Source: Armatimonas sp. (GTDB lineage Bacteria; Armatimonadota; Armatimonadia; Armatimonadales; Armatimonadaceae). From it: a DNA stretch of 61,625 nt. Below are positions 1-61,625 of this stretch, in pieces; positions within the stretch are counted from its first letter, which is position 1; the number at the start of each line of letters is the position of its first letter. Location of the stretch: NCBI RefSeq assembly GCF_043757465.1, contig NZ_JAYVPL010000091.1, positions 1-61,625 of the forward strand, in the 5' to 3' direction. The notes under the pieces were generated by a model. That model did no database searches. It saw only the letters and a program-made list of their open reading frames with translations, and was not told the DNA's origin. The position numbers were made by a program, and so were the translations under genes.

Positions 1-260
1 AGCCGAAGCTCAAAGGGAACCGGGCATCCTGAGAGATGCCCGGACGTTCCAAGCGGACGCGGAGCAAGCTCCGGGGAATGTACCCGTACGCTATTCAGGG
101 TTCCCCGCAAGAAATCCTGAGGACTCACCCCACGCCGAGCCGCTTCCCTACGAACCTGGGTCTCTATTTCGGGATCAAGAGTCAGTGACATAACGAAATT
201 ATACCGTCTCAGTTGCCCGAAAGCGCCGATAGAAGCTGGAAATTTTGTATAATTTGCATT

Positions 261-1160
261 ATGCAACGTGTGTCAAGCAGTGAGATCTCGGTAAATAGCC
301 ACGCGGATCAACCGATGGAAGCGAGTCGGCTCTTTTGCAACGTGCCCACGGAGATTGGGCCGCTTCAGAGCGCGTTCTCCACCCTTCAGCCCGGAAAGAT
401 TCCCTGGCTTGGCTGGCTGAAGGCACTGGTCATAGCAGCGACGTGTGGAGCGGGCGGCTGCGTCTTTGCCTATATGATTGTCTACTTCGACGGGCCAACC
501 TGGCTCTATCCCCTCTTTGCGATGCCCTGCTTTCTTGGAACCCTCTACCTCTTTGCTCCTGCCGCACGCATCACATATGTCGGGGAGAAAGGGATATTTA
601 TCTGGCAGCGAAAGCTCGGTAAAGAGTCTGAGCAAACCCTTCTCTTTACTTCTGAGATCAGGCTACATGTTCGGACAAGCCGCAACTTCAACCATGGTAT
701 CTACACGGGCACTGACTATGGCTTCGCTTTTCTGACGCCACTCCCTGAGGAGAAGCTCATCATTGATGGAATGTATTTTTCCTTGAAAGACAATATCCCC
801 TCTGGCAATGAGTTTCATTTTGGCAAGAGCGCAGAACGTGCCTATACCCAAGCCCTTCAAACGCCTCTGATGCGCGACCTTTGGGCAGGCAAGTCCAAAG
901 AGTTCCCCATCGAAAATGGCCCGCTTCTGACCCTCTCCAGCCGAGGAATCACCTTCACGCAGAAAGAAAAAACCGATGAGATTCCCCTGGCAGAACTTGC
1001 CTCGGTCTCCGTGAACGATGGCTATGTGACGATCTGGCGCAAGGGAGGGAAGGCGGGCTTTCTGGGCATTGGTCGGGATGGTGTCTACCGATTCGAGTAC
1101 GCCGCCTTTCCCAATGCCCAGCTCTTCTTTCGCGCTCTGGACACTATGCTCAGGCGGTGA
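261..1160 (+). CDS. Hypothetical membrane protein (start uncertain; ORF-track start at 213 is a TTG, first ATG at 261)
   Basis: Long ORF with codon usage like its neighbours. One predicted hydrophobic segment (LGWLKALVIAATCGAGGCVFAYMIVYF). AT-rich promoter-like stretch at 180-255 with TATAAT at 248-253. No recognisable family motif. Confidence 0.4.
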   Translation: MQRVSSSEISVNSHADQPMEASRLFCNVPTEIGPLQSAFSTLQPGKIPWLGWLKALVIAATCGAGGCVFAYMIVYFDGPTWLYPLFAMPCFLGTLYLFAPAARITYVGEKGIFIWQRKLGKESEQTLLFTSEIRLHVRTSRNFNHGIYTGTDYGFAFLTPLPEEKLIIDGMYFSLKDNIPSGNEFHFGKSAERAYTQALQTPLMRDLWAGKSKEFPIENGPLLTLSSRGITFTQKEKTDEIPLAELASVSVNDGYVTIWRKGGKAGFLGIGRDGVYRFEYAAFPNAQLFFRALDTMLRR

Positions 1161-2130
1161 GCGCGGTAAGAAGCGCGGCAACGGCGGCCTCAGGGGGGCC
1201 ATCCAGCGAGCAGCCTGATGCGAGCTTGTGGCCACCACCACCAAAGCTTGCGGCAACGGCGGCGACGTCCCAGGGTTCTTGGGCACGCAGGCTAACCCGT
1301 AGCTTGCCCGAGGGCATCTGGCGCAGGAACATTGCCACTTCCGCGCCACGGACGGCACGAAGCGCGGTGGCGATCCCATCCGTGTCTTTGTCGGTAGCGT
1401 CGAACTCGGTGAAGTCGGATTGAATCACCCAGGACCAGACCAGCTTGCCATCGGCGCTGCGGGCCATGCGGTCCATCGCGCGGCCTAAAAGTTTTTGCGC
1501 CCCGAAGCTGGCGTTCTCGTAGACACTCTCGTAGATCACGGTGGGCGAGGCTCCAGCGGCGATCAGTGCGCCACCGACAGCCATCGTGCGGGGCTTGGTG
1601 TTCGAGAATCTAAAGCTCCCCGTGTCCGTCAGCACGCCGCAGAGAAGGCACTGCGCAATCTCGGGGGTAAGCTCGACACCAAGCGCAAGCAAGAGATCGT
1701 AGACCAGCTCCGCCGTGGATGCCGACGTGGCATCGAGAAGGCGCACCTGCCCGAACTGTCCGCCGGTCACGTGGTGATCAATATCCATTACCAGCGGAGC
1801 GGAGAGCACCGTCTCTGCATTCTCGCCAAGCCGCTTCAGATCGCCCGCATCCAAGCCCACACCGAGGCCAAAGTCTCGGCGGTCTGTGTGGGTCTGTATT
1901 TTTTCGATGCCCGGCAGAAAGGCCAGTGTCTCTGGGACGCCATCCGCAGAGAGATAGGTAACTTCCTTGCCCAGCGCCTCCAGCCCCAGCCCGAAGCCCA
2001 GCATCGAGCCGATGGCATCCCCGTCGGGGTTTACATGGCAAGCCAGTACGATCCGCGTCGCGCTCCAGACAGCTTGCACCGCCTCATCGAGCCCTTCCCG
2101 ATCCAGCGGAGCATTGGGGTTGAGTGCCAT
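1150..2130 (-). CDS. nrnA: DHH-family phosphoesterase, NrnA-like bifunctional oligoribonuclease/pAp phosphatase
   Basis: DHH motif (VMDIDHH), GGGH motif near the C-terminus (ASFGGGGHKLASG, DHHA1-like), 326 aa. Sits directly after rbfA, as in many bacteria. Confidence 0.8.
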   Translation of the reverse strand: MALNPNAPLDREGLDEAVQAVWSATRIVLACHVNPDGDAIGSMLGFGLGLEALGKEVTYLSADGVPETLAFLPGIEKIQTHTDRRDFGLGVGLDAGDLKRLGENAETVLSAPLVMDIDHHVTGGQFGQVRLLDATSASTAELVYDLLLALGVELTPEIAQCLLCGVLTDTGSFRFSNTKPRTMAVGGALIAAGASPTVIYESVYENASFGAQKLLGRAMDRMARSADGKLVWSWVIQSDFTEFDATDKDTDGIATALRAVRGAEVAMFLRQMPSGKLRVSLRAQEPWDVAAVAASFGGGGHKLASGCSLDGPPEAAVAALLTALTA

Positions 2131-2550
2131 CTACTTTCCGGTTTCCTCGGCCATTTCCTCACGCACGGCGGCAAGCTCCTCTTCCGTAGCGGGGGGCATG
2201 CTCGCGGCGAACTGCTGCTCCTCGCGCAGGAGCTCAAACATTCGAACACCACGGTCAATGCCCTCATCAAAACGAAAAACCAGCATCGGCACCGTCCGCA
2301 GCTCCAGCAGGGAGCCCAGCCGCCCCCGGATAAAGCCTGCGCCACTGCGCAACGCCTTCATCGCGGCATGTTTCTCCTGCTCATCGCCCATCACGGAGAT
2401 GAATACTTTGGCAATGGAAAAGTCCTGCGCCACTTCCACATCGGTCACACTGACCAGGGCCACGCGGGGATCGCCCACGTCTTTACTCAAAATTTCGGCC
2501 AGGTCGCGCTTGATCATCTCAGCAACCCGTGCCTGTCGTAGTGTCGGCAT
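2131..2550 (-). CDS. rbfA: Ribosome-binding factor A
   Basis: 139 aa. The N-terminus RVAEMIKRDLAEIL...DPRV..VSVTDVEV..D.S.AKVFIS matches the conserved RbfA KH-like core. Its stop abuts the nrnA start. Confidence 0.85.
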   Translation of the reverse strand: MPTLRQARVAEMIKRDLAEILSKDVGDPRVALVSVTDVEVAQDFSIAKVFISVMGDEQEKHAAMKALRSGAGFIRGRLGSLLELRTVPMLVFRFDEGIDRGVRMFELLREEQQFAASMPPATEEELAAVREEMAEETGK

Positions 2551-2559
2551 AGTTTCTTT

Positions 2560-2856
2560 CTAAAGCATCTCGATACCGTAGTCGTCTAAAACCACATTGG
2601 CATCGTTATCCACGTAATCTATCACCTTTTGGAGTATTTGGTTGGCGAGAAGGGCACTATTGCTCACTACCGTAACACCAAGTGTGGCCCGTCGCCAAAT
2701 ATCCAGATCGTCCACTTCCGCGATAGACACATTGAATTTGTTTCGCACACGTGCCACCAGGCTCTTTATCGCCTGGCGTTTGTCTTTGAGAGAGTCGGCA
2801 TAGCCGAGGGAGAGGCAGAGAGTGAGAACACCGATATGCATGAGCAGAGCCCGCAC
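2560..2856 (-). CDS. DUF503 family protein (YlxP-like small protein of the infB-rbfA region)
   Basis: 98 aa, directly upstream of rbfA on the same strand. DUF503/YlxP-like sequence pattern (SLKDKRQ..KSL..R...KFNVSIAEVDD.D.W). Confidence 0.55.
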   Translation of the reverse strand: MRALLMHIGVLTLCLSLGYADSLKDKRQAIKSLVARVRNKFNVSIAEVDDLDIWRRATLGVTVVSNSALLANQILQKVIDYVDNDANVVLDDYGIEML

Positions 2857-2935
2857 AGCGCTTGGGGCGGACAGCCAAAATAAAATCCGGCCCCCTTGTT
2901 AGGAAGGTGCCGGATTGATTATATCGTCTAGGGCT

Positions 2936-5671
2936 CTACCCGCCGATCTTTTTCTTCTCGCCCTCTTTGGGCTTAACAGTCTCTTTGGGCTTCGTGCTGT
3001 CCTTGGGCTTCACAATTTCCTTGGGCTTGTCTTTGTCCGGGATACTGAACTCAGGCAGCTTGTCCTTGAGCTTGGACTGCATCTGCTTTTGGGTGTCTTC
3101 CCGCAGCTTTCGGGCTTCGTCTGAGTCTCGGACGATGCGCGGGGTGAGGAAGACGAGCAGCTCAGTCTTGCTCTTGGTGGTTGAGTTGGACTGGAAGAGC
3201 TTGCCCAGCACGGGAATATCGCCCAGCACCGGGAGTTTATTGACCGTGGCCGAGATGGAGTCCTTGATAATCCCTCCCAGCACAATCGTCTCACCGTCTT
3301 TGACACTGACCGTGGTCTGGGCCTCGCGCTGATTGATGATTGGAGCATTGAAGTCCGTGTAGCGCACAAAGTCGTTGGCGGTCTGGGTAACATCCATCGT
3401 GACATAGCCATTGGACGTAATACGGGGCGTGACCGTCAGAATGATTCCCACATCGAGAAACGAGTAGTTAAACGTCAGCACCCCATTGGCATTGGTCTGC
3501 TGACTGGTCACATACGGCAAGCTCTGGCTGATATTGATCTCCGCAGTGGAGTTGTTACTCGTGAAGATACGCGGTGAGGAGAGCACCTCGAAGCGTGCAT
3601 CGGTCTTGAGTGCCTGAAGGAACGCGCCGTACTGGCCTCCCGTGAGCGTGTAGCGCATGCCCTGAGGCTGGGTTGATGTGGTCTGACTGCCAAACTGAAC
3701 CGTCCCTGCGCCCTTGGTGTCTTTGGCTCCGAGCGCCCCCAGCACACTGCCGGTTCCCTGGGTGAAGTTCCACTCCACCCCCATTTTATTGGTGGCATCC
3801 AGGCTCGCCTCGACAATCAGTGTCTCGATCATCACCTGCTCGGGGATCTTATCAAGCTGCTCGACGATCTGCTGTAGCAGCGCACGGTTCTCGGGCGATG
3901 TCACGATAATGATGCTATTGGTGTTGATGTCCGGGATGACAGTCACCTGCCCCGTGAGATCGCGCAGGTTCACCACGCGGCCATTGGCATCGAGCCCACG
4001 GGTTCCCTGGCTCTGCTGCGACGAGCGAGTGGTACCTCCCTGGCCACCGCCGAAGCCGCCGAAGCCCCCCCCCCCAAAGCCACCGAAGCCGCCAAAGCCT
4101 TGCTGAACAGTGACATTGGTCGCTAGCTCACCCGCGTTCGCCGTCGGGTCCGCGAGCCCCACGGAGATCGGTGCATCTTGGCTCCGCCCCCCTAGCGATG
4201 CAGGGCTGTTGCTGCCGCCACCGCCGGTGTTGCGACTATTTGTGTTGTTTCGACTCGCTGCCCCGGTCTGTCCTGTCGTGGTGCGTCCTGTATTGCGAGA
4301 GTTTGAGCGGCTCCCAAAGCTCTGGCTCAGCACATCGGCCATCTGATCGGCGCGCGCATTCTCCAGAGTAATTACGAACGTACTGTTCTCAAACGTAATG
4401 GGCTTGTCCAGCTCTTTAACCACTTTACCGACAAGATCCAGGTTTTCCTGTGTGCCGGTAATAATCAGCGAGTTGGTTCGTCCCTCCGCCACGACATTAC
4501 CCTGTCCCGCTGCCGCGCCGCCACGCCCCCCGAAGCCCCCAAAGCCACCGCCGCCGCCGAAGCGCTGGTCAATGGTCTGCTGCGAACCCGTTGCGCCGCC
4601 CCGCCCGCGAGGGATATTGGCGATGAGTACGTTCTGTACAACGGTTACTAGATCGGATGCATTGGCGAACTGAAGCGGGAAGACCTGGGATTTTTGCGGC
4701 TGCTCAGTCTGCTTATCTATCTCCTCGATAAGATCCGCGACTTGACCTTGCTCCCGTGTGGGTGCGTTCACAATCACCGAGTTGGAGTAGTCATCGGCAG
4801 AGGCACGTACCACGGAGGCGCTAGCCCCACCCCGCCCGAAGCCACCGCCACCAAACAGGCTTGCTAAGCCCCCGCCGCCTTGGCCACCGCCACCAAACAT
4901 ACTGGAGAAGCCGCCGCCGCGCTGACCACCGCCGCCAAAGCCACCGCCACCACGCTGCGGGTCGGGATCAGGGCCTGCACTAGGGCCATTACCCCCGCCA
5001 CCAGGCGCAGTAGTCGGGGGAATCCCCCCGGTTGCGCCCGGGATACCACCGCCCAGAAGCCCTGCCAGAGGATTGTTCTGCTGCCCGGAACCCGCAAAGA
5101 CATCGTTGATCACGCGAGCCACTTGCGAGGCACTGGCGTACTTGAGCTGGTAGACCTTCGGAGCCGTACTGGTGGTGCTACCGCCGCCACGGCCAGAGAA
5201 CATACTGGGATCAAATCCCGTGGGAAAGCCGGTCCCACGCCCACTACTACCGCCACGACCGGACTGTGGGCGGGCCTTGATCATGAGAAAATTCCCGCTC
5301 TTCGTCATGTCAAAGTTCCGGAGCCCCAGCGCAGCATTGAGCTGTGCGAAAGCATCTTTGAGTGTTTGACTCGTCGGACTCTGAAGCGTGAGTACCCCCG
5401 TCAAGGTGGGGTCTTTCACGAAGGCGATCCCACTGGCCTCGCTAAAAACACTGAGCACAGCATCCACGCCTGCATTGCGGAAGTCTAGCTTCAGACGGGT
5501 CTTGGGATTGAGCTTGAACTGCTCCCACGCGGGCTTGGGGAAGTCCATTGCGCCCCCGCCCCCGAAATTGCCAAAGCCGCCCTGGTCGAACTGGGCGAGC
5601 GCGGCAGAAGGTGTGACAGTCACTGCCAGTAGCAGTAGCGGAAAGTGACGAAAGATTCTGTTTGTTTTCAT
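2936..5671 (-). CDS. gspD: Type II secretion / type IV pilus secretin (GspD/PilQ family), with Gly-rich linkers and a Lys/Pro-rich C-terminal tail
   Basis: 911 aa with an N-terminal signal peptide (MKTNRIFRHFPLLLLAVTVTPSAALA). The C-terminal secretin domain carries the canonical motifs (VLSSPRIFTSNNSTAEINISQ...LGGIIKD...NKLPVLGDIPVLGKLFQS...ELLVFLTPRIV). Several N-domains are separated by GGFGGFGGGG-type low-complexity linkers. Last gene of the gsp operon; its ATG overlaps the stop of the upstream gene (ATGA). Confidence 0.85.
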   Translation of the reverse strand: MKTNRIFRHFPLLLLAVTVTPSAALAQFDQGGFGNFGGGGAMDFPKPAWEQFKLNPKTRLKLDFRNAGVDAVLSVFSEASGIAFVKDPTLTGVLTLQSPTSQTLKDAFAQLNAALGLRNFDMTKSGNFLMIKARPQSGRGGSSGRGTGFPTGFDPSMFSGRGGGSTTSTAPKVYQLKYASASQVARVINDVFAGSGQQNNPLAGLLGGGIPGATGGIPPTTAPGGGGNGPSAGPDPDPQRGGGGFGGGGQRGGGFSSMFGGGGQGGGGLASLFGGGGFGRGGASASVVRASADDYSNSVIVNAPTREQGQVADLIEEIDKQTEQPQKSQVFPLQFANASDLVTVVQNVLIANIPRGRGGATGSQQTIDQRFGGGGGFGGFGGRGGAAAGQGNVVAEGRTNSLIITGTQENLDLVGKVVKELDKPITFENSTFVITLENARADQMADVLSQSFGSRSNSRNTGRTTTGQTGAASRNNTNSRNTGGGGSNSPASLGGRSQDAPISVGLADPTANAGELATNVTVQQGFGGFGGFGGGGFGGFGGGQGGTTRSSQQSQGTRGLDANGRVVNLRDLTGQVTVIPDINTNSIIIVTSPENRALLQQIVEQLDKIPEQVMIETLIVEASLDATNKMGVEWNFTQGTGSVLGALGAKDTKGAGTVQFGSQTTSTQPQGMRYTLTGGQYGAFLQALKTDARFEVLSSPRIFTSNNSTAEINISQSLPYVTSQQTNANGVLTFNYSFLDVGIILTVTPRITSNGYVTMDVTQTANDFVRYTDFNAPIINQREAQTTVSVKDGETIVLGGIIKDSISATVNKLPVLGDIPVLGKLFQSNSTTKSKTELLVFLTPRIVRDSDEARKLREDTQKQMQSKLKDKLPEFSIPDKDKPKEIVKPKDSTKPKETVKPKEGEKKKIGG

Positions 5672-6300
5672 GGTTGGCTCCGCGTAGATTGGGTTGGTGC
5701 CACTCCGGGTGGCAGGTTAATTGTCAGTGGACGATTTGACTGGGGATCGGCGGCGACACCTTGTCGCGGCACTCCAACACCGGGCACTGTCGGCCCGTTG
5801 GGTAATAAGACAGGCATTACACTGGACTGCGTTTCGGACGGTGGCTCCACGAAGACCATCTGGGCGCCATTGGCCAGCATGACTCCGCTCGCCGTCACCG
5901 AAAGAATCTGCTGCCCCATCCAGGTCTCGCCCGCTTTGACGCTCTTAGATTCCCCGGTAGCAGCGTTCTCCAGCAGGGCAAGCTTGACTCCATTATAGAC
6001 ATAAATCCCTGTGAGTGCCCATGTCGGTTTGGCAACAACAGATGCTCCGCCTCCAGGGGGCTGCGGCTTCGCCACCACAATTTTCGGGGTAAAGGAGTCG
6101 CGCAGGGGGCTGGTCAGGCGCACAAATGTCGCCGTCATGTCGGACTCAGGAAAGCCGGGCGGTGCCGTGATCTTCGCCTTCGGGGGGCTATGTGCAGTTC
6201 GCCGCTTACCGCCCTCAGAATCTCCTAAAAAGTAGAAGGCAACTCCTCCTACCACCGCCAGGAAGGCGAACCATCCAACGGGTTTACTGATCTTAGCCAT
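5668..6300 (-). CDS. GspC/GspN-like (PilP-like) inner-membrane secretin-interacting protein
   Basis: 210 aa. A single N-terminal TM segment (WFAFLAVVGGVAFYFL) is followed by a Pro-rich linker and a periplasmic beta-rich domain. It lies between the gspM-like gene and the secretin, as XpsN does in xps-type T2SS clusters. Assigned by position, size and topology, not by strong motif. Confidence 0.5.
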   Translation of the reverse strand: MAKISKPVGWFAFLAVVGGVAFYFLGDSEGGKRRTAHSPPKAKITAPPGFPESDMTATFVRLTSPLRDSFTPKIVVAKPQPPGGGASVVAKPTWALTGIYVYNGVKLALLENAATGESKSVKAGETWMGQQILSVTASGVMLANGAQMVFVEPPSETQSSVMPVLLPNGPTVPGVGVPRQGVAADPQSNRPLTINLPPGVAPTQSTRSQP

Positions 6301-6877
6301 GAGTAGCCCCCCCCTTCGTCTCTGTGTTTGTGGAGCTGGGCAACGCCGGGATAAAGGCCGAGAGCCCCAGGGTCGCGCTCACGGCATTGGAGCTGGCATC
6401 GCTGGACGCGAGCTGGAGCGAGCGCAGTGAGAGCTTACTGCCTGGTGCATCTAGAGTGGCTGCAAATGCATGAACCGCAGGATAGGGGCCGGAAACCTGG
6501 ACGCTGAAGGGCAGCTCAGTCAGCTCCGGCAGGTTCTGCAGGCGCTGGGGACGAAACGCGGAGAGCTTGAGCTTGTGGCCATTGGCCTCCTGTGTCAGAC
6601 GAGCCAGAACAGCAGCGGTGATCGTGTCTGGATCCCCTTGCCAGAGCCGCGCCGTCGCCAGTGCGTGTGCCTGCTGACCCTCACTCTGGGTCGTCTCGAT
6701 CTGAGCAAGAAGCTGCGTCCGTTTTTTGACGTTGACTTTTGCAATCCCATCCGTTGTGGGCTCCGGCACCAGGAGTATAAAGGCTAGTGAGCCCGCTAAG
6801 ATCACCAGAGCGGCTAGGATCACTGCACTAGGCCCTGCCTCTTGAGGATTCTTAAAGTTAAGAAGCGGATTTTTCAT
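6293..6877 (-). CDS. GspM/PilO-like bitopic inner-membrane assembly protein
   Basis: 194 aa. N-terminal TM segment (AVILAALVILAGSLAFILLV), then a region that looks coiled-coil followed by a periplasmic domain. Translationally coupled between the gspL-like and gspC-like genes. Confidence 0.5.
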   Translation of the reverse strand: MKNPLLNFKNPQEAGPSAVILAALVILAGSLAFILLVPEPTTDGIAKVNVKKRTQLLAQIETTQSEGQQAHALATARLWQGDPDTITAAVLARLTQEANGHKLKLSAFRPQRLQNLPELTELPFSVQVSGPYPAVHAFAATLDAPGSKLSLRSLQLASSDASSNAVSATLGLSAFIPALPSSTNTETKGGATHG

Positions 6878-8136
6878 TGACTACCCCCTACGCTCGCAAC
6901 TTTCGGAGCGATCCTACTTCGGGTCGCCTTCTTCCCCGTTTTCTCAGGCGCGGGCATGGGCAAGTTCCCCACAGCAGTCGCGGCAACATTGAACTGCACG
7001 ATTGGAGTCTCCTCAATCTTCCCGCCGTTGGCAAAGACCAGCTTCACGTCCCGGAACCTAGGGCTGACACTGAGGCTATTCACGAGCTGAGCCACCTGCT
7101 GCCCTGTCTTGGCGGTTCCTCGGAGCTGGAGCGGCTTGCCCCGCTCCGTGTTCATTCCAATCAACCAGACCCCCTCAGGAAGCGTGTTGCTGGCGGCCTT
7201 GATAATATCACTGAGCGGCTGCGCGGGCATAAAGGCACGGTTCAGGCTCTCGCGTACGAGTAGCGCACGGCCCGCCTTCGCCTGTTCCGCATCGCGGATC
7301 GCCGTGAGTTTCTTAAGTTTCCCGTCCCAGCTCGCTTTCGATTTATCAACCGTAGCCTGTGCTTCCGTCCGAGTGACCCAGATATAACCAGCCAGCAGAA
7401 ACGACGAAACCAGCAATAAGAGCGACAGTCGGCTCTTATCTCCCAGGCGCTTCTTGCTCTCTTTGGCACGATCCTCGTTCAGAGCGAAGGAGAACTCAGG
7501 CGCGAAGTGCAGCGCCTCAAGAGTTCGTCCACGAACGGCATCCAGTGGTCCAGCCCCGGCCGCCATGAGAGTGCGCTGCGCTTCCATCCCGAGATTGGCG
7601 TCCTCGGGCGCCATACGGCTGAAGCGCACGATACCCCCTTGAACCACATCCAGGTTGATTCCGGTGGGGAGCTTATCCACCACCAGCGCATCGGGGCGCG
7701 CGGCAATCGCGGGTGCAGCCAGAGCAACCGGAAAGATCCGTGTTGCCTTCAAACCGGCCTGAGCCAGCTCCATGCGCAACTGGACGAGATCCTGGGCGCG
7801 CATGGCGGCCACCAGCGTGAGCCACCCCTCCGCATTCTGATCCTCTGTCTGGATGGCATCAAACGCCAAATCGCTGGCAGGCACGGGGAAAAGTTGCCCC
7901 AGCCGCAGGTTGAGCAGTCGGCGCAGCTCCTCCGGAGTTGCCTTGGGCAGACGGAGGGTCTTGAGGAACACGCAGCTTCGGCTGACACCCACCAGCGCCT
8001 CTTTATGTCCTCGGATAAAGCGTCCCAGCTCCGAGATATCCGCGCCCCGTGCGCGCCGATTATCGGCGCGATCCATCGCCAGCACCGTGCCTGGAGCCCA
8101 CTCAAGGTGGAGGGTTGGCAGCGTTCTCCCTTTCAT
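6874..8136 (-). CDS. GspL-like assembly protein (PilM-like cytoplasmic actin-fold domain fused to a PilN-like TM/periplasmic domain)
   Basis: About 420 aa with a central TM segment (LSLLLLVSSFLLAGYIWV). The cytoplasmic N-half plus periplasmic C-half arrangement is typical of GspL and of PilM-PilN fusions. Start re-assigned to the ATG at 8136 (MKGRTLP), which overlaps the gspK stop as ATGA. Confidence 0.55.
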   Translation of the reverse strand: MKGRTLPTLHLEWAPGTVLAMDRADNRRARGADISELGRFIRGHKEALVGVSRSCVFLKTLRLPKATPEELRRLLNLRLGQLFPVPASDLAFDAIQTEDQNAEGWLTLVAAMRAQDLVQLRMELAQAGLKATRIFPVALAAPAIAARPDALVVDKLPTGINLDVVQGGIVRFSRMAPEDANLGMEAQRTLMAAGAGPLDAVRGRTLEALHFAPEFSFALNEDRAKESKKRLGDKSRLSLLLLVSSFLLAGYIWVTRTEAQATVDKSKASWDGKLKKLTAIRDAEQAKAGRALLVRESLNRAFMPAQPLSDIIKAASNTLPEGVWLIGMNTERGKPLQLRGTAKTGQQVAQLVNSLSVSPRFRDVKLVFANGGKIEETPIVQFNVAATAVGNLPMPAPEKTGKKATRSRIAPKVASVGGSQ

Positions 8137-9347
8137 AATGTCCCCTCCCAGCGCCACCACGCTGGTATTGTTGTTGAATTGATGCGCTCAAGTTTGAGCA
8201 CCTGCGGTTTACTATTGCGAATCCCCACCAGCGCCTCCAGTGCGACTCCCGCCCCCCCACTCTCGCCCCAAGCCCGCACGATAAACGTATCGCTCCCCAC
8301 ACACACCGCATCGGCGACCTGGCCCAGCAGAGCACCTGTCAGTGCGGGAATGCTGGTCAGCTCGCCCAGGGAGGCGAAGCCCGTGCTCTGGCGCGTGACA
8401 ATTGCACTGGTAATATCGGAAGTCATCCCGGGCAGGCTGAGGAGTACCGCTTCGGGTGCCGTGTTGATATTCACCTTGCCCGTGAGGCGTGTCTGGGTGG
8501 AGAAGCTCGCCGTATCGAGAACTTGTTGCGCGGCTTGTGGTGCGACCCCATTGCGGCCCAGTAGGTTAGCAAACGATGTGAACGGTCCCTGGGTCACAAG
8601 CTGTACCGGTAGCCCGAGCTGGAGCATTGTCAGGGGGCTCAGGTTCTGCTGGTTCAAGTTGGTACGGGCGCCCCCACTGGCCGTGGTGTTGGGCGACCCA
8701 CTGGAGACAGTCAGCACACTGATCAGTGCCAGCGTCTCCCCCACCTCGTCTTCCAGAAGGTTAGTAGCGGTAATCTCCTCGGCCTCAGGGGTATAAAGAG
8801 TACGCGCCGTCCAGCCTTTCACTAAGGCCAGCTCCGTGAGCGTTGTGAAATTGGCGAGCTTGGTGTTGTAGGGAGTCAGCAGCTCATTGTAGAACTGATC
8901 CTTGGCCCCCTCAGTGCGCGCTTGCTGACCGGCCTCGCGCCAGTCAAGAACACTGGCGACCTGCTCACTGGTAAGGGGTAGAGTCTGGAGCTGCGTCTCC
9001 GTAAGAGTATTGATGTTGAGCCGACTGCCCGCATCCAGAATCTGGACTCGGTAGGTTGCCCCGCTAGTTAGCTCCGTCGCCGTCGTGCCATTTCCACCGA
9101 CGAGTGCCCAGTCGTCGTCTAGCTTCACCAGATTCGTCGTGACTTCTTGCAAGCCCGAGAGCGCGATTGCGAGCCCAGAGCGAGCGGCTGCCTCCGCACG
9201 ACGCTCGCGCAGAGTGTTCATCGTGGTATTGAGGTAGGTGTTCTGGTTCGCGGCAAAAGTGGCTAAGAGAGCGAGTAAGCCGGCCAGGATCACGAGGGTC
9301 AGCACCATCACCCCACCGCGCTGCGCTCGCTTCTTTCCTCGTCTCAT
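8133..9347 (-). CDS. GspK-like minor pseudopilin
   Basis: 404 aa. Prepilin-like hydrophobic N-terminus (GGVMVLTLVILAGLLALLATFA) that lacks Glu at +5, a hallmark of GspK. The large periplasmic domain fits the size expected of GspK. Coupled to gspJ (ATGA overlap). Confidence 0.55.
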   Translation of the reverse strand: MRRGKKRAQRGGVMVLTLVILAGLLALLATFAANQNTYLNTTMNTLRERRAEAAARSGLAIALSGLQEVTTNLVKLDDDWALVGGNGTTATELTSGATYRVQILDAGSRLNINTLTETQLQTLPLTSEQVASVLDWREAGQQARTEGAKDQFYNELLTPYNTKLANFTTLTELALVKGWTARTLYTPEAEEITATNLLEDEVGETLALISVLTVSSGSPNTTASGGARTNLNQQNLSPLTMLQLGLPVQLVTQGPFTSFANLLGRNGVAPQAAQQVLDTASFSTQTRLTGKVNINTAPEAVLLSLPGMTSDITSAIVTRQSTGFASLGELTSIPALTGALLGQVADAVCVGSDTFIVRAWGESGGAGVALEALVGIRNSKPQVLKLERINSTTIPAWWRWEGTL

Positions 9348-10093
9348 GCCGTGCCTCCCGTACTGGTAGCAGTAGCGGGATTGTCGGAATCTACATCGCT
9401 AGCGGCCAGTGGTACCACAAAAGTATGCGTCTGGGCCTCAGAGTCTGTGGCGAGCGTGTAGCTCACTCGCACTGCTGCGGGAAGCCGCCGCGTGCCGCTT
9501 AGGGTATCCCAGATCGTGACCCACTCGGTACCATCATAGAACTCAAAGCCAAGCTGCGTCACCGCAGGCTCTAGCACCGACTCCGTGCCGCCTTGTGTCG
9601 CATCGCCATCAGCGGGCTGCTGCAAACGCTCAAAGAGCCCCGTGGTGCTCGTGGCGTCTCCCCCGACGGGTGCAATTCCTAACGAGACCTCGGTGATGCC
9701 TCCTTGTGGGCCAAACTGCTCGTGCTGGGTCTCAAAATCATCGGTACTCTGCTGGGTCGCCAGTGAAAGCCCCAGAGAGTCCGTTGTAAATGTCAGCCGA
9801 TCCGCTCCCAGCTTACCGTCGCCCTGCTCAGCGGCGGCAACAAAATATGTTGTCGTGTCCGCAGTGTCTTCCGAGAGCAGTGCGCCTTCCAGAAGACGGG
9901 TGATACGTTTCTCCACCCGCGCCGCCGGGTTCTGCTCACTCTGGCGCTGTGCTTGGCGGCGCTGCATGTCCAGTCCCCCGACAAAGGCGTAGACAAGCGC
10001 ACTGGTGAGAATGCCCATCATCACGAGCACCACCAGTAGCTCCAGCAGGGAAACCCCTGCCCGTCGCTTTCGTCTTCGTCGGTCTTGACTCAC
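9344..10093 (-). CDS. GspJ-like minor pseudopilin
   Basis: 249 aa. Prepilin-type N-terminus RRAGVSLLELLVVLVMMGIL (G at -1, E at +5). Positioned between the I-like and K-like genes. Confidence 0.55.
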   Translation of the reverse strand: MSQDRRRRKRRAGVSLLELLVVLVMMGILTSALVYAFVGGLDMQRRQAQRQSEQNPAARVEKRITRLLEGALLSEDTADTTTYFVAAAEQGDGKLGADRLTFTTDSLGLSLATQQSTDDFETQHEQFGPQGGITEVSLGIAPVGGDATSTTGLFERLQQPADGDATQGGTESVLEPAVTQLGFEFYDGTEWVTIWDTLSGTRRLPAAVRVSYTLATDSEAQTHTFVVPLAASDVDSDNPATATSTGGTA

Positions 10094-10479
10094 TGTCCGC
10101 TTGTCCCTGTTCCTGTGGTAGTTGTCTCTGGCCGGAAGAAGACCCGCTCAGAGATCACCTGCTCCGCCTCACCCCGCACCGCCGTAATCGTCGCTTCCTC
10201 CACATTCGCATCCTCGGTGGCTTGAAGCTCAAGAGTCCACTGGGCATCCGCGTAGCCCTCGGCGGAGAAGTCCCCTTTGGTAGCCGCCGTTCGCAGATCA
10301 CTCTCGACACGCAGCTCCGCTAGCTTCTGGACGGCCAGCCGCTGAAGAAGCTCTGCATTCCGGGCATAGGCATCGCTGCGAGAGAGCCGCCCTAGTGCCG
10401 TCAGCACCCCGGACAGTGCAATCCCAACCAGCGCCGTAGTGACCAGCATTTCCACTAGAGTGAAGGCGCGCTTACCCAC
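10090..10479 (-). CDS. GspI-like minor pseudopilin (probable GTG start at 10479; ORF-track start 10530 would overlap gspH by 58 bp)
   Basis: Prepilin motif KRAFTLVEMLVTTALVGIAL with E at +5, and small size (about 130 aa). The codons gtg ggt aag cgc gcc ttc begin immediately after the gspH-like stop. Confidence 0.55.
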   Translation of the reverse strand: MGKRAFTLVEMLVTTALVGIALSGVLTALGRLSRSDAYARNAELLQRLAVQKLAELRVESDLRTAATKGDFSAEGYADAQWTLELQATEDANVEEATITAVRGEAEQVISERVFFRPETTTTGTGTSGQ

Positions 10480-11020
10480 GTTTTTGCAGCTCCCCCGCAC
10501 TCCAGCGCTCTTCGCCGGGCTCGATCGCATTGGTGCTACTCCAGCGGGGCAGCTCGCCCGCCCCTGGCAGGCTCAGGCTGAGAATCTGATTCCCTTCCAC
10601 AAATTCCAGCCGCCCGACACGGGCCGAGCCATCAGGATAGATAGTCCACTCCCACGAAGCCAGATCCGTGCTCTTGCCCTCTAGCTGGGCTGCATCAAGT
10701 TGAATCTCTTTGCCTAAGCTCAGTCGCTTAAACTCAGTGATATCCGTCGTGTCTTTCCCAATCCGCTCCAGCACGAGGGTGCTGCTGCCTTCCGCGCGTA
10801 GGGTGATGGCTTGCTGGCTCTTGCGGGCCTCGTTTTGCGCCTCAGCGGGCAAGCGTAGAATGCTTGATTTAAGGCTCTGCACCTCGCGTGAGCGCTGAAG
10901 CGCAACCGTATTGGGCATTACCAGCGCTGCCAGCAAAGCAAGTATCGTAATCACTACCGTCGCCTCAATCAGCGTGAACAAGCTTCCCCGCCGGGCGGGG
11001 GCCGGGGAGGAGGCAGTCAT
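10472..11020 (-). CDS. GspH-like minor pseudopilin
   Basis: 182 aa. N-terminus RRGSLFTLIEATVVITILALLAALVMP is a prepilin-like helix with E at +5 if the mature protein starts at F. Its ATG immediately follows the gspG stop. Confidence 0.5.
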   Translation of the reverse strand: MTASSPAPARRGSLFTLIEATVVITILALLAALVMPNTVALQRSREVQSLKSSILRLPAEAQNEARKSQQAITLRAEGSSTLVLERIGKDTTDITEFKRLSLGKEIQLDAAQLEGKSTDLASWEWTIYPDGSARVGRLEFVEGNQILSLSLPGAGELPRWSSTNAIEPGEERWSAGELQKRG

Positions 11021-11434
11021 CTATTCGCTCGTGATATCCGAGGCATCACCCTCACCACCAGGAGCGCTGTCCGCACCATACGATGCGATGATGAAGTCCT
11101 GGCCGTCGGGTCCTGGCGACTCGTAGATATAATCGTTCTGCCAGGGATCGGTAGAGATTGCCTTCTGCGTGTAAGGGCCACGCCAGTTATTGATCCCGCT
11201 CGGCTGCGACTGTAGTGCCATCAGCCCTTGTTCGGTAGTGGGGAACTGATCGGTATCCACTTTGTACTGCGAGAGCAAACCGGAAAGAGTCGCAATATCG
11301 CTGGCAGCCTTAGCACGCTTGGCATCCCCCGTGCGGTTAACCACACGCGGAACAATCAGAGCGGCTAAAATCGCCAGGATCAACACCACAACCAGCATCT
11401 CAATAAGCGTAAACGCACGTTTTTGTTTTTTCAT
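11021..11434 (-). CDS. gspG: Major pseudopilin GspG
   Basis: 137 aa. MKKQKRAFTLIEMLVVVLILAILAALIVP is a class III signal peptide with E at +5. C-terminal GspG signature (...TDPWQNDYIYESPG...DF.I.SYGADS.PGGEGDASDI). RBS AGGAAA upstream. Ala rather than Gly at -1. Confidence 0.85.
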   Translation of the reverse strand: MKKQKRAFTLIEMLVVVLILAILAALIVPRVVNRTGDAKRAKAASDIATLSGLLSQYKVDTDQFPTTEQGLMALQSQPSGINNWRGPYTQKAISTDPWQNDYIYESPGPDGQDFIIASYGADSAPGGEGDASDITSE

Positions 11435-12651
11435 TTAATTGTTTCCTGCGCTTGAAATATCGGCAAGAGCACCGACAAAACAACAAACCCTACAAACGTT
11501 CCCATAGTCAGAACAATCACCGGCTCCACCATAGAGACAAGACGACGCATCCCCGTGTCAACCTCGAAGTCGAGGCTGTCCGAGACACGCCCGAGCATAC
11601 GCGGCAGATCCCCTGTCTCCTCACCAATAGCCACCATGTGGGTCAGCACCGGCGGGAAGGTTCCGGTATCCTGCATGGCCTCCGCGATAGGGCGCCCATT
11701 ACGCACTTCCTCGGAGACCTCTTTAGCACTTGTCTGGAACACCCGGTTGCCCGCGGAGAGCCCGGCAATATCCAGCGCCTCCAGGATCGGAACCCCCCCA
11801 TAGACCAGTGTCCCCAGCACGCGGGCGAAGCGTGAGATCGTCGCCTTCATCACCACCGGCCCAATCAGAGGCGCTTTCAGCATAAACTTATCTCGCTGAT
11901 ACGCCCCGTTTGCAGTCGCCAGCCAGCCCTTGACCAGCAGACTCCCTCCAATAAGCACCGCAAGAACCAGGATCCAGTTTTTAGTAATAAAATCGGTGCT
12001 CGCGAGAAGCATCTTGGTGGTCAACGGCAAGTCGTTGCCCAAAGACTTGAAGACCCCAGAGAGACGGGGAACCACAAACAAGAGCAAGAACAACACCACG
12101 AACACTGCCGTAGACGCCAGGATCGCTGGATAGACCAGGGCACCGCTGATCTGGCTGCGCCGTGCGACCTCTTTTTCCTGGAAATCCGCCAGCCGCCCCG
12201 CCACTTCGGGAAACTGGCCACTGGCTTCCCCAGCGCGCAGGGTCTGCGTGAAGACCTCATTGAAGAACTTAGGGTGCTTGCTCAGTGCCTGACTGACAGG
12301 CATACCAGAGCGTACATCCTCCAGAGTCTGCTCACAGACTTCCCGGAGTACCTGGCTTTCAGACTGCTCTGCTACCACCTGAAGCACACGATCCAGCGGG
12401 AGCCCCGCCTGCGACAGATCGGCAAGCCGCCGTGTAAAGAGCGCGAGCTCCTGGCGCGACGGTGCACGCCGTCCGCCAAAACTCGAACCCGCAGTGGCCA
12501 CGGAGCTCTTGGCCTCATTGATCTCAAGAACGAAGCGTCCCTCGGCATCGAGCCGCGCCAGTGCGGCCTCTTTGGTCTCCGCCTCGATCACGCCCGTGCG
12601 CTGTGCACCGCTGGCATCCATCGCGGTGTACGAGAAACTCAGCGCCGCCAT
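11431..12651 (-). CDS. gspF: Type II secretion system platform protein GspF (PilC family)
   Basis: 406 aa with two GspF/T2SSF repeats, three TM segments and conserved blocks (e.g. GLPLDRVL, VYPAILA, MLGRVSDSLDFEVD). Confidence 0.85.
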   Translation of the reverse strand: MAALSFSYTAMDASGAQRTGVIEAETKEAALARLDAEGRFVLEINEAKSSVATAGSSFGGRRAPSRQELALFTRRLADLSQAGLPLDRVLQVVAEQSESQVLREVCEQTLEDVRSGMPVSQALSKHPKFFNEVFTQTLRAGEASGQFPEVAGRLADFQEKEVARRSQISGALVYPAILASTAVFVVLFLLLFVVPRLSGVFKSLGNDLPLTTKMLLASTDFITKNWILVLAVLIGGSLLVKGWLATANGAYQRDKFMLKAPLIGPVVMKATISRFARVLGTLVYGGVPILEALDIAGLSAGNRVFQTSAKEVSEEVRNGRPIAEAMQDTGTFPPVLTHMVAIGEETGDLPRMLGRVSDSLDFEVDTGMRRLVSMVEPVIVLTMGTFVGFVVLSVLLPIFQAQETIK

Positions 12652-12654
12652 GGC

Positions 12655-14274
12655 TTAGAGTGCCTCCCGCTGACAGACACGCAGAACCTCTTCAGGAGTT
12701 GTCTTGCCCGCCAGCACCGCCAGCTTGCCGTCTCCCAGGAGCGTCCGCATCCCGTAGGTCTTGACAGCATAGTCCTTCATCTGGTTGGAGCTGGCACGAT
12801 CCACGGTCATCCGGCGGATCGGCTCATCAATCACAAAAAGCTCGTAGAGACCGACACGGCCTTTGTAGCCGCTTCCCTGGCACTTCTCGCAGCCCATGCC
12901 TTTTCGAAACGGAGCACTTCCCGCCCATTCGTGCGGCGTAATCCCCACTCCCTCAAGGATCTCACTCTCGGGCAAGTAGGGTGTCGCGCAGCTAGGGCAG
13001 ACGCGGCGCACGAGGCGCTGAGCCACGGCACCGATCAGCGAGGAGGCCACGAGATACGGCTCGACCCCCATGTCCAGAAGGCGCGTCACCGAGCCAGGGG
13101 AGTCGTTGGTGTGCAGGGTGGAGAAGACTAAGTGCCCGGTCAGCGCCGCGTGAATCGCGATCTCCGCCGTCTCGTGGTCGCGAATCTCTCCGACCATGAT
13201 CACATCCGGGTCCTGGCGCACGATACTGCGAAGCCCATTAGCAAACGTCAGGCCGATCGCGGCGCGCACGGGAATCTGGCTGATGCCGGGCACCTGGTAC
13301 TCAACGGGATCCTCAATGGTCAAGATATTGGTAGTCGGCGACCAGATCTCCTGTAGCGACGCATACAGCGTCGTGGACTTTCCCGCACCGGTCGGGCCCG
13401 TCGCCAGGATCACGCCGTAGGGCACTTTGATGATCTGGCGGTAGCGCTCCAGCATGTCCGGCTGGATGCCCAGCTCCGCAAGGCCCAGCATCGCGGTGCC
13501 TTTATCCAGGATACGCATCACGGCCCGCTCGCCAAAGACCGTCGGTACAATCGAGACACGGACATCAATGGCGCGCCCGGCAATCATGATCTTAATGCGC
13601 CCGTCTTGAGGCAAGCGGCGCTCGGCGATATTCATCTCGCCGAGAATCTTCAGGCGCGAGACGATCGCGGCGTGCATGCGCTTGGGCGGAGCCATCATGG
13701 CGCGCAGCATGCCGTCTATGCGGCAGCGAATCCTGACTTCTTTCTCGTAGGGCTCGATATGGATATCCGATGCCCCATCACGCACTGCCTGTGCAAAGAT
13801 CAGGTTGACCATCTGCACCACAGCCGTCTCCCCCGCCATCTTCTGCAGATCCGCCAGATCCGTATTCTCGTCGGCGTCTATGGCATTGGCATCATCACCC
13901 TGCCCTGGAAGACCCGCCAGGATCTTCTCCAAAAAAATCTCCTCGATCTTTTCCTTGATGATGGCAGGCGGCGCAAGAACAGCACGAGTGGGCCTTTGTA
14001 GCAAAACCCCTAGCTCATCCACAGCCCCCAGAGAAAGAGGCGAACCAATAGCAGCCACAAGAGTGCCGTGGTGCAATTTCAGCGGCAGGATCTGGTACTT
14101 GAGCGCGAAGTCTCCCGGAACCAGCGAGACCGCTTCGTCCTGAGGTCGTGTGATCTCAAGATCAACATGCTCAAATGCATCTTCAAGAGGAGGTAGAGTG
14201 ATCGGTTCTGAAGCAGTCATGTTATTCACAGTAAAGACGTTATCCGTCTCTAAAAGTTCGTGGCCCTTACTCAT
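12655..14274 (-). CDS. gspE: Type II secretion / type IV pilus assembly ATPase GspE (PilB family)
   Basis: 539 aa. Walker A (ILATGPTGAGKSTTLYASL), Asp box, Walker B (DPDVIMVGEIRD), His box (GHLVFSTLHTN) and a tetracysteine zinc motif (CPSC...CEKCQGSG). N-terminal GspE_N-like domain. Confidence 0.9.
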   Translation of the reverse strand: MSKGHELLETDNVFTVNNMTASEPITLPPLEDAFEHVDLEITRPQDEAVSLVPGDFALKYQILPLKLHHGTLVAAIGSPLSLGAVDELGVLLQRPTRAVLAPPAIIKEKIEEIFLEKILAGLPGQGDDANAIDADENTDLADLQKMAGETAVVQMVNLIFAQAVRDGASDIHIEPYEKEVRIRCRIDGMLRAMMAPPKRMHAAIVSRLKILGEMNIAERRLPQDGRIKIMIAGRAIDVRVSIVPTVFGERAVMRILDKGTAMLGLAELGIQPDMLERYRQIIKVPYGVILATGPTGAGKSTTLYASLQEIWSPTTNILTIEDPVEYQVPGISQIPVRAAIGLTFANGLRSIVRQDPDVIMVGEIRDHETAEIAIHAALTGHLVFSTLHTNDSPGSVTRLLDMGVEPYLVASSLIGAVAQRLVRRVCPSCATPYLPESEILEGVGITPHEWAGSAPFRKGMGCEKCQGSGYKGRVGLYELFVIDEPIRRMTVDRASSNQMKDYAVKTYGMRTLLGDGKLAVLAGKTTPEEVLRVCQREAL

Positions 14275-14863
14275 ATTATAAACATCATCGTGAAAAAAAA
14301 GTGAAACTGGAGGCTAAGCACCCATTAATTATTTTTTAATCTTTTAGCACTTTAGACATACGTGGTATGTAACTGCTAAACAACGTCCTTAGTTCCCATT
14401 ATATCAAGAAAAACAAAACGCCACAGCGAGGATTCAGCTTTTCATAGTTTATAACACTTAAGTTAATACGGGTTAATATCTCATACAGGGCACTTAACGG
14501 CACTGGATTCAGCAGATTCATCTCACTGGAAAAAATTATATGTCCGCATAAAAGGATCGTTTTCTTGAGATAACATAGAGGTTCTCATCCCAGCAAAATA
14601 ATTAGCACCCCACTACCATGAACACCCGACTAAGCACCCACAAAGAACCTGTTTCTGACAGAATTTCTCTCTTTTTCCATCCCGATACCTTCTATGAGCA
14701 ATGTACGCGAGCCTAGATTTGTCCGTCATGAAATTGAGATCGTATTATTGTGCTCCTTCATGAGCTTTCCACCGCCCCAAAATAGATTCGCTTTATAGCT
14801 TATCGTAGTGTGGGTTTCCCCTCTCCTAAATGGCGGAGTTTGCTCGGGTACAATAGGCACACT
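14275..14863. promoter_or_regulatory. About 590 bp AT-rich divergent intergenic region between gspE (minus) and recG (plus)
   Basis: No credible ORF. Clearly lower GC than the flanking ~60% GC DNA, with A/T runs such as gtgaaaaaaaagtg and attaattattttttaatctttt. Must contain the promoters of the gsp operon and of recG. Confidence 0.45.
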
Positions 14864-16939
14864 ATGGCCCCCGATCTTCCCGTCACTAAACTCAAAGGCG
14901 TCGGGGAGAAGCTGGCGGAGACGCTCTGGAAGCTGCAAATCCGCACCCTGCGTGAGCTGGTCGGGCATTTTCCGCGCCGCTACGAAGACCGCACCCGTTT
15001 TGTGAAGATCGGCGACGTGCGCGATGGCGAGTACGCGACAATCTTAGGGAAAGTCACGGCGGTGGAGAACAAGCCACTGCGCAATAAGCTCGTCCTCACC
15101 AAAGTGACGCTCGACGACGGCTCGCGGGTGCTGGCATCGCTGACCTGGTTCAACCAGTGGCGCATGAAAGCGACTTTCGAGAAGCTGATCGGCAAGCAGG
15201 TGGTGGCCTACGGTCAGGTGAAGCGCCGCTACGCCCCGGAGATCAATACGCCCGAGTGGGAGGCCATTGACGAAGACGGCTCCGTGGACTCGCTGGCCAT
15301 TGGACGGATCGTCCCGGTCTATCCGCTCACGGAGGGCCTCTCCCAGACCCGCCTGCGCCGCTTCGCCTACGAGGCCGTGAATCTGTGTGCCGCCGAGTTC
15401 GACGATGCCCTCCCCGATGCCCTGCGCAAGCGGCGAAATCTCCCGGGCATTGAGGCCGCGCTCCGCAATATTCACTACCCCGAGAGCGACGAAGCACTGC
15501 AAGCCGCCCGGCACCGGCTGGCCTATGAAGAGCTGCTCGCGCTGCAGATATTAGTGGCCCAGAAGAAGCGCGAGGTGGCCCGTCAGCCAGGGATCGCCTT
15601 TCCCGATGCTATCGGCCCCGTGATGGAGCTGCGCACGGTTCTCCCCTTCACGTTCACTGGCGCTCAAGAGCGCGTAATCGCGGAGCTAGGAAGCGACATG
15701 GCCTCTCCCACCCCGATGAACCGGCTGATTCAGGGCGATGTCGGCTCGGGAAAAACAGCCGTGGCGATGGCGGCGATGACCATTGCGGCGCGCGGCGGGT
15801 ATCAGGCGGCGCTCATGGCCCCCACCGAAATTCTCGCCGAGCAGCACCTCAAGAGCATCCGGGCAAGACTAGAGGAGCTGGGCCTGCGCGTGGACTTGCT
15901 GACCGGATCGCGGCCCGCCAAGGAGAAAGCCGCCGTGAAAGAGCGTCTGCTCAGCGGCGAGACCAGTGTGGTCGTCGGGACACACGCGCTGATCCAGGAG
16001 AGCGTGGGTTTTCATAAGCTTGGCCTCGTGGTGATTGATGAGCAGCACCGCTTCGGGGTCTTGCAGCGCGCCGCGCTCTCAGACAAAGGCGTTCGGCCCG
16101 ATGTGCTGGTCATGACCGCAACCCCGATCCCGCGCACGCTCACCCTCACGGTCTACGGCGACTTAGATGTCTCGATTCTCGATGAGCTGCCGCCGGGCCG
16201 CAAGCCGATCCGCACGCACTGGAAACGCCGCGCTGAGCAGGACAAAGTCTACGCGGGCATTAAACAAATGGTGACTCAGGGGCGGCAAGCCTTTATCGTC
16301 TGCCCGCTGGTCGAGGAGTCCGAGAAGCGCGAGGCGAAAGCGGCGACGCACCTAGCCGAGCACTTAAAAACCCATGTCTTCCCCGAGCTCTCCATCGGCC
16401 TGCTTCACGGGCAGCTCAAGTCCGATGAGAAAGACGCCGTGATGGAAGCTTTCCGTAAAAATGAGCACCAAGTCCTCGTCGCAACAACCGTGATCGAAGT
16501 GGGTGTGGACGTGCCCAACGCCGCTGTGATTGTGATCGAGGACGCCGACAACTTCGGGCTGGCACAGCTTCACCAGCTGCGTGGCCGGGTCGGGCGCGGT
16601 GAGCACGCGTCGTTTTGTGTGCTTCTCGCTGATCCCGCCACACCCGATGGCACGGCGCGCATGGAGGTGATGTGCGCCACCAGCGACGGCTTCGTGATCG
16701 CCGAAGAGGATCTGAAACTCCGTGGCCCCGGTGAGTTCTTCGGCACGCGCCAGTCCGGCATCCCCAGCCTCAAAGTCGCCGATGTGCTGCGTGACCAGGA
16801 CATTCTCCTCGAAGCCCGCACCGACGCCTTCGACCTGCTCAGCCGCGACCCACAGCTCATCCGCCCCGAAAATGCCCTGCTCAAACAAGCCGTCGCCGCC
16901 CACAAACGCGCTTCGGAGGCGCTCATCGCCGCTCCGTAA
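14864..16939 (+). CDS. recG: ATP-dependent DNA helicase RecG
   Basis: Wedge domain plus SF2 helicase motifs ([36 protein letters not shown]). Start taken at the ATG at 14864 ([16 protein letters not shown]). Confidence 0.9.
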
Positions 16940-16995
16940 TCCGCCCCCTCTTTTATTGCTTGATTTACCCCATTCGTATGCTACGATAGTGCCTG

Positions 16996-17916
16996 ATGGA
17001 TCGTATCGAAAACCTCTCGCTCCGTGACCTACGCCTGCTCGTGATCCTCGCAGAGCGCCGCCACTTTGCACGCACCGCCGAGGAGTTCGGCCTGAGCCAG
17101 GCAACCCTCTCTGCCACCGTGAAGAAAATCGAGGTGGCATTCGGGAAGCCGCTGTTTGAGCGATCCAGTCGGCATGTCGGGCTAACCCCTGAGGGCGAGA
17201 GTGTCGTGCGTCAGGCGCTGATCGTCTTAGAGGAGTCTGCCGTCCTCGCCCAGACCTTTCAGTCAGCGTCTGCCCCACTCTGTGGCCGTTTTCGCCTTGG
17301 TGCGTTCCCAACCCTCGCGCCGTATCTCTTTCCATTGGTTCTGCCGGGCCTGCTGGCCAGCTACCCGAGGCTCCAGCTCGTGCTCACCGAGGCGCTCAGC
17401 GACGAGCTAGTGCGGATGCTGCGTACCCGGCACATAGATGCAGCCCTTCTCGCACTGCCGCAGGACGAGAGTGATCTGGCACTCTGGCCGCTCTTTAGGG
17501 AGCCGTTCTGGCTGGGAGTCGCTCTGGAGCATCCCCTTGCCCAAAAAGACGTGCTTACGGTCGCGGATGTCCCGCTGGAGGAGCTACTTCTACTGGAGCC
17601 TGGGCACTGCCTGCGCGATCAGGTGCTGGCCGCATGTGGCACAGGCTACTTGGCACACCGGCGGCTGGTGCACGCGGCGGGGCTAGAAACGCAGCGGGCG
17701 CTGGTCGCCGCCCGCCTCGGGTGCGCGATCCTGCCCGCCCTCGCCACTCGTCGCCCGGATGCGGCCATCAAGGCAATCTCATTTGCCCCCCCGACACCGG
17801 GAAGAACCATCGCGCTCGTGACCCGTAAAACCGGCAAGGACGACCGTGATGCCCAAAGCCTCGTTGCCTTCCTCCGCCGCCTCCCCGATACCCAACCCCT
17901 GCTAGAGCCCACGTAG
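16996..17916 (+). CDS. LysR-family transcriptional regulator, OxyR-like (immediately upstream of katG)
   Basis: N-terminal LysR HTH (LRDLRLLVILAERRHFARTAEEFGLSQATLSATVKKIEVAFGKPLFER). About 300 aa substrate-binding domain with Cys residues (CGRF.., GHCLRD). Possible -35/-10 promoter at about 16965-16990. Confidence 0.75.
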   Translation: MDRIENLSLRDLRLLVILAERRHFARTAEEFGLSQATLSATVKKIEVAFGKPLFERSSRHVGLTPEGESVVRQALIVLEESAVLAQTFQSASAPLCGRFRLGAFPTLAPYLFPLVLPGLLASYPRLQLVLTEALSDELVRMLRTRHIDAALLALPQDESDLALWPLFREPFWLGVALEHPLAQKDVLTVADVPLEELLLLEPGHCLRDQVLAACGTGYLAHRRLVHAAGLETQRALVAARLGCAILPALATRRPDAAIKAISFAPPTPGRTIALVTRKTGKDDRDAQSLVAFLRRLPDTQPLLEPT

Positions 17917-18073
17917 CTGTAAAGAATATTCTCCCTCAGCCGAATCGGCGATCCATCGGAAAATCCGAAGCTTTGCTTCGGCGGAGAGGCGTTGATCTGG
18001 CCCTCGCTCCCGGCGACAATGGGGCTATGCAAACACACTTCCCCCTGGCCCTCGGTCGCGAGTCGGCATCTGA

Positions 18074-20512
<2,439 letters not shown>

Positions 20513-20541
20513 GCCTACGGCTCTGTCGTCCAATGACGCGG

Positions 20542-20561
20542 GGAGGGGGATTCCCCCCTCC
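20542..20561 (+). terminator. GC-rich hairpin downstream of katG (weak intrinsic-terminator candidate)
   Basis: ggaggggg-attc-ccccctcc is a perfect 8-bp inverted repeat 30 bp after the katG stop. No clear U-tract follows. Confidence 0.3.
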
Positions 20562-20645
20562 TCGCTCCAAAATAGCAAGAGTCAAAGAAGAAAACGCTCC
20601 TGAAGCGGCAGTATCTCGATCACGAAATCGGGATAAAATAGGCCC

Positions 20646-21257
20646 ATGTCCTATTCGAAGTTTACAACTCTGACGGAAGTATTAGAAAAATTCGGACTGA
20701 GTGTGATTTATGATGAGGAGCTTTTCGCAGAAGTGGTGCCCGCGCCGCCGGGGGAGCTTCTGGTGGCGACACTGGACGAGTACCTGCCGCTGGCGCTGGC
20801 GATTGGGACAGAGAAAGCTCGCTCGGAGCTGCTGATCATGCCGGTTCTGGCCGAGGTGCGCCGTCAGTTGCAGGCGCAGATCAGCCTGTTCTCGGGTGTG
20901 GACTTTAATGTGGATCCTAAAAACGGCCTCAATGGCTACTGCGACTATCTCCTCTCACGCTCACGCGACCCCTTCACCATCCAGGCCCCCGTCTTTGCGC
21001 TGGTCGAAGCTAAAAATGAGAAACTCGTCACCGGCCTAGGCCAGTGTGTCGCCGAGATGCTCGCCGCGCAGATCTTCAATCAGCGCGCCAACAAACCCCT
21101 GTCTCCTCTCTACGGAGCCGTCACCACCGGCGAGCTCTGGCGCTTCGTTAAGCTAGAGGGCACAGAGCTGACGGTGGATCGGGACAATGAAACTATCCAT
21201 CCCCTGGAGCGGCTCCTGGGAATACTGACGGCTATAGCACGAGGAGCAGCTTCTTGA
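20646..21257 (+). CDS. Hypothetical protein with a possible PD-(D/E)xK nuclease-fold signature
   Basis: 203 aa soluble protein. Motif arrangement GYCDYLL...(x17)...PVFALVEAKNEK (D ... E-x-K). Its stop overlaps the TTG start of the next gene (TTGA). Confidence 0.5.
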   Translation: MSYSKFTTLTEVLEKFGLSVIYDEELFAEVVPAPPGELLVATLDEYLPLALAIGTEKARSELLIMPVLAEVRRQLQAQISLFSGVDFNVDPKNGLNGYCDYLLSRSRDPFTIQAPVFALVEAKNEKLVTGLGQCVAEMLAAQIFNQRANKPLSPLYGAVTTGELWRFVKLEGTELTVDRDNETIHPLERLLGILTAIARGAAS

Positions 21258-21919
21258 CCAAGAAACCCGACTGGCTTCCCTACGCCGCCCCGATGGCACT
21301 CTTTCTCGTACTGACCGCGCTGGAGAGCTACTTGCCGATCGCGCTCTATCCCTTCGTTTACAGCGTCAAGGCGCTTCTGGTACTGATTGCGCTGTTGTAT
21401 TTCCACCGCGAGTGGAAGAGCGAGCTTCGTGGCGACGGCAAAGCAGTGGCGCTGGGCGTTGTTGCCGGACTGCTCGGGCTGTGGCTGTGGCTGAAGCTGG
21501 ATGCACGCCAACCAGCGGGCTGGTCTATTGGAGCGCGCACGGCCTACAACCCGTTCGAGGCGATTGCGAATCCCACGCTTCGCTATAGCTTTATCACGGT
21601 GCGCTTTATCGGCCTTGCGCTTCTCGTCCCAGTGATGGAGGAGGTTTTCTGGCGCTCATTTCTGCTGCGCTACGCAACCGACCAGGACAAGTGGAAAAGC
21701 CTGACGCTCGGGCAGTTTTCCCTCGCCGCCTTTGGGATTGTCACCGGGCTTTTTGCGCTCGCCCACCCCGAGTGGCTGGCGGCCATCGGCTACGCGGCGC
21801 TGATGGCGGGGCTACTGCGCCACACGAAATCCCTACTCGCGTGCATCGTCGCGCATGGCGTCACCAACGCGGCGCTTGGGATATTTGTCTTGCTGACAGG
21901 CAAGTGGCATTACTGGTGA
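21254..21919 (+). CDS. CPBP-family (CAAX/Abi) intramembrane metalloprotease
   Basis: Multi-TM protein with the family motifs EEVFWRSFLLRY (EExxxR) and FALAHPEW...HGVTNA (FxxxH ... H). TTG start overlapping the upstream stop; an alternative ATG lies at 21293. Confidence 0.7.
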   Translation: MTKKPDWLPYAAPMALFLVLTALESYLPIALYPFVYSVKALLVLIALLYFHREWKSELRGDGKAVALGVVAGLLGLWLWLKLDARQPAGWSIGARTAYNPFEAIANPTLRYSFITVRFIGLALLVPVMEEVFWRSFLLRYATDQDKWKSLTLGQFSLAAFGIVTGLFALAHPEWLAAIGYAALMAGLLRHTKSLLACIVAHGVTNAALGIFVLLTGKWHYW

Positions 21920-21931
21920 AGTAGAGTCAAG

Positions 21932-22249
21932 CTAGTGGTGCAGCGCGGCCTTCACACTTCCAAAGAGGGGCAGGTCGGCCTGGAGGAGCGAGATATTGCG
22001 CCACACACGGCCTCCTTCGTGCGCCACAACCCGCAGAGAGTGGCCGTGTGTGGAGAGAGTTTGCTGGAACGAGAGAAGCCAGCGCAGGCCGTCGCTGTCG
22101 GCCCAGGAAGCCTGGGTGGTATCAAGGAGCACCTCACGCGCACCCGTGCGTTCGATCTGTGCCAGCAGTAGTGCGGGATCAGGCCCGCCCGAGAGCGGAG
22201 AATCGCAGCGCAACAGCGCGGTGCGGCCCGCAGAATAGATATTGATCAT
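21932..22249 (-). CDS. STAS-domain protein (anti-sigma-factor antagonist-like)
   Basis: 105 aa. Pattern REVLLDTTQASWADSDGLRWLL...GHSLRVVA resembles the SpoIIAA/STAS fold core. Weak. Confidence 0.4.
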   Translation of the reverse strand: MINIYSAGRTALLRCDSPLSGGPDPALLLAQIERTGAREVLLDTTQASWADSDGLRWLLSFQQTLSTHGHSLRVVAHEGGRVWRNISLLQADLPLFGSVKAALHH

Positions 22250-22339
22250 AGTCGTCTTTGTCGCTTTTTTTTCGCAACACTGCGAAAGTGTCGGTTCTCC
22301 CGACAGTACGCATTATACCCTCGCAGGTAGAATGCCATC

Positions 22340-22822
22340 ATGATAGAAAAACCAGAATTTTCCCACCTGGATGAAAAAGGGACGGCACGGATGGTGGATG
22401 TCTCCCAGAAAACCCCGTCCCACCGCACCGCCACCGCCACAGGAACCGTGCGCCTCTCCGAGACGCTGCGTCAGCTCGTGGCGGAAAAGGCACTCCCCAA
22501 GGGTGATGTCTTCACAGTCGCAAAAGTGGCAGGAATTCTGGCGGCGAAGCGGTGCGGTGAGCTGATCCCCCTGTGCCATCCCCTCCCACTCACCAACATT
22601 CAGGTGGAGCTGGCACTGACCGAAACCGGTGTCGAAATTACGGCGACGGCGTCCTGTGTGGGGCCAACTGGCGTGGAGATGGAGGCGCTTACCGCTGTCA
22701 GTGTCGCCGCCCTGACGGTCTACGACATGTGCAAGTCCGCCGACAAGGGCATGGTCATTGAGGCAGTCCGGCTCTTAACGAAAACGGGGGGAAAGAGTGG
22801 AGCGTGGCATGCAGAGCTATGA
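22340..22822 (+). CDS. moaC: Cyclic pyranopterin monophosphate synthase MoaC
   Basis: 160 aa. Conserved MoaC blocks (THLD..G.ARMVDVS.K, KGDVFTVAKVAGI.AAKR..ELIPLCHPL, TGVEMEALTA.SVAALT.YDMCK). Confidence 0.9.
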   Translation: MIEKPEFSHLDEKGTARMVDVSQKTPSHRTATATGTVRLSETLRQLVAEKALPKGDVFTVAKVAGILAAKRCGELIPLCHPLPLTNIQVELALTETGVEITATASCVGPTGVEMEALTAVSVAALTVYDMCKSADKGMVIEAVRLLTKTGGKSGAWHAEL

Positions 22823-24026
22823 CGAAGCCCTCGCGCAGATTCTCGGGTCAGTGACGCTGCCGCTCACAACGGAGCTTGTGCCATTAGAGCAAGCCCGGGG
22901 TCGCGCCGTTGCCTCGGATATTTGGGCGACTTGTGATCTTCCGCCGTTTGACAACTCCATGGTGGATGGCTATGCCGTGCGCACGGCCAGTGTCGGCAGC
23001 GCCTCCGAGGAGCTTGGCCTCAGCCTGCCGATTACCATGGAGATTCCCGCGGGCTCCTGGCCCACTCGCACCCTTCGGGCAGGTGAGGCGGCGCGCATCT
23101 TCACGGGTGCGCCCATCCCCGAGGGCTGCGACGCCGTGGTGATGGTGGAGGACACGCAAGAGTCAGAGGAAAACGACGGAGACGAAGCAGGCAGGGTGAC
23201 GCTGCGCCATCCCGGCTCGGGCGGCTACATCCGGCGGCGCGGGTCGGACATTGCGGTGGGGGCTCTGGCAATCCCAGCGGGCACCACGCTCCGTGCAGGC
23301 GAGATCGGGCTGCTGGCGGCACTAGGACTCTCTGAGATACCCTGCCCACGACGCCCCCGTGTCGGGATTCTCTCCACCGGCGACGAGCTAATCTCGCTTG
23401 CCCACACTCCGCTGAGCCCTGGCCAGATCCGTGACTCCAACGGCCCCGCGCTTGCGGCAGCGATTGAGGAGGCAGGGGGCTTAGTCGTGCAGCGAGCCCA
23501 TGCAAACGACATGCCTGAGGCGGTCGCGGAGGCATTTGCGAAGCTCTCTGGCTGCGATGTTATCCTCTCGTCGGGCGGTGTCTCGGTGGGCGATCACGAC
23601 CACGTGAAGGCTGTTCTCGAAGCCCAGGGGACATTGAGCTTCTGGCGCATCGCGATCAAGCCGGGCAAGCCACTCGCGTTTGGGACACTTGGCGACGCGC
23701 TATTTTTCGGCCTCCCCGGCAACCCCGTTTCGTCTTTAGTCACTTTTGAGCTGTTCGTGCGTCCGCTTTTACAAAAACTCGCCGGGCACACACGCTGCCT
23801 GCGGTCACAGATCACTGTCACCCTAGCCGCGCCACTCCCTCACGCCCCCGGACGGCGGGAGTTTGTGCGCGCCAGTCTCGACGACAATCTCCGGGCCACG
23901 CCCACGGGTGCACAGGGTTCACACCGCACCTCCAGCATGGTCGGAGCCGATGTGCTGATCATTGCCCATGAAGCTCACGGCGACTACCCAGCGGGCGCGA
24001 CTCTCCCTGCCCTGCTACTACGCTAA
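22809..24026 (+). CDS. moeA: Molybdopterin molybdenumtransferase MoeA
   Basis: N-terminus MQSYDEALAQILGSV...PPFDNSMVDGYAVR and MoCF-binding domain (ILSTGDEL, SSGGVSVGDHD). Start set at the ATG at 22809; the ORF-track start at 22797 is GTG. Confidence 0.85.
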   Translation: MQSYDEALAQILGSVTLPLTTELVPLEQARGRAVASDIWATCDLPPFDNSMVDGYAVRTASVGSASEELGLSLPITMEIPAGSWPTRTLRAGEAARIFTGAPIPEGCDAVVMVEDTQESEENDGDEAGRVTLRHPGSGGYIRRRGSDIAVGALAIPAGTTLRAGEIGLLAALGLSEIPCPRRPRVGILSTGDELISLAHTPLSPGQIRDSNGPALAAAIEEAGGLVVQRAHANDMPEAVAEAFAKLSGCDVILSSGGVSVGDHDHVKAVLEAQGTLSFWRIAIKPGKPLAFGTLGDALFFGLPGNPVSSLVTFELFVRPLLQKLAGHTRCLRSQITVTLAAPLPHAPGRREFVRASLDDNLRATPTGAQGSHRTSSMVGADVLIIAHEAHGDYPAGATLPALLLR

Positions 24027-24035
24027 TACAGCCGT

Positions 24036-24284
24036 TCACTGTGCCGCCAGCGCACTGACCTCGTCCCAGCGCACGGCATCAAAGGCGATGAGCCACGCAA
24101 ACGGGCGGCCTTTGGCATCGCTATAGACTGCAACCGCCCCTTGCAGCTCCCCTTCCAGCCCCGCGCCACGCCTGAGCGGCTCCCGCACTTTCCCCGCCGC
24201 CGCCAAAAGCCGCTCTAAGTTCTCCCGCCCTTCCACATACACCATCGCGCGCCGGGTCCCAATCTTCCACAGTGATGTCTTCAT
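24036..24284 (-). CDS. Hypothetical small protein
   Basis: 82 aa ORF with no recognisable motif. Sits between moeA and the MFS gene. Confidence 0.3.
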   Translation of the reverse strand: MKTSLWKIGTRRAMVYVEGRENLERLLAAAGKVREPLRRGAGLEGELQGAVAVYSDAKGRPFAWLIAFDAVRWDEVSALAAQ

Positions 24285-25596
24285 GCCGCAGAGTTTATCA
24301 AACTATAGTTTGCTTCGCAAGCACGGTAGACTGCTCTCTGTGACAGAACGCGAGGATCTACGTTTCCGACTACGCCACTGGGCACGCTGGAAACTGGGGG
24401 TACCTCGGGAGGCGCTTCATTCGCTGGGCTGGGATGTTGCCGCCGGGGCGTGCGCGGGCATCTATCTGGGGATGACCATGCCGTTTCTGATACGGATCGC
24501 CCGCGCGGAGCTGCATGCCAGCGACTTTGCCATCGGGGTGATGAACGCCGCGCCGTTTGTGGGCAATCTTCTCGCGCCCGTCTGGGCCCGCCAGATGGAG
24601 GGCAAGGCGAAGATGCCTTTCTGCCAGGTGAGCTGGATCACGGGCCGCTCGCTTTTGCTGCTCATGCCGCTCGCCGCCACGGCCTGGGGTTTTGTGGGCA
24701 TCATCGCGCTCTTGCTCTTTATCGGCACGATCAGCTCACCCGCCTACACATCGCTCATGAAAGACATCTACCCGGATCGTGCACGGGGCCAGCTCATGAG
24801 CTACGTGCGCATTATCGTGCAGGCGTTCACGTTCCTCTCTACCCTCGTCACAGGCCGCTTGATGGACCGTGGCGTGGGCTTCGGGCCGCTTTTTGCTGTC
24901 GCGGGTGTGGCTGGCATTCTCGCCGCGATTTTCTTTCGCAAAGTCCGCCCTCTTCCCAGCACCGCGCCGCCGTCTCTGGAGCCGCCGCAACCGCTCCCGA
25001 GCTTTCTCGTTAACACACTGGGAATTCTCAAAGAGAATCAAAGCTACCGATGGTTCGCGCTCTCGGTGATGCTCTATGGCTTTGGTAATCTGATGGCCTG
25101 GCCGCTCTACCAGCTCTACCAGGTGGAGCACCTGCATATTCGCCCCACGCAGATCGCCAATCTCACCAATGTCACGTCCCTCTGCGCCATGGTCGGATCC
25201 CTGTTCTGGGGGCGCTTTATTGACCGCCACGGCGCGGCGCAGACGGTCTTCCGGGCGATCTTGCTCATTACCTCAATCTCCGTGGTGTACTTCTTCGCGC
25301 ACTCGGTGAGCCTGCTCTATGCTGCGTCGTTTCTCTCGGGATTCGGCATGGCGGGCATCGAGCTGAGCTACACAGCGAGCATCTTAAACTACGCCGAGCA
25401 CGGAAAAGCGGCCCGCTACCAAGCGCTCCACTCGCTGCTGCTAGGAATTCGCGGCGTCCTCGCCCCACTCGTTGCGCTGCCCCTCCTGCGCGTCATCGGC
25501 TACCAAGGCGTCTTTATCATCACGTTTCTGTTCATGCTCCTGGGAGCCTATCTCCAGTGGCGCGCAACGAAAGCCCTCGAAATCCGCCCCGTCTGA
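24283..25596 (+). CDS. MFS transporter
   Basis: 437 aa with about 12 predicted TM segments and MFS-like loops (e.g. GRLMDRGVGFGP, GRFIDRHGAAQ). Confidence 0.75.
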   Translation: MPQSLSNYSLLRKHGRLLSVTEREDLRFRLRHWARWKLGVPREALHSLGWDVAAGACAGIYLGMTMPFLIRIARAELHASDFAIGVMNAAPFVGNLLAPVWARQMEGKAKMPFCQVSWITGRSLLLLMPLAATAWGFVGIIALLLFIGTISSPAYTSLMKDIYPDRARGQLMSYVRIIVQAFTFLSTLVTGRLMDRGVGFGPLFAVAGVAGILAAIFFRKVRPLPSTAPPSLEPPQPLPSFLVNTLGILKENQSYRWFALSVMLYGFGNLMAWPLYQLYQVEHLHIRPTQIANLTNVTSLCAMVGSLFWGRFIDRHGAAQTVFRAILLITSISVVYFFAHSVSLLYAASFLSGFGMAGIELSYTASILNYAEHGKAARYQALHSLLLGIRGVLAPLVALPLLRVIGYQGVFIITFLFMLLGAYLQWRATKALEIRPV

Positions 25597-25603
25597 CTGT
25601 TGG

Positions 25604-26182
25604 CTATTTCCCACAGATGGAGCAGTCTTTGACATGGCAGAACTGGCTCAGCTCCTGGTGCAGGCGCTCTCGTGCACGGTGGATGCGTGAGCGAACGGTG
25701 CCAATGGGAATCTGGAGGCGGCTGGCAATGACCGCATAGTTCAGCCCCTCCAGGTCACACAGAAGCAGCGGCACTCGGAACGACTCGGGAAGCTTCTGGA
25801 GGGCTAGCTGAAACTCCTCGGAGAGCAGTGGGTCGAGCAACCAATCCTGTGGGCTAGGACCATCCGAGACAGGCTCCTTGAACTCGGAGAGGGCGTGTAC
25901 AGGGCGACGCTTGGCACGGCGCGTTTGATCAATACGATTGGTGGTCAGGATGCGAAACACCCACCGGTCAAAACCATGCCCCTGGTAGGAATCAAACGCC
26001 TGAAAGGCTTCTAGGAGCGACTCCGCCAGTAGGTCCTCCGCATCGGCAACATTGCCACAGTGACGATAGGCATAGGCATAGAAGCGATCCCAGTGCTGCA
26101 CCGTGAGAGATTCAAAGTGCTTTCCACGGTCGCACTCCTCGCCATGCCCCCATTCTACGCACGGTGTCGCCACAAATCCCAT
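25604..26182 (-). CDS. RNA polymerase sigma-70 factor, ECF subfamily
   Basis: Region 2 (FYAYAYRHCGNVADAEDLLAESLLEAF) and region 4 HTH (LPESFRVPLLLCDLEGLNYAVIASRLQIPIGTVRSRIHRARERL). Unusual Cys-rich C-terminal tail (HVKDCSICGK). Confidence 0.8.
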   Translation of the reverse strand: MGFVATPCVEWGHGEECDRGKHFESLTVQHWDRFYAYAYRHCGNVADAEDLLAESLLEAFQAFDSYQGHGFDRWVFRILTTNRIDQTRRAKRRPVHALSEFKEPVSDGPSPQDWLLDPLLSEEFQLALQKLPESFRVPLLLCDLEGLNYAVIASRLQIPIGTVRSRIHRARERLHQELSQFCHVKDCSICGK

Positions 26183-26218
26183 AACACTATTCTAAAAAAT
26201 GGAGATGAATAATAGATG

Positions 26219-26252
26219 AAAGCCCGCCTCAGAAGTATCTAAAGCGGGCTTT
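26219..26252 (-). terminator. Hairpin downstream of secA (putative terminator)
   Basis: aaagcccgc-(15 nt)-gcgggcttt is a 9-bp perfect inverted repeat 28 bp after the secA stop. A T-rich tract on the minus strand lies about 20 nt further on. Confidence 0.4.
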
Positions 26253-26279
26253 CGGAGCCAATCGGCTCTGCGCCAGAGG

Positions 26280-29200
26280 CTACACGACATCCGAAGGCAG
26301 GGATTTGCCCCGATGGCACTGCTTGTACTTCTTGCCACTCCCACACGGGCACGGATCGTTGGGATCTATCTTGCGTGGTGCCGTGCTCTGTGCTGCCTCC
26401 GCGGCTGCGGCAAGCAGTGCATTGACCTCAGGAGCTATCGGATTCTCCGTGGGCTCACCCCCTTCGCCGTTCAGCTCCATCGGGCTTGATTCGCCACCGA
26501 ACTGCTGGAGAAGGTTGAAGATATCCTGCTCCTGCTCGTAGTCCGTCATCTCCTGCTGGAGCTGGGCCACGAAGACATTGCGCACGGTATCTCCCACCAG
26601 CCCGGCCTGCATGTCGCTGAAGAGCTTCATGGCCTCTGTCTTGTAGGCCACCAGCGGGTCGGTCTGTGCGTAGCCGCGCAGACCGATTCCCTCGCGCAGG
26701 TAGTCAACGTTCTGGAGGTGCTGGATCCAGGTCTGGTCAATAGTCTGCCGCAACAAGTGCCGCTCGATCTCGCGCATCAGCTCGCTGCCGACCTCTTCCT
26801 CCTTCGCATCGTAGGCTTCCTCGGCAAGCTCGTGCAGTCGCTTCGTGAGGTCGGCCTTGGTAAAGTCCTTCAGCTCCTCGTAGCTGGCAAAGTTAGCCAG
26901 CGGGAACTGCTCATTCAGCTCTTGATAGAGCTTCTCTTTGTCCCACTCTTCCGAGGGCACTCCCTCAGGACAGTTTAGCTCGACGGCGGTCTCGACGCTC
27001 TCATGCAGGTAGCTGACAAGCGTGTCGCGTAGCTCGGCCTCCTCCAGGATCTTGCGGCGCTCTCCGTAGATCACCTCACGCTGGACATTCATCACATCAT
27101 CGTACTCAAGAACATGCTTTCGAGAGTCGAAGTTGTGCTGCTCCACTTTCTTCTGCGCCCGCTCGATCATCTTGGAGAGAATGGGCATGTCCACGGCCTG
27201 GTCTTCCTCCCACGCCTTGAGCGCCGCCATCTGGAGGCTGTTGCGCTCCCCAAACGCGCGCCAGAGGTAGTCTTCCAGCGAGACATGGAACTTGCTGGTG
27301 CCAGGGTCTCCCTGCCGACCCGAGCGGCCTCGGAGCTGGTTATCAATGCGCCGCGACTCGTGGCGCTCCGTGCCCAGAATGTAGAGCCCGCCCCGCTTGC
27401 GCACTTCCTCACGCTCCTGGGCAAGATCAAGCGCAGCTTCCTCCGTGAGAGACTGCGTACCCGCCGTCGCATCGGCGGCCATGTCGCGACCAGTCACCAC
27501 GTGGGCGATCCCCGCGCGCCGCCCGCCGCGACGGTAGGAGTAGTCGCGCTCTTTCTCGCTCTCCCCTGCCAGCTCCTTGTACTGTGAGCCCCCCAGGATA
27601 ATATCAACGCCACGACCTGCCATATTGGTTGCAATGGTCACCGCGCCGCGCCGCCCGGCCTCGGCAATAATTAACGCCTCTTGCTCATGGTACTTAGCAT
27701 TCAGGACATTGTGCGGGATGCCGTACTCCAGCGCCTCGCGCAGCGCTTTGAGCTCCTCATCGCTCTTCAGGCCAATAATGGAGGCGAAGGCGCTTACCTG
27801 TGCCTCATCGGTCATCTTCGTGCCCATGCTCAGCTCTTTTGCTAGCGGGGCCAGCATCGGCAGGTTTAGGTCATCGAGCCGTCGGTTGAGCACGGCGGAG
27901 AACTGCGCGTACTTCTCCTCGCCCACCTCCTTGCGCTTCTCTAGGAGCCGCGTCCGCAGAATCACCACGGCGGCCAGGAGCTCCAGAGTCTGGAAGGTAA
28001 GCCGGGAGCTGACGCGCTCACTCATCTCGATGGAGCGTGTTCCCACGAGAAGCGGCTGCTGCCGACAGTGGATCAACAAGATCTCCGAGGCAATCCCGCG
28101 CAGCTTGGCCTCCAGGCTCTTGTAGATCATGTCCGCATTGTCTTTACGGAGCATGGGCTTGTTGGTGGGCACCTGCACCACATCGAGTGCATAGATCTTG
28201 CGGAACTCGTCCTCTTCCGTCTTAGCGGTTCCGGTCATCCCGGCGAGCTTGGCATAGAGCCTAAAGTAGTTCTGGATCGTGATGGTCGCGAGTGTCTGCT
28301 GCTCGTTTTCGATCTTGATCCCCTCTTTGGCCTCCACCGCCTGGTGCAGACCATCAGACCAGCGCCGTCCGAACATCAAGCGCCCCGTGGACTCGTCCAC
28401 GATCACGATCTCGGGCTTGCCCTCTTGATTGGGTTTCACCACGTAGTCCACGTCCAGCTCGAAGACACCATGCGCCTTGATGGCGGCGACAGCGTGCTGC
28501 ATGTACTCCAGGTTCTCCATCGCCGAGATGTCCTGAATGTCATGGCCCATCTTGCGCAGAATCTCCTCGACTCTTTCCATTCCGCGCTCGGTAAACGTGG
28601 CGTTCTTAGCCTTCTCGTCCACGGTGTAGTCTTTCTCATCCGTGGTCGTGTCGTACTTGTCTTTCTTGGCTGTGCCTTTCTCAAGCTGGGGCATGATGCC
28701 CGCAAAGACATAGTAGAGTTCGCTGGAGCGCTGCGCGGTACCGGAGATAATCAGCGGGGTGCGCGCCTCGTCAATTAAGTTTGAGTCGCACTCATCAATA
28801 ACAGCGAACCAGTGCCCTCGGTGCTGAACCACATGCTCCAGAGTGGGGGCCATATTGTCGCGCAGGTAGTCAAAACCCAGCTCGGCGCTGGTGGCGTAGA
28901 GAATGTCGCACGAGTAGGCATCACGGCGGTCGTGGGTCTGGCGGGAGTACTTGAAGCGCTCGTCCAGTCCATCCACCGCGGGGTCTTCGTAGGTCGGGTC
29001 GTAGATAAAAGTCCCGCCGCCCTCACCCGTCTCCGGGGAGTGGCCCTGCAAGATTCCAACCGTCATCCCTAGAGCCGCAAAGACCGGCCCCATCCAGACT
29101 GCATCGCGCTTGACAAGATAGTCGTTGGCGGTCACTAAGTGCGCACCTTTTCCAGCAATCGCATTTAGATAGGTCGCCAGCGTGGACGTCAGTGTCTTGC

Positions 29201-29810
29201 CCTCGCCCGTACGCAGCTCGGAGATACGGCCATCGTGCTGAACCATCCCGCCAATAAGCTGAACATCGAAGTGACGCATCCCTAGCGTCCGCCACGCCGC
29301 CTCACGGCACGCCGCGAACGCCTCCACCATGATGCTATCCAGCGCCTTGTCGTAGGCGGCACGCAGGTCCTTGTTGCCCTGGTAGCCCAATATCTCGCCG
29401 ACACGCCGGTAGAACAGGCTGGACTTCCCGTTGTCATCCTCGGAATTGAACTTCCGAAACACCCCTTCGAGCGCCTCAGCACGCCGTCGGTCTTTATCGC
29501 CCACCACCTCATCGAGCCGTTGCCGAAACTCCTCGGTATGGGCCTTGCGCTGCTCCTCGGTGAGCTCCGAGCTGCCAAGTAGCTCCTCGGCACGCCGCTT
29601 GAACTCCGCTTCGATCGTGGCGATTTTATCCTCCACTTTCGCACAGACCTGAGTCACGACACGGAGCCGGAACTCGTCCGTCTTGGCCAAGAGTTCTTCG
29701 TCGGTGAGCTTCTTAAACGTAGGCTCAATCGCGTTGACCGTCTCCACTACCTTGCGGTACTTGCGGATGTCACGCTCGTTATTATCAAAAAGTTTTCGTA
29801 GAAAATCCAT
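26280..29810 (-). CDS. secA: Preprotein translocase ATPase SecA (long form, about 1176 aa, with insertions)
   Basis: DEAD motor motifs, preprotein cross-linking domain, helical scaffold and a C-terminal zinc-binding tail (CPCGSGKKYKQCHRGK). True start taken as MDFLRKLFDNNERDIRKY at 29810. The ORF-track N-terminal 83 aa extension is not SecA-like. Confidence 0.9.
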   Translation of the reverse strand: MDFLRKLFDNNERDIRKYRKVVETVNAIEPTFKKLTDEELLAKTDEFRLRVVTQVCAKVEDKIATIEAEFKRRAEELLGSSELTEEQRKAHTEEFRQRLDEVVGDKDRRRAEALEGVFRKFNSEDDNGKSSLFYRRVGEILGYQGNKDLRAAYDKALDSIMVEAFAACREAAWRTLGMRHFDVQLIGGMVQHDGRISELRTGEGKTLTSTLATYLNAIAGKGAHLVTANDYLVKRDAVWMGPVFAALGMTVGILQGHSPETGEGGGTFIYDPTYEDPAVDGLDERFKYSRQTHDRRDAYSCDILYATSAELGFDYLRDNMAPTLEHVVQHRGHWFAVIDECDSNLIDEARTPLIISGTAQRSSELYYVFAGIMPQLEKGTAKKDKYDTTTDEKDYTVDEKAKNATFTERGMERVEEILRKMGHDIQDISAMENLEYMQHAVAAIKAHGVFELDVDYVVKPNQEGKPEIVIVDESTGRLMFGRRWSDGLHQAVEAKEGIKIENEQQTLATITIQNYFRLYAKLAGMTGTAKTEEDEFRKIYALDVVQVPTNKPMLRKDNADMIYKSLEAKLRGIASEILLIHCRQQPLLVGTRSIEMSERVSSRLTFQTLELLAAVVILRTRLLEKRKEVGEEKYAQFSAVLNRRLDDLNLPMLAPLAKELSMGTKMTDEAQVSAFASIIGLKSDEELKALREALEYGIPHNVLNAKYHEQEALIIAEAGRRGAVTIATNMAGRGVDIILGGSQYKELAGESEKERDYSYRRGGRRAGIAHVVTGRDMAADATAGTQSLTEEAALDLAQEREEVRKRGGLYILGTERHESRRIDNQLRGRSGRQGDPGTSKFHVSLEDYLWRAFGERNSLQMAALKAWEEDQAVDMPILSKMIERAQKKVEQHNFDSRKHVLEYDDVMNVQREVIYGERRKILEEAELRDTLVSYLHESVETAVELNCPEGVPSEEWDKEKLYQELNEQFPLANFASYEELKDFTKADLTKRLHELAEEAYDAKEEEVGSELMREIERHLLRQTIDQTWIQHLQNVDYLREGIGLRGYAQTDPLVAYKTEAMKLFSDMQAGLVGDTVRNVFVAQLQQEMTDYEQEQDIFNLLQQFGGESSPMELNGEGGEPTENPIAPEVNALLAAAAEAAQSTAPRKIDPNDPCPCGSGKKYKQCHRGKSLPSDVV

Positions 29811-29913
29811 AGTTTTAAATATCTGAAGAAAAGGCTTTCCGTCCGCAGGACGGCGTAAAGCTGGGCCCGGCCTTTCAGGGTCGGGGAAAGCAAAGAAAAG
29901 AGAAAAAGGCGAT

Positions 29914-30297
29914 TTACCCGTGCGGCGGTGCGCGGGAGCCACAGGCGGTGCGCTCGTAGCGCGCTCGTGGTGCAGAGGGTGCGGCACAGAGCGGACGCTC
30001 ACTGCGTCGCTCAGGCAGAGACACACTGGCTCGGGTGGGAGTGAGAACGGCAAGCGCATTTAGATCCGCTGCCGGTTCCAGACGCACCAGCTTGAGGCGA
30101 CCGCTCTGGGCTGCGGCCTTGATGGCTTCTTCTTCTTGAGTCGTCGCCCGGCGTGGCGAGAGCGCAGCCTCAGCGGGAACCACCGCCACATTTGCCTGAC
30201 GCAGCGCCGCCAGCACCACCGCCGTCGTGCTCGGGGTGAGCAAGAGGGTGGAGAGCAGAAGCAGGCTCCAGGTCCAGATTGGCTGGCGATGAATCAT
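29914..30297 (-). CDS. Hypothetical small secreted protein (speculative)
   Basis: ORF between secA and lpxC. From the ATG at 30297 the protein starts MIHRQPIWTWSLLLLSTLLLTPSTTAVVLA, which is signal-peptide-like. No known motif; could be spurious. Confidence 0.25.
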   Translation of the reverse strand: MIHRQPIWTWSLLLLSTLLLTPSTTAVVLAALRQANVAVVPAEAALSPRRATTQEEEAIKAAAQSGRLKLVRLEPAADLNALAVLTPTRASVSLPERRSERPLCAAPSAPRARYERTACGSRAPPHG

Positions 30298-30343
30298 ACG
30301 GCTCATGAGAAAATTCGCTAGCGGATATTGTATCATCTAGGGC

Positions 30344-31135
30344 ATGACCTACGCGACTCTCTCAGGCATCGGCATTCACACAGGCCAGCCTTGCTCCGCA
30401 ACACTCAGTGCACTTCCTCCTGGCTCCGGCATTCTGTTTGAGACGCCCGAGGGACTCATTCCCGCTCGCGCCGAGAATGTCGTGGAGACACTGCGCTGCA
30501 CGGTACTGGGGTGTGGCGCGGCCCGTCTCTCGACTGTGGAGCACCTGCTCTCCGCCTGCGCCGGGCGTGGTATCCGCGATCTCAAGGTGAGTGTGAGTGG
30601 CCCGGAGCTCCCCATTCTTGATGGTAGTGCGGCGGGCTGGGCGGCCACACTTCCGCAGGGCGCACTTGCACTGCGCGAGCTTCCCCAGCCGATTATTGTG
30701 ACGGGCCGAGGCGGCGCGTTTATCGCCTGCTACCCGGCGGAGATGCTCACCGTCACCTGCGCTATCGCCTTCGAGCACCCACTCGTCGGCACACAGCTCG
30801 CGCGCTTCGCTCCCCTTGCACTCAGTGCTGGGGAAGCTTATCTGGAACAAATCGCCCCCGCGCGTACATTTGGCTTTATCGAGGAAGTTCAGAAGCTACT
30901 GGACGCCGGGTTGGCCAAGGGGGGATCGCTGGAAAATGCCGTTATTGTCCACCCGGATCGCTACGAGCCCGCGCTTCGCTTTGACAACGAGCTTGCCCGT
31001 CATAAGCTTTTAGACTTGCTAGGAGATCTGCTGCTTGCTGGTTTTCTGCCAAAAGCGGATATAATCGCCATGAAACCCAGCCACGGGCTAAACTGCCAAC
31101 TGGCGTCCCTTTTGTCGAGGATTGATTTTGAGTAA
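30344..31135 (+). CDS. lpxC: UDP-3-O-acyl-N-acetylglucosamine deacetylase LpxC
   Basis: Conserved LpxC blocks (SGIGIHTG, STVEHLLSA..G.GI.D, ILDGSA, HKLLDLLGDL). Confidence 0.9.
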   Translation: MTYATLSGIGIHTGQPCSATLSALPPGSGILFETPEGLIPARAENVVETLRCTVLGCGAARLSTVEHLLSACAGRGIRDLKVSVSGPELPILDGSAAGWAATLPQGALALRELPQPIIVTGRGGAFIACYPAEMLTVTCAIAFEHPLVGTQLARFAPLALSAGEAYLEQIAPARTFGFIEEVQKLLDAGLAKGGSLENAVIVHPDRYEPALRFDNELARHKLLDLLGDLLLAGFLPKADIIAMKPSHGLNCQLASLLSRIDFE

Positions 31136-31592
31136 CGAAATAATTTTGCCGATTGAGGCGGCGACGCTCCTGCGTATCCTGCCACACCGCTATCCCTTTC
31201 TACTCGTAGACCGTGTGCTCGAAGTGGAGCTGGGCAAGCGCATCCTAGCCCGCAAGAACGTGACGGTCAACGAGCCCCACTTTGTCGGGCACTTTCCGAT
31301 GGTTCCGATCATGCCAGGCGTCTTACAGATCGAGTGTATGGCCCAGGTCGGGGGAGTTTTGCTCCTGCTAGAGCCGGGCAACGAGGGCAAGCTGGCCCTG
31401 CTCACGGGTATTGAGAAGGCTCGTTTCAGGCGCAAAGTGGTTCCGGGCGATGTGCTAGAGATCGAGATCACGGTCATTAAAGTACGTGGTGCGATGGGCT
31501 GGATTCACTGCGAGGCAAAAGTCGAGGGCAAGATTGCCTCGGAGGCCGACATCTCCTTTGCACTGGCGGAAGGGAACATGAACGATCTATGA
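31122..31592 (+). CDS. fabZ: 3-hydroxyacyl-ACP dehydratase FabZ
   Basis: [15 protein letters not shown]...[24 protein letters not shown] is the FabZ hotdog signature. Confidence 0.9.
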
Positions 31593-32392
31593 GTACCCCT
31601 AAAATTCACGCGACTGCCGTCATTGATCCCACTGCCCAGATCGGGGAAAATGTGGAGATTGGTGCCTACACGGTTATCGGCCCCGACTGTATTGTCGGTG
31701 AGGGCACTATTCTGGGTCCCCATGTGGTTATGGAGCAGTATACAGAGCTGGGCAACCTGTGCCAGGTGCGTGCCGGAGCCGTGCTCGGTGGCCCCCCACA
31801 GGACAATAAGTTCAAGGGCGAGCGCTCGTTCGTGCGCGTCGGTGACCGAACCCAGATCCGCGAGTTTGTCACCATTCACCGCTCCACGGGTGAGGACGAA
31901 GCCACAACGGTGGGTGAAGATGGGCTGATCATGGCTTATGTGCATATCGGCCACAACTGCCACGTCGGCAACAAAGTCATGCTCTCGTCGTATGCGGGCC
32001 TCTCTGGCCATATCTATGTCGAGGACAATGTGGTTGTCGGGGGCATTGTGGGGATGCATCAGTTCGTGCGTGTGGGCCGCTACGCCATGGTGGGCGGGTA
32101 CTCCAAAGTGGTTCAGGATGTCCCCCCGTTCATGCTCGCGGATGGCCGCCCCGCCGATGTGCTGGATCTGAACATTCGGGGGCTGCGCCGTGCGGGCATT
32201 GATGCCAATACGCGAAACGCGCTCAAGCAGGCCTATAAGTTCCTCTACCGCTCCAACCTGAACCGTACCCAGGCCCTGGAGGCGATTGCCGAGGAGCTGG
32301 ACTCCAACCCGGACTTGGACTACTTAGTGCAGTTCATTGAGCGGATGAAAGACGGTACCTCAGGCCGTCAGGAAGACCGCCCCCGGCGCTAA
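31589..32392 (+). CDS. lpxA: Acyl-ACP--UDP-N-acetylglucosamine O-acyltransferase LpxA
   Basis: Left-handed beta-helix hexapeptide repeats and the LpxA C-terminal helical domain. HIGHNC block. ATGA overlap with fabZ. Confidence 0.9.
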   Translation: MSTPKIHATAVIDPTAQIGENVEIGAYTVIGPDCIVGEGTILGPHVVMEQYTELGNLCQVRAGAVLGGPPQDNKFKGERSFVRVGDRTQIREFVTIHRSTGEDEATTVGEDGLIMAYVHIGHNCHVGNKVMLSSYAGLSGHIYVEDNVVVGGIVGMHQFVRVGRYAMVGGYSKVVQDVPPFMLADGRPADVLDLNIRGLRRAGIDANTRNALKQAYKFLYRSNLNRTQALEAIAEELDSNPDLDYLVQFIERMKDGTSGRQEDRPRR

Positions 32393-32395
32393 CCT

Positions 32396-33715
32396 ATGCG
32401 CATTGTGATCACTGCCGCCGAAGCCTCCGGAGACCGCGTCGCGGGTCAGCTCGCTCGTGAGCTGCGTCGCCTAGTTCCGGAGGTGGAGATCTACGGGAGC
32501 GGCGGCACGTGGCTGCGTGACGCGGGCGCGGAGGTTCTGGTGGACGCCAACGCCTTTGGTGTCATTGGTATCGCAGCGGCTCTGAAGCGGTTCCCGCAGA
32601 TGCTCTCTGCCCGACACCGGCTCCTCACCGAGCTCAAGAAGCGCCCCCCGGATGTGCTCATCCCCATTGATGCACGGGCCTTCCATCTGGGAATCGGCCC
32701 GATTCAGGGGCTGGTGCCCTGGGCACGGCGCCACCTCCCCCAAACCAAGATTCTCTACTACTTCCCTCCAGGCTCGTGGCACAAGACCTTAAAGTACACC
32801 CCTTTGAGCGGCTTGGTGGATGCCGTTGCCTCCCCCTTTCCCTGGAACGCGAGCGAGCTCAACCGGCTGGGTGTCCGCGCGGAGTTTGTCGGGCATCCGC
32901 TGCTCGATCTGGTGAAGCCCTCGCAGCCGCTTGCCCTCTTTGCCAAGAAGTACGGGCTGGATACCGATAAGCCCCTGGTCGGGCTGCTGCCAGGAAGCCG
33001 AACGCAGGAGATTGAGGCCATTCTGCCCGTCCAGCTTGCCGCCGCCCTCCAGATCGCCCAGCGCATCCCCGGTGTCCAGTTTCTGATCGCCCTGGCCCCT
33101 ACGGTAGCGCGGGCACAGGTGGAGGCCGCGATCATTGAGGCCACACGCCACCCCGAGGTCTTGAAGGAACAGCCCAAGCCCTCCTCGGACACCCGGCAGC
33201 GCCGCATTGTTCTGGCGGAGGGTTCCGCAGAGGCATTGCGCCAGCGACAGCGGGAGTGGAGTGAGCACGCACAGCCGCACCGCAGTGATCGCCTGGTGAT
33301 TCCTCCTTTCGCCATTGTGGAGGATGCCACCTACGATGTGCTCTCCGCCGCCGATGTGCTGATCTGCAAGTCCGGAACCACGACCCTGGAGGCAGCGATC
33401 CTGGGAAAGCCGATGGTGATAGTCTACAAGCTCGGGCGCGGCAATGCGCTCCAGCTCGCGCTGATTCGCAAGAGTTTACCCCGCTTTGTGGGGATGCCCA
33501 ATATTATCGCAGGCAAAGAGATCTGCCGGGAGCTCTTGCAGGAAGCAGCTACCCCGGAGGCAATCGCCTCGGAGATATTGGGAATGCTCCTTGATCCAGA
33601 TCGCATGGCCCGGATGCGCCGCGACTTAGCCCAGGTGCGCTCTCAGCTCGGGGAGCCAGGCGGTGCGGAGCGCACCGCCCAGCTCGCCCTCTCCCTAAGC
33701 TCGCCCTCTCCCTAG
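32396..33715 (+). CDS. lpxB: Lipid-A-disaccharide synthase LpxB
   Basis: N-terminus MRIVITAAEASGDRVAGQL, GT-B fold, 439 aa. Completes the lpxC-fabZ-lpxA-lpxB cluster. Confidence 0.85.
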   Translation: MRIVITAAEASGDRVAGQLARELRRLVPEVEIYGSGGTWLRDAGAEVLVDANAFGVIGIAAALKRFPQMLSARHRLLTELKKRPPDVLIPIDARAFHLGIGPIQGLVPWARRHLPQTKILYYFPPGSWHKTLKYTPLSGLVDAVASPFPWNASELNRLGVRAEFVGHPLLDLVKPSQPLALFAKKYGLDTDKPLVGLLPGSRTQEIEAILPVQLAAALQIAQRIPGVQFLIALAPTVARAQVEAAIIEATRHPEVLKEQPKPSSDTRQRRIVLAEGSAEALRQRQREWSEHAQPHRSDRLVIPPFAIVEDATYDVLSAADVLICKSGTTTLEAAILGKPMVIVYKLGRGNALQLALIRKSLPRFVGMPNIIAGKEICRELLQEAATPEAIASEILGMLLDPDRMARMRRDLAQVRSQLGEPGGAERTAQLALSLSSPSP

Positions 33716-34332
33716 TGGGCGCGTGTTCGAGCGTAGAGCTGGATTAGGGTTGCGCTGTCACGAGAGCTGAGCGCGGAGCTGGTCTTGATAATGTCGTGCA
33801 TCACATCACCGTTGAAGGCGCTGTGCCCGTTGTCTCCTATGTTACGCCCGACAATGCCCAGGCTATGGCCGAACTCATGCTCGGCAGTGGGCAAGAGAAG
33901 CGCACTGGCGACGCCCTTCCTGAACGTGATGTCACTCTTCTGAATGATGCCATCCGTGGTGGGATTACTGGGAGAATCAAAAAATCTCACCTGGGTAATT
34001 CCCACCCCGCCATCCGCAGCGTTCACCGTATCGCTAAATGTCACCGTAATATCCGCTTCGGTGGCATCCGTGGTCTGCGTGAAGCGTACCAGGTTACTCG
34101 TGCCCGTGCTCCAGGCAGCGGCGGCAGCCATCAGCTCCGTCGAGCGGTCGGCTGTTCCGTCGAGACCAATAAAGACTTTAAGCGGACTAGCAGTCTTGCT
34201 GCTGGACCAGCGTAGCGAGAGGTTAAGCTCACTAAAATAATCCGCAGTGGTGGGAGCGGGCGTGCTACTACTACCGGCGCAGCCCCCCAGGACAGAAAAA
34301 AGAGCCAAACTACCAAAAAAGTGTCGTTTCAT
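33712..34332 (-). CDS. Matrixin/zincin-like metalloprotease lipoprotein
   Basis: Start at MKRHFFGSLALFSVLGGCAG (signal peptide plus lipobox LGGC). HEFGHSLGIVGRNIGDNGH is a HExxHxxGxxH zincin motif. The upstream 85-codon ORF-track extension was rejected. Confidence 0.6.
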   Translation of the reverse strand: MKRHFFGSLALFSVLGGCAGSSSTPAPTTADYFSELNLSLRWSSSKTASPLKVFIGLDGTADRSTELMAAAAAWSTGTSNLVRFTQTTDATEADITVTFSDTVNAADGGVGITQVRFFDSPSNPTTDGIIQKSDITFRKGVASALLLPTAEHEFGHSLGIVGRNIGDNGHSAFNGDVMHDIIKTSSALSSRDSATLIQLYARTRAH

Positions 34333-34362
34333 AGGTAATAGTATACAGGGTACAATCGGCAC

Positions 34363-35586
34363 ATGCGTGCAATCTTGCTTTCCTGGGAGTACCCACCTAT
34401 GCGGGTGGGCGGTATCGCGGCGGCGCTGGAGGGGCTTGCTCCGGCGCTCGCGCGCTCGGGCGTGGAGACCCATGTGGTCACTTGTGGAGACTCGGGCGGG
34501 GCCCCGGAGGAGAACCCGGTTCCGAATCTCTTTATTCACCGCGTCACTGTGACGGAGCCGTCGGATAATTTTGTGCACTGGGTTCACTTGCTCAACGATA
34601 AGTTAGATGAGCGCGCCGATGCGCTGATTAAAGAGTGGAAGAAAAAAGAGGCGCGTAAAAAGAATAAAACGCCCATTGTGCTCCATGTTCATGACTGGCT
34701 GGGCCAGTTCGCCGGGATCGCACTCAAGCAGCGCTACAAACTGCCGATGCTCTCGACAATCCATGCGACTGAGTTCGGGCGTAATAGTGGGATTCGCACC
34801 GAGGGACAGCGCTACATCAATCAGTGCGAGACGGAGCTTGCCCATGAGTCGTGGCGGGTGATTGTGTGCTCGAACTTTATGCGCGGCGAGGTGGAGTACG
34901 CGCTGGGCGTGCCGTGGGACAAGATGGACGTGCTGCCCAACGGGGTGGAGACGCGCGTTTTCGAGGGACTGGAGGGCACTGCCTGGTCAAGCTTCCGCCG
35001 TCGCTTTGTCGCGGATAACGAGAAGCTGGTGTTCTTTATCGGTCGGCCTGTTCACGAAAAAGGCGCACATATTCTGGTGCAAGCGCTCCCCAAAGTGCGG
35101 GAGCTGGGGGTCAATGCCAAGCTCGTGATCTCCGGTGGCGGTGTCCGGGGGCACTTAGAGGCGCTCGCCTGGCAGCTCGGGGTCTGGGATCATGTTTATT
35201 TCACAGGGCGCGTGAGTGACGAGGATCGTGACAACCTCTACCAGGTTGCCGATGTCGCAGTCTTCCCCAGCCTTTATGAACCCTTTGGCATTGTGGCGCT
35301 GGAGGCAATGGCGGCGCACACGCCTGTGGTGGTAAGTGATGCAGGCGGGCTGGCTGAGGTAGTCGAGCACAATATGACGGGCACGACAACCTTAAGGGGC
35401 GATGCGGACTCGCTCGCCTGGGGAATCGCCCGCGCGGTGCGCGATCCCGGCCACTCCCGCTGGATGGCACAAAACGCCTACGAACGTGTGGAGAACATCT
35501 TCAACTGGGATGTCATCGCCGCAGATACCAAGGCCGTCTACGAGCGTGTCTGGGAAGAGTACAAAGCCTCTGACTGGGGACTCTAG
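34363..35586 (+). CDS. Glycosyltransferase family 4 (GT-B, GlgA/PimA-like)
   Basis: N-terminus W/EYPP..VGG (SWEYPPMRVGGIAAAL). C-terminal EPFGIVALEAMAAHTPVV is the GT4 E-x7-E region. Confidence 0.75.
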   Translation: MRAILLSWEYPPMRVGGIAAALEGLAPALARSGVETHVVTCGDSGGAPEENPVPNLFIHRVTVTEPSDNFVHWVHLLNDKLDERADALIKEWKKKEARKKNKTPIVLHVHDWLGQFAGIALKQRYKLPMLSTIHATEFGRNSGIRTEGQRYINQCETELAHESWRVIVCSNFMRGEVEYALGVPWDKMDVLPNGVETRVFEGLEGTAWSSFRRRFVADNEKLVFFIGRPVHEKGAHILVQALPKVRELGVNAKLVISGGGVRGHLEALAWQLGVWDHVYFTGRVSDEDRDNLYQVADVAVFPSLYEPFGIVALEAMAAHTPVVVSDAGGLAEVVEHNMTGTTTLRGDADSLAWGIARAVRDPGHSRWMAQNAYERVENIFNWDVIAADTKAVYERVWEEYKASDWGL

Positions 35587-35607
35587 CCCCTCAACAACTG
35601 CCCCCAT

Positions 35608-35640
35608 AAATGCCCCCAACTGTGGGGGCATTTTTTCTTC
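35608..35640 (+). terminator. Rho-independent terminator after the GT4 gene
   Basis: tgccccca-actg-tgggggca is an 8-bp GC stem, followed directly by tttttt. Confidence 0.75.
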
Positions 35641-35829
35641 TTGACTTTCTTAACAATTCCTGGCACACTAGAGATACAGACGTGGGACACTCTCCTACAA
35701 CTGTGAGGGTATCGTCAACAAAAACGGTTCTTAACCGTTTCTTAGCTCGGAGTTAATAGTTCGCCCCACCGTCGGGGATAGACTGCCTGTGTGGGTACAA
35801 ACCCACCAAACAGCGGAGGAACCAAACAA

Positions 35830-36738
35830 ATGCAACAAACCAAACGTGGTTTCACACTTATCGAACTCTTAGTCGTGATCGCGATCATCGCGATTCTCGC
35901 CGCGATTCTCTTTCCTGTTTTTGCCCAAGCCCGTGAAAAGGCCCGCCAGACTGCCTGTCTCTCCAATGTAAAGCAAATCGGCACGTCCATGATGATGTAT
36001 GTCCAGGACTACGACGAGATCACTCCAGGTGCTCGTGGTGGTGGCTGGGAGTGGTGGACGGAGCTAATGCCCTATATCAAGAACCTTGATGTGCTCAACT
36101 GCCCGGATCGCACCAATGGTGGCCCGCGTACCCAGGGTTCCGTTGCGGGTGTGACCGCAGGCTGTGTGGGGGGAGTGTTCGTCCAGAGCCGGTACTCAGG
36201 CTACGGCTACAACTGGGGACCGATAAACTACCGTGGTGGTGGTCTGATGGGGCCGTCTATACCTGCCGTAGCGGGCGATGCTTGTGGTCGCCGCCATTCC
36301 GGAACGGCAATCGCCTCCATTGACTCCCCTGCACAGATGTTCGCCTACGGAGACACCTACGATACCCCCCGTATGACGGTCGGTATTGGCTTCGCAATGG
36401 ACGGTGCAGGTGCCCTGAGCCGTAACTCCTCGATCCGGCATGGCGCACAGTGGAACATGGGCTTTATGGATGGTCACGCCAAGAACGTCAAGATGATTGG
36501 CGGATTCATGGTGGGTGGTTTCAATAGCCGCATGGCCATGCCTGCCGTCCCGGCTATTGGTAGAATGGCGTACTGTGCTGACCCTGGCTATATCGTCAAC
36601 AACGCCGGAACGGCACAGCCCGATGGGACTAATATTCCCAGCACCCTGCGCTGTGATCAGGTAACAGACTGGATTCTCGCCAACTATCCGCGCTGTACAG
36701 CTGCCTCAAATGGCGGCAACTGTCTCTGGCTGGACTAG
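35830..36738 (+). CDS. DUF1559-type prepilin-like protein (N-terminal class III signal peptide)
   Basis: [51 protein letters not shown] is the characteristic DUF1559 N-terminus (G at -1, E at +5). GGAGGA RBS 9 nt upstream of the ATG at 35830. Confidence 0.75.
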
Positions 36739-36746
36739 GAGCTCTG

Positions 36747-36932
36747 ATGATGAAATTCAAAATCCTCGCTCTTAGTGCCCTAGCCCTACTCGCACTAGGG
36801 GGCTGCTCGAAAACAGAAGAGACTGTCGTGGATCAGAGCGCGGCGAAGGCTAGGCCGGGAGCCAACACGCCACCCGCTGCCGCGTCCGCCGACACTGTGG
36901 CGAAGCAACGGGCGGAAAAAGAAGGTAAGTAG
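36747..36932 (+). CDS. Small lipoprotein (61 aa)
   Basis: MMKFKILALSALALLALGGCSK is a signal peptide with lipobox. Eight bp after the DUF1559 gene and followed by a strong terminator. Confidence 0.4.
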   Translation: MMKFKILALSALALLALGGCSKTEETVVDQSAAKARPGANTPPAAASADTVAKQRAEKEGK

Positions 36933-36958
36933 TTGCCGCAAGGCACGTAGCACTTAAC

Positions 36959-36998
36959 GAGAGGCTCCCTTAACTTTAGGGAGCCTCTCTGAATTTTA
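36959..36998 (+). terminator. Rho-independent terminator after the small lipoprotein gene
   Basis: gagaggctccc-(9 nt loop)-gggagcctctc is an 11-bp perfect stem, followed by tgaatttta. Confidence 0.6.
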
Positions 36999-37002
36999 GA
37001 CC

Positions 37003-39585
37003 ATGCAAAAAACATTCCCTCATTTTGGTGCGCCCGCGGGCACGCAATTCGCGAAAGTAGTGCCGGGTGGAACGACGATCCTGCCTAACGGACGCTTTCT
37101 CACCCCGCTGGGCAAGCGGCTCTGGGCTCCGCGTGAGAACTTATGGAGTGTTGGGCTCTCGCCCGATGGCAAGACACTGGCGGGGCTCTATGAGGGTGGC
37201 TTGGCGCTCTGGCCAACAAATTCCAGCGAGACTAAGCCCAGGGTGATTGCACGGCGCGATGCGGGCTTCGCGGGCGTCTTCACCAAAGACGGAGCGCGCT
37301 ATATTGTGTCAAGTGGCGATGCAGATCACGGGATCGAGATCTACAACACGGGCGACTGGGACGCCGAGACGGTGAAGATTGCAGCGGATAAAGAAGCCTA
37401 TATCAACGACATCGCGCTCTCCCCCGACGAGCGCTGGGTCTACGGCGTGGACGTCGCACGGCAGAGAGTGGTGGTCTTTGATCTGCAAGCGGGTAAAGTG
37501 GCAGCGGACGTGCCCGCGGGGCGACAGCCGTATGCCTGCGTGCTCTCCGCCGACGGCAAGCGGCTCTTTATCGCCAACATTGGAATTTTCGATTACAGCT
37601 TGGTGCCACCGCCCACGCCCGGCAGTGACGGAAACAAACGTGGTCTTGCCATTCCCGCGTTTGGTTTTCCCTCACCCGAGGCAGAGAAAGGTGTGGAGCG
37701 CGAGGGACGAAAAGTGCCCGGCCTCGGCAGCCCCTACGTGCCCGATGCACAGAGCCTCTGGGCCTACGATGTGAGCAATCCTGCCGCACCGAAAGTGACG
37801 GCAAAGGCCAAGACAGGCATTCTGATCCACGCGCCTGCCGATGGCGGCAAGTCCGTGGGGGGGAGTGCGCCCAATGCGCTGCTGCTGCGCGGCACTCTGC
37901 TCTTTGTGAGCAACGCCAACAACGATACGGTACAGATTTTTGATGTCGCGACAATGAAACCGCGCAAGAGTATAAAGCTCACGCCCACTAAAGAGACCGC
38001 GCTACTGCGTGGCGTAATTCCCACCGGCATGGCACTGAATAAAACCGGGACGCGGCTCTATGTCTGCGAGGCGGGGCTCAATGCCGTGGCCGTGATTGAC
38101 CCCAAAGCTGGCGTCGTGTTGGGGCATATTCCGACCGGGTGGTTTCCGGTGCAGTGTGCGCTTTCCAGTGATGAGAAGACGCTCTATATCGGCTCGCAAA
38201 AGGGCCTGGGACGCGGCCCGAGTGGCTCCAAGAACCCACGCCCCACTACCGACGAGCGCTCCGGGCTCTCCGCCATGCCCGGTATGGTGGACTGCGTAAG
38301 CCTTCCAAACCTCAATCTGGCCAGTGCGACGAAAGCCACTCTCGCCAATAACGGGCTGGTTCCTAAAGCTACGCCACTGCCAAAGCTCCCCAAAGAGATC
38401 GAGTATGTTGTGTTTATCACCAAAGAGAACCACACGTTCGATGGCATCTTCGGCACTCTGGAGAACGCTGCCGCTGAGCCTGAGTACGCCGAGTGGGGCG
38501 AGCGCGGCTGGATTCGGGAGAACGGCAAGGACGAGCGCATCCCGATCATGCCCAACCACCTGAAGCTGGCGCGGCAGTTTAGTATCTCCGATAACTTCTA
38601 TATGGAGCCCGATGCCTCTGGCGATGGTCATAGATGGCTCGTCGGAGTCTATCCAAGCCTCTGGACCACCCGCGTCTTCTACTCCGGCTGGAATTTCTCG
38701 CTCTCCGAGTCGGCACGCGGGCGTATGATCAGCTTCGGCTCCAACGGAAGCCAGATCCCCGAGGACTACCTTGAGAATGGCTCGCTCTGGGAGCACTTAG
38801 CGCGGGGCGGCGTGAGCTTTCGCAACTACGGCGAGGGCTTCGAGCTGCCGCACAACGAGGAGGGCGATCCCGCGACCAAGTCTGGGGCGTTCACGCTCGT
38901 CAACTTCCCCATGCCTAAAGTCCTCTACGACAACACGTGCTTCAACTTCCCGGCCTACAACAACAACATCCCCGATATCGCCCGCGCCGACTGGTTTCGA
39001 GAAGATATTGCGGACTACAGAAAGAAGCACCAGGGCAAGCTCCCGCGCTTTATCAATATCGCCCTCTGCAACGACCATGGCGCAGGCAAGCGCCCTGAGC
39101 GTGGCTACCCCTACACCAGCAGCTTCATGGCCGACAATGACCTGGCACTGGGCCGCGTTGTTGAGTTTCTCTCGCACCAGCCCGAGTGGAAGAAAATGGC
39201 GATCTTCGTCACGCAAGACGACTCCGGCGGCGACGGCGATCACATTGACCGGCACCGCAGCTTTGTTCTTGGGATTGGGCCGTGGATGAAGAAGCACTAC
39301 GTGACGCACCAGCACACCAGCATCATGAGTATCATCAAGACCATCTACCGGCTCTTCAATCTGGGGCCGAACAACCTCTTCGATGCACTCGCCACCGATC
39401 TCTCCGACATGTTTACCACGACACCAGACTTCACCCCCTACAAGCACACCCCTGCCGACCCGCGTGTCTTCAAGCCCGCCGACACATTTGATCCTTCGGA
39501 CCCGCAGTTTAAGCGCCGCCGGGGCGAGAAGCCTGAAGTGCCCCTCGACGACCCGAAGTTTATTGACTCTCTGCGCCAAAAATAA
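37003..39585 (+). CDS. Bifunctional YncE-like beta-propeller / phosphoesterase-family (PLC/acid-phosphatase-type) protein
   Basis: 860 aa. N-half has repeated beta-propeller blades (SPDGKTL, SADGKRLFIAN, TGTRLYVCE, SSDEKTLYIG). C-half has the phosphoesterase-family hallmark ITKENHTFDGIFGTL. No obvious signal peptide at the annotated start. Confidence 0.75.
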   Translation: MQKTFPHFGAPAGTQFAKVVPGGTTILPNGRFLTPLGKRLWAPRENLWSVGLSPDGKTLAGLYEGGLALWPTNSSETKPRVIARRDAGFAGVFTKDGARYIVSSGDADHGIEIYNTGDWDAETVKIAADKEAYINDIALSPDERWVYGVDVARQRVVVFDLQAGKVAADVPAGRQPYACVLSADGKRLFIANIGIFDYSLVPPPTPGSDGNKRGLAIPAFGFPSPEAEKGVEREGRKVPGLGSPYVPDAQSLWAYDVSNPAAPKVTAKAKTGILIHAPADGGKSVGGSAPNALLLRGTLLFVSNANNDTVQIFDVATMKPRKSIKLTPTKETALLRGVIPTGMALNKTGTRLYVCEAGLNAVAVIDPKAGVVLGHIPTGWFPVQCALSSDEKTLYIGSQKGLGRGPSGSKNPRPTTDERSGLSAMPGMVDCVSLPNLNLASATKATLANNGLVPKATPLPKLPKEIEYVVFITKENHTFDGIFGTLENAAAEPEYAEWGERGWIRENGKDERIPIMPNHLKLARQFSISDNFYMEPDASGDGHRWLVGVYPSLWTTRVFYSGWNFSLSESARGRMISFGSNGSQIPEDYLENGSLWEHLARGGVSFRNYGEGFELPHNEEGDPATKSGAFTLVNFPMPKVLYDNTCFNFPAYNNNIPDIARADWFREDIADYRKKHQGKLPRFINIALCNDHGAGKRPERGYPYTSSFMADNDLALGRVVEFLSHQPEWKKMAIFVTQDDSGGDGDHIDRHRSFVLGIGPWMKKHYVTHQHTSIMSIIKTIYRLFNLGPNNLFDALATDLSDMFTTTPDFTPYKHTPADPRVFKPADTFDPSDPQFKRRRGEKPEVPLDDPKFIDSLRQK

Positions 39586-39605
39586 GACTGTAGTACAATG
39601 CGCTC

Positions 39606-40397
39606 GTGAATAAACTCTACTTGGAGACGGCGACCTCTCTGGCACGCCAAGCGGGAGAGATTGGCCGCTCAATCTTCGTCACTGCCCGCGAGAGCACCTG
39701 GAAGTCCGACAACACGCCCGTGACTGCGGCGGATATTGCGATCAACGATCTGGTGATCCGAGAGATCTCCCGAATCTACCCCGGCCATGCTATTCTGGGC
39801 GAAGAGGCCAGCCAGACGCACGAGGGTGCTGACCATATCTGGGTGTGTGACCCTATTGACGGCACAATCCCCTACGCGCTTGGCATTCCCACATCGGCGT
39901 TCTCGCTCGGCCTGGTGATCGCCGGTGTCACCGAAATAGGCGTCGCCTACGACTTCCATGCCGACCGGATGTACACGGCGGAGCGGGGCAAGGGCGCGTT
40001 CTGCAACGGCCAGCCGCTCACGGCGTTTACGGGTACCAGCCTGCGCGCCACGGTCACGGATGTCGAGGGCCTCTGGTGGAGCGGCTTTCCCGTGGGTGAG
40101 CTTACCGAGCTTCCGAATCTCTTAGAGCGTGAGGGCAGCAAGATTCTCAAGGTCTGCTCGATGGTCTACGCCGGATTGTTAGTTGCACGCGGCGAGCTGG
40201 CAGGAATGATCAGCCGGGGCGACAAGCCCTGGGACGTGGCAGCGATGGACTTGATCATCCGCGAGGCAGGCGGCTGCGTCACCGATCTCAAAGGTAACCC
40301 GCTGCGCTGCGACGGCCCGATTCCTGGTAGCGTGGTCTGTGGCGCAGGCGTACAGGACGCCTACCTCAACTTAATTGACGAGGCTTTTAGCTCCTAG
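39606..40397 (+). CDS. Inositol monophosphatase family protein (SuhB-like)
   Basis: GEE motif (ILGEEAS), DPIDGT motif (VCDPIDGTIPYALGIP) and WDVAA (KPWDVAAMDLIIREAGG). Confidence 0.8.
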   Translation: MNKLYLETATSLARQAGEIGRSIFVTARESTWKSDNTPVTAADIAINDLVIREISRIYPGHAILGEEASQTHEGADHIWVCDPIDGTIPYALGIPTSAFSLGLVIAGVTEIGVAYDFHADRMYTAERGKGAFCNGQPLTAFTGTSLRATVTDVEGLWWSGFPVGELTELPNLLEREGSKILKVCSMVYAGLLVARGELAGMISRGDKPWDVAAMDLIIREAGGCVTDLKGNPLRCDGPIPGSVVCGAGVQDAYLNLIDEAFSS

Positions 40398-41276
40398 CAC
40401 CGCCGACAAAAATCCCCCGGCAGCATCTAATAGTTCGCGGGCTTTGTCGGCACTGACGCCTTTTCTTGCCATGACGATCCCCACTTTTGCGGAGCCGCCG
40501 GACTCGGTGAGGAGCCGGGCGGCGGTCTCGGCGTCCGTTTGGCCGAGGTCGGCGATGAGGCGCTGGGCGCGAGCGACGAGCTTGATGTTGGTGGCCTGGA
40601 CATCTACCATTCGATTTCCTAGAGTTTTCCCAATCCTGACCATCGCGCCGGTGGAGAGCATGTTGCAGATGAGCTTTTGTGCCGTGCCGGACTTGAGGCG
40701 CGTGGAGCCCTGAAGCACTTCGGCCCCGACGATGGCCTGAATCGCAATATCGGCGTCGTCGCACAGGGGCGCGGGGGTGGCGCAGGCAACACCGACGGTG
40801 ACAGCGCCCCGCTCTTTTGCACGGGCAATTGCGCCGCGAACATAGGGTGCCCCGCCCGAGGCGCTCATTCCCACGATCACATCATGCTGGCCGACACGGG
40901 CGTTGTCTATAGCGTCAGCGCCTGCTTGCCTATCGTCTTCGGCACCCTCGATGGCCTTGGTGAGCGCGCGCTCGCCGCCTGCGATGATACCAAAGACCTG
41001 CTCCACGGAGACACCGAACGTGGGGAGGCACTCGCTGGCATCGAGCACACCCAGGCGGCCCGAGGTGCCCGCCCCCACATAGATGAGCCGTCCACCTGAG
41101 CGCATTCCCTCGGCGATGGCGTCCACGGCGCGAGCGATCTCGGGAATGCAGCCACGCACGATAGCGGCGACGGTAGCGTCTTCGTCGTTGATGCGTCGCA
41201 GAAGCTCGTCGGTGGGCAGACGGTCTATGCCCTCGGTGTGCGGATTCACAAGCTCAGTACTGGGTAGGGTGTTCAT
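40371..41276 (-). CDS. murQ: N-acetylmuramic acid 6-phosphate etherase MurQ
   Basis: SIS domain (GRLIYVGAGTSGRLGVLDASECLPTFG) and C-terminal LTESGGSAKVGIVMA. 301 aa. Confidence 0.85.
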   Translation of the reverse strand: MNTLPSTELVNPHTEGIDRLPTDELLRRINDEDATVAAIVRGCIPEIARAVDAIAEGMRSGGRLIYVGAGTSGRLGVLDASECLPTFGVSVEQVFGIIAGGERALTKAIEGAEDDRQAGADAIDNARVGQHDVIVGMSASGGAPYVRGAIARAKERGAVTVGVACATPAPLCDDADIAIQAIVGAEVLQGSTRLKSGTAQKLICNMLSTGAMVRIGKTLGNRMVDVQATNIKLVARAQRLIADLGQTDAETAARLLTESGGSAKVGIVMARKGVSADKARELLDAAGGFLSAVLGAKSLVN

Positions 41277-41290
41277 GGTGTATTTTGCCT

Positions 41291-41372
41291 GCCCCCCATC
41301 CCCCGCCCGGCGGGGGGGGATACAAGGTAAAGCTCGTATTCCTTATTGTCCCCCCGCTTGGCGGGGGTTAGG
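41291..41372. repeat. Two similar C-run/G-run GC hairpins in the murQ-upstream intergenic region
   Basis: cccccgcc-c-ggcggggg at about 41299-41318 and cccccgc-ttg-gcggggg at about 41350-41367. Neither has a U-tract. Confidence 0.3.
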
Positions 41373-41387
41373 GGGTAAAAAGCGCTT

Positions 41388-42350
41388 CTATCCTCGCACA
41401 ACCTTGAGTGCGTTGCTGCCTTTCTCGTTGCCGGTCTTGGTGACGACATAGACTTTGACAAGAACGCCCTCGCCGCTTTCGATAAGCTCCAGGCTGCCGT
41501 GCCAGGTGAGGGTATCGGCACTGATCATGGCGACCACGGCCTCATTGCGAGTGTTGTAGCTAGGCAGAGGTGCGACACGGACACTGTAGTGATCGAGCTG
41601 GTCGTTGGCAGAGGCGGTCCAGGCAAGCTGGGCGCAGGTGTGGTCGGTGCTCCACTGCCCGCTTAACACCACGGCCTCGGGGGTGCTGCCCCCTGTGGGA
41701 TAAAGGCTGGGCACGGTGGTGAGCAAGGGGTGCGCGGCCTCGAAGTGAGCAACCACGGCGTTTTTATACTGGCGCAAACGGGTGACAAGCTCGGTGCGGA
41801 GGGTGTCACGGGTGCGCCGGTCTACGGCAAGCCCCTGCTCTTGAAGGCTAATCTGCTTATACACATCTTGCAGGGCAACTAATTCCTGCTGAAAGTTTGG
41901 CAGGGTGTAGCCCCCAGCGAGCTTCAAGCCCCCGCTGATCGCCTCGTCCCCAACCGCCACGTTAATTTTTTGCCAGAGGGTGTCCATCTCGGTGAAAGGC
42001 TTGAGTGTCCCGGCCATGTCTGCGGTCGCCAGCGGAAGCGTGGGGAGTGTCTTTGCAAACGGTGTTCCGTCGAGCGCACTCTTCACCGCCCCTCGAAACT
42101 GCGTCAGCCTTGGACGGAGCTTCGTCTTAAGCTGATCGCGCCTACGTGCCAGCGTCGCCAGGATCAGCACCGCCGCATCTACTTTTTGAACGAGCGTCGT
42201 TATATTAATCTGATCCGCAACAAGATTGCTGAGGCTGTAGCCCCCTTTAAGCTCTAGCGCGTCTGGAGCAAGGCTAACATTAACCCGCTCCCAGTGACTC
42301 GCCACATTTCCCAATGTCACCTGAAACCCACTGATGGTTGTAATCGGCAT
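41388..42350 (-). CDS. Hypothetical protein with an internal tandem duplication and a C-terminal beta-sandwich-like region; downstream partner of the STAND NTPase
   Basis: 320 aa. Two about 100 aa segments share the pattern L.LKGGYSL.N....I......V........L..RR..L...L...L.Q (residues ~20-125 and ~130-235). C-terminus ...HYSVRVAPLP...LVKVYVVTKTG is FN3-like. Lies 72 bp downstream of the NB-ARC gene on the same strand. Confidence 0.5.
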   Translation of the reverse strand: MPITTISGFQVTLGNVASHWERVNVSLAPDALELKGGYSLSNLVADQINITTLVQKVDAAVLILATLARRRDQLKTKLRPRLTQFRGAVKSALDGTPFAKTLPTLPLATADMAGTLKPFTEMDTLWQKINVAVGDEAISGGLKLAGGYTLPNFQQELVALQDVYKQISLQEQGLAVDRRTRDTLRTELVTRLRQYKNAVVAHFEAAHPLLTTVPSLYPTGGSTPEAVVLSGQWSTDHTCAQLAWTASANDQLDHYSVRVAPLPSYNTRNEAVVAMISADTLTWHGSLELIESGEGVLVKVYVVTKTGNEKGSNALKVVRG

Positions 42351-42422
42351 CTAAATTCTTTCCTCAATAGCATTGATGCTAGTCGTTATTGTACCACTCT
42401 GAAACAAAAACAGCACGGCAAT

Positions 42423-45400
42423 TTAACTTGGCGTATCTACGAAATCCAGCAAAGGTAATCTGTCAATCCACATATTTAATTCTTGCAAAACTATCAACAA
42501 CGATTGTAACGTCTCTTGTGTAATGGGATGATGTCTCCCCAGCATGTTATTAAATATTTTAAATGCTTTTTTTAGTAGTGGCACGGCGTCTGCTTTTTTC
42601 CCCATGTAATAATACATTACCGCCAAATTGTTGAGGCTTTGTGCAGTATCGGGATGATTGGCACCAAGCGACACTTCATAGATCAAAAGAGCGCGTTCAA
42701 ACAGAGGAAGCGCGGCGGCATAGTCACCCTGAGATTTGTACAGTTCCGCCAAGTTGTTGAGGCTAGTAGCAGTAAAGGGATGATTGGCACCAAGTGACAT
42801 TTCGCGAATCGAAAGAGCGCGTTCATATAGAAGAAGCGCAGCGGCATAGTTACCCTGAGATTCATACAGTCCTGCTAAGTTGCTGAGGCTTCTAGCGGTA
42901 TCGGGATGATTGGCACCAAGCGACATTTCACTGATCAAAAGAGCGCGTTCAAACAGAGGAAGCACGGCAGCATAGTTGCCCTGAGATTTATATAGCATTG
43001 CCAAATTATTAAGGCTAGTAGCGGTATTGGGATGATTGGCACCAAGAGACATTTCGCGAATCGAAAGAGCGCGTTCAAACAGAGGAAGTGCGGCAGCATA
43101 GTTACCCTGAGATTTATATAGCATTGCCAAATTATTAAGGCTAGTAGCGGTATTGGGATGATTGGCACCAAGAGACATTTCGCGAATCGAAAGAGCACGT
43201 TCAGACAGAGGAAGCGCGGCAGCATAGTTACCCTGAGATTCATACAGTTCTGCTAAGTTGCTGAGGCTTCTAGCGGTATCAGGATGATTGGCACCAAGCG
43301 ACGTTTCATAGATCAAAAGAGCGCGTTTGTACAAAGGAAGCGCGGCAGCATAGTCACCCTGAGATTTGTACAATCCTGCCAAGTTGCTAAGGCTAGTAGC
43401 AGTAGAGGGATGATTGGCACCAAGCGACATTTCACTGATCAAAAGAGCGCGTTCAAACAGAGGAAGCGCGGCAGCATAGTTGCCCTGAGATTTATATAGC
43501 ATTGCCAAATTATTAAGGCTAGTAGCAGTAGAGGGATGATTGGCACCAAGTGACATTTCGCGAATCGAAAGAGCGCGTTCATACAGAGGAAGCGCGACGA
43601 CATAGTTGCCCTGAGATTCATGCAGTCCTGCTAAGTTGTTGAGGCTAGTAGCAGTAGAGGGATGATTGGCACCAAGTGACATTTCGCGAATCGAAAGAGC
43701 GCGTTCAAACAGAGGAAGCGCGGCAGCATAGTCACCCTGAGATTCATGCAGTCCTGCTAAGTTGCTGAGGCTTCCAGCGGTATCAGGATGATCGGCACCA
43801 AGCGACGTTTCACAGATCAAAAGAGCACGTTCAGACAGAGGAAGCGCGGCGGCATAGTTGCCCTGAGATTCATGCAGTCCTGCTAAGTTGTTGAGGCTAG
43901 TAGCAGTATCAGGATGATCGGCACCAAGAGACATTTCACTGATCAAAAGAGCGCGTTCAAACAGAGGAAGTGCGGCAGCATAGTTACCCTGAGATTTATA
44001 TAGCATTGCCAAATTATTAAGGCTAGTAGCGGTATCAGGATGATTGGCGCCAAGCGACATTTCACTGATCAAAAGAGCGCGTTCAAACAGAGGAAGCGCG
44101 GCAGCATAGTCACCCTGAGATTTATGCAGTCCTGCTAAGTTGTTGAGGCTAGTAGCGGTATTGGGATGATCGGCACCAAGCGACATTTCACTGATCAAAA
44201 GAGCGCGTTCAAACAGAGGAAGCGCGGCGGCATAGTTGCCCTGAGATTCATACAACATTGCCAAGTTGTTGAGGCTAGTAGCGGTATTGGGATGATTGGC
44301 ACCAAGAGACATTTCACAGATTGAAAGAGCGCGTTCAAACAGAGGAAGCGCGGCAGCATAGTTGCCCTGAATGCGATACAGTGCACCCAGATTATTGAGA
44401 CTTTCAGCGGTATCAGGATGATTGGCGCCAGGCGACGTTTCGCGAATCGAAAGAGCACGTTTGTACAAAGGAAGCACGGTGGCATAATCAGCTTGGCGTT
44501 CTTTATGAAACCCTAGCTGGTTACAGAGCAACCCTGCGTGCTCTGTTTCAATGCCATGTCGAAAGATAATATCGGTAATTTTTTGTGAATGGCTTGCCAG
44601 ATGGCTGTAGTGATCCCAGCGAGTATTCCAATCGGTGGGGTGAGATTGCGAAACGGCGGTGATTGCAAGTTGCTGGTACTGGCTGTGTTCTTCCTCTGTC
44701 AAGCCATCAAGAATAACATCTTGTACCAACCGGTGCAGAGAGAAAAGCTGAGTGCCATAGACATAGCTCTCGTCGGTGCGGACACTCATAAGGGAAAACT
44801 TGAGGAGTCTTTGGATAGTTACATCGTAGACCAAAGCGTCAGCGGCGCACTTCTGGAGTGGCTCGGAGAGATGCGAACCAGCTTGTTTAAGAATGACATC
44901 GGGGATGTCGTCGGGGGCGAGAAACGCACACACACGAAGGAATTCGATGGCGGCTTCTCGGGCGACGGCGGCGGTTTCTTCATCCTCGCTGTCTTCCGGC
45001 CAGACTTCCCCAATACGCTGAACAGCGACCTCAAAGGTCGTCGCTACCGACTCATGCGAGATACCGGCCTGCGCTCCCCGGCGCTTGCGGAGCCTTGCCC
45101 CGCTCTGTGCATAGAGTGCCTGGTAGCTTGCCACTGTGCTAACGGAAGCTGCGATATAGGCACCGGCCTGATCCAGCGCAAGGGGCAAGCCGTCTACCGT
45201 GTGAGAGAATTTCTTTGCCGCTTTCCGCTCGGGAGATCCTTGGGGGTCGTGTCCGGCGCGAGTAAGGAGCAAGTCCGCCCCGGCATCATCGTTTAGCTCT
45301 TGCAGAGACACCCCGGCATCTTTAGGGACGATCTGATGGATTCGGGTGGTGATTAGCACCTGCCCCCCTCCCCCGGTGGGAAGATACGGCGCAATCGTTT

Positions 45401-46703
45401 GCAGGTCTTCGACGTTATCCAGAACCAGGAGGTAGTCGTCGTGGGTAGAAAGCTCCTGGCGCACGGCTTCACGTACCACGGAAATATCGGGAGTCTCGGC
45501 CTGCGGGAGCCGCAAGACGTAGGCGACACTCCGGTACTCTTCGTCTAGCGTGGCGGCACTCTCCGCACGCACCCAAAGAATTCCCAGGGGATACGACGCG
45601 GCGCTTGCATGGGCATACTCTAGCGCCGTCTGGGTTTTCCCCATCCCTCCCAGGCCAAAGAGATATGTTTTTTGGTGGCGCTCAAAGGCCTGGGAGAGCG
45701 CGGCAAGCTCCGCACGTCGCCCCACAAAGCCTTGGTTTCTTTCGTCAATCCGCCACGCCCGCTCTTTACCTGCCCAGAGCCGGGGATCAATACGCACTGC
45801 TTTTGCCACTTCCTTGGGCAAAGCATCTAGTCGTGTATCAAGATGTGCCTTCAGCCCGGCAACATCCACCCCGATTTTCTGAAGAATCTCTTGATGCCGT
45901 TGCAGTAAATCCACATCCAGCTTCCGGGCAAAGTCTTCTCCCCACGCAATGCAGCGCTTCTCAAATGCCTCAAAAGTGACTGTATTTGTCGCCTTTTGCT
46001 CCCGTGCAAAGGCCACCAGCTCCCCCAGCATTAAGAGTGTCAGCCCCGCGTGCCCTTTCCCATCCCCGGCAGCGTCGTGCTTGATAACTTCACGGAGTGC
46101 CTTTGGGAAAATCTCAGGTAGTAGCGCCGCCAGCCGCCAATAAATGGCCTCACCCGTGGTGGCTGTCACCATTCCCTCGGGCGCTTTCTCCCACCCCAGA
46201 TTTTTCAGTAGCGCGAACCAGTCGTCCGTGTGCAGTATCCGAACGTGCCCAACCGCCTCGGGAGTGACCGCGAACACACCCGGGAGCGACGCTTCCCGTA
46301 GAGCATCCGGGATTGCCCGCTCACTTTTGACTTGCTCTTCCCAGCGCGGCCCGATTCCCCGCGCCCAGGCAAGCACCGGCTCCTTTTCGGCCCGATGCAG
46401 CGGCGGCTCAAGCTGCTCGACAGCCGCCAGGAGAGAAATTGAGAGTGCCTGCCCCACCAGCTCCGTCAGATCGTGGTTTCGGAGCAGTTCCTCATGCCCC
46501 GTGAGCCGCTGTACCAGATTCTCGGAGACATCCCCACCAAACACCTCCCCGCTCAGGCTTTTTAGAAGATCGATCAGTGTTGCGCCTGCAACGGCCACTG
46601 CTGCCTTTCCCGGTTCCACGGCTCCCATTAGGGTCGCGGCAACTAGAAGCGTTCCGAACGTCAGCATTCGGACAGTCGTGTTTTGAAGAGTAGGTCGAGC
46701 CAT
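42423..46703 (-). CDS. STAND NTPase: unknown N-terminal domain + NB-ARC + TPR array (bacterial NLR-like protein)
   Basis: 1426 aa. NB-ARC P-loop (GLGGMGKTQTALEYAH), hhhhD Walker B (YLLVLDNVED) and GxP-like region. C-terminus has about 15 x 42-aa TPR_10/12-type repeats (ALSIREMSLGANHPNTATSLNNLAMLYKSQGNYAAALPLFER). The N-terminal ~330 aa has no recognisable motif and begins with a hydrophobic stretch (MLTFGTLLVAATLMGAV). An internal Met at 46667 is an alternative start. Confidence 0.85.
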   Translation of the reverse strand: MARPTLQNTTVRMLTFGTLLVAATLMGAVEPGKAAVAVAGATLIDLLKSLSGEVFGGDVSENLVQRLTGHEELLRNHDLTELVGQALSISLLAAVEQLEPPLHRAEKEPVLAWARGIGPRWEEQVKSERAIPDALREASLPGVFAVTPEAVGHVRILHTDDWFALLKNLGWEKAPEGMVTATTGEAIYWRLAALLPEIFPKALREVIKHDAAGDGKGHAGLTLLMLGELVAFAREQKATNTVTFEAFEKRCIAWGEDFARKLDVDLLQRHQEILQKIGVDVAGLKAHLDTRLDALPKEVAKAVRIDPRLWAGKERAWRIDERNQGFVGRRAELAALSQAFERHQKTYLFGLGGMGKTQTALEYAHASAASYPLGILWVRAESAATLDEEYRSVAYVLRLPQAETPDISVVREAVRQELSTHDDYLLVLDNVEDLQTIAPYLPTGGGGQVLITTRIHQIVPKDAGVSLQELNDDAGADLLLTRAGHDPQGSPERKAAKKFSHTVDGLPLALDQAGAYIAASVSTVASYQALYAQSGARLRKRRGAQAGISHESVATTFEVAVQRIGEVWPEDSEDEETAAVAREAAIEFLRVCAFLAPDDIPDVILKQAGSHLSEPLQKCAADALVYDVTIQRLLKFSLMSVRTDESYVYGTQLFSLHRLVQDVILDGLTEEEHSQYQQLAITAVSQSHPTDWNTRWDHYSHLASHSQKITDIIFRHGIETEHAGLLCNQLGFHKERQADYATVLPLYKRALSIRETSPGANHPDTAESLNNLGALYRIQGNYAAALPLFERALSICEMSLGANHPNTATSLNNLAMLYESQGNYAAALPLFERALLISEMSLGADHPNTATSLNNLAGLHKSQGDYAAALPLFERALLISEMSLGANHPDTATSLNNLAMLYKSQGNYAAALPLFERALLISEMSLGADHPDTATSLNNLAGLHESQGNYAAALPLSERALLICETSLGADHPDTAGSLSNLAGLHESQGDYAAALPLFERALSIREMSLGANHPSTATSLNNLAGLHESQGNYVVALPLYERALSIREMSLGANHPSTATSLNNLAMLYKSQGNYAAALPLFERALLISEMSLGANHPSTATSLSNLAGLYKSQGDYAAALPLYKRALLIYETSLGANHPDTARSLSNLAELYESQGNYAAALPLSERALSIREMSLGANHPNTATSLNNLAMLYKSQGNYAAALPLFERALSIREMSLGANHPNTATSLNNLAMLYKSQGNYAAVLPLFERALLISEMSLGANHPDTARSLSNLAGLYESQGNYAAALLLYERALSIREMSLGANHPFTATSLNNLAELYKSQGDYAAALPLFERALLIYEVSLGANHPDTAQSLNNLAVMYYYMGKKADAVPLLKKAFKIFNNMLGRHHPITQETLQSLLIVLQELNMWIDRLPLLDFVDTPS
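42567..44456 (-). repeat. About 15 tandem, near-identical 126-bp in-frame repeats encoding the TPR units
   Basis: Recurrent near-identical blocks such as gcgcgttcaaacagaggaagcgcggcagcatagt...ccctgagatt...attggcaccaag..gacatttc. Units differ at only a handful of codons. Coordinates derived from the protein repeat register. Confidence 0.85.
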
Positions 46704-46733
46704 GCTCTATTTTACCTTTTTAAGTGCGCTATA

Positions 46734-47102
46734 ATGAAGGACGATATGCCAACCTACGGTTACCGCTGCACCGTGTGCAGCCATGAGTTCGAGCGCGTTC
46801 AAAAGATGAGCGACCCGCGCATCACCGAGTGCGAAGAGTGCGACGGCCTGGTGAAGAAGATCATCTACCCCGTTGGAATCTCTTTCAAGGGCGACGGCTT
46901 CTACATCAACGACTCGAAAAAAGAGACGTCCAAGGCCAAGCCTGCGGAGACCAAGCCTGCCGAAGCCGAGAGCAAGTCCACGGAAGCCAAAACCGAGACT
47001 GCCTCTACGGAGACGAAAACCGAGACCAAGTCCGACACTCCCAAAACGGAAACGGCCTCGGCTTCAACAACGAAGACCGAGACCAAACCCGCCGCGCCGT
47101 AG
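46734..47102 (+). CDS. FmdB-family zinc-ribbon protein with a low-complexity ETK/TET-rich tail
   Basis: MPTYGYRCTVCSHEFERVQKMSDPRITECEECDGLVKKIIYPVGISFKGDGFY matches FmdB/CxxC_CxxC_SSSS zinc-ribbon proteins. The C-terminal 70 aa are Lys/Glu/Thr-rich and likely disordered. Start ATG at 46734 or 46746. Confidence 0.65.
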   Translation: MKDDMPTYGYRCTVCSHEFERVQKMSDPRITECEECDGLVKKIIYPVGISFKGDGFYINDSKKETSKAKPAETKPAEAESKSTEAKTETASTETKTETKSDTPKTETASASTTKTETKPAAP

Positions 47103-47124
47103 CCCGCCGATTTCAATCGGCGGA
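47103..47124. terminator. Short hairpin between the convergent FmdB and flotillin genes
   Basis: ccgccga-tttcaa-tcggcgg is a 7-bp stem with no U-tract. Weak. Confidence 0.25.
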
Positions 47125-47137
47125 CTCTATCCACGGA

Positions 47138-49060
47138 TTAACCAGCGTCTCCCGCAAGCGTTTCCTCGTTCACGGGGGCTGATGCCTCTTTTGTTGGCAT
47201 CGCCAGTGCGCCCAAGCGCCCCATCGCCGACTCCATCAAGCCGCGCACGGAGTCGGGAAGGTTGGAGGACGCGCCCTCCACGAGTGCACCGAACTGCTGG
47301 CCCTTGAGAAACGACTCGCTCATCCGCTTCACCGATTCTGGATCGCCCCAGATTGTCATGTTCGCGTTGGCGAATGCCTGGCCCATCGCCTGAGCGGCGG
47401 CGATCTTGGCGTCTCGGTCCGCCTCGATCATCGCCTTGGCGATCTCCAGCTGCACCGAGACACTGGCGTGGGCGGACTTGGCTTCCAGCTCCGCCTGCAT
47501 CACCTCGACGCGCTGTCGCTCGATGGTGACGCGCTCCCGCTCCACCGCGATGGGAACCATCTGGAGCGCCTGATCTCCTTCGGCGCTCAGCTCCTTGGCT
47601 TGCTTTTCCGCGCGGGCCTTCAGGATCATCGCTTCTGCCATCTTTGCAGCGGCCTGTTGCTCGGCGTCGGCGTTTTTCGCGATTGCGTAGGCATCGGCAT
47701 CGGACTGAGCGGCGCGCTCTAGCTTTAGCCGCTCGGCATCGGTCTCGATCTGGATGATCTCCTGACGCTTGCGGCGCTCGGCCTCCGCCACCACGCGCGT
47801 CGTCTGGACTTCCTGCGCCGCCGTCTCACGGGCATTTTCGGCGTTGAGCTTCTCCGTCTCCGCCTTGGCACGGGCCTGCTCGGCGTTGGCGATCGCCGCG
47901 CCGCGCTCTTGTTCACGAACCGTGACTTCTTTCTCACGCTCCACAGCAGCGATCTGGGAGACTTTTTCGCGCTCTTGATTGGCGAGCTCGATGGCCTTGG
48001 TCTTCTCGACCTCGGCTACCTGAATCGCCTGTGAGGAAGCGGCCTTGGCGACCTCGGACTTGCGGTGCTCGTCGGCCTCCGTGGACTCCGCAGACTGGCG
48101 TGCCTTCGACTCCGCGATCTTGCGCTCGGAGTCGGCCTGCGCGATGGCTTCGGCGGCGGAGCGTTGGGACGATGCCATGGCGATCTGTTTGTTTTTATCG
48201 GCTTCGGCCCGTGCGTTGGCTTCTTCCACCTCGCGCTCGGCGATGTACTTGGCCGCAGAGACATCCTGCTCTTTTTTCTGACGCTGCGCCGTGCGCTCGA
48301 TCTCGTTGCGACGGACGCTCTCCTCGGAGACCATCTGAGAGATCGTACGTGCTCCCTGGGCATCAAACACGTTCTGGTCGGGGCGCAGCGAGTCTAGGGG
48401 CGCCTGGTCTAAGTTGGAGATCGTCACGGACTCTAAGGTCAGGCCATTGGCAGCCAGATCGTGGGTCACCATCTCCTGAACCTTAGCGGCGAACTCATTG
48501 CGACGCGCGTTCAGGTCATTGAGAGTCTGCTGGGCCGCCACGGTGCGCAGCGCGGAGACGAGCTTCTCCTGCACAAGATCCTGGATGGCATGGGTGCCGA
48601 CAAAGGCATCCGGGAGTGTGCTCGCGGCTGTCTGGATAGATTCCACATCCTTGGCGACTCGCACAAAAAATGCGGCGCGTATATCCACCCGCAGAAAGTC
48701 CGACGTGATCAGCGCCTCGGTGCCCTTACGCTCCACTTCGAGCTTGAGAGTGCGCAGCGGGATGCGCTTGATCTGGTGGAAGACGGGGAAAACCGTCGTT
48801 CCGCCGTCAATCATCACCTTTTGCCCACCCATTCCCGTCCGAACAAAGGCCTCATCGGGGCGGGTGCGGACATAGAGCTTGGCGATTCCCGCTAAAATCG
48901 TACTGATCAGGAACACCGCCGTTCCAAAGAGTGCGGCTCCAATCCGAGCGGGCGGCTCAAAGCTCGGCACCAGCCACGGCCCGATCATCAGCGCGAGCCC
49001 GGCCAAGACGCCTACCATCAACATCAGTCCCAGCCCCGTATTTTCTTTCGTCTCTCCCAT
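47138..49060 (-). CDS. Flotillin-family SPFH/band-7 protein (YqiK-like)
   Basis: 640 aa. N-terminal TM segments, SPFH domain, then a long Ala/Glu/Lys/Arg-rich coiled-coil (EAERRKRQEIIQIETDAERLKLERAAQ...). Confidence 0.8.
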   Translation of the reverse strand: MGETKENTGLGLMLMVGVLAGLALMIGPWLVPSFEPPARIGAALFGTAVFLISTILAGIAKLYVRTRPDEAFVRTGMGGQKVMIDGGTTVFPVFHQIKRIPLRTLKLEVERKGTEALITSDFLRVDIRAAFFVRVAKDVESIQTAASTLPDAFVGTHAIQDLVQEKLVSALRTVAAQQTLNDLNARRNEFAAKVQEMVTHDLAANGLTLESVTISNLDQAPLDSLRPDQNVFDAQGARTISQMVSEESVRRNEIERTAQRQKKEQDVSAAKYIAEREVEEANARAEADKNKQIAMASSQRSAAEAIAQADSERKIAESKARQSAESTEADEHRKSEVAKAASSQAIQVAEVEKTKAIELANQEREKVSQIAAVEREKEVTVREQERGAAIANAEQARAKAETEKLNAENARETAAQEVQTTRVVAEAERRKRQEIIQIETDAERLKLERAAQSDADAYAIAKNADAEQQAAAKMAEAMILKARAEKQAKELSAEGDQALQMVPIAVERERVTIERQRVEVMQAELEAKSAHASVSVQLEIAKAMIEADRDAKIAAAQAMGQAFANANMTIWGDPESVKRMSESFLKGQQFGALVEGASSNLPDSVRGLMESAMGRLGALAMPTKEASAPVNEETLAGDAG

Positions 49061-49061
49061 A

Positions 49062-49730
49062 TCAATCCTCCTTTATTCGAACCAGGTCATCCCACTTTTG
49101 CACCGTGAACACCTGTCGCTCACGGTCATAGTCAATAACGATTACTTTTGTGTCCATCGGGATCGCGGCTCCCCCCAGCACCGTGCGACAGTCGAGCTGT
49201 CTCAGCGTGCCCAGAGAGTCGTAGAGGCGCACGGTGCCACTGCTCTCCGTAATGGGATAGATTGCAGTGCCCTCACGTCCAATCAGCTCGTGTCGCTTCA
49301 CGGAGAAACTCTGGCTCGTGGGCAGGAAGCGCCCCACCAGCCGCGCCGTTCCCGATGTCGCGAGGAGGCTGCCGACCAAGGCCAGCCCTATAGTGAATCC
49401 GATGCTGTGCACTCCGAGAGTCAGGTTTCCCAGGCTCCCGATCACGGCCCAATAGACCAGCAGGCAGATTAAAATTACCGAGAGCGGTGCCTGCCCCACG
49501 CCGATCAGCGCGAGCGGCGAGACATGTCCTTCAGACTCTGACTCTGCTTCTTGATCGCTATCGTGGTTGGTGCCATCGTGGCCGACATGGCCCTCCAGAT
49601 CATGGTCGTGACCTCCTTCACTCTCCCCGTGATCTCCTCCCACACTCACTGCGGTTGCAAGAGCAAGGAGTACTGCCAGTGCAAGCGGCACTAAAAACAC
49701 CACCCACTGCCATTTCAATAAATCTGTCAT
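49062..49730 (-). CDS. NfeD-family membrane protein (YqiJ-like flotillin partner) with a His/Asp/Glu-rich loop
   Basis: 222 aa with TM segments and a C-terminal OB-fold-like soluble domain. Immediately upstream of the flotillin gene (1-bp gap). Acidic His-rich insert GGDHGESEGGHDHDLEGHVGHDGTNHDSDQEAESESEGH. Confidence 0.7.
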   Translation of the reverse strand: MTDLLKWQWVVFLVPLALAVLLALATAVSVGGDHGESEGGHDHDLEGHVGHDGTNHDSDQEAESESEGHVSPLALIGVGQAPLSVILICLLVYWAVIGSLGNLTLGVHSIGFTIGLALVGSLLATSGTARLVGRFLPTSQSFSVKRHELIGREGTAIYPITESSGTVRLYDSLGTLRQLDCRTVLGGAAIPMDTKVIVIDYDRERQVFTVQKWDDLVRIKED

Positions 49731-49754
49731 GTTCTGCGGCCCTCCTTCAGGGAT

Positions 49755-49820
49755 ATTAGTACCATTAGTACCGATATTGTTGCGTTCGGTCTCTCACTTT
49801 GTTGCGTCCGGCCTCTCACT
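49755..49820. promoter_or_regulatory. Direct repeats in the promoter region of the nfeD-flotillin operon
   Basis: attagtacc/attagtacc tandem (49755-49772). Two 21-bp imperfect direct repeats, tgttgcgttcggtctctcact and tgttgcgtccggcctctcact (49778-49820), lie 25-90 bp upstream of the nfeD start. Confidence 0.35.
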
Positions 49821-49886
49821 ATTGAATAGCAAAACAGGTACAAATGGTTGGAAGTTTTTTTTAGGAGTTGAAACGGAGAGGTACTG

Positions 49887-51060
49887 TCATGCGCGGATCA
49901 GCCGAACGCAGAGAGTCGTAACGTGCACACCGCCATCGGAGGCAGCAAGTGCAACGGTACAGTGAGCCGCATCCGGCAGGAAGCAGTTTGAAAAAGCCAC
50001 CTCACCTTCGCCGCCAAAGACCTCGATACTCGTGCGGTCGCACAAAACGCGTAGCTTTAAGTGCTTGCCTTCCGGCAGGGGCATGCGTGGCCTCCACATC
50101 GAACGCCTCCCCTTCCCAGAGCCCTGTAAGGCCACAGCCGGGCACCAGCACCGTCTCCATCACCTCCCAGCTCTCCCGCCAGAGCAAAGAGATCTCTGGA
50201 ATCGGCTGCCGACAGAGGCGTTTTTGCCCACCGATCTCACGAAGGGTTATGTCCGTCGGAAAGGTGAGCTGTTGATTGAAGGGCATCCCTGGATAGCTCC
50301 CGCCACGCATCCAGGCGATGAGCACACGACGGTTATCTCGCGCATGGCTCCAAGTCTGAGCGGCATAGAAGTTCATCCCGTAGTCCAGCTTTAGGCGCTC
50401 CCCCTCAGGACGAAAGGTCTTCCCATCGAACTGCCCCAGCACGTACTCACCGTCCGCTCCAAAGAGAACCCAGTTCCCCTCAAGCTCGAAGCACTCCGGA
50501 CACTCGTAGAACCCCTCGATGCGACTGGCGAAGCTCCAGGCAGTCAGACGAGGCGATGTGTAGAACTCGATCCCATCACTTGTGCCCCGGCGTACATAAA
50601 GTGCCATGCACCAGTGCGCTGCGCCTGCATGCCAGAAGACCCGGGGATCCCGATTTTCCCCTTCGATATTCGGAAGAACCGGGTTCCACGCGAGCTGCTG
50701 AAAGCTTTGCCCTCCATCGTTGGAGAATGCCATCCGCTGATCAAAAGGCCTTCCAGCAAATGTATAGAAAAGCAGCAGCGCCTTCTTCCCACAGTCCGCA
50801 GCCCCTCGCTCGTCGAGAACCGCGGATCCGGAGAAGATCGTCCCTTCGCCGTAGGGCTCCAGCGCAAGTGGCAGATGCTCCCAGTGCACCAGATCCGTGC
50901 TGTGAGCGTGCCCCCAGGTCATGTTTCCCCAGTCTGTGCCCTTTGGGTTGTGCTGATAGAACAGATGCCAGAAGCCCTGATGAAAGATCAGCCCATTGGG
51001 GTCGTTTAGCCAGCCACGCGGTGCCGTAAAGTGAAACAGAGGTCGTAGAGGCTCGGTCAT
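49887..51060 (-). pseudogene. Glycoside hydrolase family 32 (beta-fructofuranosidase/invertase-like), frameshifted or truncated
   Basis: The N-terminal catalytic beta-propeller ORF (50002-51060) has WLNDPNG, the RDP motif (ENRDPRVFW) and an EC motif (GFYECPECFELEG). A GH32 C-terminal beta-sandwich-like segment (LKLRVLCDRTSIEVFGGEGEVAFSNCFLP) is encoded in a different frame (49887-50135), overlapping the first ORF's end. Confidence 0.55.
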
Positions 51061-51110
51061 AACTCTTTATTCCACACTCCGTATTTTAGGTACGGTATAC
51101 TTTATCCTGA

Positions 51111-52118
51111 ATGACCACACTTCCGCTTGCACTTTCAGACTCCTTCGGTCGCCGGATCGAGTATCTGCGTATCTCCCTAACAGATCGCTGCAATCTACGC
51201 TGTGTCTACTGCATGCCAGAGGAGGGTGTCCCCTACGAAAACCTCGATAATGTCCTGAGCTTCGAGGAGATCGAGCGGGTGGTACGGGCGCTGGCAAGCG
51301 TCGGGCTTAAAAAAGTGCGCCTCACCGGCGGAGAGCCTCTGGTGCGCAAGAACGTCCCCGAGCTGGCGGCACGCCTCACGGCAATTCCTGGAATTCGCGA
51401 AGTGACACTTACCACTAACGGGATTCTCCTGGCGCGCGATGCTCAGGCGCTCTGGGACGCGGGCGTGCGGCGGCTCAATCTCTCGATGGACACGCTTCAA
51501 CCGGAGCGCTTTATCAAGCTCGCACGGCGCGCGGAGTTCGAGCGTGCGTGGGAAGGGCTTGAGACGGCACTGGCTGTCGGGTTTACCCCCATCAAGCTGA
51601 ACTGCGTACTCATGCGCGGCATCAACGACGATGAAATCGAGGCATTTGGGCAGCTCACCAAAGACCGTCCGCTCTCGGTGCGCTTCTTGGAGTACATGCC
51701 GATAGGGCAAGTGAGCAACGCGCAGTGGCGAGCGCACTATGTGAAGAACGAAGACGCCATCGCGCAGCTTAAAGCGCTCTGGCCGGATTTGGAAACTCTC
51801 GATGATGCACCGGAGAGCACGAGCAGTAACTTCAAGATTCCGGGGGCGCGGGGCACAGTGGGAGTGATCAATCCGATCAGCCATAGGTTCTGTGAGGGCT
51901 GCAATCGGCTGCGGCTCACTGCCAACGGAAAGCTGGTTCCCTGCCTCGCCGATAACTACGAGTACGATTTGATGAGGCCGCTTCGGGAGAGCTGCTCCGC
52001 TCAAGAGATTCTGGAGCATGCGGCGGCGGCACTGGCGCACAAGCCAATCCAGAGTGATTTTGAGGGGCGACTGGCACGCGGTGGCAGCTTACGGACGATG
52101 TCTCAGATCGGCGGCTAG
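51111..52118 (+). CDS. moaA: GTP 3',8-cyclase MoaA
   Basis: Radical-SAM CNLRCVYCMP motif, the second cluster region (CEGCNRLRLTANGKLVPCL) and a C-terminal GG. Confidence 0.9.
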   Translation: MTTLPLALSDSFGRRIEYLRISLTDRCNLRCVYCMPEEGVPYENLDNVLSFEEIERVVRALASVGLKKVRLTGGEPLVRKNVPELAARLTAIPGIREVTLTTNGILLARDAQALWDAGVRRLNLSMDTLQPERFIKLARRAEFERAWEGLETALAVGFTPIKLNCVLMRGINDDEIEAFGQLTKDRPLSVRFLEYMPIGQVSNAQWRAHYVKNEDAIAQLKALWPDLETLDDAPESTSSNFKIPGARGTVGVINPISHRFCEGCNRLRLTANGKLVPCLADNYEYDLMRPLRESCSAQEILEHAAAALAHKPIQSDFEGRLARGGSLRTMSQIGG

Positions 52119-52121
52119 AGC

Positions 52122-52460
52122 TTATTCGTCGGCCTGGTGATCGAACTCCGCGATCAGCTCACTCAGCCCTTGGGCATCGAGCTGGCCGTGAAAAGTTGCT
52201 TGTTCGCGCATGGTGATAGGCCCCTGTGTCGCAAAGCTCTGCTGGGAAGGCAGATCAAGCTCCAGCGTTGCATCAGAGAGAATTCCTTGATCCCACTCCT
52301 CCTGGCGCAAGAACTGCTCACCGCGTCGTCGGCAGCGGGAACAGCGGTAGCGCACGAGGACGTAGCTCGGGCCAAAGGGTCGGGGGTAGTACCCCGCACG
52401 TAGAACTTCCCTCTCTCCGATACGTTGCCCACAGGTGCAACGAAGGGCTGTCCGTCCCAT
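52122..52460 (-). CDS. Hypothetical Cys-rich (zinc-ribbon-like) small protein
   Basis: 112 aa with CTCGQR...CSRCRRRG (CxC...CxxC). No family assignment. Confidence 0.3.
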   Translation of the reverse strand: MGRTALRCTCGQRIGEREVLRAGYYPRPFGPSYVLVRYRCSRCRRRGEQFLRQEEWDQGILSDATLELDLPSQQSFATQGPITMREQATFHGQLDAQGLSELIAEFDHQADE

Positions 52461-52519
52461 TGTCTCCTCCAGGAAGCGCTATGGCAGTCTGCCATGCGCC
52501 GCCCCAATTGTATCACTCT

Positions 52520-53431
52520 CTACTGAATCGGCAAGCCAAACCCAAGCCCTGCCCCCACAGGAGTAGACTCGGAGTTACGCGCGGTGAGGGAGTCGATCTG
52601 CGTTGACTTGGTCATGCTGGCACGCTCCCGATCCGAAAGCCCAAGGTTTATCTTGACGCGTTTCGTGCGCGTTTGCAGGTTGCCTGTATCGTCCAAAATC
52701 CCTGAACTTTCTCCCGGCGGACGTGTAGCGACCACGATCGGCTGCGCGATACTCGGAGCAGGAGTCGGAAGAGCCTCAGGATCGCTCTTTGTGCTAGAGC
52801 GTGCCGTTGCCGTGGCCGGCGCCCCTCCCAGCCGAGCAGCAGGCTCAGGAAGCACGGTGGAAGTGTGCACATCCGCCGCGGATGCTGGACGTGCTACGGT
52901 GATATTGCCGTGATCCTCCAGGGTGCTCTCTTGTGGTGCAATCCTTGCCGCCGGAGGAGCCGGTGTCGGCAGCACGACAGAAGGCACGTGTGCGACGGCT
53001 AATGCGGGCGCAGGTGTCGGCTTCGGCGCGGACAGCTTTTTAGGAGGAGCGACTCCTACGGAAGTAATGGGAGCAGGTGTTGGAGCCGCCTGCTCTCGGA
53101 TCGCCACCTGCGGCGGCGCAACTCCATCCGATTGTGGGGGCGAGACAATTTGTGGGGGCGAGACAATCTCAGTCTTGGAAAGACGCGGCACGACGACCAC
53201 ACAGAGCGCAGCCGCTGTCAGAGCGCCTCCGAGGGCAAAGCGTGCAGGAGCCGGGCGCAAAACGAGTGCCAGCTTATCCCAGAGTGTCGGGCGGGCGTAG
53301 GTCGCCGCCGCAATTCGCCTGGAAAGTCCAGGAGGCAGGGGAGCGATATCAGGCGCGGACGATGCCCCCTTCAGCAGAGCAGCAAAGGCTTCGTCATCCC
53401 TGCTTTCATTCGTGATTTCCTCGGGTATCAT
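52520..53431 (-). CDS. Hypothetical Pro/Ala-rich membrane-anchored protein
   Basis: 303 aa. A single TM segment (LGGALTAAALCVVVVPRL) is followed by a long Pro/Ala/Thr-rich low-complexity region that includes a perfect IVSPPQ duplication. Confidence 0.4.
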   Translation of the reverse strand: MIPEEITNESRDDEAFAALLKGASSAPDIAPLPPGLSRRIAAATYARPTLWDKLALVLRPAPARFALGGALTAAALCVVVVPRLSKTEIVSPPQIVSPPQSDGVAPPQVAIREQAAPTPAPITSVGVAPPKKLSAPKPTPAPALAVAHVPSVVLPTPAPPAARIAPQESTLEDHGNITVARPASAADVHTSTVLPEPAARLGGAPATATARSSTKSDPEALPTPAPSIAQPIVVATRPPGESSGILDDTGNLQTRTKRVKINLGLSDRERASMTKSTQIDSLTARNSESTPVGAGLGFGLPIQ

Positions 53432-53554
53432 TTTTTTCTCGCTTAGTCACAAGATGTCCAATTTTTCCGTATACAACCTGTACGCCGTTAGAATCGGTTG
53501 CAATCCACAAAGTTTCAAGATTCTTTATTATCGGCATGGTACAACGAGGACACT

Positions 53555-53824
53555 ATGGCAGAATCACGTAATTCTCCGGGAAGCGAATCCTCCGGGCTCA
53601 ACCTGCGGAAGTTCAACTCCACCAGCGTCACCACCACGACCGAGGTGATCACTCCCAAGCTCTCCGCCGCGCTCATGGGCCGACGGGTCATTTTGATCGG
53701 GGTGGTTTTCCTTGCTCTGGGAGCCGTGGCGGTGCTCACGTTCCAGAGCAGCGGATTTAACCCCTTTGAACAAACCTCCCATGGCCCCGGCTTGGTCAAA
53801 CCCGAGCCGACCTTGCCACAGTAG
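53555..53824 (+). CDS. Hypothetical small membrane protein
   Basis: ATG at 53555 (MAESRNSP...). One TM segment (VILIGVVFLALGAVAVLTF). The ORF-track start at 53498 is TTG. Confidence 0.3.
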   Translation: MAESRNSPGSESSGLNLRKFNSTSVTTTTEVITPKLSAALMGRRVILIGVVFLALGAVAVLTFQSSGFNPFEQTSHGPGLVKPEPTLPQ

Positions 53825-53833
53825 GTAAGCACG

Positions 53834-54283
53834 ATGTCCAACGAGCGTGTTGTCTGTGCCGCGTGCGGCTCCAATAATTTTGCCACTCAGGCCGCGTGCT
53901 GGAAGTGTGGCCGGGCACTGGTCGCCTCCGTCGCACGCCCCGCCTATGCCCTGCCCACGAGCGAATCGCCTGCCGCGTTTTGGTCGTCGGTGGCGATTGG
54001 TATTTTCTTCCCGATTATCTCGATTCCAGTCGGGCTGGTGTTTCTGATGCTCGACGACAAGCGTAAGACTCAGATCGGCTGGTGGAATATCCTCTTTGGC
54101 CTGCTTGGAACCGTGCTCAACGGGATTGTGGTGATGGTCTCGCTGGCTCCCCTCGTGATGAACGCCACCCGGATGATTCCCGGGCTCGGTGGTCGTGGTG
54201 CGGCTCAGTCGCAGGACATGAACTCCGAAGTGGCTCCCTTAGAGATCCCTGGCCAGCGCCCCTTCGCCACTCCTCCCCGATGA
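53834..54283 (+). CDS. Zinc-ribbon plus two-TM membrane protein, translationally coupled to mnmE
   Basis: N-terminal CAACGS...CWKCG zinc ribbon and two hydrophobic helices. Its stop overlaps the mnmE ATG (ATGA at 54280-54283). Confidence 0.4.
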   Translation: MSNERVVCAACGSNNFATQAACWKCGRALVASVARPAYALPTSESPAAFWSSVAIGIFFPIISIPVGLVFLMLDDKRKTQIGWWNILFGLLGTVLNGIVVMVSLAPLVMNATRMIPGLGGRGAAQSQDMNSEVAPLEIPGQRPFATPPR

Positions 54284-55596
54284 GCGGCACCATTGCTGCC
54301 CTAGCGACGGCATCCGGAGCCGCAGGGATTGGTGTGATTCGGCTCTCCGGCCCAGATGCTTTTCTGGTCGCTGAGCGCACGGCTCGCCGGTCACTGGCAA
54401 GCCAGCCCCCCCGAGTTCTGCGCCGCGCCACGGTCTTTGCACTCGATTCTGCCGAAGCGCTCGACGATGGCCTGCTTGTCAAGTTCCCTGCCCCCCACTC
54501 GTTCACGGGCGAGGATGTGGTGGAGTTTCAGGGCCACGGTGGGGCGGTGACACTCGCGCAGGTGCTCGCGGCGTTTCTGGCCGCCGGGGCACGGCTGGCG
54601 CGACCAGGGGAGTTCTCCGAGCGCGCGTTTCACAACGGCAAGCTGGATCTCGCCCAGGCCGAGGCTCTGGCGGACCTCATCTCCGCCCGCTCGGTCGCGG
54701 CGCAACGGGCAGCGCGCCGTCAGCTCGCGGGCAGCCTCTCGCACGAAGCCACCGCTATCGCTTCAGACTTACAAGAGGCGCTTGCACGGCTAGAGGCGAC
54801 GATAGATTTCCCCGAGGATGTGGGTGAGCTCGTGCCGGAGACCGTCGAGGCGCCGCTCAGCCGCGCCGCCGCCCGGCTGGAGACACTTCTGGCGGGAGCG
54901 CACTACGGTCGCAAGCTCACCGAGGGGCTCACTGTCGCGCTGACGGGCGCACCCAACGTGGGGAAATCGTCGCTGCTCAATGCCTTGGCCGGAGCGGAGC
55001 GCGCCATTGTGACCGAGATTCCTGGCACGACACGCGATATTCTCGCCGAGGAGCTTGTGCTAGCGGGCGTCCCCGTGCGCGTCTTGGACACGGCGGGCCT
55101 GCGCGAGACCGACGACCCCATCGAGAAGATCGGGGTTGCCCGCGCCCGAGAGGCCGCAGCCACTGCCGATGTGGTGATCCTCGTCGTGGACGCCACGCGC
55201 CCGACGCCTCTGACAGACCTCCACCGCAATACCGTCGTCGCCGTGAACAAGTCCGATCTTGCAACGCCCGATTTGACGTGCTTTGCGCCCTACCCAGCGG
55301 TTGCTGTCTCCGCGAAAACGGGCCTAGGGCTCGCCGCGCTTGCGGAGGCGGTGATCGGCACGTCGCTTCCCGCCTCGGATGCCCCCCTCATCACCCGCGC
55401 CCGCCACGAAGATGCCCTCCGCCGCGTCGCCGCGTTTGTTACGGAGGCACGCAGCACGCTCGCTCTTGGGCTCCCCGCCGAGCTGATCGCCGTGGATGCC
55501 CACGGAGCGCTGGCGGCGCTGGGAGAGCTTACCGGCCAGACAACGCGCGAGGAGATCATCCGGGGGATCTTCTCGCGTTTTTGCATCGGAAAGTAA
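54280..55596 (+). CDS. mnmE: tRNA modification GTPase MnmE (TrmE)
   Basis: N-terminus MSGTIAALATASGAAGIGVIRLSGP. G-domain motifs (GAPNVGKSSLLNAL, DTAGLRET, NKSDL). C-terminal CIGK. The 66-codon ORF-track extension upstream of 54280 was rejected. Confidence 0.9.
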   Translation: MSGTIAALATASGAAGIGVIRLSGPDAFLVAERTARRSLASQPPRVLRRATVFALDSAEALDDGLLVKFPAPHSFTGEDVVEFQGHGGAVTLAQVLAAFLAAGARLARPGEFSERAFHNGKLDLAQAEALADLISARSVAAQRAARRQLAGSLSHEATAIASDLQEALARLEATIDFPEDVGELVPETVEAPLSRAAARLETLLAGAHYGRKLTEGLTVALTGAPNVGKSSLLNALAGAERAIVTEIPGTTRDILAEELVLAGVPVRVLDTAGLRETDDPIEKIGVARAREAAATADVVILVVDATRPTPLTDLHRNTVVAVNKSDLATPDLTCFAPYPAVAVSAKTGLGLAALAEAVIGTSLPASDAPLITRARHEDALRRVAAFVTEARSTLALGLPAELIAVDAHGALAALGELTGQTTREEIIRGIFSRFCIGK

Positions 55597-55617
55597 CAGT
55601 CGTTTGGATATTGTCAG

Positions 55618-56238
55618 TCACAGTGTCCCGTAGAGCCGGTCACCGAAGTCGCCAAGGCCGGGGCAGATGTATTTCTTATCGTTGAGCTGGCGGTCCAGTG
55701 CGGCGGCGTAGATCGGGACATCGGGGTGGGCTTCGTTCACCGCAGCGACGCCCTCCGGGGCCGCGACAACACAGACTAACCGGACATCTTTCGCGCCCGC
55801 TTCCTTGACCAGCGCGATCGCATGGTTCGCCGAGCCGCCCGTGGCCAGCATCGGGTCCACCACCAGTGTTGTCTTCCCGGTAACCTGAGGCAGCTTGCAG
55901 TAGTAGCTAGATGCAACCGCCGTGGCGTGATCCCGCTCCAGGCCAATATAGCCCACGGAGACATCTGGGAAAAGCTCCAGAAAGGGCTCTAGCATCGCCA
56001 GCCCCGCCCGCAGAATCGGAATCACCACCAGCCCCTGCGCCAGCACCTGTCCCTCCATCAACTCCAGCGGAGTGGTGAGAGAAACGGCGGTGATCGGCAA
56101 GTCGCGGGTCGCCTCTAAAGCCAGCAATGTCGTGAGGCGGCGGGCGAGAGGGCGAAAGTGCTGAGGGTCTGTTTCGGCGGCACGCAGGCCGGTGAGTAAG
56201 TGCAGTGCAAGCGGGTGGGTACAAAGATGGATAGCCAT
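55618..56238 (-). CDS. upp: Uracil phosphoribosyltransferase
   Basis: 206 aa. PRPP-binding loop (LVVDPMLATGGS) and C-terminal YICPGLGDFGDRLYGT. Confidence 0.9.
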   Translation of the reverse strand: MAIHLCTHPLALHLLTGLRAAETDPQHFRPLARRLTTLLALEATRDLPITAVSLTTPLELMEGQVLAQGLVVIPILRAGLAMLEPFLELFPDVSVGYIGLERDHATAVASSYYCKLPQVTGKTTLVVDPMLATGGSANHAIALVKEAGAKDVRLVCVVAAPEGVAAVNEAHPDVPIYAAALDRQLNDKKYICPGLGDFGDRLYGTL

Positions 56239-56256
56239 GACGCTATTTTACCCGTG

Positions 56257-56976
56257 CTAGAAAGCCCGTGAGAGTGTCACGGCCTCCACCTGCGCGGCCC
56301 CCGCTTTTCGCAGTGCGGTAGCGGCGCAGTGCAGCGTCGCGCCGGTGGTCATCACATCATCGAGAAGAAGCAAGCGCCTGTCTGCAATGCCACTCGGATC
56401 GGCAACCGCGAAGTCGTCGGGGGAGAGATTCGCCAGGCGCTGGTCGGCTCCCAAGCGCATCTGGGATTGCTCCGCCCGCACCCTGATAAATGCCTCCGCG
56501 GGTAAAAGTGGGAGTGTGAGCTGCTCGGCGAGGGGTCGGGCAAGAAGCTCCGCCTGGTTGTAGCCACGCACACGCCGCTTGCGGGCTGAGAGCGGCATCG
56601 CGACCACGGCATCAAATAGTGGCTCGGGGAAAAACTCCGTCAGGCAGCGCTGGGCAAGCCACGCGCCCAGTGGCTCGGCGAGAGATTCTTTCCCACGGTA
56701 CTTCAGCAAGTGCAGCCCGTAGCGCAAACCTCCCACATGCCGCCCCGCGGCTCTCGCACGCGTAAACGCCCAGCCCCCCCACTGATCCGCCGCCGCGTCG
56801 CACAAGCGGCAGACACGCTCAGGTTCGCTCGGGTGCCCACAGACCACGCAAACCGGCTCCGGCACGAGCGCGAACTGCGCCACGCACTCGGAACACAGAA
56901 GTGGCTCCTCCCAGCTCTCGCAAACCAGACAGCGGGGTGGGTAGATCAGATCGAGAAAGCCATCCAGCGCTCTCAC
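56257..56976 (-). CDS. comF: ComF-family protein (ComFC/GntX-like phosphoribosyltransferase-domain protein)
   Basis: N-terminal four-Cys zinc finger (CLVCESW...CSEC...CVVCGHP...CRLC) and a C-terminal PRTase motif (LLLLDDVMTTGATL). GTG start. Confidence 0.75.
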   Translation of the reverse strand: MRALDGFLDLIYPPRCLVCESWEEPLLCSECVAQFALVPEPVCVVCGHPSEPERVCRLCDAAADQWGGWAFTRARAAGRHVGGLRYGLHLLKYRGKESLAEPLGAWLAQRCLTEFFPEPLFDAVVAMPLSARKRRVRGYNQAELLARPLAEQLTLPLLPAEAFIRVRAEQSQMRLGADQRLANLSPDDFAVADPSGIADRRLLLLDDVMTTGATLHCAATALRKAGAAQVEAVTLSRAF

Positions 56977-58274
56977 TTCACCAGAAACTCAACCTTGGCA
57001 CGGTAGGTTTTCCCACCAATCTCACACTGCGCCTCGACAGGGTAGCTCCCCGCAGGTACCCCCAGCGGGACGACCAGCTTGAAGCTGACACTGCGGCGCT
57101 CATTGGGATAGGAAACCGAGAAGGTGCGTTTATCCTCTCCCTCAACGGTCCAGCCCGCCGGGAGTGCGAGGCGTACCTGCCCCACGGTCTTGCTGTCGCG
57201 CCTTCCCGTAATGGTCGCGACCAGCAAGCGCCGCCGCTGTGGGCCGTCGGGTGCAAGCGCAACGAGAGGCTTCACATCGTTGTCCAGCACAAATGAGAAC
57301 GGCTCCTGGCGGTCCACGCTCCCAAGGGCAACCGCGCTCCCTCCCTCTTCGCGCTCGGCCCCGGCCCGCAGAACGACACTGGCAGGCTCCGGCCCCTCCC
57401 CGAGCACAAAGCGAAACTCACGCCGTAGACGCTCACCGGGATTGAGAATCAGGCTCGGGTCTTTCGGGTTGGTAATCGTGGTACCATCGGGCAAGAAAAT
57501 CTGCTTGAGAAAGAGCGGTTTCTCCCCAGAGTTACTCAGCTCCAGTGTCCCCCGCACCAGGCTCCCCGTCACGAGCCTGCGATCTCGCAGGCTCATTCGA
57601 ACCGCCAGGGTTCCCAGAATTGCCTCGCTTTCATCGGTGAGCTGGAGGCGCACCAGTGGCAGCTCCGGGGTGGGCTCGGCAAGCGCCGCAGCCCCCAAAA
57701 GCGCACGGAACCCGAACTCCGTTCCCGGCTTGCGCTGTGCCCCCAGTAGTGCGCAAGGCACCGCCACGACCATGCCGCTCCCCTGCGCGGTTTTGAACTG
57801 ACGCGCCTGAACACTCCCCTCAGGCAGCAAGACCTCCGCCCAGACCGGGTGCTCTTTGTTCTGCACGGTATCAAAGCGGCGGATCAGCGCTTTGGCTCCC
57901 TCGGGGGAAGTCACGAGCCGAATGCTAAAGTTCTCCGCACCACGAAACCAGCCATCGCCACTGGCATCGAGATCGAAGCGGATGTCCTGGGGCTCTTTAG
58001 ACTCCACTGCAAGATAGAGAAACTGGTCGTCCCAGTCGAAGTAGACCCGCCCCTCAGGCGCATCGTAGAGCAGATCCCAGCCCTCAAGTGTTTCCAGAGG
58101 CACCGTGTGTTTAATACGCTTGCGCTCGTAGCCGTTTCCACTGGCAGCAAGCGGCGCGGTCTGACGCCCCTCGGGTACCTGGGCAAGTGCCACGCCTGGA
58201 ACGAGAAAAAGTAAGCTACTCCAGACGGCTGAAGCGATCTGAAAGTTGTGTGTCCTGAAGGAAGTTCTGAGCAT
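56973..58274 (-). CDS. Hypothetical secreted protein
   Basis: Start taken at MLRTSFRTHNFQIASAVWSSLLFLVPGVALAQ (signal peptide). About 430 aa, beta-rich, no known motif. Overlaps the upstream gene by 59 bp if both starts are correct. Confidence 0.45.
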   Translation of the reverse strand: MLRTSFRTHNFQIASAVWSSLLFLVPGVALAQVPEGRQTAPLAASGNGYERKRIKHTVPLETLEGWDLLYDAPEGRVYFDWDDQFLYLAVESKEPQDIRFDLDASGDGWFRGAENFSIRLVTSPEGAKALIRRFDTVQNKEHPVWAEVLLPEGSVQARQFKTAQGSGMVVAVPCALLGAQRKPGTEFGFRALLGAAALAEPTPELPLVRLQLTDESEAILGTLAVRMSLRDRRLVTGSLVRGTLELSNSGEKPLFLKQIFLPDGTTITNPKDPSLILNPGERLRREFRFVLGEGPEPASVVLRAGAEREEGGSAVALGSVDRQEPFSFVLDNDVKPLVALAPDGPQRRRLLVATITGRRDSKTVGQVRLALPAGWTVEGEDKRTFSVSYPNERRSVSFKLVVPLGVPAGSYPVEAQCEIGGKTYRAKVEFLVK

Positions 58275-59940
58275 ACCTGAGTTTCTGCTGCGCCTCGCCG
58301 TTTTCCGGATCCAGACGTAGAGCTTTCTTATACTGGAACAGTGCCGCCGCATACTGCTGATCCTGATAGAGTGCATTGCCCAGTGACAGTGCCTCCACAA
58401 CTCGCCCCTGGCGTAAAAGCTCATTGAGCTCCGGCCCGGAGACGCCCTTCTGACGCGCTTCGGTGAAGGCCACGAGTGCCCCAGGCGCATTGCCCTGGTG
58501 CAGGAGAGCCCTCCCACGCGCCAGTGCACTCTCCGCCGCCGCGTAGCGTGCCTCGGCAAGAAGCGCACGGGCAGCGGTCGCCAGAGGATCTGCCTGAATG
58601 GCTTCCAGGAAAGCCGCCTCCGCCGCTTCGGTGTTCCGCTCGGTTAGAGCAACCTGGGCCTCCGAAAGTTTCGTGCTGTACCAGCGCTGCCGAAGTGCCC
58701 CGTGCGCCTCCGTGAGCCGCGCATCCGCGGGAAGTTCTTGTGCTGCCAGAGTGAGATGGGAGCTCGCTCCTGCAAAGTCCCCCACGGTCTCGGCGGTCTG
58801 GGCCGCGGCGAGTGCACGCTGCCGCAGGTCGGTGAGTACCTCGCCCAGAAGCGCACAGGAGCGCAGATCCGAGGGCACCACTGCCAGACGCGTTCGGAGC
58901 ACCTCGGCGGCGGCGTTCACATTCCCCCTGTCCCATGCCCCCTGCGCCTCCGCCAGAGTGGCCTCTTCCGAGAGTGAGGCAACCCGCTCCCCAAAAGTCA
59001 GCTCGTAGGCAGTGAGTGTCCCATCCCGCAGGCTCACGGCGACAAAGCGCCCCGACGGCGAGATAGAGATTCCCGTGGGCCGCGCGTCTTCGAAGTCTAT
59101 GTCCCAGGTAGGCAGTCCCTCTTCGGACAGAAAAACCAGCCGCCCACTTGTCCCGTCCAGTGCGAGCAGCACCGCGACACTCTTGCCCTCAGCATCTAAA
59201 GACAGCTCAACCGGGGTGCCGATCAGCTCGGTGAACCAGAGGAGCGTGCCATCGCTGCCGACCATCCCCACCCCCCCGACCTCGACCTGCGGCCCTCCCG
59301 TGGCAAAAACGGTGCGCTCGGGGCCGATGGTGGCAATCGCAAGGAGTGGGACATCCTGCCGGTGGTTCCAGACTGTCTTGCGGGTCTGATCAATCAAAGT
59401 CAGATCGCCACTCTCGCCCGCGACCGCCATAAAACAAGCGCTGCGGTCTATGCAGACACGGTTAATGGGAAAAGAAATATCTTTGGTCCACAGTAACCGG
59501 CCGCCCAGCTCCCCCAGTGCCACGGAGTGCCCGGAGCCGACAATGTCACAGAACGCTGCGGCAAACCGTGGCGTATCCACCCCGAGGGAGACATCGGTGT
59601 ACGAAGCGCGCCGGTCGGGCAGAAAGCGTGTCTTACGATTCTCCCGAAACAGATAAAGGTCATCGTCGGTGGTGCCAATGTAGGTGGAACCATCGGGCGC
59701 GATCTCGGTCTTACGGAGGGTCTCAACACTGTAGGTATGCACCCGACGGCTACGCCCCTGCTCCGAGTAGCGCACTAAGTGAAAGGTTCGCACCTCAAGC
59801 TCATCGGGGACGGAGACCAAAAGTGTCCCGTCGTCCTGCATCGCATAACGAGAGAGAGCGGCCAGGCCACGCGCTTTTCGGAGGAAGGTGAGGTTGACGT
59901 TCGTAATGTCGGGCATGCAGTAGAGATTATAGCACGACAC
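58216..59940 (-). CDS. Hypothetical beta-propeller (WD40/PQQ-like) protein with C-terminal TPR-like repeats
   Basis: 574 aa. Repeated DGT/DGS-containing blade-like segments (SPSGRFVAVSLRDGTLTAY, GSDGTLLWF). The C-terminal ~200 aa are Ala-rich helical repeats (ALRLDPENGEAQQKLRYAQNFL). Confidence 0.45.
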   Translation of the reverse strand: MSCYNLYCMPDITNVNLTFLRKARGLAALSRYAMQDDGTLLVSVPDELEVRTFHLVRYSEQGRSRRVHTYSVETLRKTEIAPDGSTYIGTTDDDLYLFRENRKTRFLPDRRASYTDVSLGVDTPRFAAAFCDIVGSGHSVALGELGGRLLWTKDISFPINRVCIDRSACFMAVAGESGDLTLIDQTRKTVWNHRQDVPLLAIATIGPERTVFATGGPQVEVGGVGMVGSDGTLLWFTELIGTPVELSLDAEGKSVAVLLALDGTSGRLVFLSEEGLPTWDIDFEDARPTGISISPSGRFVAVSLRDGTLTAYELTFGERVASLSEEATLAEAQGAWDRGNVNAAAEVLRTRLAVVPSDLRSCALLGEVLTDLRQRALAAAQTAETVGDFAGASSHLTLAAQELPADARLTEAHGALRQRWYSTKLSEAQVALTERNTEAAEAAFLEAIQADPLATAARALLAEARYAAAESALARGRALLHQGNAPGALVAFTEARQKGVSGPELNELLRQGRVVEALSLGNALYQDQQYAAALFQYKKALRLDPENGEAQQKLRYAQNFLQDTQLSDRFSRLE

Positions 59941-59979
59941 TGCCTTGCCCCGCCTCGGACAAAGTGCTACAATCTAACG

Positions 59980-60840
59980 ATGAATGAGGAACTGACAAGG
60001 CGGTCGTTTTTGAAGCTGTCTGCCGCCACAACAGTGGCCGCGGCTGTCGGGCATTCGGCAAGTGCTCGAATAACAGCCAAACGAATACCACTGGGGCTAG
60101 AGCTTTACTCGGTGCGCGATGCGCTTGCCAAAGACCTGATGGGAACCGTACGCGCAGTCGCCAAGCTCGGCTATGAGGTGGTTGAGTTCTACTCCCCCTA
60201 CCAGTCCTGGACTCCTGAGTACGCCAAAGAAGTACGCAAGCTTCTGGATGAGCTGAAGATTAAGTGTCTGTCCACCCACAACAGCCGCTCCGGGCTTGAG
60301 GGCGACGGCCTCAAGAAGGCAATTGAACTCAACCAAGTTCTAGGCTCCAAGACCATTGTCATGGCCAGCGCGGGTAGAACACAGACCCAGGACGACTGGA
60401 AGCGTGTTGCGGAGACACTCACAAGCGCGGCAGCAGTGCTGAAGCCGCTAAAGATGCGGGCGGGCTACCACAACCACCAGACCGAGTTCATCGAGAAAGA
60501 AGGCTTCCGGCCCATCCAGCTCCTGGCTGCCAACACCCCCAAAGAGGTCACGCTCCAGTTCGATGTGGGAACGTGCATGGAAGTCGGCTACGATCCCCTC
60601 GCCTGGATCGCGGCCAACCCCGGACGGATTCGCTCGCTCCACCTCAAAGACTGGGGCAAGACCGAGGGCTACAAAGTGCTCTTTAGCGAGGGCGAGACGC
60701 CCTGGGCCAAGCTTCTGGACTTAGCGGCGAGCAAGGGCGGGGCGGAGTGCTTCCTGATCGAGCAAGAAGGCAGCCGTTTCCCGTCTTTGGAGACCGCCGA
60801 AAAATGCCTGGCAAACTACCGTAAGCTGCGCCCCGCCTAA
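59980..60840 (+). CDS. Sugar phosphate isomerase/epimerase (xylose-isomerase-like TIM barrel) with a Tat signal peptide
   Basis: MNEELTRRSFLKLSAATTVAAAVGHSASA is a Tat signal. TIM-barrel AP-endonuclease-2 family pattern (LGLELYSV...AKLGYEVVEF...HNHQTEF...HLKD). The 67-codon upstream ORF-track extension was rejected. Confidence 0.75.
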   Translation: MNEELTRRSFLKLSAATTVAAAVGHSASARITAKRIPLGLELYSVRDALAKDLMGTVRAVAKLGYEVVEFYSPYQSWTPEYAKEVRKLLDELKIKCLSTHNSRSGLEGDGLKKAIELNQVLGSKTIVMASAGRTQTQDDWKRVAETLTSAAAVLKPLKMRAGYHNHQTEFIEKEGFRPIQLLAANTPKEVTLQFDVGTCMEVGYDPLAWIAANPGRIRSLHLKDWGKTEGYKVLFSEGETPWAKLLDLAASKGGAECFLIEQEGSRFPSLETAEKCLANYRKLRPA

Positions 60841-61102
60841 CTCCGTCCCGCCTCACTCCATCCCCCAAGGCAAGGCAAGAGAATGCATCATTTTTGGAAA
60901 GCTCTGTTGATGCTTGCGGCGCTGTGCACGGCTAGCGCCCTGCCTGCGGCTAAAAATCAGCCCACGGCTAAAAAGCACCCCAGAGGCAGGTGGTACGCTG
61001 CTCGACCGCACGACGGTTCTATTCGGTAGCAACCTAGGCAATGCCAGTAGCCACGATACTAAAAACATGCCGATTCCCGGCTTCGAGCTCGCCGCGTGAG
61101 CT

Positions 61103-61625
61103 TTATTTTATCGGTGCGGCGTTCCATACCTTGAGGTCGTCAAACCAGCCGTCCTTGCCCCCGACGCCAAGCTCGATCTTAGACTTCGTCGCGTGCCCAA
61201 TGCCGGGGGACTTCAGATAGCCCACAGGCTTGCCCTCAATCGTGACACGCATTTGGTCGCCGACGGTTTCTACAACAAGGCGGTACCACTTTCCCGTCTC
61301 TAACTTAGTGGGGAAGCTGGCGCTGTGCGCGGCGAGCGGCTTACTGATCTGCGCTTTATTTGCCACAGGGTCTTTGCGCAGCTCGATCAAGGCATTGCTC
61401 TGGCTACCATCGCGCTCATCAATGAGGGTGACTTTATCAAGGCGCACTTGGGCACGGCAAAGATGACCGTAGTGCGAACCCGTGAACTTGCGATCATCGA
61501 ACTCCACATCAATCATGGTCGCGCCCTCAACTTTAGTTTCCGCTAATTGGGGGTAGTTTGCATGGCATGGCCAAAGACGATACAAGAGCTTATCAGAACA
61601 CAGGAAAGACCTTTGACCATGCCAA
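61103..61625 (-). CDS. DUF1080 (3-keto-disaccharide hydrolase / LamG-like) domain protein, 5'-partial at the window edge
   Basis: C-terminal half matches the DUF1080 pattern (GKWYRLVVETVGDQMRVTIEGKPV...IELGVGGKDGWFDDLKVWNA). The reading frame stays open to the window end; the ORF-track start at 61585 is a TTG. Confidence 0.5.
   Translation of the reverse strand, partial: WHGQRSFLCSDKLLYRLWPCHANYPQLAETKVEGATMIDVEFDDRKFTGSHYGHLCRAQVRLDKVTLIDERDGSQSNALIELRKDPVANKAQISKPLAAHSASFPTKLETGKWYRLVVETVGDQMRVTIEGKPVGYLKSPGIGHATKSKIELGVGGKDGWFDDLKVWNAAPIK

Follow-up and report, generated by a model that had tools for sequence, protein, structure and literature searches.

An NLR-like STAND NTPase with an undescribed N-terminal module and a fast-diverging FN3 neighbour in Armatimonas

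The window analysed here, a stretch of 61,625 nucleotides (61.6 kb) from an Armatimonas sp. contig, carries two open reading frames on the minus strand, both starting with ATG and separated by 72 bp, which encode proteins of 1426 and 320 aa (Table 1). This is the arrangement that a preliminary description of the sequence had reported. In RefSeq, the larger gene is entered as WP_395091363.1 (tetratricopeptide repeat protein) with a length of 1391 aa, which is 35 codons too short; these first 35 codons are conserved at the protein level in P0031-P0033. The surroundings of the pair are core genome (SecA, Lpx genes, T2SS, MoaA, SPFH/NfeD and MurQ-like genes) and are syntenic across Armatimonas lineages. 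A Pfam scan of 28 ORFs of the window assigned housekeeping domains exclusively, leaving four ORFs without a match, and revealed no defence or mobile-element domain over the whole 61.6 kb. Hence, the larger gene is not located in a defence island or a mobile element within this window, and a core-genome setting, which the preliminary description had itself named as speaking against its proposal of an antiviral-type module, is what was found. A functional tie to the upstream SPFH/NfeD operon was rejected because a divergent Zn-ribbon gene, accompanied in other genomes by a CHRD gene, lies in between.

Table 1. Coordinates of the genes, domains and motifs at the locus, numbered along the window
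Feature	Position	Strand	Basis or remark
STAND/NLR-like gene, 1426 aa	42423-46703	minus	ORF; Pfam NB-ARC, DUF7779, TPR_12
Conserved N-domain core (aa 1-240), all-alpha	45984-46703	minus	Motifs LxNxDL (74-79), W121, W162, FPKALREV(I/L)KxD..GK (199-216)
Hydrophobic N-terminal segment rich in small residues (aa 9-50), putative membrane-inserting hairpin	46554-46679	minus	Hydropathy; AlphaFold2 helices
Variable helical, coiled-coil-like linker from N-domain to NTPase (aa 241-320)	45744-45983	minus	Model helices 244-276, 281-294, 297-305
NB-ARC/AP-ATPase module with winged-helix/DUF7779 (aa 321-700)	44604-45743	minus	Pfam NB-ARC and DUF7779; motifs
Walker A	45633-45656	minus	NB-ARC module motif
Walker B	45405-45431	minus	NB-ARC module motif
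TTR (sensor-1)	45342-45356	minus	NB-ARC module motif
GLPL	45174-45191	minus	NB-ARC module motif
MHD-like	44718-44738	minus	NB-ARC module motif
TPR_12-type sensor array (aa 701-1426)	42426-44603	minus	Pfam TPR_12/TPR_10; in-register unit alignment
DNA tandem repeat of the TPR array	42612-44486	minus	126-bp repeat, 14.9 copies, 85% identity
Spacer from STAND stop to partner start, 72 bp	42351-42422	minus	GAGGA Shine-Dalgarno-like site; no terminator-like hairpin in a terminator scan
Partner gene, 320 aa, WP_395091361.1 (hypothetical protein)	41388-42350	minus	Armatimonadota-specific family
Partner duplicated helical hairpin	41715-42338	minus	hhalign probability 99.4%, E 4.7e-21
Partner repeat 1 (aa 5-105)	42036-42338	minus	Model helices 6-27, 40-92
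Partner repeat 2 (aa 106-212)	41715-42035	minus	Model helices 112-132, 150-202
Partner C-terminal FN3 domain (aa 225-320), conserved TGNEKGS strand	41391-41678	minus	Superposable on FN3 domains

The 1426-aa protein is an intact STAND of the NB-ARC/AP-ATPase type with the bona fide NLR-like layout that had been proposed for it, i.e. an N-domain, an NB-ARC module and a TPR array. Its P-loop NTPase motifs, its match to Pfam NB-ARC, which exceeds the gathering score (residues 347-540, E 3.6e-11, 43.3 bits versus a cut-off of 23.5), and its C-terminal repeat array place it among the STANDs. DUF7779 is matched at residues 583-672, and all NTPase motifs are intact, from Walker A (GLGGMGKT, 350-357) and Walker B (LLVLDNVED, 425-433) through LITTR (450-454) to the GLPL (GLPLAL, 505-510) and MHD-like (LHRLVQD, 656-662) motifs. 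By sequence, the nearest solved relative of the module is the NOD of AfsR (E 8e-11). Pfam found no catalytic domain in the protein and no DNA-binding domain of the SARP, HTH or LuxR type in its 1426 aa, nor any of the latter in the N-domain at E<=10. PADLOC returned a single match for it, the generic TPR model PDLC01169, with no Avs, bNACHT or system-level match, and neither of the two proteins matched a defence model, in line with the preliminary description.

Downstream of the NTPase, TPR_12 and TPR_10 matches extend from about residue 700 to 1420 over sixteen 42-aa units in perfect register, of which fifteen are full-length and the last one is divergent (41 aa); because the window is a MAG contig, no independent check of this exact number is possible. 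The units are near-identical apart from positions 9, 12, 19, 22, 26, 34, 39 and 41, where variation clusters. The array has a GC content of 0.47 and a GC3 of 0.405 versus 0.60-0.62 in the remainder of the ORF. A recent cyanobacterial transfer of this low-GC array was considered and rejected, as the nearest arrays are those of Armatimonadota (55-59% aa identity) and not those of cyanobacteria (34-38%).

Upstream of the NTPase, residues 1-320 are without a match to any Pfam family up to E<=10, the NACHT N-terminal helical (NNH) families and the EADs being no exception, and to any model of NCBIfam, PADLOC or PHROGs; the preliminary description had likewise recognised no effector there. The hydrophobic start that it had pointed out is also borne out, with a Kyte-Doolittle 19-residue mean of 1.71 at residues 11-29. 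Two helices are predicted by AlphaFold2 in this segment (aa 9-28 and 35-50) at low confidence, the pLDDT being below 50 across residues 1-70. The linker that follows the conserved core gave coiled-coil noise matches only in Pfam and PDB, and its length differs from one family member to another. Between Armatimonas lineages, the N-domain is the fastest-evolving part of the protein (56% identity and dN/dS 0.33, versus 69% and 0.16 for NB-ARC), and in a comparison of two cyanobacterial loci it was 53% identical while the remaining protein was 87% identical. Such a pace would be expected if the N-domain were an effector engaged in conflict.

A word-index search had suggested that the N-domain is an orphan with only three relatives (seven when repeated with the family alignment), a view overturned by an exhaustive HMMER search that gave 205 cluster representatives at E<=1e-3 and 55 at E<=1e-10. 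The family thus comprises at least 205 sequence-cluster representatives, a lower bound, with named members from Ancylothrix, Kamptonema, Pyrinomonadaceae and Armatimonadota. The earlier claim of novelty therefore stands as far as the domain is uncatalogued but not as to uniqueness, since its relatives are fused to both NB-ARC and NACHT. Nearly all family matches listed start within the first tens of residues, and a scan of 57 members found NB-ARC in 23, NACHT in 10 and TPR_12 in 24, with some relatives sitting on NACHT modules that carry NCAB1 and NCC-H C-terminal domains. The family signature reads LxNxDL, W, W and FPKALREVLKxDF..GGKAF. In the region equivalent to the hydrophobic tip, a Kyte-Doolittle value of at least 1.6 is reached by 78% of 116 members, and 42% of the residues are G, A, S or T. 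Fifty genomic loci were recovered, nearly all from filamentous cyanobacteria, this set having come from a narrower alignment that biases it towards the cyanobacterial FPKALREVLK subfamily. Several of these genomes hold two copies, as in Planktothrix paucivesiculata with one NB-ARC-TPR and one NACHT version. Across the loci examined, no conserved second gene accompanies the N-domain STANDs, and the cyanobacterial flanks contain scattered toxin-antitoxin and candidate defence genes only. The N-domain is a recurrent family that occupies the N-terminus, or a place close to it, in NB-ARC as well as NACHT proteins, which is the behaviour of a shuffled output module. No description of it was found in the literature that was searchable, which does not prove that it is undescribed. 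We regard the protein as a known kind of system, an NLR-like STAND, with an undescribed N-terminal module.

The partner protein has no match in Pfam, NCBIfam, PADLOC or PHROGs, and its AlphaFold2 model reaches a pLDDT of 87.8. The internal duplication and the beta-sandwich tail attributed to it were both recovered, the former as two helical hairpins for which no PDB match appeared among the matches listed, and the latter (residues 225-320) as a seven-strand beta-sandwich superposable on FN3 domains. Among its 30 homologues, mostly metagenome sequences, all those with a source name belong to Armatimonas or to Fimbriimonadaceae/Fimbriimonadales. The partner is Armatimonadota-specific, occurs without the STAND in other genera, and is probably not obligatory for it.

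Within Armatimonas, the STAND and its partner form a fast-diverging two-gene cassette in a conserved core-genome frame. The two genes adjoin in all five to six lineages seen, with the same offset in three of them (window, L010 and L007), and their pairing is unaffected by a CHRD gene that lies upstream in L010, lies downstream in L007 and is absent from the window. Compared with the flanks, both genes display a dS 2-4 times and a dN 5-20 times higher. Together with the common strand and a 72-bp spacer endowed with an RBS-like site and devoid of terminator, these features speak for a genuine co-transcribed module, as the preliminary description had it, in which the FN3 protein would serve the STAND as adaptor or regulator, or else be a target, guarded or decoy, whose perturbation is sensed by the TPR array. 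We find such a module possible but on balance doubtful. Homologues of the two genes are linked only within Armatimonas, and the conserved pairing that the preliminary description had proposed to look for is not general: around five more distant partner loci (30-42% identity), no gene for an N-domain, NB-ARC or TPR_12 protein lies within 4-10 kb, and a partner homologue is missing from all 50 cyanobacterial N-domain loci as well as from the locus of a further Armatimonadota STAND that carries this N-domain. Furthermore, two orthologous STANDs are disrupted beside an intact partner, by a frameshift (L010-L012) or by two in-frame stop codons (L006), and the N-domain and the partner share no motif (BLASTP best E 2.4), which also led us to reject a BASS/amyloid type of effector-NLR pairing. 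Since the supporting loci all stem from one genus and one chromosomal site, adjacency may be mere inheritance. What is left of the two-gene proposal is the joint behaviour within Armatimonas; as the partner lives alone elsewhere and is co-inherited there, it may be functionally linked to the STAND, in the capacity of adaptor, regulator or guarded target, but need not be.

We give roughly even chances to the reading in which the 1426-aa protein acts as a single-chain NLR-like AP-ATPase/NB-ARC switch with a membrane-acting N-domain, for which the FN3 partner is not obligatory. The TPR array would bind a ligand, in all likelihood a protein of foreign origin, and autoinhibition would thereby be released; nucleotide exchange at the NB-ARC module would then lead to STAND oligomerisation and to the clustering of the N-domains, whose hydrophobic hairpins could enter the cytoplasmic membrane or disturb it, with the result that the infected cell would stop growing or die. 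On the basis of hydropathy and analogy, the hydrophobic tip is probably a membrane-targeting output, and we infer that the N-domain would work like those of plant CC-NLR (ZAR1), fungal HeLo, MLKL and bacterial Bell proteins, with which it has no detectable homology. Given the core syntenic context, the lack of defence genes in 61.6 kb and a PADLOC result limited to a generic TPR model, the proposed immune role is drawn from architecture and not from context. The disrupted STAND orthologues with intact partner fit a dispensable conflict gene. A bolder and rather unlikely extension would see in the ~240-aa N-domain a membrane-permeabilising executioner of a new class, activated by the NLR, an analogue and not a homologue of plant CC, fungal HeLo and MLKL, present in more than 200 NB-ARC/NACHT clusters of filamentous cyanobacteria, Acidobacteria and Armatimonadota, and joined in Armatimonas by a co-evolving cassette with an FN3 adaptor or guarded target.

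The same core-genome gene could alternatively serve housekeeping or development, without an immune function, as a membrane-tethered scaffold or regulator whose hydrophobic N-terminus is an anchor only. Besides the syntenic context, the window free of defence and mobile genes and the lack of a system-level PADLOC match, this agrees with the closest solved NOD being that of a transcription regulator and with published STAND phylogenies, in which defence clades are interspersed among many non-defence clades (PMC13581612). We nevertheless judge it unlikely, in view of the very fast divergence of the STAND relative to its flanks, its disruption in two lineages, TPR units that are near-identical but for a few hypervariable positions, and the lack of any DNA-binding or enzymatic domain. 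The shuffling of the N-domain among NB-ARC and NACHT modules, its presence in more than one copy in some cyanobacterial genomes, and the toxin-antitoxin and candidate defence genes among the cyanobacterial flanks argue in the same direction. A different name is suggested by the NCBIfam equivalog NF040586 (FxSxx_TPR), matched with 561.7 bits versus a cut-off of 300 and best over residues 320-705, which would assign the STAND to an FxSxx-COOH peptide-maturation system, as its TPR component. This is hardly credible and effectively refuted for the locus, because both maturase and precursor are missing: the window holds no radical-SAM/SPASM maturase, its sole CxxxCxxC enzyme being MoaA, and no credible precursor lies near the STAND, the ORFs ending in FxSxx being short and either overlapping other genes or lying far away. 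The match is confined to the generic NB-ARC and TPR parts, the RefSeq name goes no further than tetratricopeptide repeat protein, and the described systems of this type consist of an AP-ATPase with an N-terminal TIR adjoining peptide-processing genes (PMC7159879), neither of which is present here.

Many N-terminal output domains of the abundant NLR-like STANDs of multicellular bacteria are still uncharacterised, and the locus opens one such family, with a sharp signature and a conserved hydrophobic tip, for which Pfam, NCBIfam, PADLOC and PHROGs have no entry. If the N-domain were a membrane-active executioner, it would represent an independent bacterial origin of direct membrane attack by an oligomerised NLR and supply a compact, testable module. 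The Armatimonas locus, where the STAND and the FN3 gene outpace their conserved, syntenic frame several-fold in divergence, also provides a natural system for the in-place chromosomal evolution of an immune-type gene outside defence islands.

Among known systems, AfsR (the SARP-NB-ARC-TPR regulator of Streptomyces; PDB 8k60, 8jke) has the closest solved NOD, aligned over residues 27-241 of the query segment, and the same NB-ARC plus TPR layout, but its N-terminal SARP DNA-binding domain is replaced here by a hydrophobic helical module. The single-gene antiviral Avs/bNACHT STANDs (Gao et al.; Kibby et al., bioRxiv 10.1101/2022.07.19.500537; Lee et al. 2026, PMC13581612) likewise unite in one chain an N-effector, the STAND NTPase and a sizeable sensor of helical repeats, and the N-domain family is also found on NACHT modules; however, no PADLOC Avs or bNACHT model is matched here, the locus lies outside a defence island, and the sensor consists of regular near-identical TPR units instead of a unique fold-specific sensor. 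The NB-ARC/AP-ATPase-TPR NLR-like proteins of multicellular bacteria (Kaur et al. 2020, PMC7159879; Dyrka et al. 2020, bioRxiv 10.1101/2020.01.06.895854) share with our STAND a variable N-module followed by an AP-ATPase NOD and TPR_12-type repeats, internally conserved repeats, and a phyletic bias towards filamentous cyanobacteria and other filament or aggregate formers. They differ in that the N-module here, without any Pfam match, is not a TIR, caspase/CHAT, PNPase, Death-like, EAD or Bell domain, and in that the gene stands outside any vWA-MoxR or peptide-processing system. Finally, a possible likeness by analogy links the N-domain to plant CC (ZAR1 resistosome), fungal HeLo/HELL, the MLKL four-helix bundle and bacterial Bell. 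Fold similarity of the N-domain to these four-helix-bundle executioner domains was not detected, but the hydrophobic N-terminal helix is present at this locus and recurs across the family, and the three would-be common elements are an all-alpha N-module, this helix, and an oligomerising NLR whose clustering would expose it to the membrane.

Sequence comparisons of the 1426-aa STAND, an NLR-like NB-ARC/TPR protein, clearly mark its N-terminal region (N-domain) as a module shuffled among STAND proteins, the hydrophobic tip of which is conserved. The genes for STAND and for its downstream FN3 partner are located as in the preliminary description, on the minus strand with 72 bp between them. The AP-ATPase switch of STAND is intact and its NTPase motif set is complete (GLGGMGKT, LLVLDNVED, LITTR, GLPLAL, and LHRLVQD). 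RefSeq names the partner "hypothetical protein" and STAND "tetratricopeptide repeat protein" (WP_395091363.1, 1391 aa), the latter with a start placed 35 codons too late, the ATG lying at 46703. Source names given with identical database entries assign the organism to Armatimonas sp. In three relatives the skipped codons are conserved at the protein level; as they encode the first hydrophobic helix, the feature of STAND that is most suggestive is cut off in the public record.

Coordinates of the two-gene cassette, of STAND domains (residue numbers), and of two further genes of the window
Feature	Position	Strand	Remarks
Partner gene	41388-42350	-	320 aa
STAND gene	42423-46703	-	1426 aa
Codons skipped by RefSeq	46599-46703	-	first 35 codons of STAND
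NB-ARC	residues 347-540		Pfam, 43.3 bits (cut-off 23.5)
DUF7779	residues 583-672		Pfam
TPR_12 and TPR_10	roughly residue 700 to end		Pfam, ~15 strong stretches
TPR array, low GC	42426-44603	-	GC 0.47, GC3 0.405
Zn_ribbon_8 gene (FmdB-like, CxxC...CxxC)	46746-47102	+	118 aa, low-complexity T/E/K/A-rich tail
SecA gene	26280-30059	-	1259 aa

In line with the initial view that the N-domain carries no recognized effector motif, residues 1-320 of STAND gave no match in Pfam (even at E ≤ 10), NCBIfam, PADLOC, or PHROGs. A word-index search retrieved three close relatives only, and an exhaustive HMMER search against 1.84 billion representatives yielded 205 proteins at E ≤ 1e-3, of which 55 reach E ≤ 1e-10. 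With few exceptions among the hits listed, the match begins in the first tens of residues, the proteins being 500-1400 aa long; among 57 members scanned, NB-ARC was found in 23, NACHT in 10, and TPR_12 in 24. The members with a name originate from Ancylothrix, Kamptonema, Pyrinomonadaceae, and Armatimonadota, while the 50 loci found by a pattern scan of species-representative genomes belong almost throughout to filamentous cyanobacteria (Planktothrix, Phormidium, Arthrospira, Spirulina, Roseofilum, and others). Two copies are present in several genomes, Planktothrix paucivesiculata for instance having one NB-ARC-TPR and one NACHT version. It is this occurrence near the N-terminus of both NB-ARC and NACHT proteins, sometimes twice per genome, that makes the N-domain behave like a shuffled STAND module. 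Its residues 9-50 form a hydrophobic, small-residue-rich stretch conserved across the family, with a Kyte-Doolittle 19-residue mean of at least 1.6 in 78% of 116 members. The N-domain also displays the conserved motif LxNxDLTxAVGxAI, two near-invariant tryptophans, and the signature FPKALREVLKxDFxxGGKAFAGL. It is the fastest-evolving part of STAND, with 56% identity between Armatimonas lineages versus 69% for NB-ARC.

Between two cyanobacterial loci from Oscillatoriales genomes (L014:8001-11328 and L017:8001-11297), identity is 53% in the N-domain versus 87% in the remaining NB-ARC-TPR part, and a stop codon in L014 parts the two into ORFs of 333 and 748 aa. This suggests that N-domains may be swapped or evolve very fast, and that split effector/NLR variants may occur. 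NACHT-type members from cyanobacterial loci (L032, L039, L043, L045, L048, and L058) are often ~550-aa ORFs ending within the NACHT domain, several of which are followed within 12-90 bp by a ~1000-aa ORF, an arrangement that points to putative split NLR genes. The NCAB1/NCC-H domains and the HEAT or pentapeptide repeats of the neighbor census, whose hits are not ORF-assigned, probably belong to these ~1000-aa ORFs. Finally, at L064:4619-5884, a further Armatimonadota STAND that shares this N-domain (P0068, 1234 aa) follows directly on a gene with a Cas3-like_C_2 domain and precedes UvdE.

The TPR array of STAND is regular with few variable positions. Its sixteen 42-aa units are in perfect phasing, are encoded by a 126-bp tandem repeat (14.9 copies, 85% identity), and vary at positions 9, 12, 19, 22, 26, 34, 39, and 41. 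GC3 in the array compares with 0.60-0.62 elsewhere in the ORF (N-domain, NB-ARC) and 0.65-0.76 in flanking genes, and the arrays of orthologues are equally low in GC. Since the closest relatives of the array are from Armatimonadota and not from cyanobacteria, a recent transfer was ruled out as the source of this low GC.

The partner has about 30 homologues, mostly metagenomic, none with a Pfam domain on record; all those with a source name are from Armatimonadota (Armatimonas, Fimbriimonadaceae/Fimbriimonadales). Its AlphaFold2 model (pLDDT 87.8) displays two helical hairpins, each made of a ~22-residue helix, a GGYTL loop, and a 53-residue helix, followed by a beta-sandwich. The internal duplication and the beta-sandwich tail anticipated from the sequence are both recovered, the former being significant (hhalign 99.4%, E 4.7e-21) and the latter corresponding to an FN3 domain. 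The helical half has no match among the matches listed, and the partner has none in PHROGs. As the partner and the STAND N-terminus have no motif in common, an amyloid-type effector-NLR pair was excluded. In a different, possibly conflict-related neighborhood, noted at L008:7197-8060 and 4328-5629 and at L009:5337-6200 and 3643-5067, two more distant partner homologues adjoin a PLDc_2/RE_NgoFVII-like nuclease gene that is transcribed divergently, along with an HTH_31 protein of 430-470 aa. The homologue P0011 (L009:6595-7842) was called with a 94-aa N-terminal extension of NFIASR-like repeats; since the conserved MPITT start falls inside this call, its start is probably mis-called.

The two-gene module put forward in the preliminary description holds as an adjacent, co-diverging cassette in Armatimonas but not at distant partner loci or cyanobacterial N-domain loci. 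A true two-gene system is conceivable, if doubtful, since the pair is adjacent in every close relative (Armatimonas only), its offset is identical in three lineages, and it is kept together while the CHRD gene moves (upstream of STAND in L010, between the partner and SIS genes in L007, absent from the window). Moreover, divergence of the two genes far outpaces that of their neighbors, with amino-acid identities of 56-69% for STAND (dN 0.23-0.39, dS 1.2-1.5) and 73-76% for the partner (dN 0.17-0.19, dS 0.93) against 89-98% for flanking genes (dN 0.01-0.07, dS 0.27-0.65). The 72-bp spacer carries a GAGGA site and no terminator-like hairpin. However, at five loci whose partner homologues are more distant (30-42% identity), genes for an N-domain, NB-ARC, or TPR_12 are missing from the vicinity, and a partner homologue is found neither at L064 nor at any of the 50 cyanobacterial loci. 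In the latter, a census of 113 flanking ORFs revealed no conserved neighbor, only scattered PIN, Uma2, MazF, DUF433, and candidate defense genes together with C-terminal halves of split NACHT genes. The partner also remains intact where the orthologous STAND is disrupted, either by a frameshift in a GGGGG run at ~residue 240 (L010-L012; L010:10001-12642; 11 contigs, several samples) or by two in-frame stop codons at residues 696 and 779 (L006:1001-3640). We thus read STAND and its partner as a cassette co-inherited and co-diverging in one genus rather than as a conserved system; their pairing is a peculiarity at the genus level.

A conserved core context unrelated to mobile or defense loci had been named at the outset as speaking against the preliminary reading, and such is the context of this locus, since the whole 61.6-kb window is housekeeping and orthologues sit in the same gene frame. 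The listed order comprises T2SS genes, RecG, KatG, MoeA, SecA, LpxC-FabZ-LpxA-LpxB, a GT4 glycosyltransferase, a DUF1559 pseudopilin, a phosphoesterase, an inositol monophosphatase, a MurQ-like SIS protein, the partner, STAND, a divergent Zn-ribbon gene, SPFH/Band-7 with NfeD-like YqiJ, GH32, MoaA, and MnmE; tRNA genes were not found in the window. Because the Zn_ribbon_8 gene lies just 42 bp from the STAND start codon, the predicted STAND promoter must overlap it. The SecA is unusually long, and the stretching of the 290-position SecA_DEAD profile over its residues 89-620 implies a probable large insertion. Despite the core context, the cassette diverges fast and STAND undergoes pseudogenization, which is typical behavior for conflict genes.

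No enzymatic or DNA-binding domain was found in STAND. Ligand binding to the TPR array would trigger NB-ARC oligomerization and so cluster the N-domains, whose hydrophobic hairpins may then attack the membrane, leading to arrest or death. That STAND is instead a non-immune membrane-tethered scaffold seems unlikely to us. Far less probable still is a role in an FxSxx-COOH system, as the corresponding NCBIfam match (561.7 bits) reflects the generic NB-ARC and TPR part only, and neither maturase nor precursor is present at the locus. Membrane attack by STAND, our favored reading, is the described action of CC-NLRs, HeLo, MLKL, and Bell domains (bioRxiv 10.1101/2020.01.06.895854). Since membership tests placed the N-domain in none of these families, the claim is one by analogy, and the likeness concerns the proposed action only. 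A description of the N-domain family was not found in the literature open to search. Many NLR output domains are expected by specialists to be still uncharacterized, and this one is compact and easily tested. While NLR-like STANDs of multicellular bacteria are a known kind of system (PMC7159879, PMC8195603, PMC13581612), what is new here is the N-domain family, which is absent from all libraries searched.

What the first reader, a model, noticed from the sequence alone, without database searches (positions are those of the whole stretch)
42567..44456. Highly homogenised 126-bp TPR repeats with variation confined to a few codon positions
About 15 consecutive 42-aa TPR units are nearly identical at the nucleotide level, which points to recent unequal crossing-over or concerted evolution. 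The amino-acid differences recur at the same register positions: IR/IS/IC/IY at positions 4-5, M/T at 7, N/D at 11, N/D/S/F at 14, M/G/E at 24, Y/H at 26, K/E at 27, N/D at 31 and F/S/Y at 40. Position-restricted hypervariability inside homogenised repeats is the signature described for fungal NLR WD40/ANK/TPR sensors, where the variable positions map to the ligand-binding surface. Here it would imply a rapidly evolving recognition surface. It also makes the locus prone to assembly collapse or expansion.
Basis: seen in the sequence. Interest (0 to 1): 0.7.

Follow-up and report, generated by a model that had tools for sequence, protein, structure and literature searches.

The report
Expanded TPR array in bacterial NLR-like gene
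An Armatimonas bacterium carries an intact NLR-type (NB-ARC ATPase plus TPR) gene whose sensor was built by amplifying one 126-bp repeat about 14-fold; this is a real but moderately diverged example of a repeat architecture already described for fungal and bacterial NLRs, not a new kind of system.

Summary
The array is real and lies exactly at 42567-44456 on the minus strand: 15 in-frame 126-bp (42-aa) TPR_10/TPR_12 units with no indels, inside a 1426-aa gene (unannotated N-terminal domain, NB-ARC, DUF7779, TPR). "Nearly identical" is overstated. The 13 core units are 86% identical at the nucleotide level (79-98%), half of the variable sites are synonymous, and pS is 0.29. Syntenic orthologues in other Armatimonas assemblies have a single unit where the window has 14, and two of them are pseudogenes. 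The flanking gene differs from them at pS 0.64. The array is therefore a lineage-specific amplification, and the units are mosaic (Rmin at least 11). Twelve positions vary. About half match ligand-contacting positions of kinesin light chain and canonical TPRs (P 0.01-0.06). However, they also track the positions that vary across the whole TPR_10 family (rho 0.60), and pN/pS is below 1 in every class, so diversifying selection is not shown. An assembly artefact is unlikely because the longest exact internal repeat is 92 nt. Highly conserved repeats in bacterial NLRs were already reported in 2020 and 2026. Verdict: a new member of a known kind, of modest interest.

The parts
42423..46703 (-). 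Complete CDS of the NLR-like STAND protein, 1426 aa. RefSeq WP_395091363.1 is the same protein called from an internal GTG start (1391 aa).
   Evidence: ORF list and translation; Pfam architecture; cluster look-up naming Armatimonas sp. and a 61,625-bp contig.
45744..46703 (-). N-terminal all-helical domain (aa 1-320) with no Pfam, NCBIfam or PDB match. It has Gly/Ala-rich hydrophobic helices at aa 9-55 and conserved motifs NHDLTELVG (46452-46478) and FPKALREVIKHD (46074-46109). It is the presumed effector or signalling module.
   Evidence: No family hits. Exhaustive HMMER finds 128 representatives, mostly N-termini of NB-ARC-TPR or NACHT proteins. Profile search against PDB is empty. The AF2 model is low confidence but helical. 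Motif coordinates.
45084..45665 (-). NB-ARC nucleotide-binding domain (aa 347-540): Walker A GLGGMGKTQTA at 45624-45656, Walker B LLVLDNVED at 45405-45431, VLITTR at 45342-45359, GLPLAL at 45174-45191.
   Evidence: Pfam PF00931, E = 3.6e-11. The nearest solved relatives are AfsR and ZAR1. Motif positions.
44688..44957 (-). DUF7779 domain (aa 583-672), which I take to be the winged-helix module usual at this position in NB-ARC-TPR proteins, including an MHD-like FSLHRLVQ motif at 44721-44744.
   Evidence: Pfam PF25000, E = 4.4e-11; motif position.
44457..44582 (-). Unit 0: a degenerate N-terminal capping TPR unit, 38-44% nucleotide identity to the array units. It is orthologous to unit o0 of relatives (64-67%).
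42567..44456 (-). The reported array: 15 in-frame 126-bp (42-aa) TPR_10/TPR_12 units, with no indels.
   Evidence: TRF; unit table; identity matrix; Pfam; AF2 model with pLDDT 84 showing a continuous run of helix pairs.
42693..44330 (-). Core of the array, units 2-14. Mean nucleotide identity is 86% and mean amino-acid identity 83%. Together with unit 1, these units correspond to a single unit (oA) in the orthologues.
42441..42566 (-). Unit 16: a degenerate C-terminal capping unit, orthologous to unit oC of relatives (64-66%).
41388..42350 (-). Downstream 320-aa gene of unknown family, on the same strand 72 nt after the stop codon. It is conserved in the same position in the orthologous loci and may be a co-transcribed partner.
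   Evidence: ORF list; no Pfam, PADLOC or NCBIfam hit; a 321-aa gene follows the orthologue in L001-L004 and L007; no terminator-like site in the gap.

Best explanation
The array is the ligand-sensor domain of a bacterial NLR-like STAND ATPase, with the order unannotated helical N-terminal domain, NB-ARC, DUF7779, then a 42-residue kinesin-light-chain-type TPR superhelix, in an Armatimonas chromosome.

Shown here. In this lineage one ancestral 126-bp TPR unit was amplified in tandem to about 14 copies, after the split from the nearest sampled relatives. The copies have since been reshuffled by unequal recombination or gene conversion, and now form a mosaic of a few old sequence cassettes. Scaffold residues are under purifying selection. 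About twelve positions vary, and roughly half of them lie on the groove-facing stripe of helix A and the adjoining face of helix B.

Inferred from family knowledge of STAND/NLR proteins. The lengthened and varied concave groove binds a ligand, which could be a peptide or a protein of self or foreign origin. Binding releases autoinhibition of the NB-ARC module. ADP/ATP exchange then drives oligomerisation, which activates the N-terminal domain. With its Gly/Ala-rich hydrophobic helices, that domain most plausibly acts on the membrane or recruits a partner.

Not shown. Whether the variation is adaptive diversification of specificity or simply tolerated drift cannot be decided from one allele.
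For: - Architecture and intact ATPase motifs.
- TPR model: pLDDT 84, pTM 0.78, an unbroken run of helix pairs. The closest solved TPRs by sequence are KLC1/KLC2, at 36-44% identity in the Foldseek alignments.
- Synteny: the order MoaA, GH32, YqiJ_N, Band_7, NLR, 321-aa gene, SIS is shared with Armatimonas loci L001-L004 and L007.
- Copy number: those orthologues have unit 0, one canonical unit (oA), a unit-15-like unit (oB) and the cap.
- Unit relationships: window units 1-14 each match oA best (70-77%) but match one another at 79-98%.
- Relative timing: pS among units is 0.29, against 0.64 for the non-repeat part compared with the orthologues.
- Shared descent: residues that vary freely in the wider family (positions 8, 11, 29, 34, 35, 37, 41) are fixed across the array.
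- Mosaicism: four gametes in 49% of site pairs, Rmin at least 11, no decay of identity with distance, and recurring cassettes such as TCGATTCGC (SIR) and TTGATCAGT (LIS).
- Substrate for recombination: five exact repeats of 60-92 nt.
- Purifying selection on the scaffold: pN/pS is 0.28 outside the groove positions.
- Groove mapping: KLC1 ligand contacts R327, K340, N343/N344, V305/L347, R266 and K309/N351 (PMC6214655) fall on register positions 5, 18, 21/22, 25, 28 and 29. Canonical concave TPR positions 2, 5, 9, 12, 13, 33 and 34 (PMC1261162) correspond to register positions 18, 21, 25, 28, 29, 7 and 8.
- Enrichment: overlap with the variable set gives P = 0.014-0.058, and pN is 0.159 at groove positions against 0.064 elsewhere.
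Against: - No test gives pN/pS above 1: it is 0.31-0.49 for the groove classes and 0.31 for the 14 closest unit pairs.
- Variability per position follows the family-wide tolerance profile (rho = 0.60). 'Position-restricted' variation is therefore what any TPR_10 array would show.
- Positions 27 and 40 correspond to canonical core positions 11 and 24, and positions 3 and 7 face away from the groove by helical phase.
- Synonymous differences are also concentrated in the same codon blocks (pS 0.51 against 0.23). This fits old cassettes being shuffled better than fresh mutation at hot spots.
- Internal amino-acid identity of 0.7-0.8 is common among homologous NB-ARC-TPR proteins.
- There is no PADLOC defence-system hit beyond a generic TPR model, and the neighbourhood is housekeeping.
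- The nearest orthologues are decaying, so the gene family is dispensable.
- The ligand, the oligomerisation step and the N-terminal activity are all inferred.
- I could not obtain model coordinates, so surface mapping rests on register alignment and helical phase.
Confidence: 0.6

Rival explanations
1. Neutral expansion. The array grew by replication slippage or unequal crossing-over with no selective benefit. The twelve variable positions are simply those the TPR_10 fold tolerates, and the gene may be drifting towards the pseudogene state seen in its relatives.
For: - pN/pS is below 1 in all classes.
- Array variability correlates with family-wide tolerance (rho = 0.60).
- Among positions that are free in the family, groove positions vary no more often than the rest: 5 of 8 against 5 of 11, my count.
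- Orthologues carry a frameshift (L001) or two nonsense codons (L007).
- The substitution spectrum is ordinary, with 42 transitions and 10 transversions.
Against: - A 4.3-kb ORF with 15 repeats stays in frame with no indel or stop.
- Scaffold codons show purifying selection alongside many synonymous differences.
- The NB-ARC motifs are intact.
- Helix-B positions that are free in the family (34, 35, 37, 41) carry only singletons or no variation, while groove positions 5, 15, 18, 21, 25 and 28 are polymorphic in several units.
Confidence: 0.25
2. The protein is a non-immune regulatory STAND protein: a signal-transducing ATPase of the AfsR, MalT or FxSxx-COOH-system TPR type. Its TPRs would scaffold a fixed partner, and the repeat number would be incidental.
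For: - NCBIfam equivalog NF040586 (FxSxx_TPR) scores 561.7 bits against a 300-bit cutoff, with the best stretch at aa 320-705.
- The best solved NB-ARC relative is AfsR (E = 6.6e-11).
- The gene sits in a conserved core-genome neighbourhood, not a defence island.
Against: - There is no DNA-binding domain (SARP, BTAD or HTH).
- No FxsA/FxsB-type neighbours were found. The only radical SAM gene nearby has the domain pattern of MoaA (Radical_SAM plus Mob_synth_C).
- The score of the FxSxx model is inflated by 15 TPR units, and RefSeq itself names the protein only 'tetratricopeptide repeat protein'.
- The closest architectural relatives carry TIR, SEFIR or cyclase N-termini typical of NLR-like death or defence proteins.
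Confidence: 0.1
3. The repeat number or order is an assembly artefact, produced by collapse or expansion of near-identical repeats in a draft or MAG contig.
For: The window is an entire 61,625-bp contig of an Armatimonas sp. assembly. A related MAG contig (L006) ends inside unit 0, as if the assembly broke at a repeat.
Against: - Every unit is unique in nucleotide and amino-acid sequence.
- The longest exact repeat inside the array is 92 nt, and only five reach 60 nt or more. Reads of 150 nt, or k-mers above 92, resolve the path unambiguously.
- The reading frame is preserved through all 15 units and there are no Ns.
Confidence: 0.04
4. Variation arises from targeted mutagenesis: a diversity-generating retroelement or similar mechanism writing variation into specific codons.
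For: Several variable codons are AAY (Asn) codons changing to Asp or Ser, which superficially resembles adenine-directed mutagenesis.
Against: - No reverse transcriptase was found among the contig ORFs I scanned.
- Variable sites are not enriched for A: 9 of 46, against 28 of 126 in the consensus.
- Half of the variable sites are synonymous third positions.
Confidence: 0.01

Closest known systems
Fungal NLRs with high-internal-conservation (HIC) TPR repeats, e.g. [quoted passage not shown] 2014, PMC4986451; Ament-Velasquez & Saupe 2026, PMC13449251)
   Same: Both combine NB-ARC with 42-residue TPR units in tandem. Units are unusually similar to each other, and copy number differs between related genomes (2 to more than 14 in Podospora; 1 against 14 here). 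Units appear shuffled, and the variable positions include the helix-A groove face.
   Different: Fungal HIC units are 80-100% identical, with a few sites formally under positive selection and length polymorphism within a species. Here the core units are 79-98% identical at the nucleotide level with dS of about 0.37. No test shows omega above 1, and only between-lineage copy-number differences could be shown. The organism is a bacterium and the N-terminal domain is different.
Bacterial NB-ARC/TPR and NACHT/WD NLR-like proteins of Actinobacteria and Cyanobacteria with 80-90% internally conserved repeats (bioRxiv 10.1101/2020.01.06.895854; PMC13449251, section 12)
   Same: Same architecture class in prokaryotes. 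The presence of internally conserved TPR units in bacterial NLRs is stated explicitly in these papers. The 2026 survey includes transmembrane-helix N-termini among HIC NLR architectures.
   Different: Those surveys covered chosen bacterial groups, and a full-text search found no paper combining NB-ARC, TPR and Armatimonadetes. No adjacent Bell-domain or amyloid-motif partner gene is seen here. The N-terminal domain of this protein is not one of the named families.
Kinesin light chain TPR domain (KLC1/KLC2; PDB 3NF1, 3ZFW, 6FUZ, 7AI4)
   Same: This is the closest solved structure by sequence (E down to 2.6e-64; 36-44% identity in the Foldseek alignments). It has the same 42-residue unit with the LGxxHPxxAxxLNNLA motif. 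Ligand contacts on the concave groove fall on register positions 5, 18, 21, 22, 25, 26, 28, 29 and 33, and five of these vary in the array. The N/S choice at position 21 sets KLC1/KLC2 cargo specificity (PMC6214655).
   Different: KLC has six divergent units, is eukaryotic, has no ATPase module and binds cargo adaptor peptides. It serves here only as a structural template.
42PR consensus-like TPR proteins (Marold et al. 2015; PDB 4Y6C, 4Y6W)
   Same: A naturally occurring 42-residue TPR-like repeat with high internal identity, detected by sequence at E = 4e-22 to 7e-20.
   Different: The PDB molecule name points to a Podospora (fungal) protein. The paper itself was not available to me, so nothing further could be compared.
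Avs / bNACHT antiphage STAND NTPases (cited as Gao et al. 2022 and Kibby et al. 2023 in PMC13449251)
   Same: Tripartite logic of an N-terminal effector, a STAND ATPase and a C-terminal repeat sensor. This is the working model for ligand-triggered oligomerisation in bacteria.
   Different: No PADLOC Avs or bNACHT model matches. The ATPase is of the NB-ARC type, and the locus is not in a defence island.

Membership tests
NLR-like STAND NTPase of the NB-ARC clade | P-loop NTPase with Walker A, Walker B and the ARC-type helical (GLPLAL) and winged-helix modules | tested here: met
   Pfam NB-ARC aa 347-540 and DUF7779 aa 583-672. Motifs GLGGMGKTQTA, LLVLDNVED, VLITTR, GLPLAL and FSLHRLVQ are located. 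AfsR and ZAR1 are the nearest solved relatives.
NLR-like STAND NTPase of the NB-ARC clade | C-terminal superstructure-forming repeat domain | tested here: met
   15 TPR_10/TPR_12 stretches. The AF2 model shows an unbroken run of helix pairs through the array, pLDDT 84.
NLR-like STAND NTPase of the NB-ARC clade | N-terminal effector or adaptor domain of recognised type | tested here: inconclusive
   A 320-aa helical domain has no Pfam, NCBIfam, PADLOC or PDB match. The same domain heads many NB-ARC-TPR and NACHT proteins. Its activity is unknown.
NLR-like STAND NTPase of the NB-ARC clade | Ligand-triggered nucleotide exchange and oligomerisation | not testable with these tools
   Requires biochemistry.
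High-internal-conservation (HIC) NLR repeats, in the sense of Dyrka 2014 and Ament-Velasquez & Saupe 2026 | Repeat units about 80-100% identical to each other (the 2014 Podospora set used more than 85%) | tested here: inconclusive
   The array is borderline. Core units 2-14 are 86% identical in nucleotides and 83% in amino acids. All 15 units are 83% and 79% identical respectively, and the terminal units 64-81%. Homologous bacterial NB-ARC-TPR proteins often reach 0.7-0.8 amino-acid identity.
High-internal-conservation (HIC) NLR repeats, in the sense of Dyrka 2014 and Ament-Velasquez & Saupe 2026 | Repeat-number polymorphism between strains | tested here: inconclusive
   Between lineages the difference is 14 to 1. 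Within-species alleles could not be found: the exact protein is on one contig only and the metagenome scans were empty.
High-internal-conservation (HIC) NLR repeats, in the sense of Dyrka 2014 and Ament-Velasquez & Saupe 2026 | Evidence of repeat shuffling or concerted evolution | tested here: met
   Four-gamete failures in 49% of site pairs, Rmin at least 11, no distance decay, and recurrent cassettes. Units are closer to each other than to the orthologous unit.
High-internal-conservation (HIC) NLR repeats, in the sense of Dyrka 2014 and Ament-Velasquez & Saupe 2026 | Positive diversifying selection at a few codons | tested here: not met
   Nei-Gojobori pN/pS is 0.26-0.31 overall, 0.31-0.49 for groove classes and 0.31 for the closest pairs. 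Only two individual pairs exceed 1, and not significantly. Power is low with a single allele.
High-internal-conservation (HIC) NLR repeats, in the sense of Dyrka 2014 and Ament-Velasquez & Saupe 2026 | Variable positions lie on the ligand-binding (concave) surface | tested here: inconclusive
   Six of 11 groove positions defined beforehand are variable, against 6 of 31 others (P = 0.036). Positions 15 and 40 are added by helical phase, while 3, 7 and 27 point elsewhere.
42-residue KLC-type TPR (Pfam TPR_10 / TPR_12) | Profile match over the full 42-residue unit and a helix-turn-helix fold | tested here: met
   TPR_10 E = 3.7e-210 with profile positions 1-42 of 42 matched. KLC matches reach E = 2.6e-64. 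Helix A spans register positions 14-29 and helix B spans 33 through 8 of the next unit.
Known antiphage STAND systems (Avs, bNACHT and others in PADLOC-DB 2.0) | Match to a system-specific protein model | tested here: not met
   Only the generic PDLC01169 'TPR' model matches, and the neighbours give no hits.
FxSxx-COOH system TPR protein (NCBIfam NF040586) | HMM score above the curated cutoff | tested here: met
   561.7 bits against a 300-bit cutoff. The score is summed over four stretches and includes 15 TPR units.
FxSxx-COOH system TPR protein (NCBIfam NF040586) | Genomic association with the FxSxx-COOH precursor and its radical SAM/SPASM maturase (system composition recalled from memory) | tested here: not met
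   No such genes were found among the contig ORFs I scanned. The only radical SAM protein has the domain pattern of MoaA (Radical_SAM plus Mob_synth_C).
Diversity-generating retroelement target | Nearby reverse transcriptase and template repeat, with adenine-specific variation | tested here: not met
   No reverse transcriptase among the scanned ORFs. There is no A bias at variable sites.

The most novel reading that the evidence does not exclude
This would be a working bacterial immune or non-self receptor in Armatimonadota that tunes specificity by amplifying and reshuffling TPR cassettes, as fungal HIC NLRs do. It would be coupled to a previously undescribed N-terminal effector domain: Gly/Ala-rich hydrophobic helices plus the NHDLTKAVG and FPKALREVLKxD motifs. 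That domain is shared with NB-ARC and NACHT proteins of filamentous cyanobacteria and would kill or signal through the membrane.
Probability: 0.2. Interest if true: 0.55.

Novelty: new member of a known kind. Interest (0 to 1): 0.33.

Why it matters
If the adaptive reading holds, the locus is a compact bacterial case with usable comparators. Relatives retain a single unit and are pseudogenised, which makes it possible to study how NLR sensors gain specificity by expanding and shuffling repeats. That process has so far been analysed mainly in Podospora. The locus also points to an unannotated N-terminal domain family attached to many prokaryotic NLR-like ATPases. Practically, the RefSeq name 'tetratricopeptide repeat protein' hides an NLR architecture, and the RefSeq start site probably removes 35 conserved residues. 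As it stands the finding adds an example and does not change what is known.

Tried and rejected
- Exact-protein look-ups for other contigs carrying the gene, in both the 1426-aa and 1391-aa forms, found nothing beyond the window's own contig.
- A metagenome scan with an orthologue alignment and a two-unit DNA pattern scan both returned nothing, so no population alleles were obtained.
- A search of 5.8 billion proteins with five array units found nothing above 67% identity. There is therefore no evidence of a paralogue exchanging units.
- A word-based search with the N-terminal domain found only the orthologues. The exhaustive HMMER search was needed to reveal the family.
- The AF2 model of the N-terminal domain was too poor (pLDDT 50) for a fold search. 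A profile search against PDB gave only chance hits.
- Marold et al. 2015 could not be read.
- Foreign origin of the array, suggested by 48% GC against about 60%, was rejected as specific to the array. The orthologues' TPR region shows the same GC3 drop.
- The DGR hypothesis was rejected.
- Higher-order periodicity: lag-4 and lag-7 identities are only slightly raised (0.876 and 0.881 against 0.86), and TRF reports only the 126-nt period.
- Model coordinates are not exposed by the tools, so surface accessibility could not be computed.
Full report
**What is at the coordinates**

Tandem Repeats Finder reports one array at 42612-44486 with period 126, 14.9 copies, 85% matches and no indels. It lies inside the minus-strand ORF 42423-46703, which encodes 1426 aa.

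I cut the protein into 42-residue units starting at aa 708. A degenerate unit 0 (44457-44582) and a degenerate C-terminal unit 16 (42441-42566) cap the array.

Pfam gives the following architecture:
- no match for aa 1-320
- NB-ARC at aa 347-540
- DUF7779 at aa 583-672
- fifteen TPR_10/TPR_12 stretches

Walker A (GLGGMGKTQTA), Walker B (LLVLDNVED), VLITTR, GLPLAL and an MHD-like FSLHRLVQ motif are all present. The protein is in public databases as WP_395091363.1, 'tetratricopeptide repeat protein [Armatimonas sp.]'. The window is that record's whole 61,625-bp contig.

**How similar the units are**

| Comparison | Nucleotide identity |
|---|---|
| Units 2-14, pairwise | 86% mean, range 79-98% |
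| Units 1-15, pairwise | 83% mean |
| Unit 1 against the other units | 71-81% |
| Unit 15 against the other units | 64-71% |

Amino-acid identity is 83% for the core units and 79% for all fifteen, and no two units are identical.

Among the core units 46 of 126 nucleotide sites vary, and 23 of these are at third codon positions. Nei-Gojobori estimates give pS 0.29, pN 0.09 and dN/dS 0.26.

Many residues that never change in the array still carry synonymous differences: I4, S8, P14, T16, L20, N22, L23, L26 and G31. The units are therefore related but not 'nearly identical', and the scaffold is being kept by purifying selection rather than only by recent copying.

In the register A1-L2-S3-I4-R5, the positions that vary in at least two units are 3, 5, 7, 12, 15, 18, 21, 25, 27, 28, 32 and 40.

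**Is the array an artefact?**

Every unit has a unique sequence. The longest exact repeat within 42401-44600 is 92 nt, and only five repeats reach 60 nt. Ordinary short reads or k-mers above 92 would resolve the path unambiguously. The frame is intact throughout. Only read data could settle this completely, but collapse or expansion is unlikely.

**Where the array came from**

A search with aa 1-749 found just three close homologues at 63-68% identity. All other hits were about 30% identical NB-ARC-TPR proteins carrying TIR, SEFIR, cyclase or HTH N-termini.

The contigs carrying the close homologues are syntenic with the window. The shared order is MoaA, GH32, YqiJ_N, Band_7, this gene, a 321-aa gene, then SIS. 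One of the homologues is from an Armatimonas MAG.

In L001, seen in 12 contigs from several samples, the orthologue is split by a frameshift. Its TPR region consists of unit 0, one canonical unit (oA), a unit resembling window unit 15 (oB) and the cap. L007 has the same four units and two in-frame stop codons. L006 ends inside unit 0.

Nucleotide identities pair the units as follows:

| Window unit | Orthologue unit | Identity |
|---|---|---|
| w0 | o0 | 64-67% |
| w15 | oB | 69-75% |
| w16 | oC | 64-66% |
| w1 to w14 | oA | 70-77% |

Fourteen window units therefore correspond to one unit in the relatives.

The non-repeat part of the gene differs from the orthologues at pS 0.64 (dS about 1.4), against pS 0.29 (dS about 0.37) among the units. 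The amplification or homogenisation is younger than the lineage split, but it is not very recent.

Residues that vary freely across the wider TPR_10 family are fixed throughout the array: positions 8, 11, 29, 34, 35, 37 and 41. This again points to common descent from one unit.

**Shuffling**

Four observations point to repeated exchange between units rather than simple neighbour duplication:
- 49% of pairs of informative sites show all four allele combinations, which gives a minimum of 11 recombination events within the 126-nt unit.
- Identity does not fall with distance along the array: adjacent and non-adjacent units both average 0.86.
- Short cassettes recur in different combinations. TCGATTCGC (SIR) occurs six times, TTGATCAGT (LIS) five times, and TTGGCAATGCTATATAAA (LAMLYK) four times.
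- The terminal units are the most divergent, as expected when exchange is less frequent at array edges.

The 60-92-nt identical tracts provide substrate for homologous recombination. That they are long enough for it is my inference.

**Do the variable positions mark a binding surface?**

The AF2 model of aa 708-1426 is confident (pLDDT 84, pTM 0.78). It places helix A at register positions 14-29, helix B at position 33 through position 8 of the next unit, and loops at 9-13 and 30-32. The nearest solved structures by sequence are the KLC1 and KLC2 TPR domains.

Two sets of groove positions were defined independently of the array:
- Published KLC1 contacts with JIP1 and TorsinA peptides (PMC6214655) repeat with period 42. 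They map to register 5 (R327), 18 (K340), 21 (N259, N301, N343), 22 (N302, N344, N386), 25 (V305, L347), 26 (L348), 28 (R266), 29 (K309, N351) and 33 (Y313).
- Canonical concave TPR positions 2, 5, 9, 12, 13, 33 and 34 (PMC1261162) map to register 18, 21, 25, 28, 29, 7 and 8. This uses the Pfam TPR_1 alignment.

Overlap of the array's variable set with these groove positions:

| Groove set | Variable / total | P |
|---|---|---|
| KLC1 contacts | 5 of 9 | 0.058 |
| Canonical concave | 5 of 7 | 0.014 |
| Union | 6 of 11 | 0.036 |

By helical phase, position 15 lies on the same face of helix A as 18, 22, 25 and 29. Position 40 lies on the same stripe of helix B as contact positions 33 and 5. Positions 27, 3 and 7 point the other way, and positions 12 and 32 are in loops. 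This phase assignment is my calculation from the helix boundaries.

About seven of the twelve variable positions are therefore groove-facing. This includes four of the five most variable (15, 5, 25 and 40); position 3 is the exception. KLC1 and KLC2 differ by N/S at register 21, which sets cargo specificity. The array shows the same N/S alternation at that position.

**Why this falls short of 'hypervariable under selection'**

- pN is 2.5-fold higher at groove positions (0.159 against 0.064), but pN/pS stays at 0.31-0.49.
- Synonymous differences are concentrated in the same codons (pS 0.51 against 0.23). That is what shuffling of old cassettes would produce.
- The fourteen closest unit pairs give pN/pS 0.31. 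Only u6-u10 and u3-u6 exceed 1, with seven nonsynonymous differences against one or two synonymous, which is not significant.
- Per-position entropy in the array correlates with entropy across 527 TPR_10 units from 171 other proteins (rho = 0.60, P = 3e-5).
- Among positions that are free in the family, groove positions vary no more often than the others: 5 of 8 against 5 of 11, my count.
- Internal amino-acid identity of 0.7-0.8 is common among homologous NB-ARC-TPR proteins. What stands out here is the copy number and the nucleotide-level relatedness.

Adenine-directed mutagenesis is excluded. There is no A bias at variable sites, the spectrum is 42 transitions to 10 transversions, and no reverse transcriptase is among the contig ORFs I scanned.

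**Most likely function**

The gene is an NLR-like STAND ATPase. By analogy with characterised members of that class, the TPR superhelix would bind a ligand in its groove and release NB-ARC autoinhibition. Oligomerisation would follow and activate the N-terminal domain. None of these steps was tested here.

The N-terminal domain is helical, with Gly/Ala-rich hydrophobic helices near the start. It belongs to an unannotated family of 128 representatives at E below 1e-3. These are found mostly at the N-termini of NB-ARC-TPR and NACHT proteins, and also as short stand-alone proteins, in filamentous cyanobacteria and Armatimonadota. That distribution is typical of NLR effector modules.

The case for an immune role is weaker. 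No PADLOC system model matches, and the locus is in a conserved housekeeping neighbourhood. The NCBIfam FxSxx_TPR model scores above its cutoff, but none of the partner genes I expect for that system is present.

**Comparison with what is known**

- Highly conserved 42-residue TPR units in fungal NLRs are well described. They show repeat-number polymorphism, shuffling and variable sites on the concave face (PMC4986451).
- The same property has been stated for bacterial NB-ARC-TPR and NACHT-WD proteins (bioRxiv 10.1101/2020.01.06.895854).
- A full-text search found no paper combining NB-ARC, TPR and Armatimonadetes. That is only a taxonomic extension.

**Verdict**

The repeat array is real and was produced by lineage-specific amplification and shuffling within an intact NLR-like gene. 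The claim of near-identity is overstated, and adaptive hypervariability is plausible but not shown. The finding is a new member of a known kind, and I score its interest at about 0.33.

Noticed in passing
window 45744-46703 (-), aa 1-320: The N-terminal domain belongs to an unannotated family. It has Gly/Ala-rich hydrophobic helices followed by the conserved motifs NHDL(T/S)KAVG and FPKALREVLKxDFxxGGKAFAGL. There are 128 representatives at E below 1e-3, mostly at the N-termini of NB-ARC-TPR or NACHT proteins, plus stand-alone proteins of 240-330 aa, in Oscillatoria, Ancylothrix, Kamptonema and Armatimonadota. It has no Pfam, NCBIfam or PDB match and is a candidate new NLR effector domain.
   Followed up: partly
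window 46598-46703 (-): RefSeq calls the protein from an internal GTG (1391 aa). The upstream ATG at 46703 adds 35 residues (MARPTLQNTTVRMLTFG...) that are conserved from residue 1 in all orthologues, so the annotated start is probably too short.
   Followed up: partly
L001 7168-9809; L007 1001-3716: The two nearest sampled orthologues are inactivated: a frameshift in L001 splits the gene into 273 aa and 602 aa, and L007 has two nonsense codons (W to stop, Q to stop). Both keep only one canonical TPR unit where the window has 14. The intact, expanded copy in the window is the exception.
   Followed up: yes
window 42423-44700 compared with 44700-46703; L001 8001-9809: GC3 drops abruptly from 0.6-0.7 to about 0.4 at the boundary between the nucleotide-binding region and the TPR region (aa 660-690). 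The orthologue L001 shows the same drop, and neighbouring genes have GC3 of 0.66-0.76. The cause is unexplained. It could be an old module swap from a lower-GC donor or relaxed codon selection in the TPR part.
   Followed up: partly
window 41388-42350 (-): A 320-aa gene with no detectable family lies 72 nt downstream on the same strand, and it keeps this position in all orthologous loci. It may be a functional partner of the NLR-like gene.
   Followed up: partly
window 46745-47130 (+): A divergently oriented small gene begins only about 41 nt from the NLR start codon. Its product starts MKDDMPTYGYRCTVCSHEFE..., which I read as an FmdB-like zinc ribbon, and a Zn_ribbon_8 gene occupies the matching place in L001 and L004. 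The CHRD-domain gene that sits between the Zn_ribbon gene and the NLR gene in L001, L003 and L004 (and immediately upstream of the NLR gene in L007) is absent from the window.
   Followed up: no
window 42423-46703 (-): The NCBIfam equivalog model NF040586 (FxSxx-COOH system TPR protein) scores 562 bits against a cutoff of 300, although I found none of the partner genes I expect for that system (composition recalled from memory). Long TPR arrays appear to inflate this model's score.
   Followed up: partly
window 2936-14274 and 35791-36738: The rest of the contig is ordinary core genome. It carries a type II secretion / type IV pilus-like cluster (secretin, PilN, T2SS K, F and E proteins), RecG, KatG-type peroxidase, MoeA, SecA, LpxB, MnmE and a DUF1559 protein with a prepilin-type N-terminal methylation motif. 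No mobile-element or defence-island markers were seen.
   Followed up: partly
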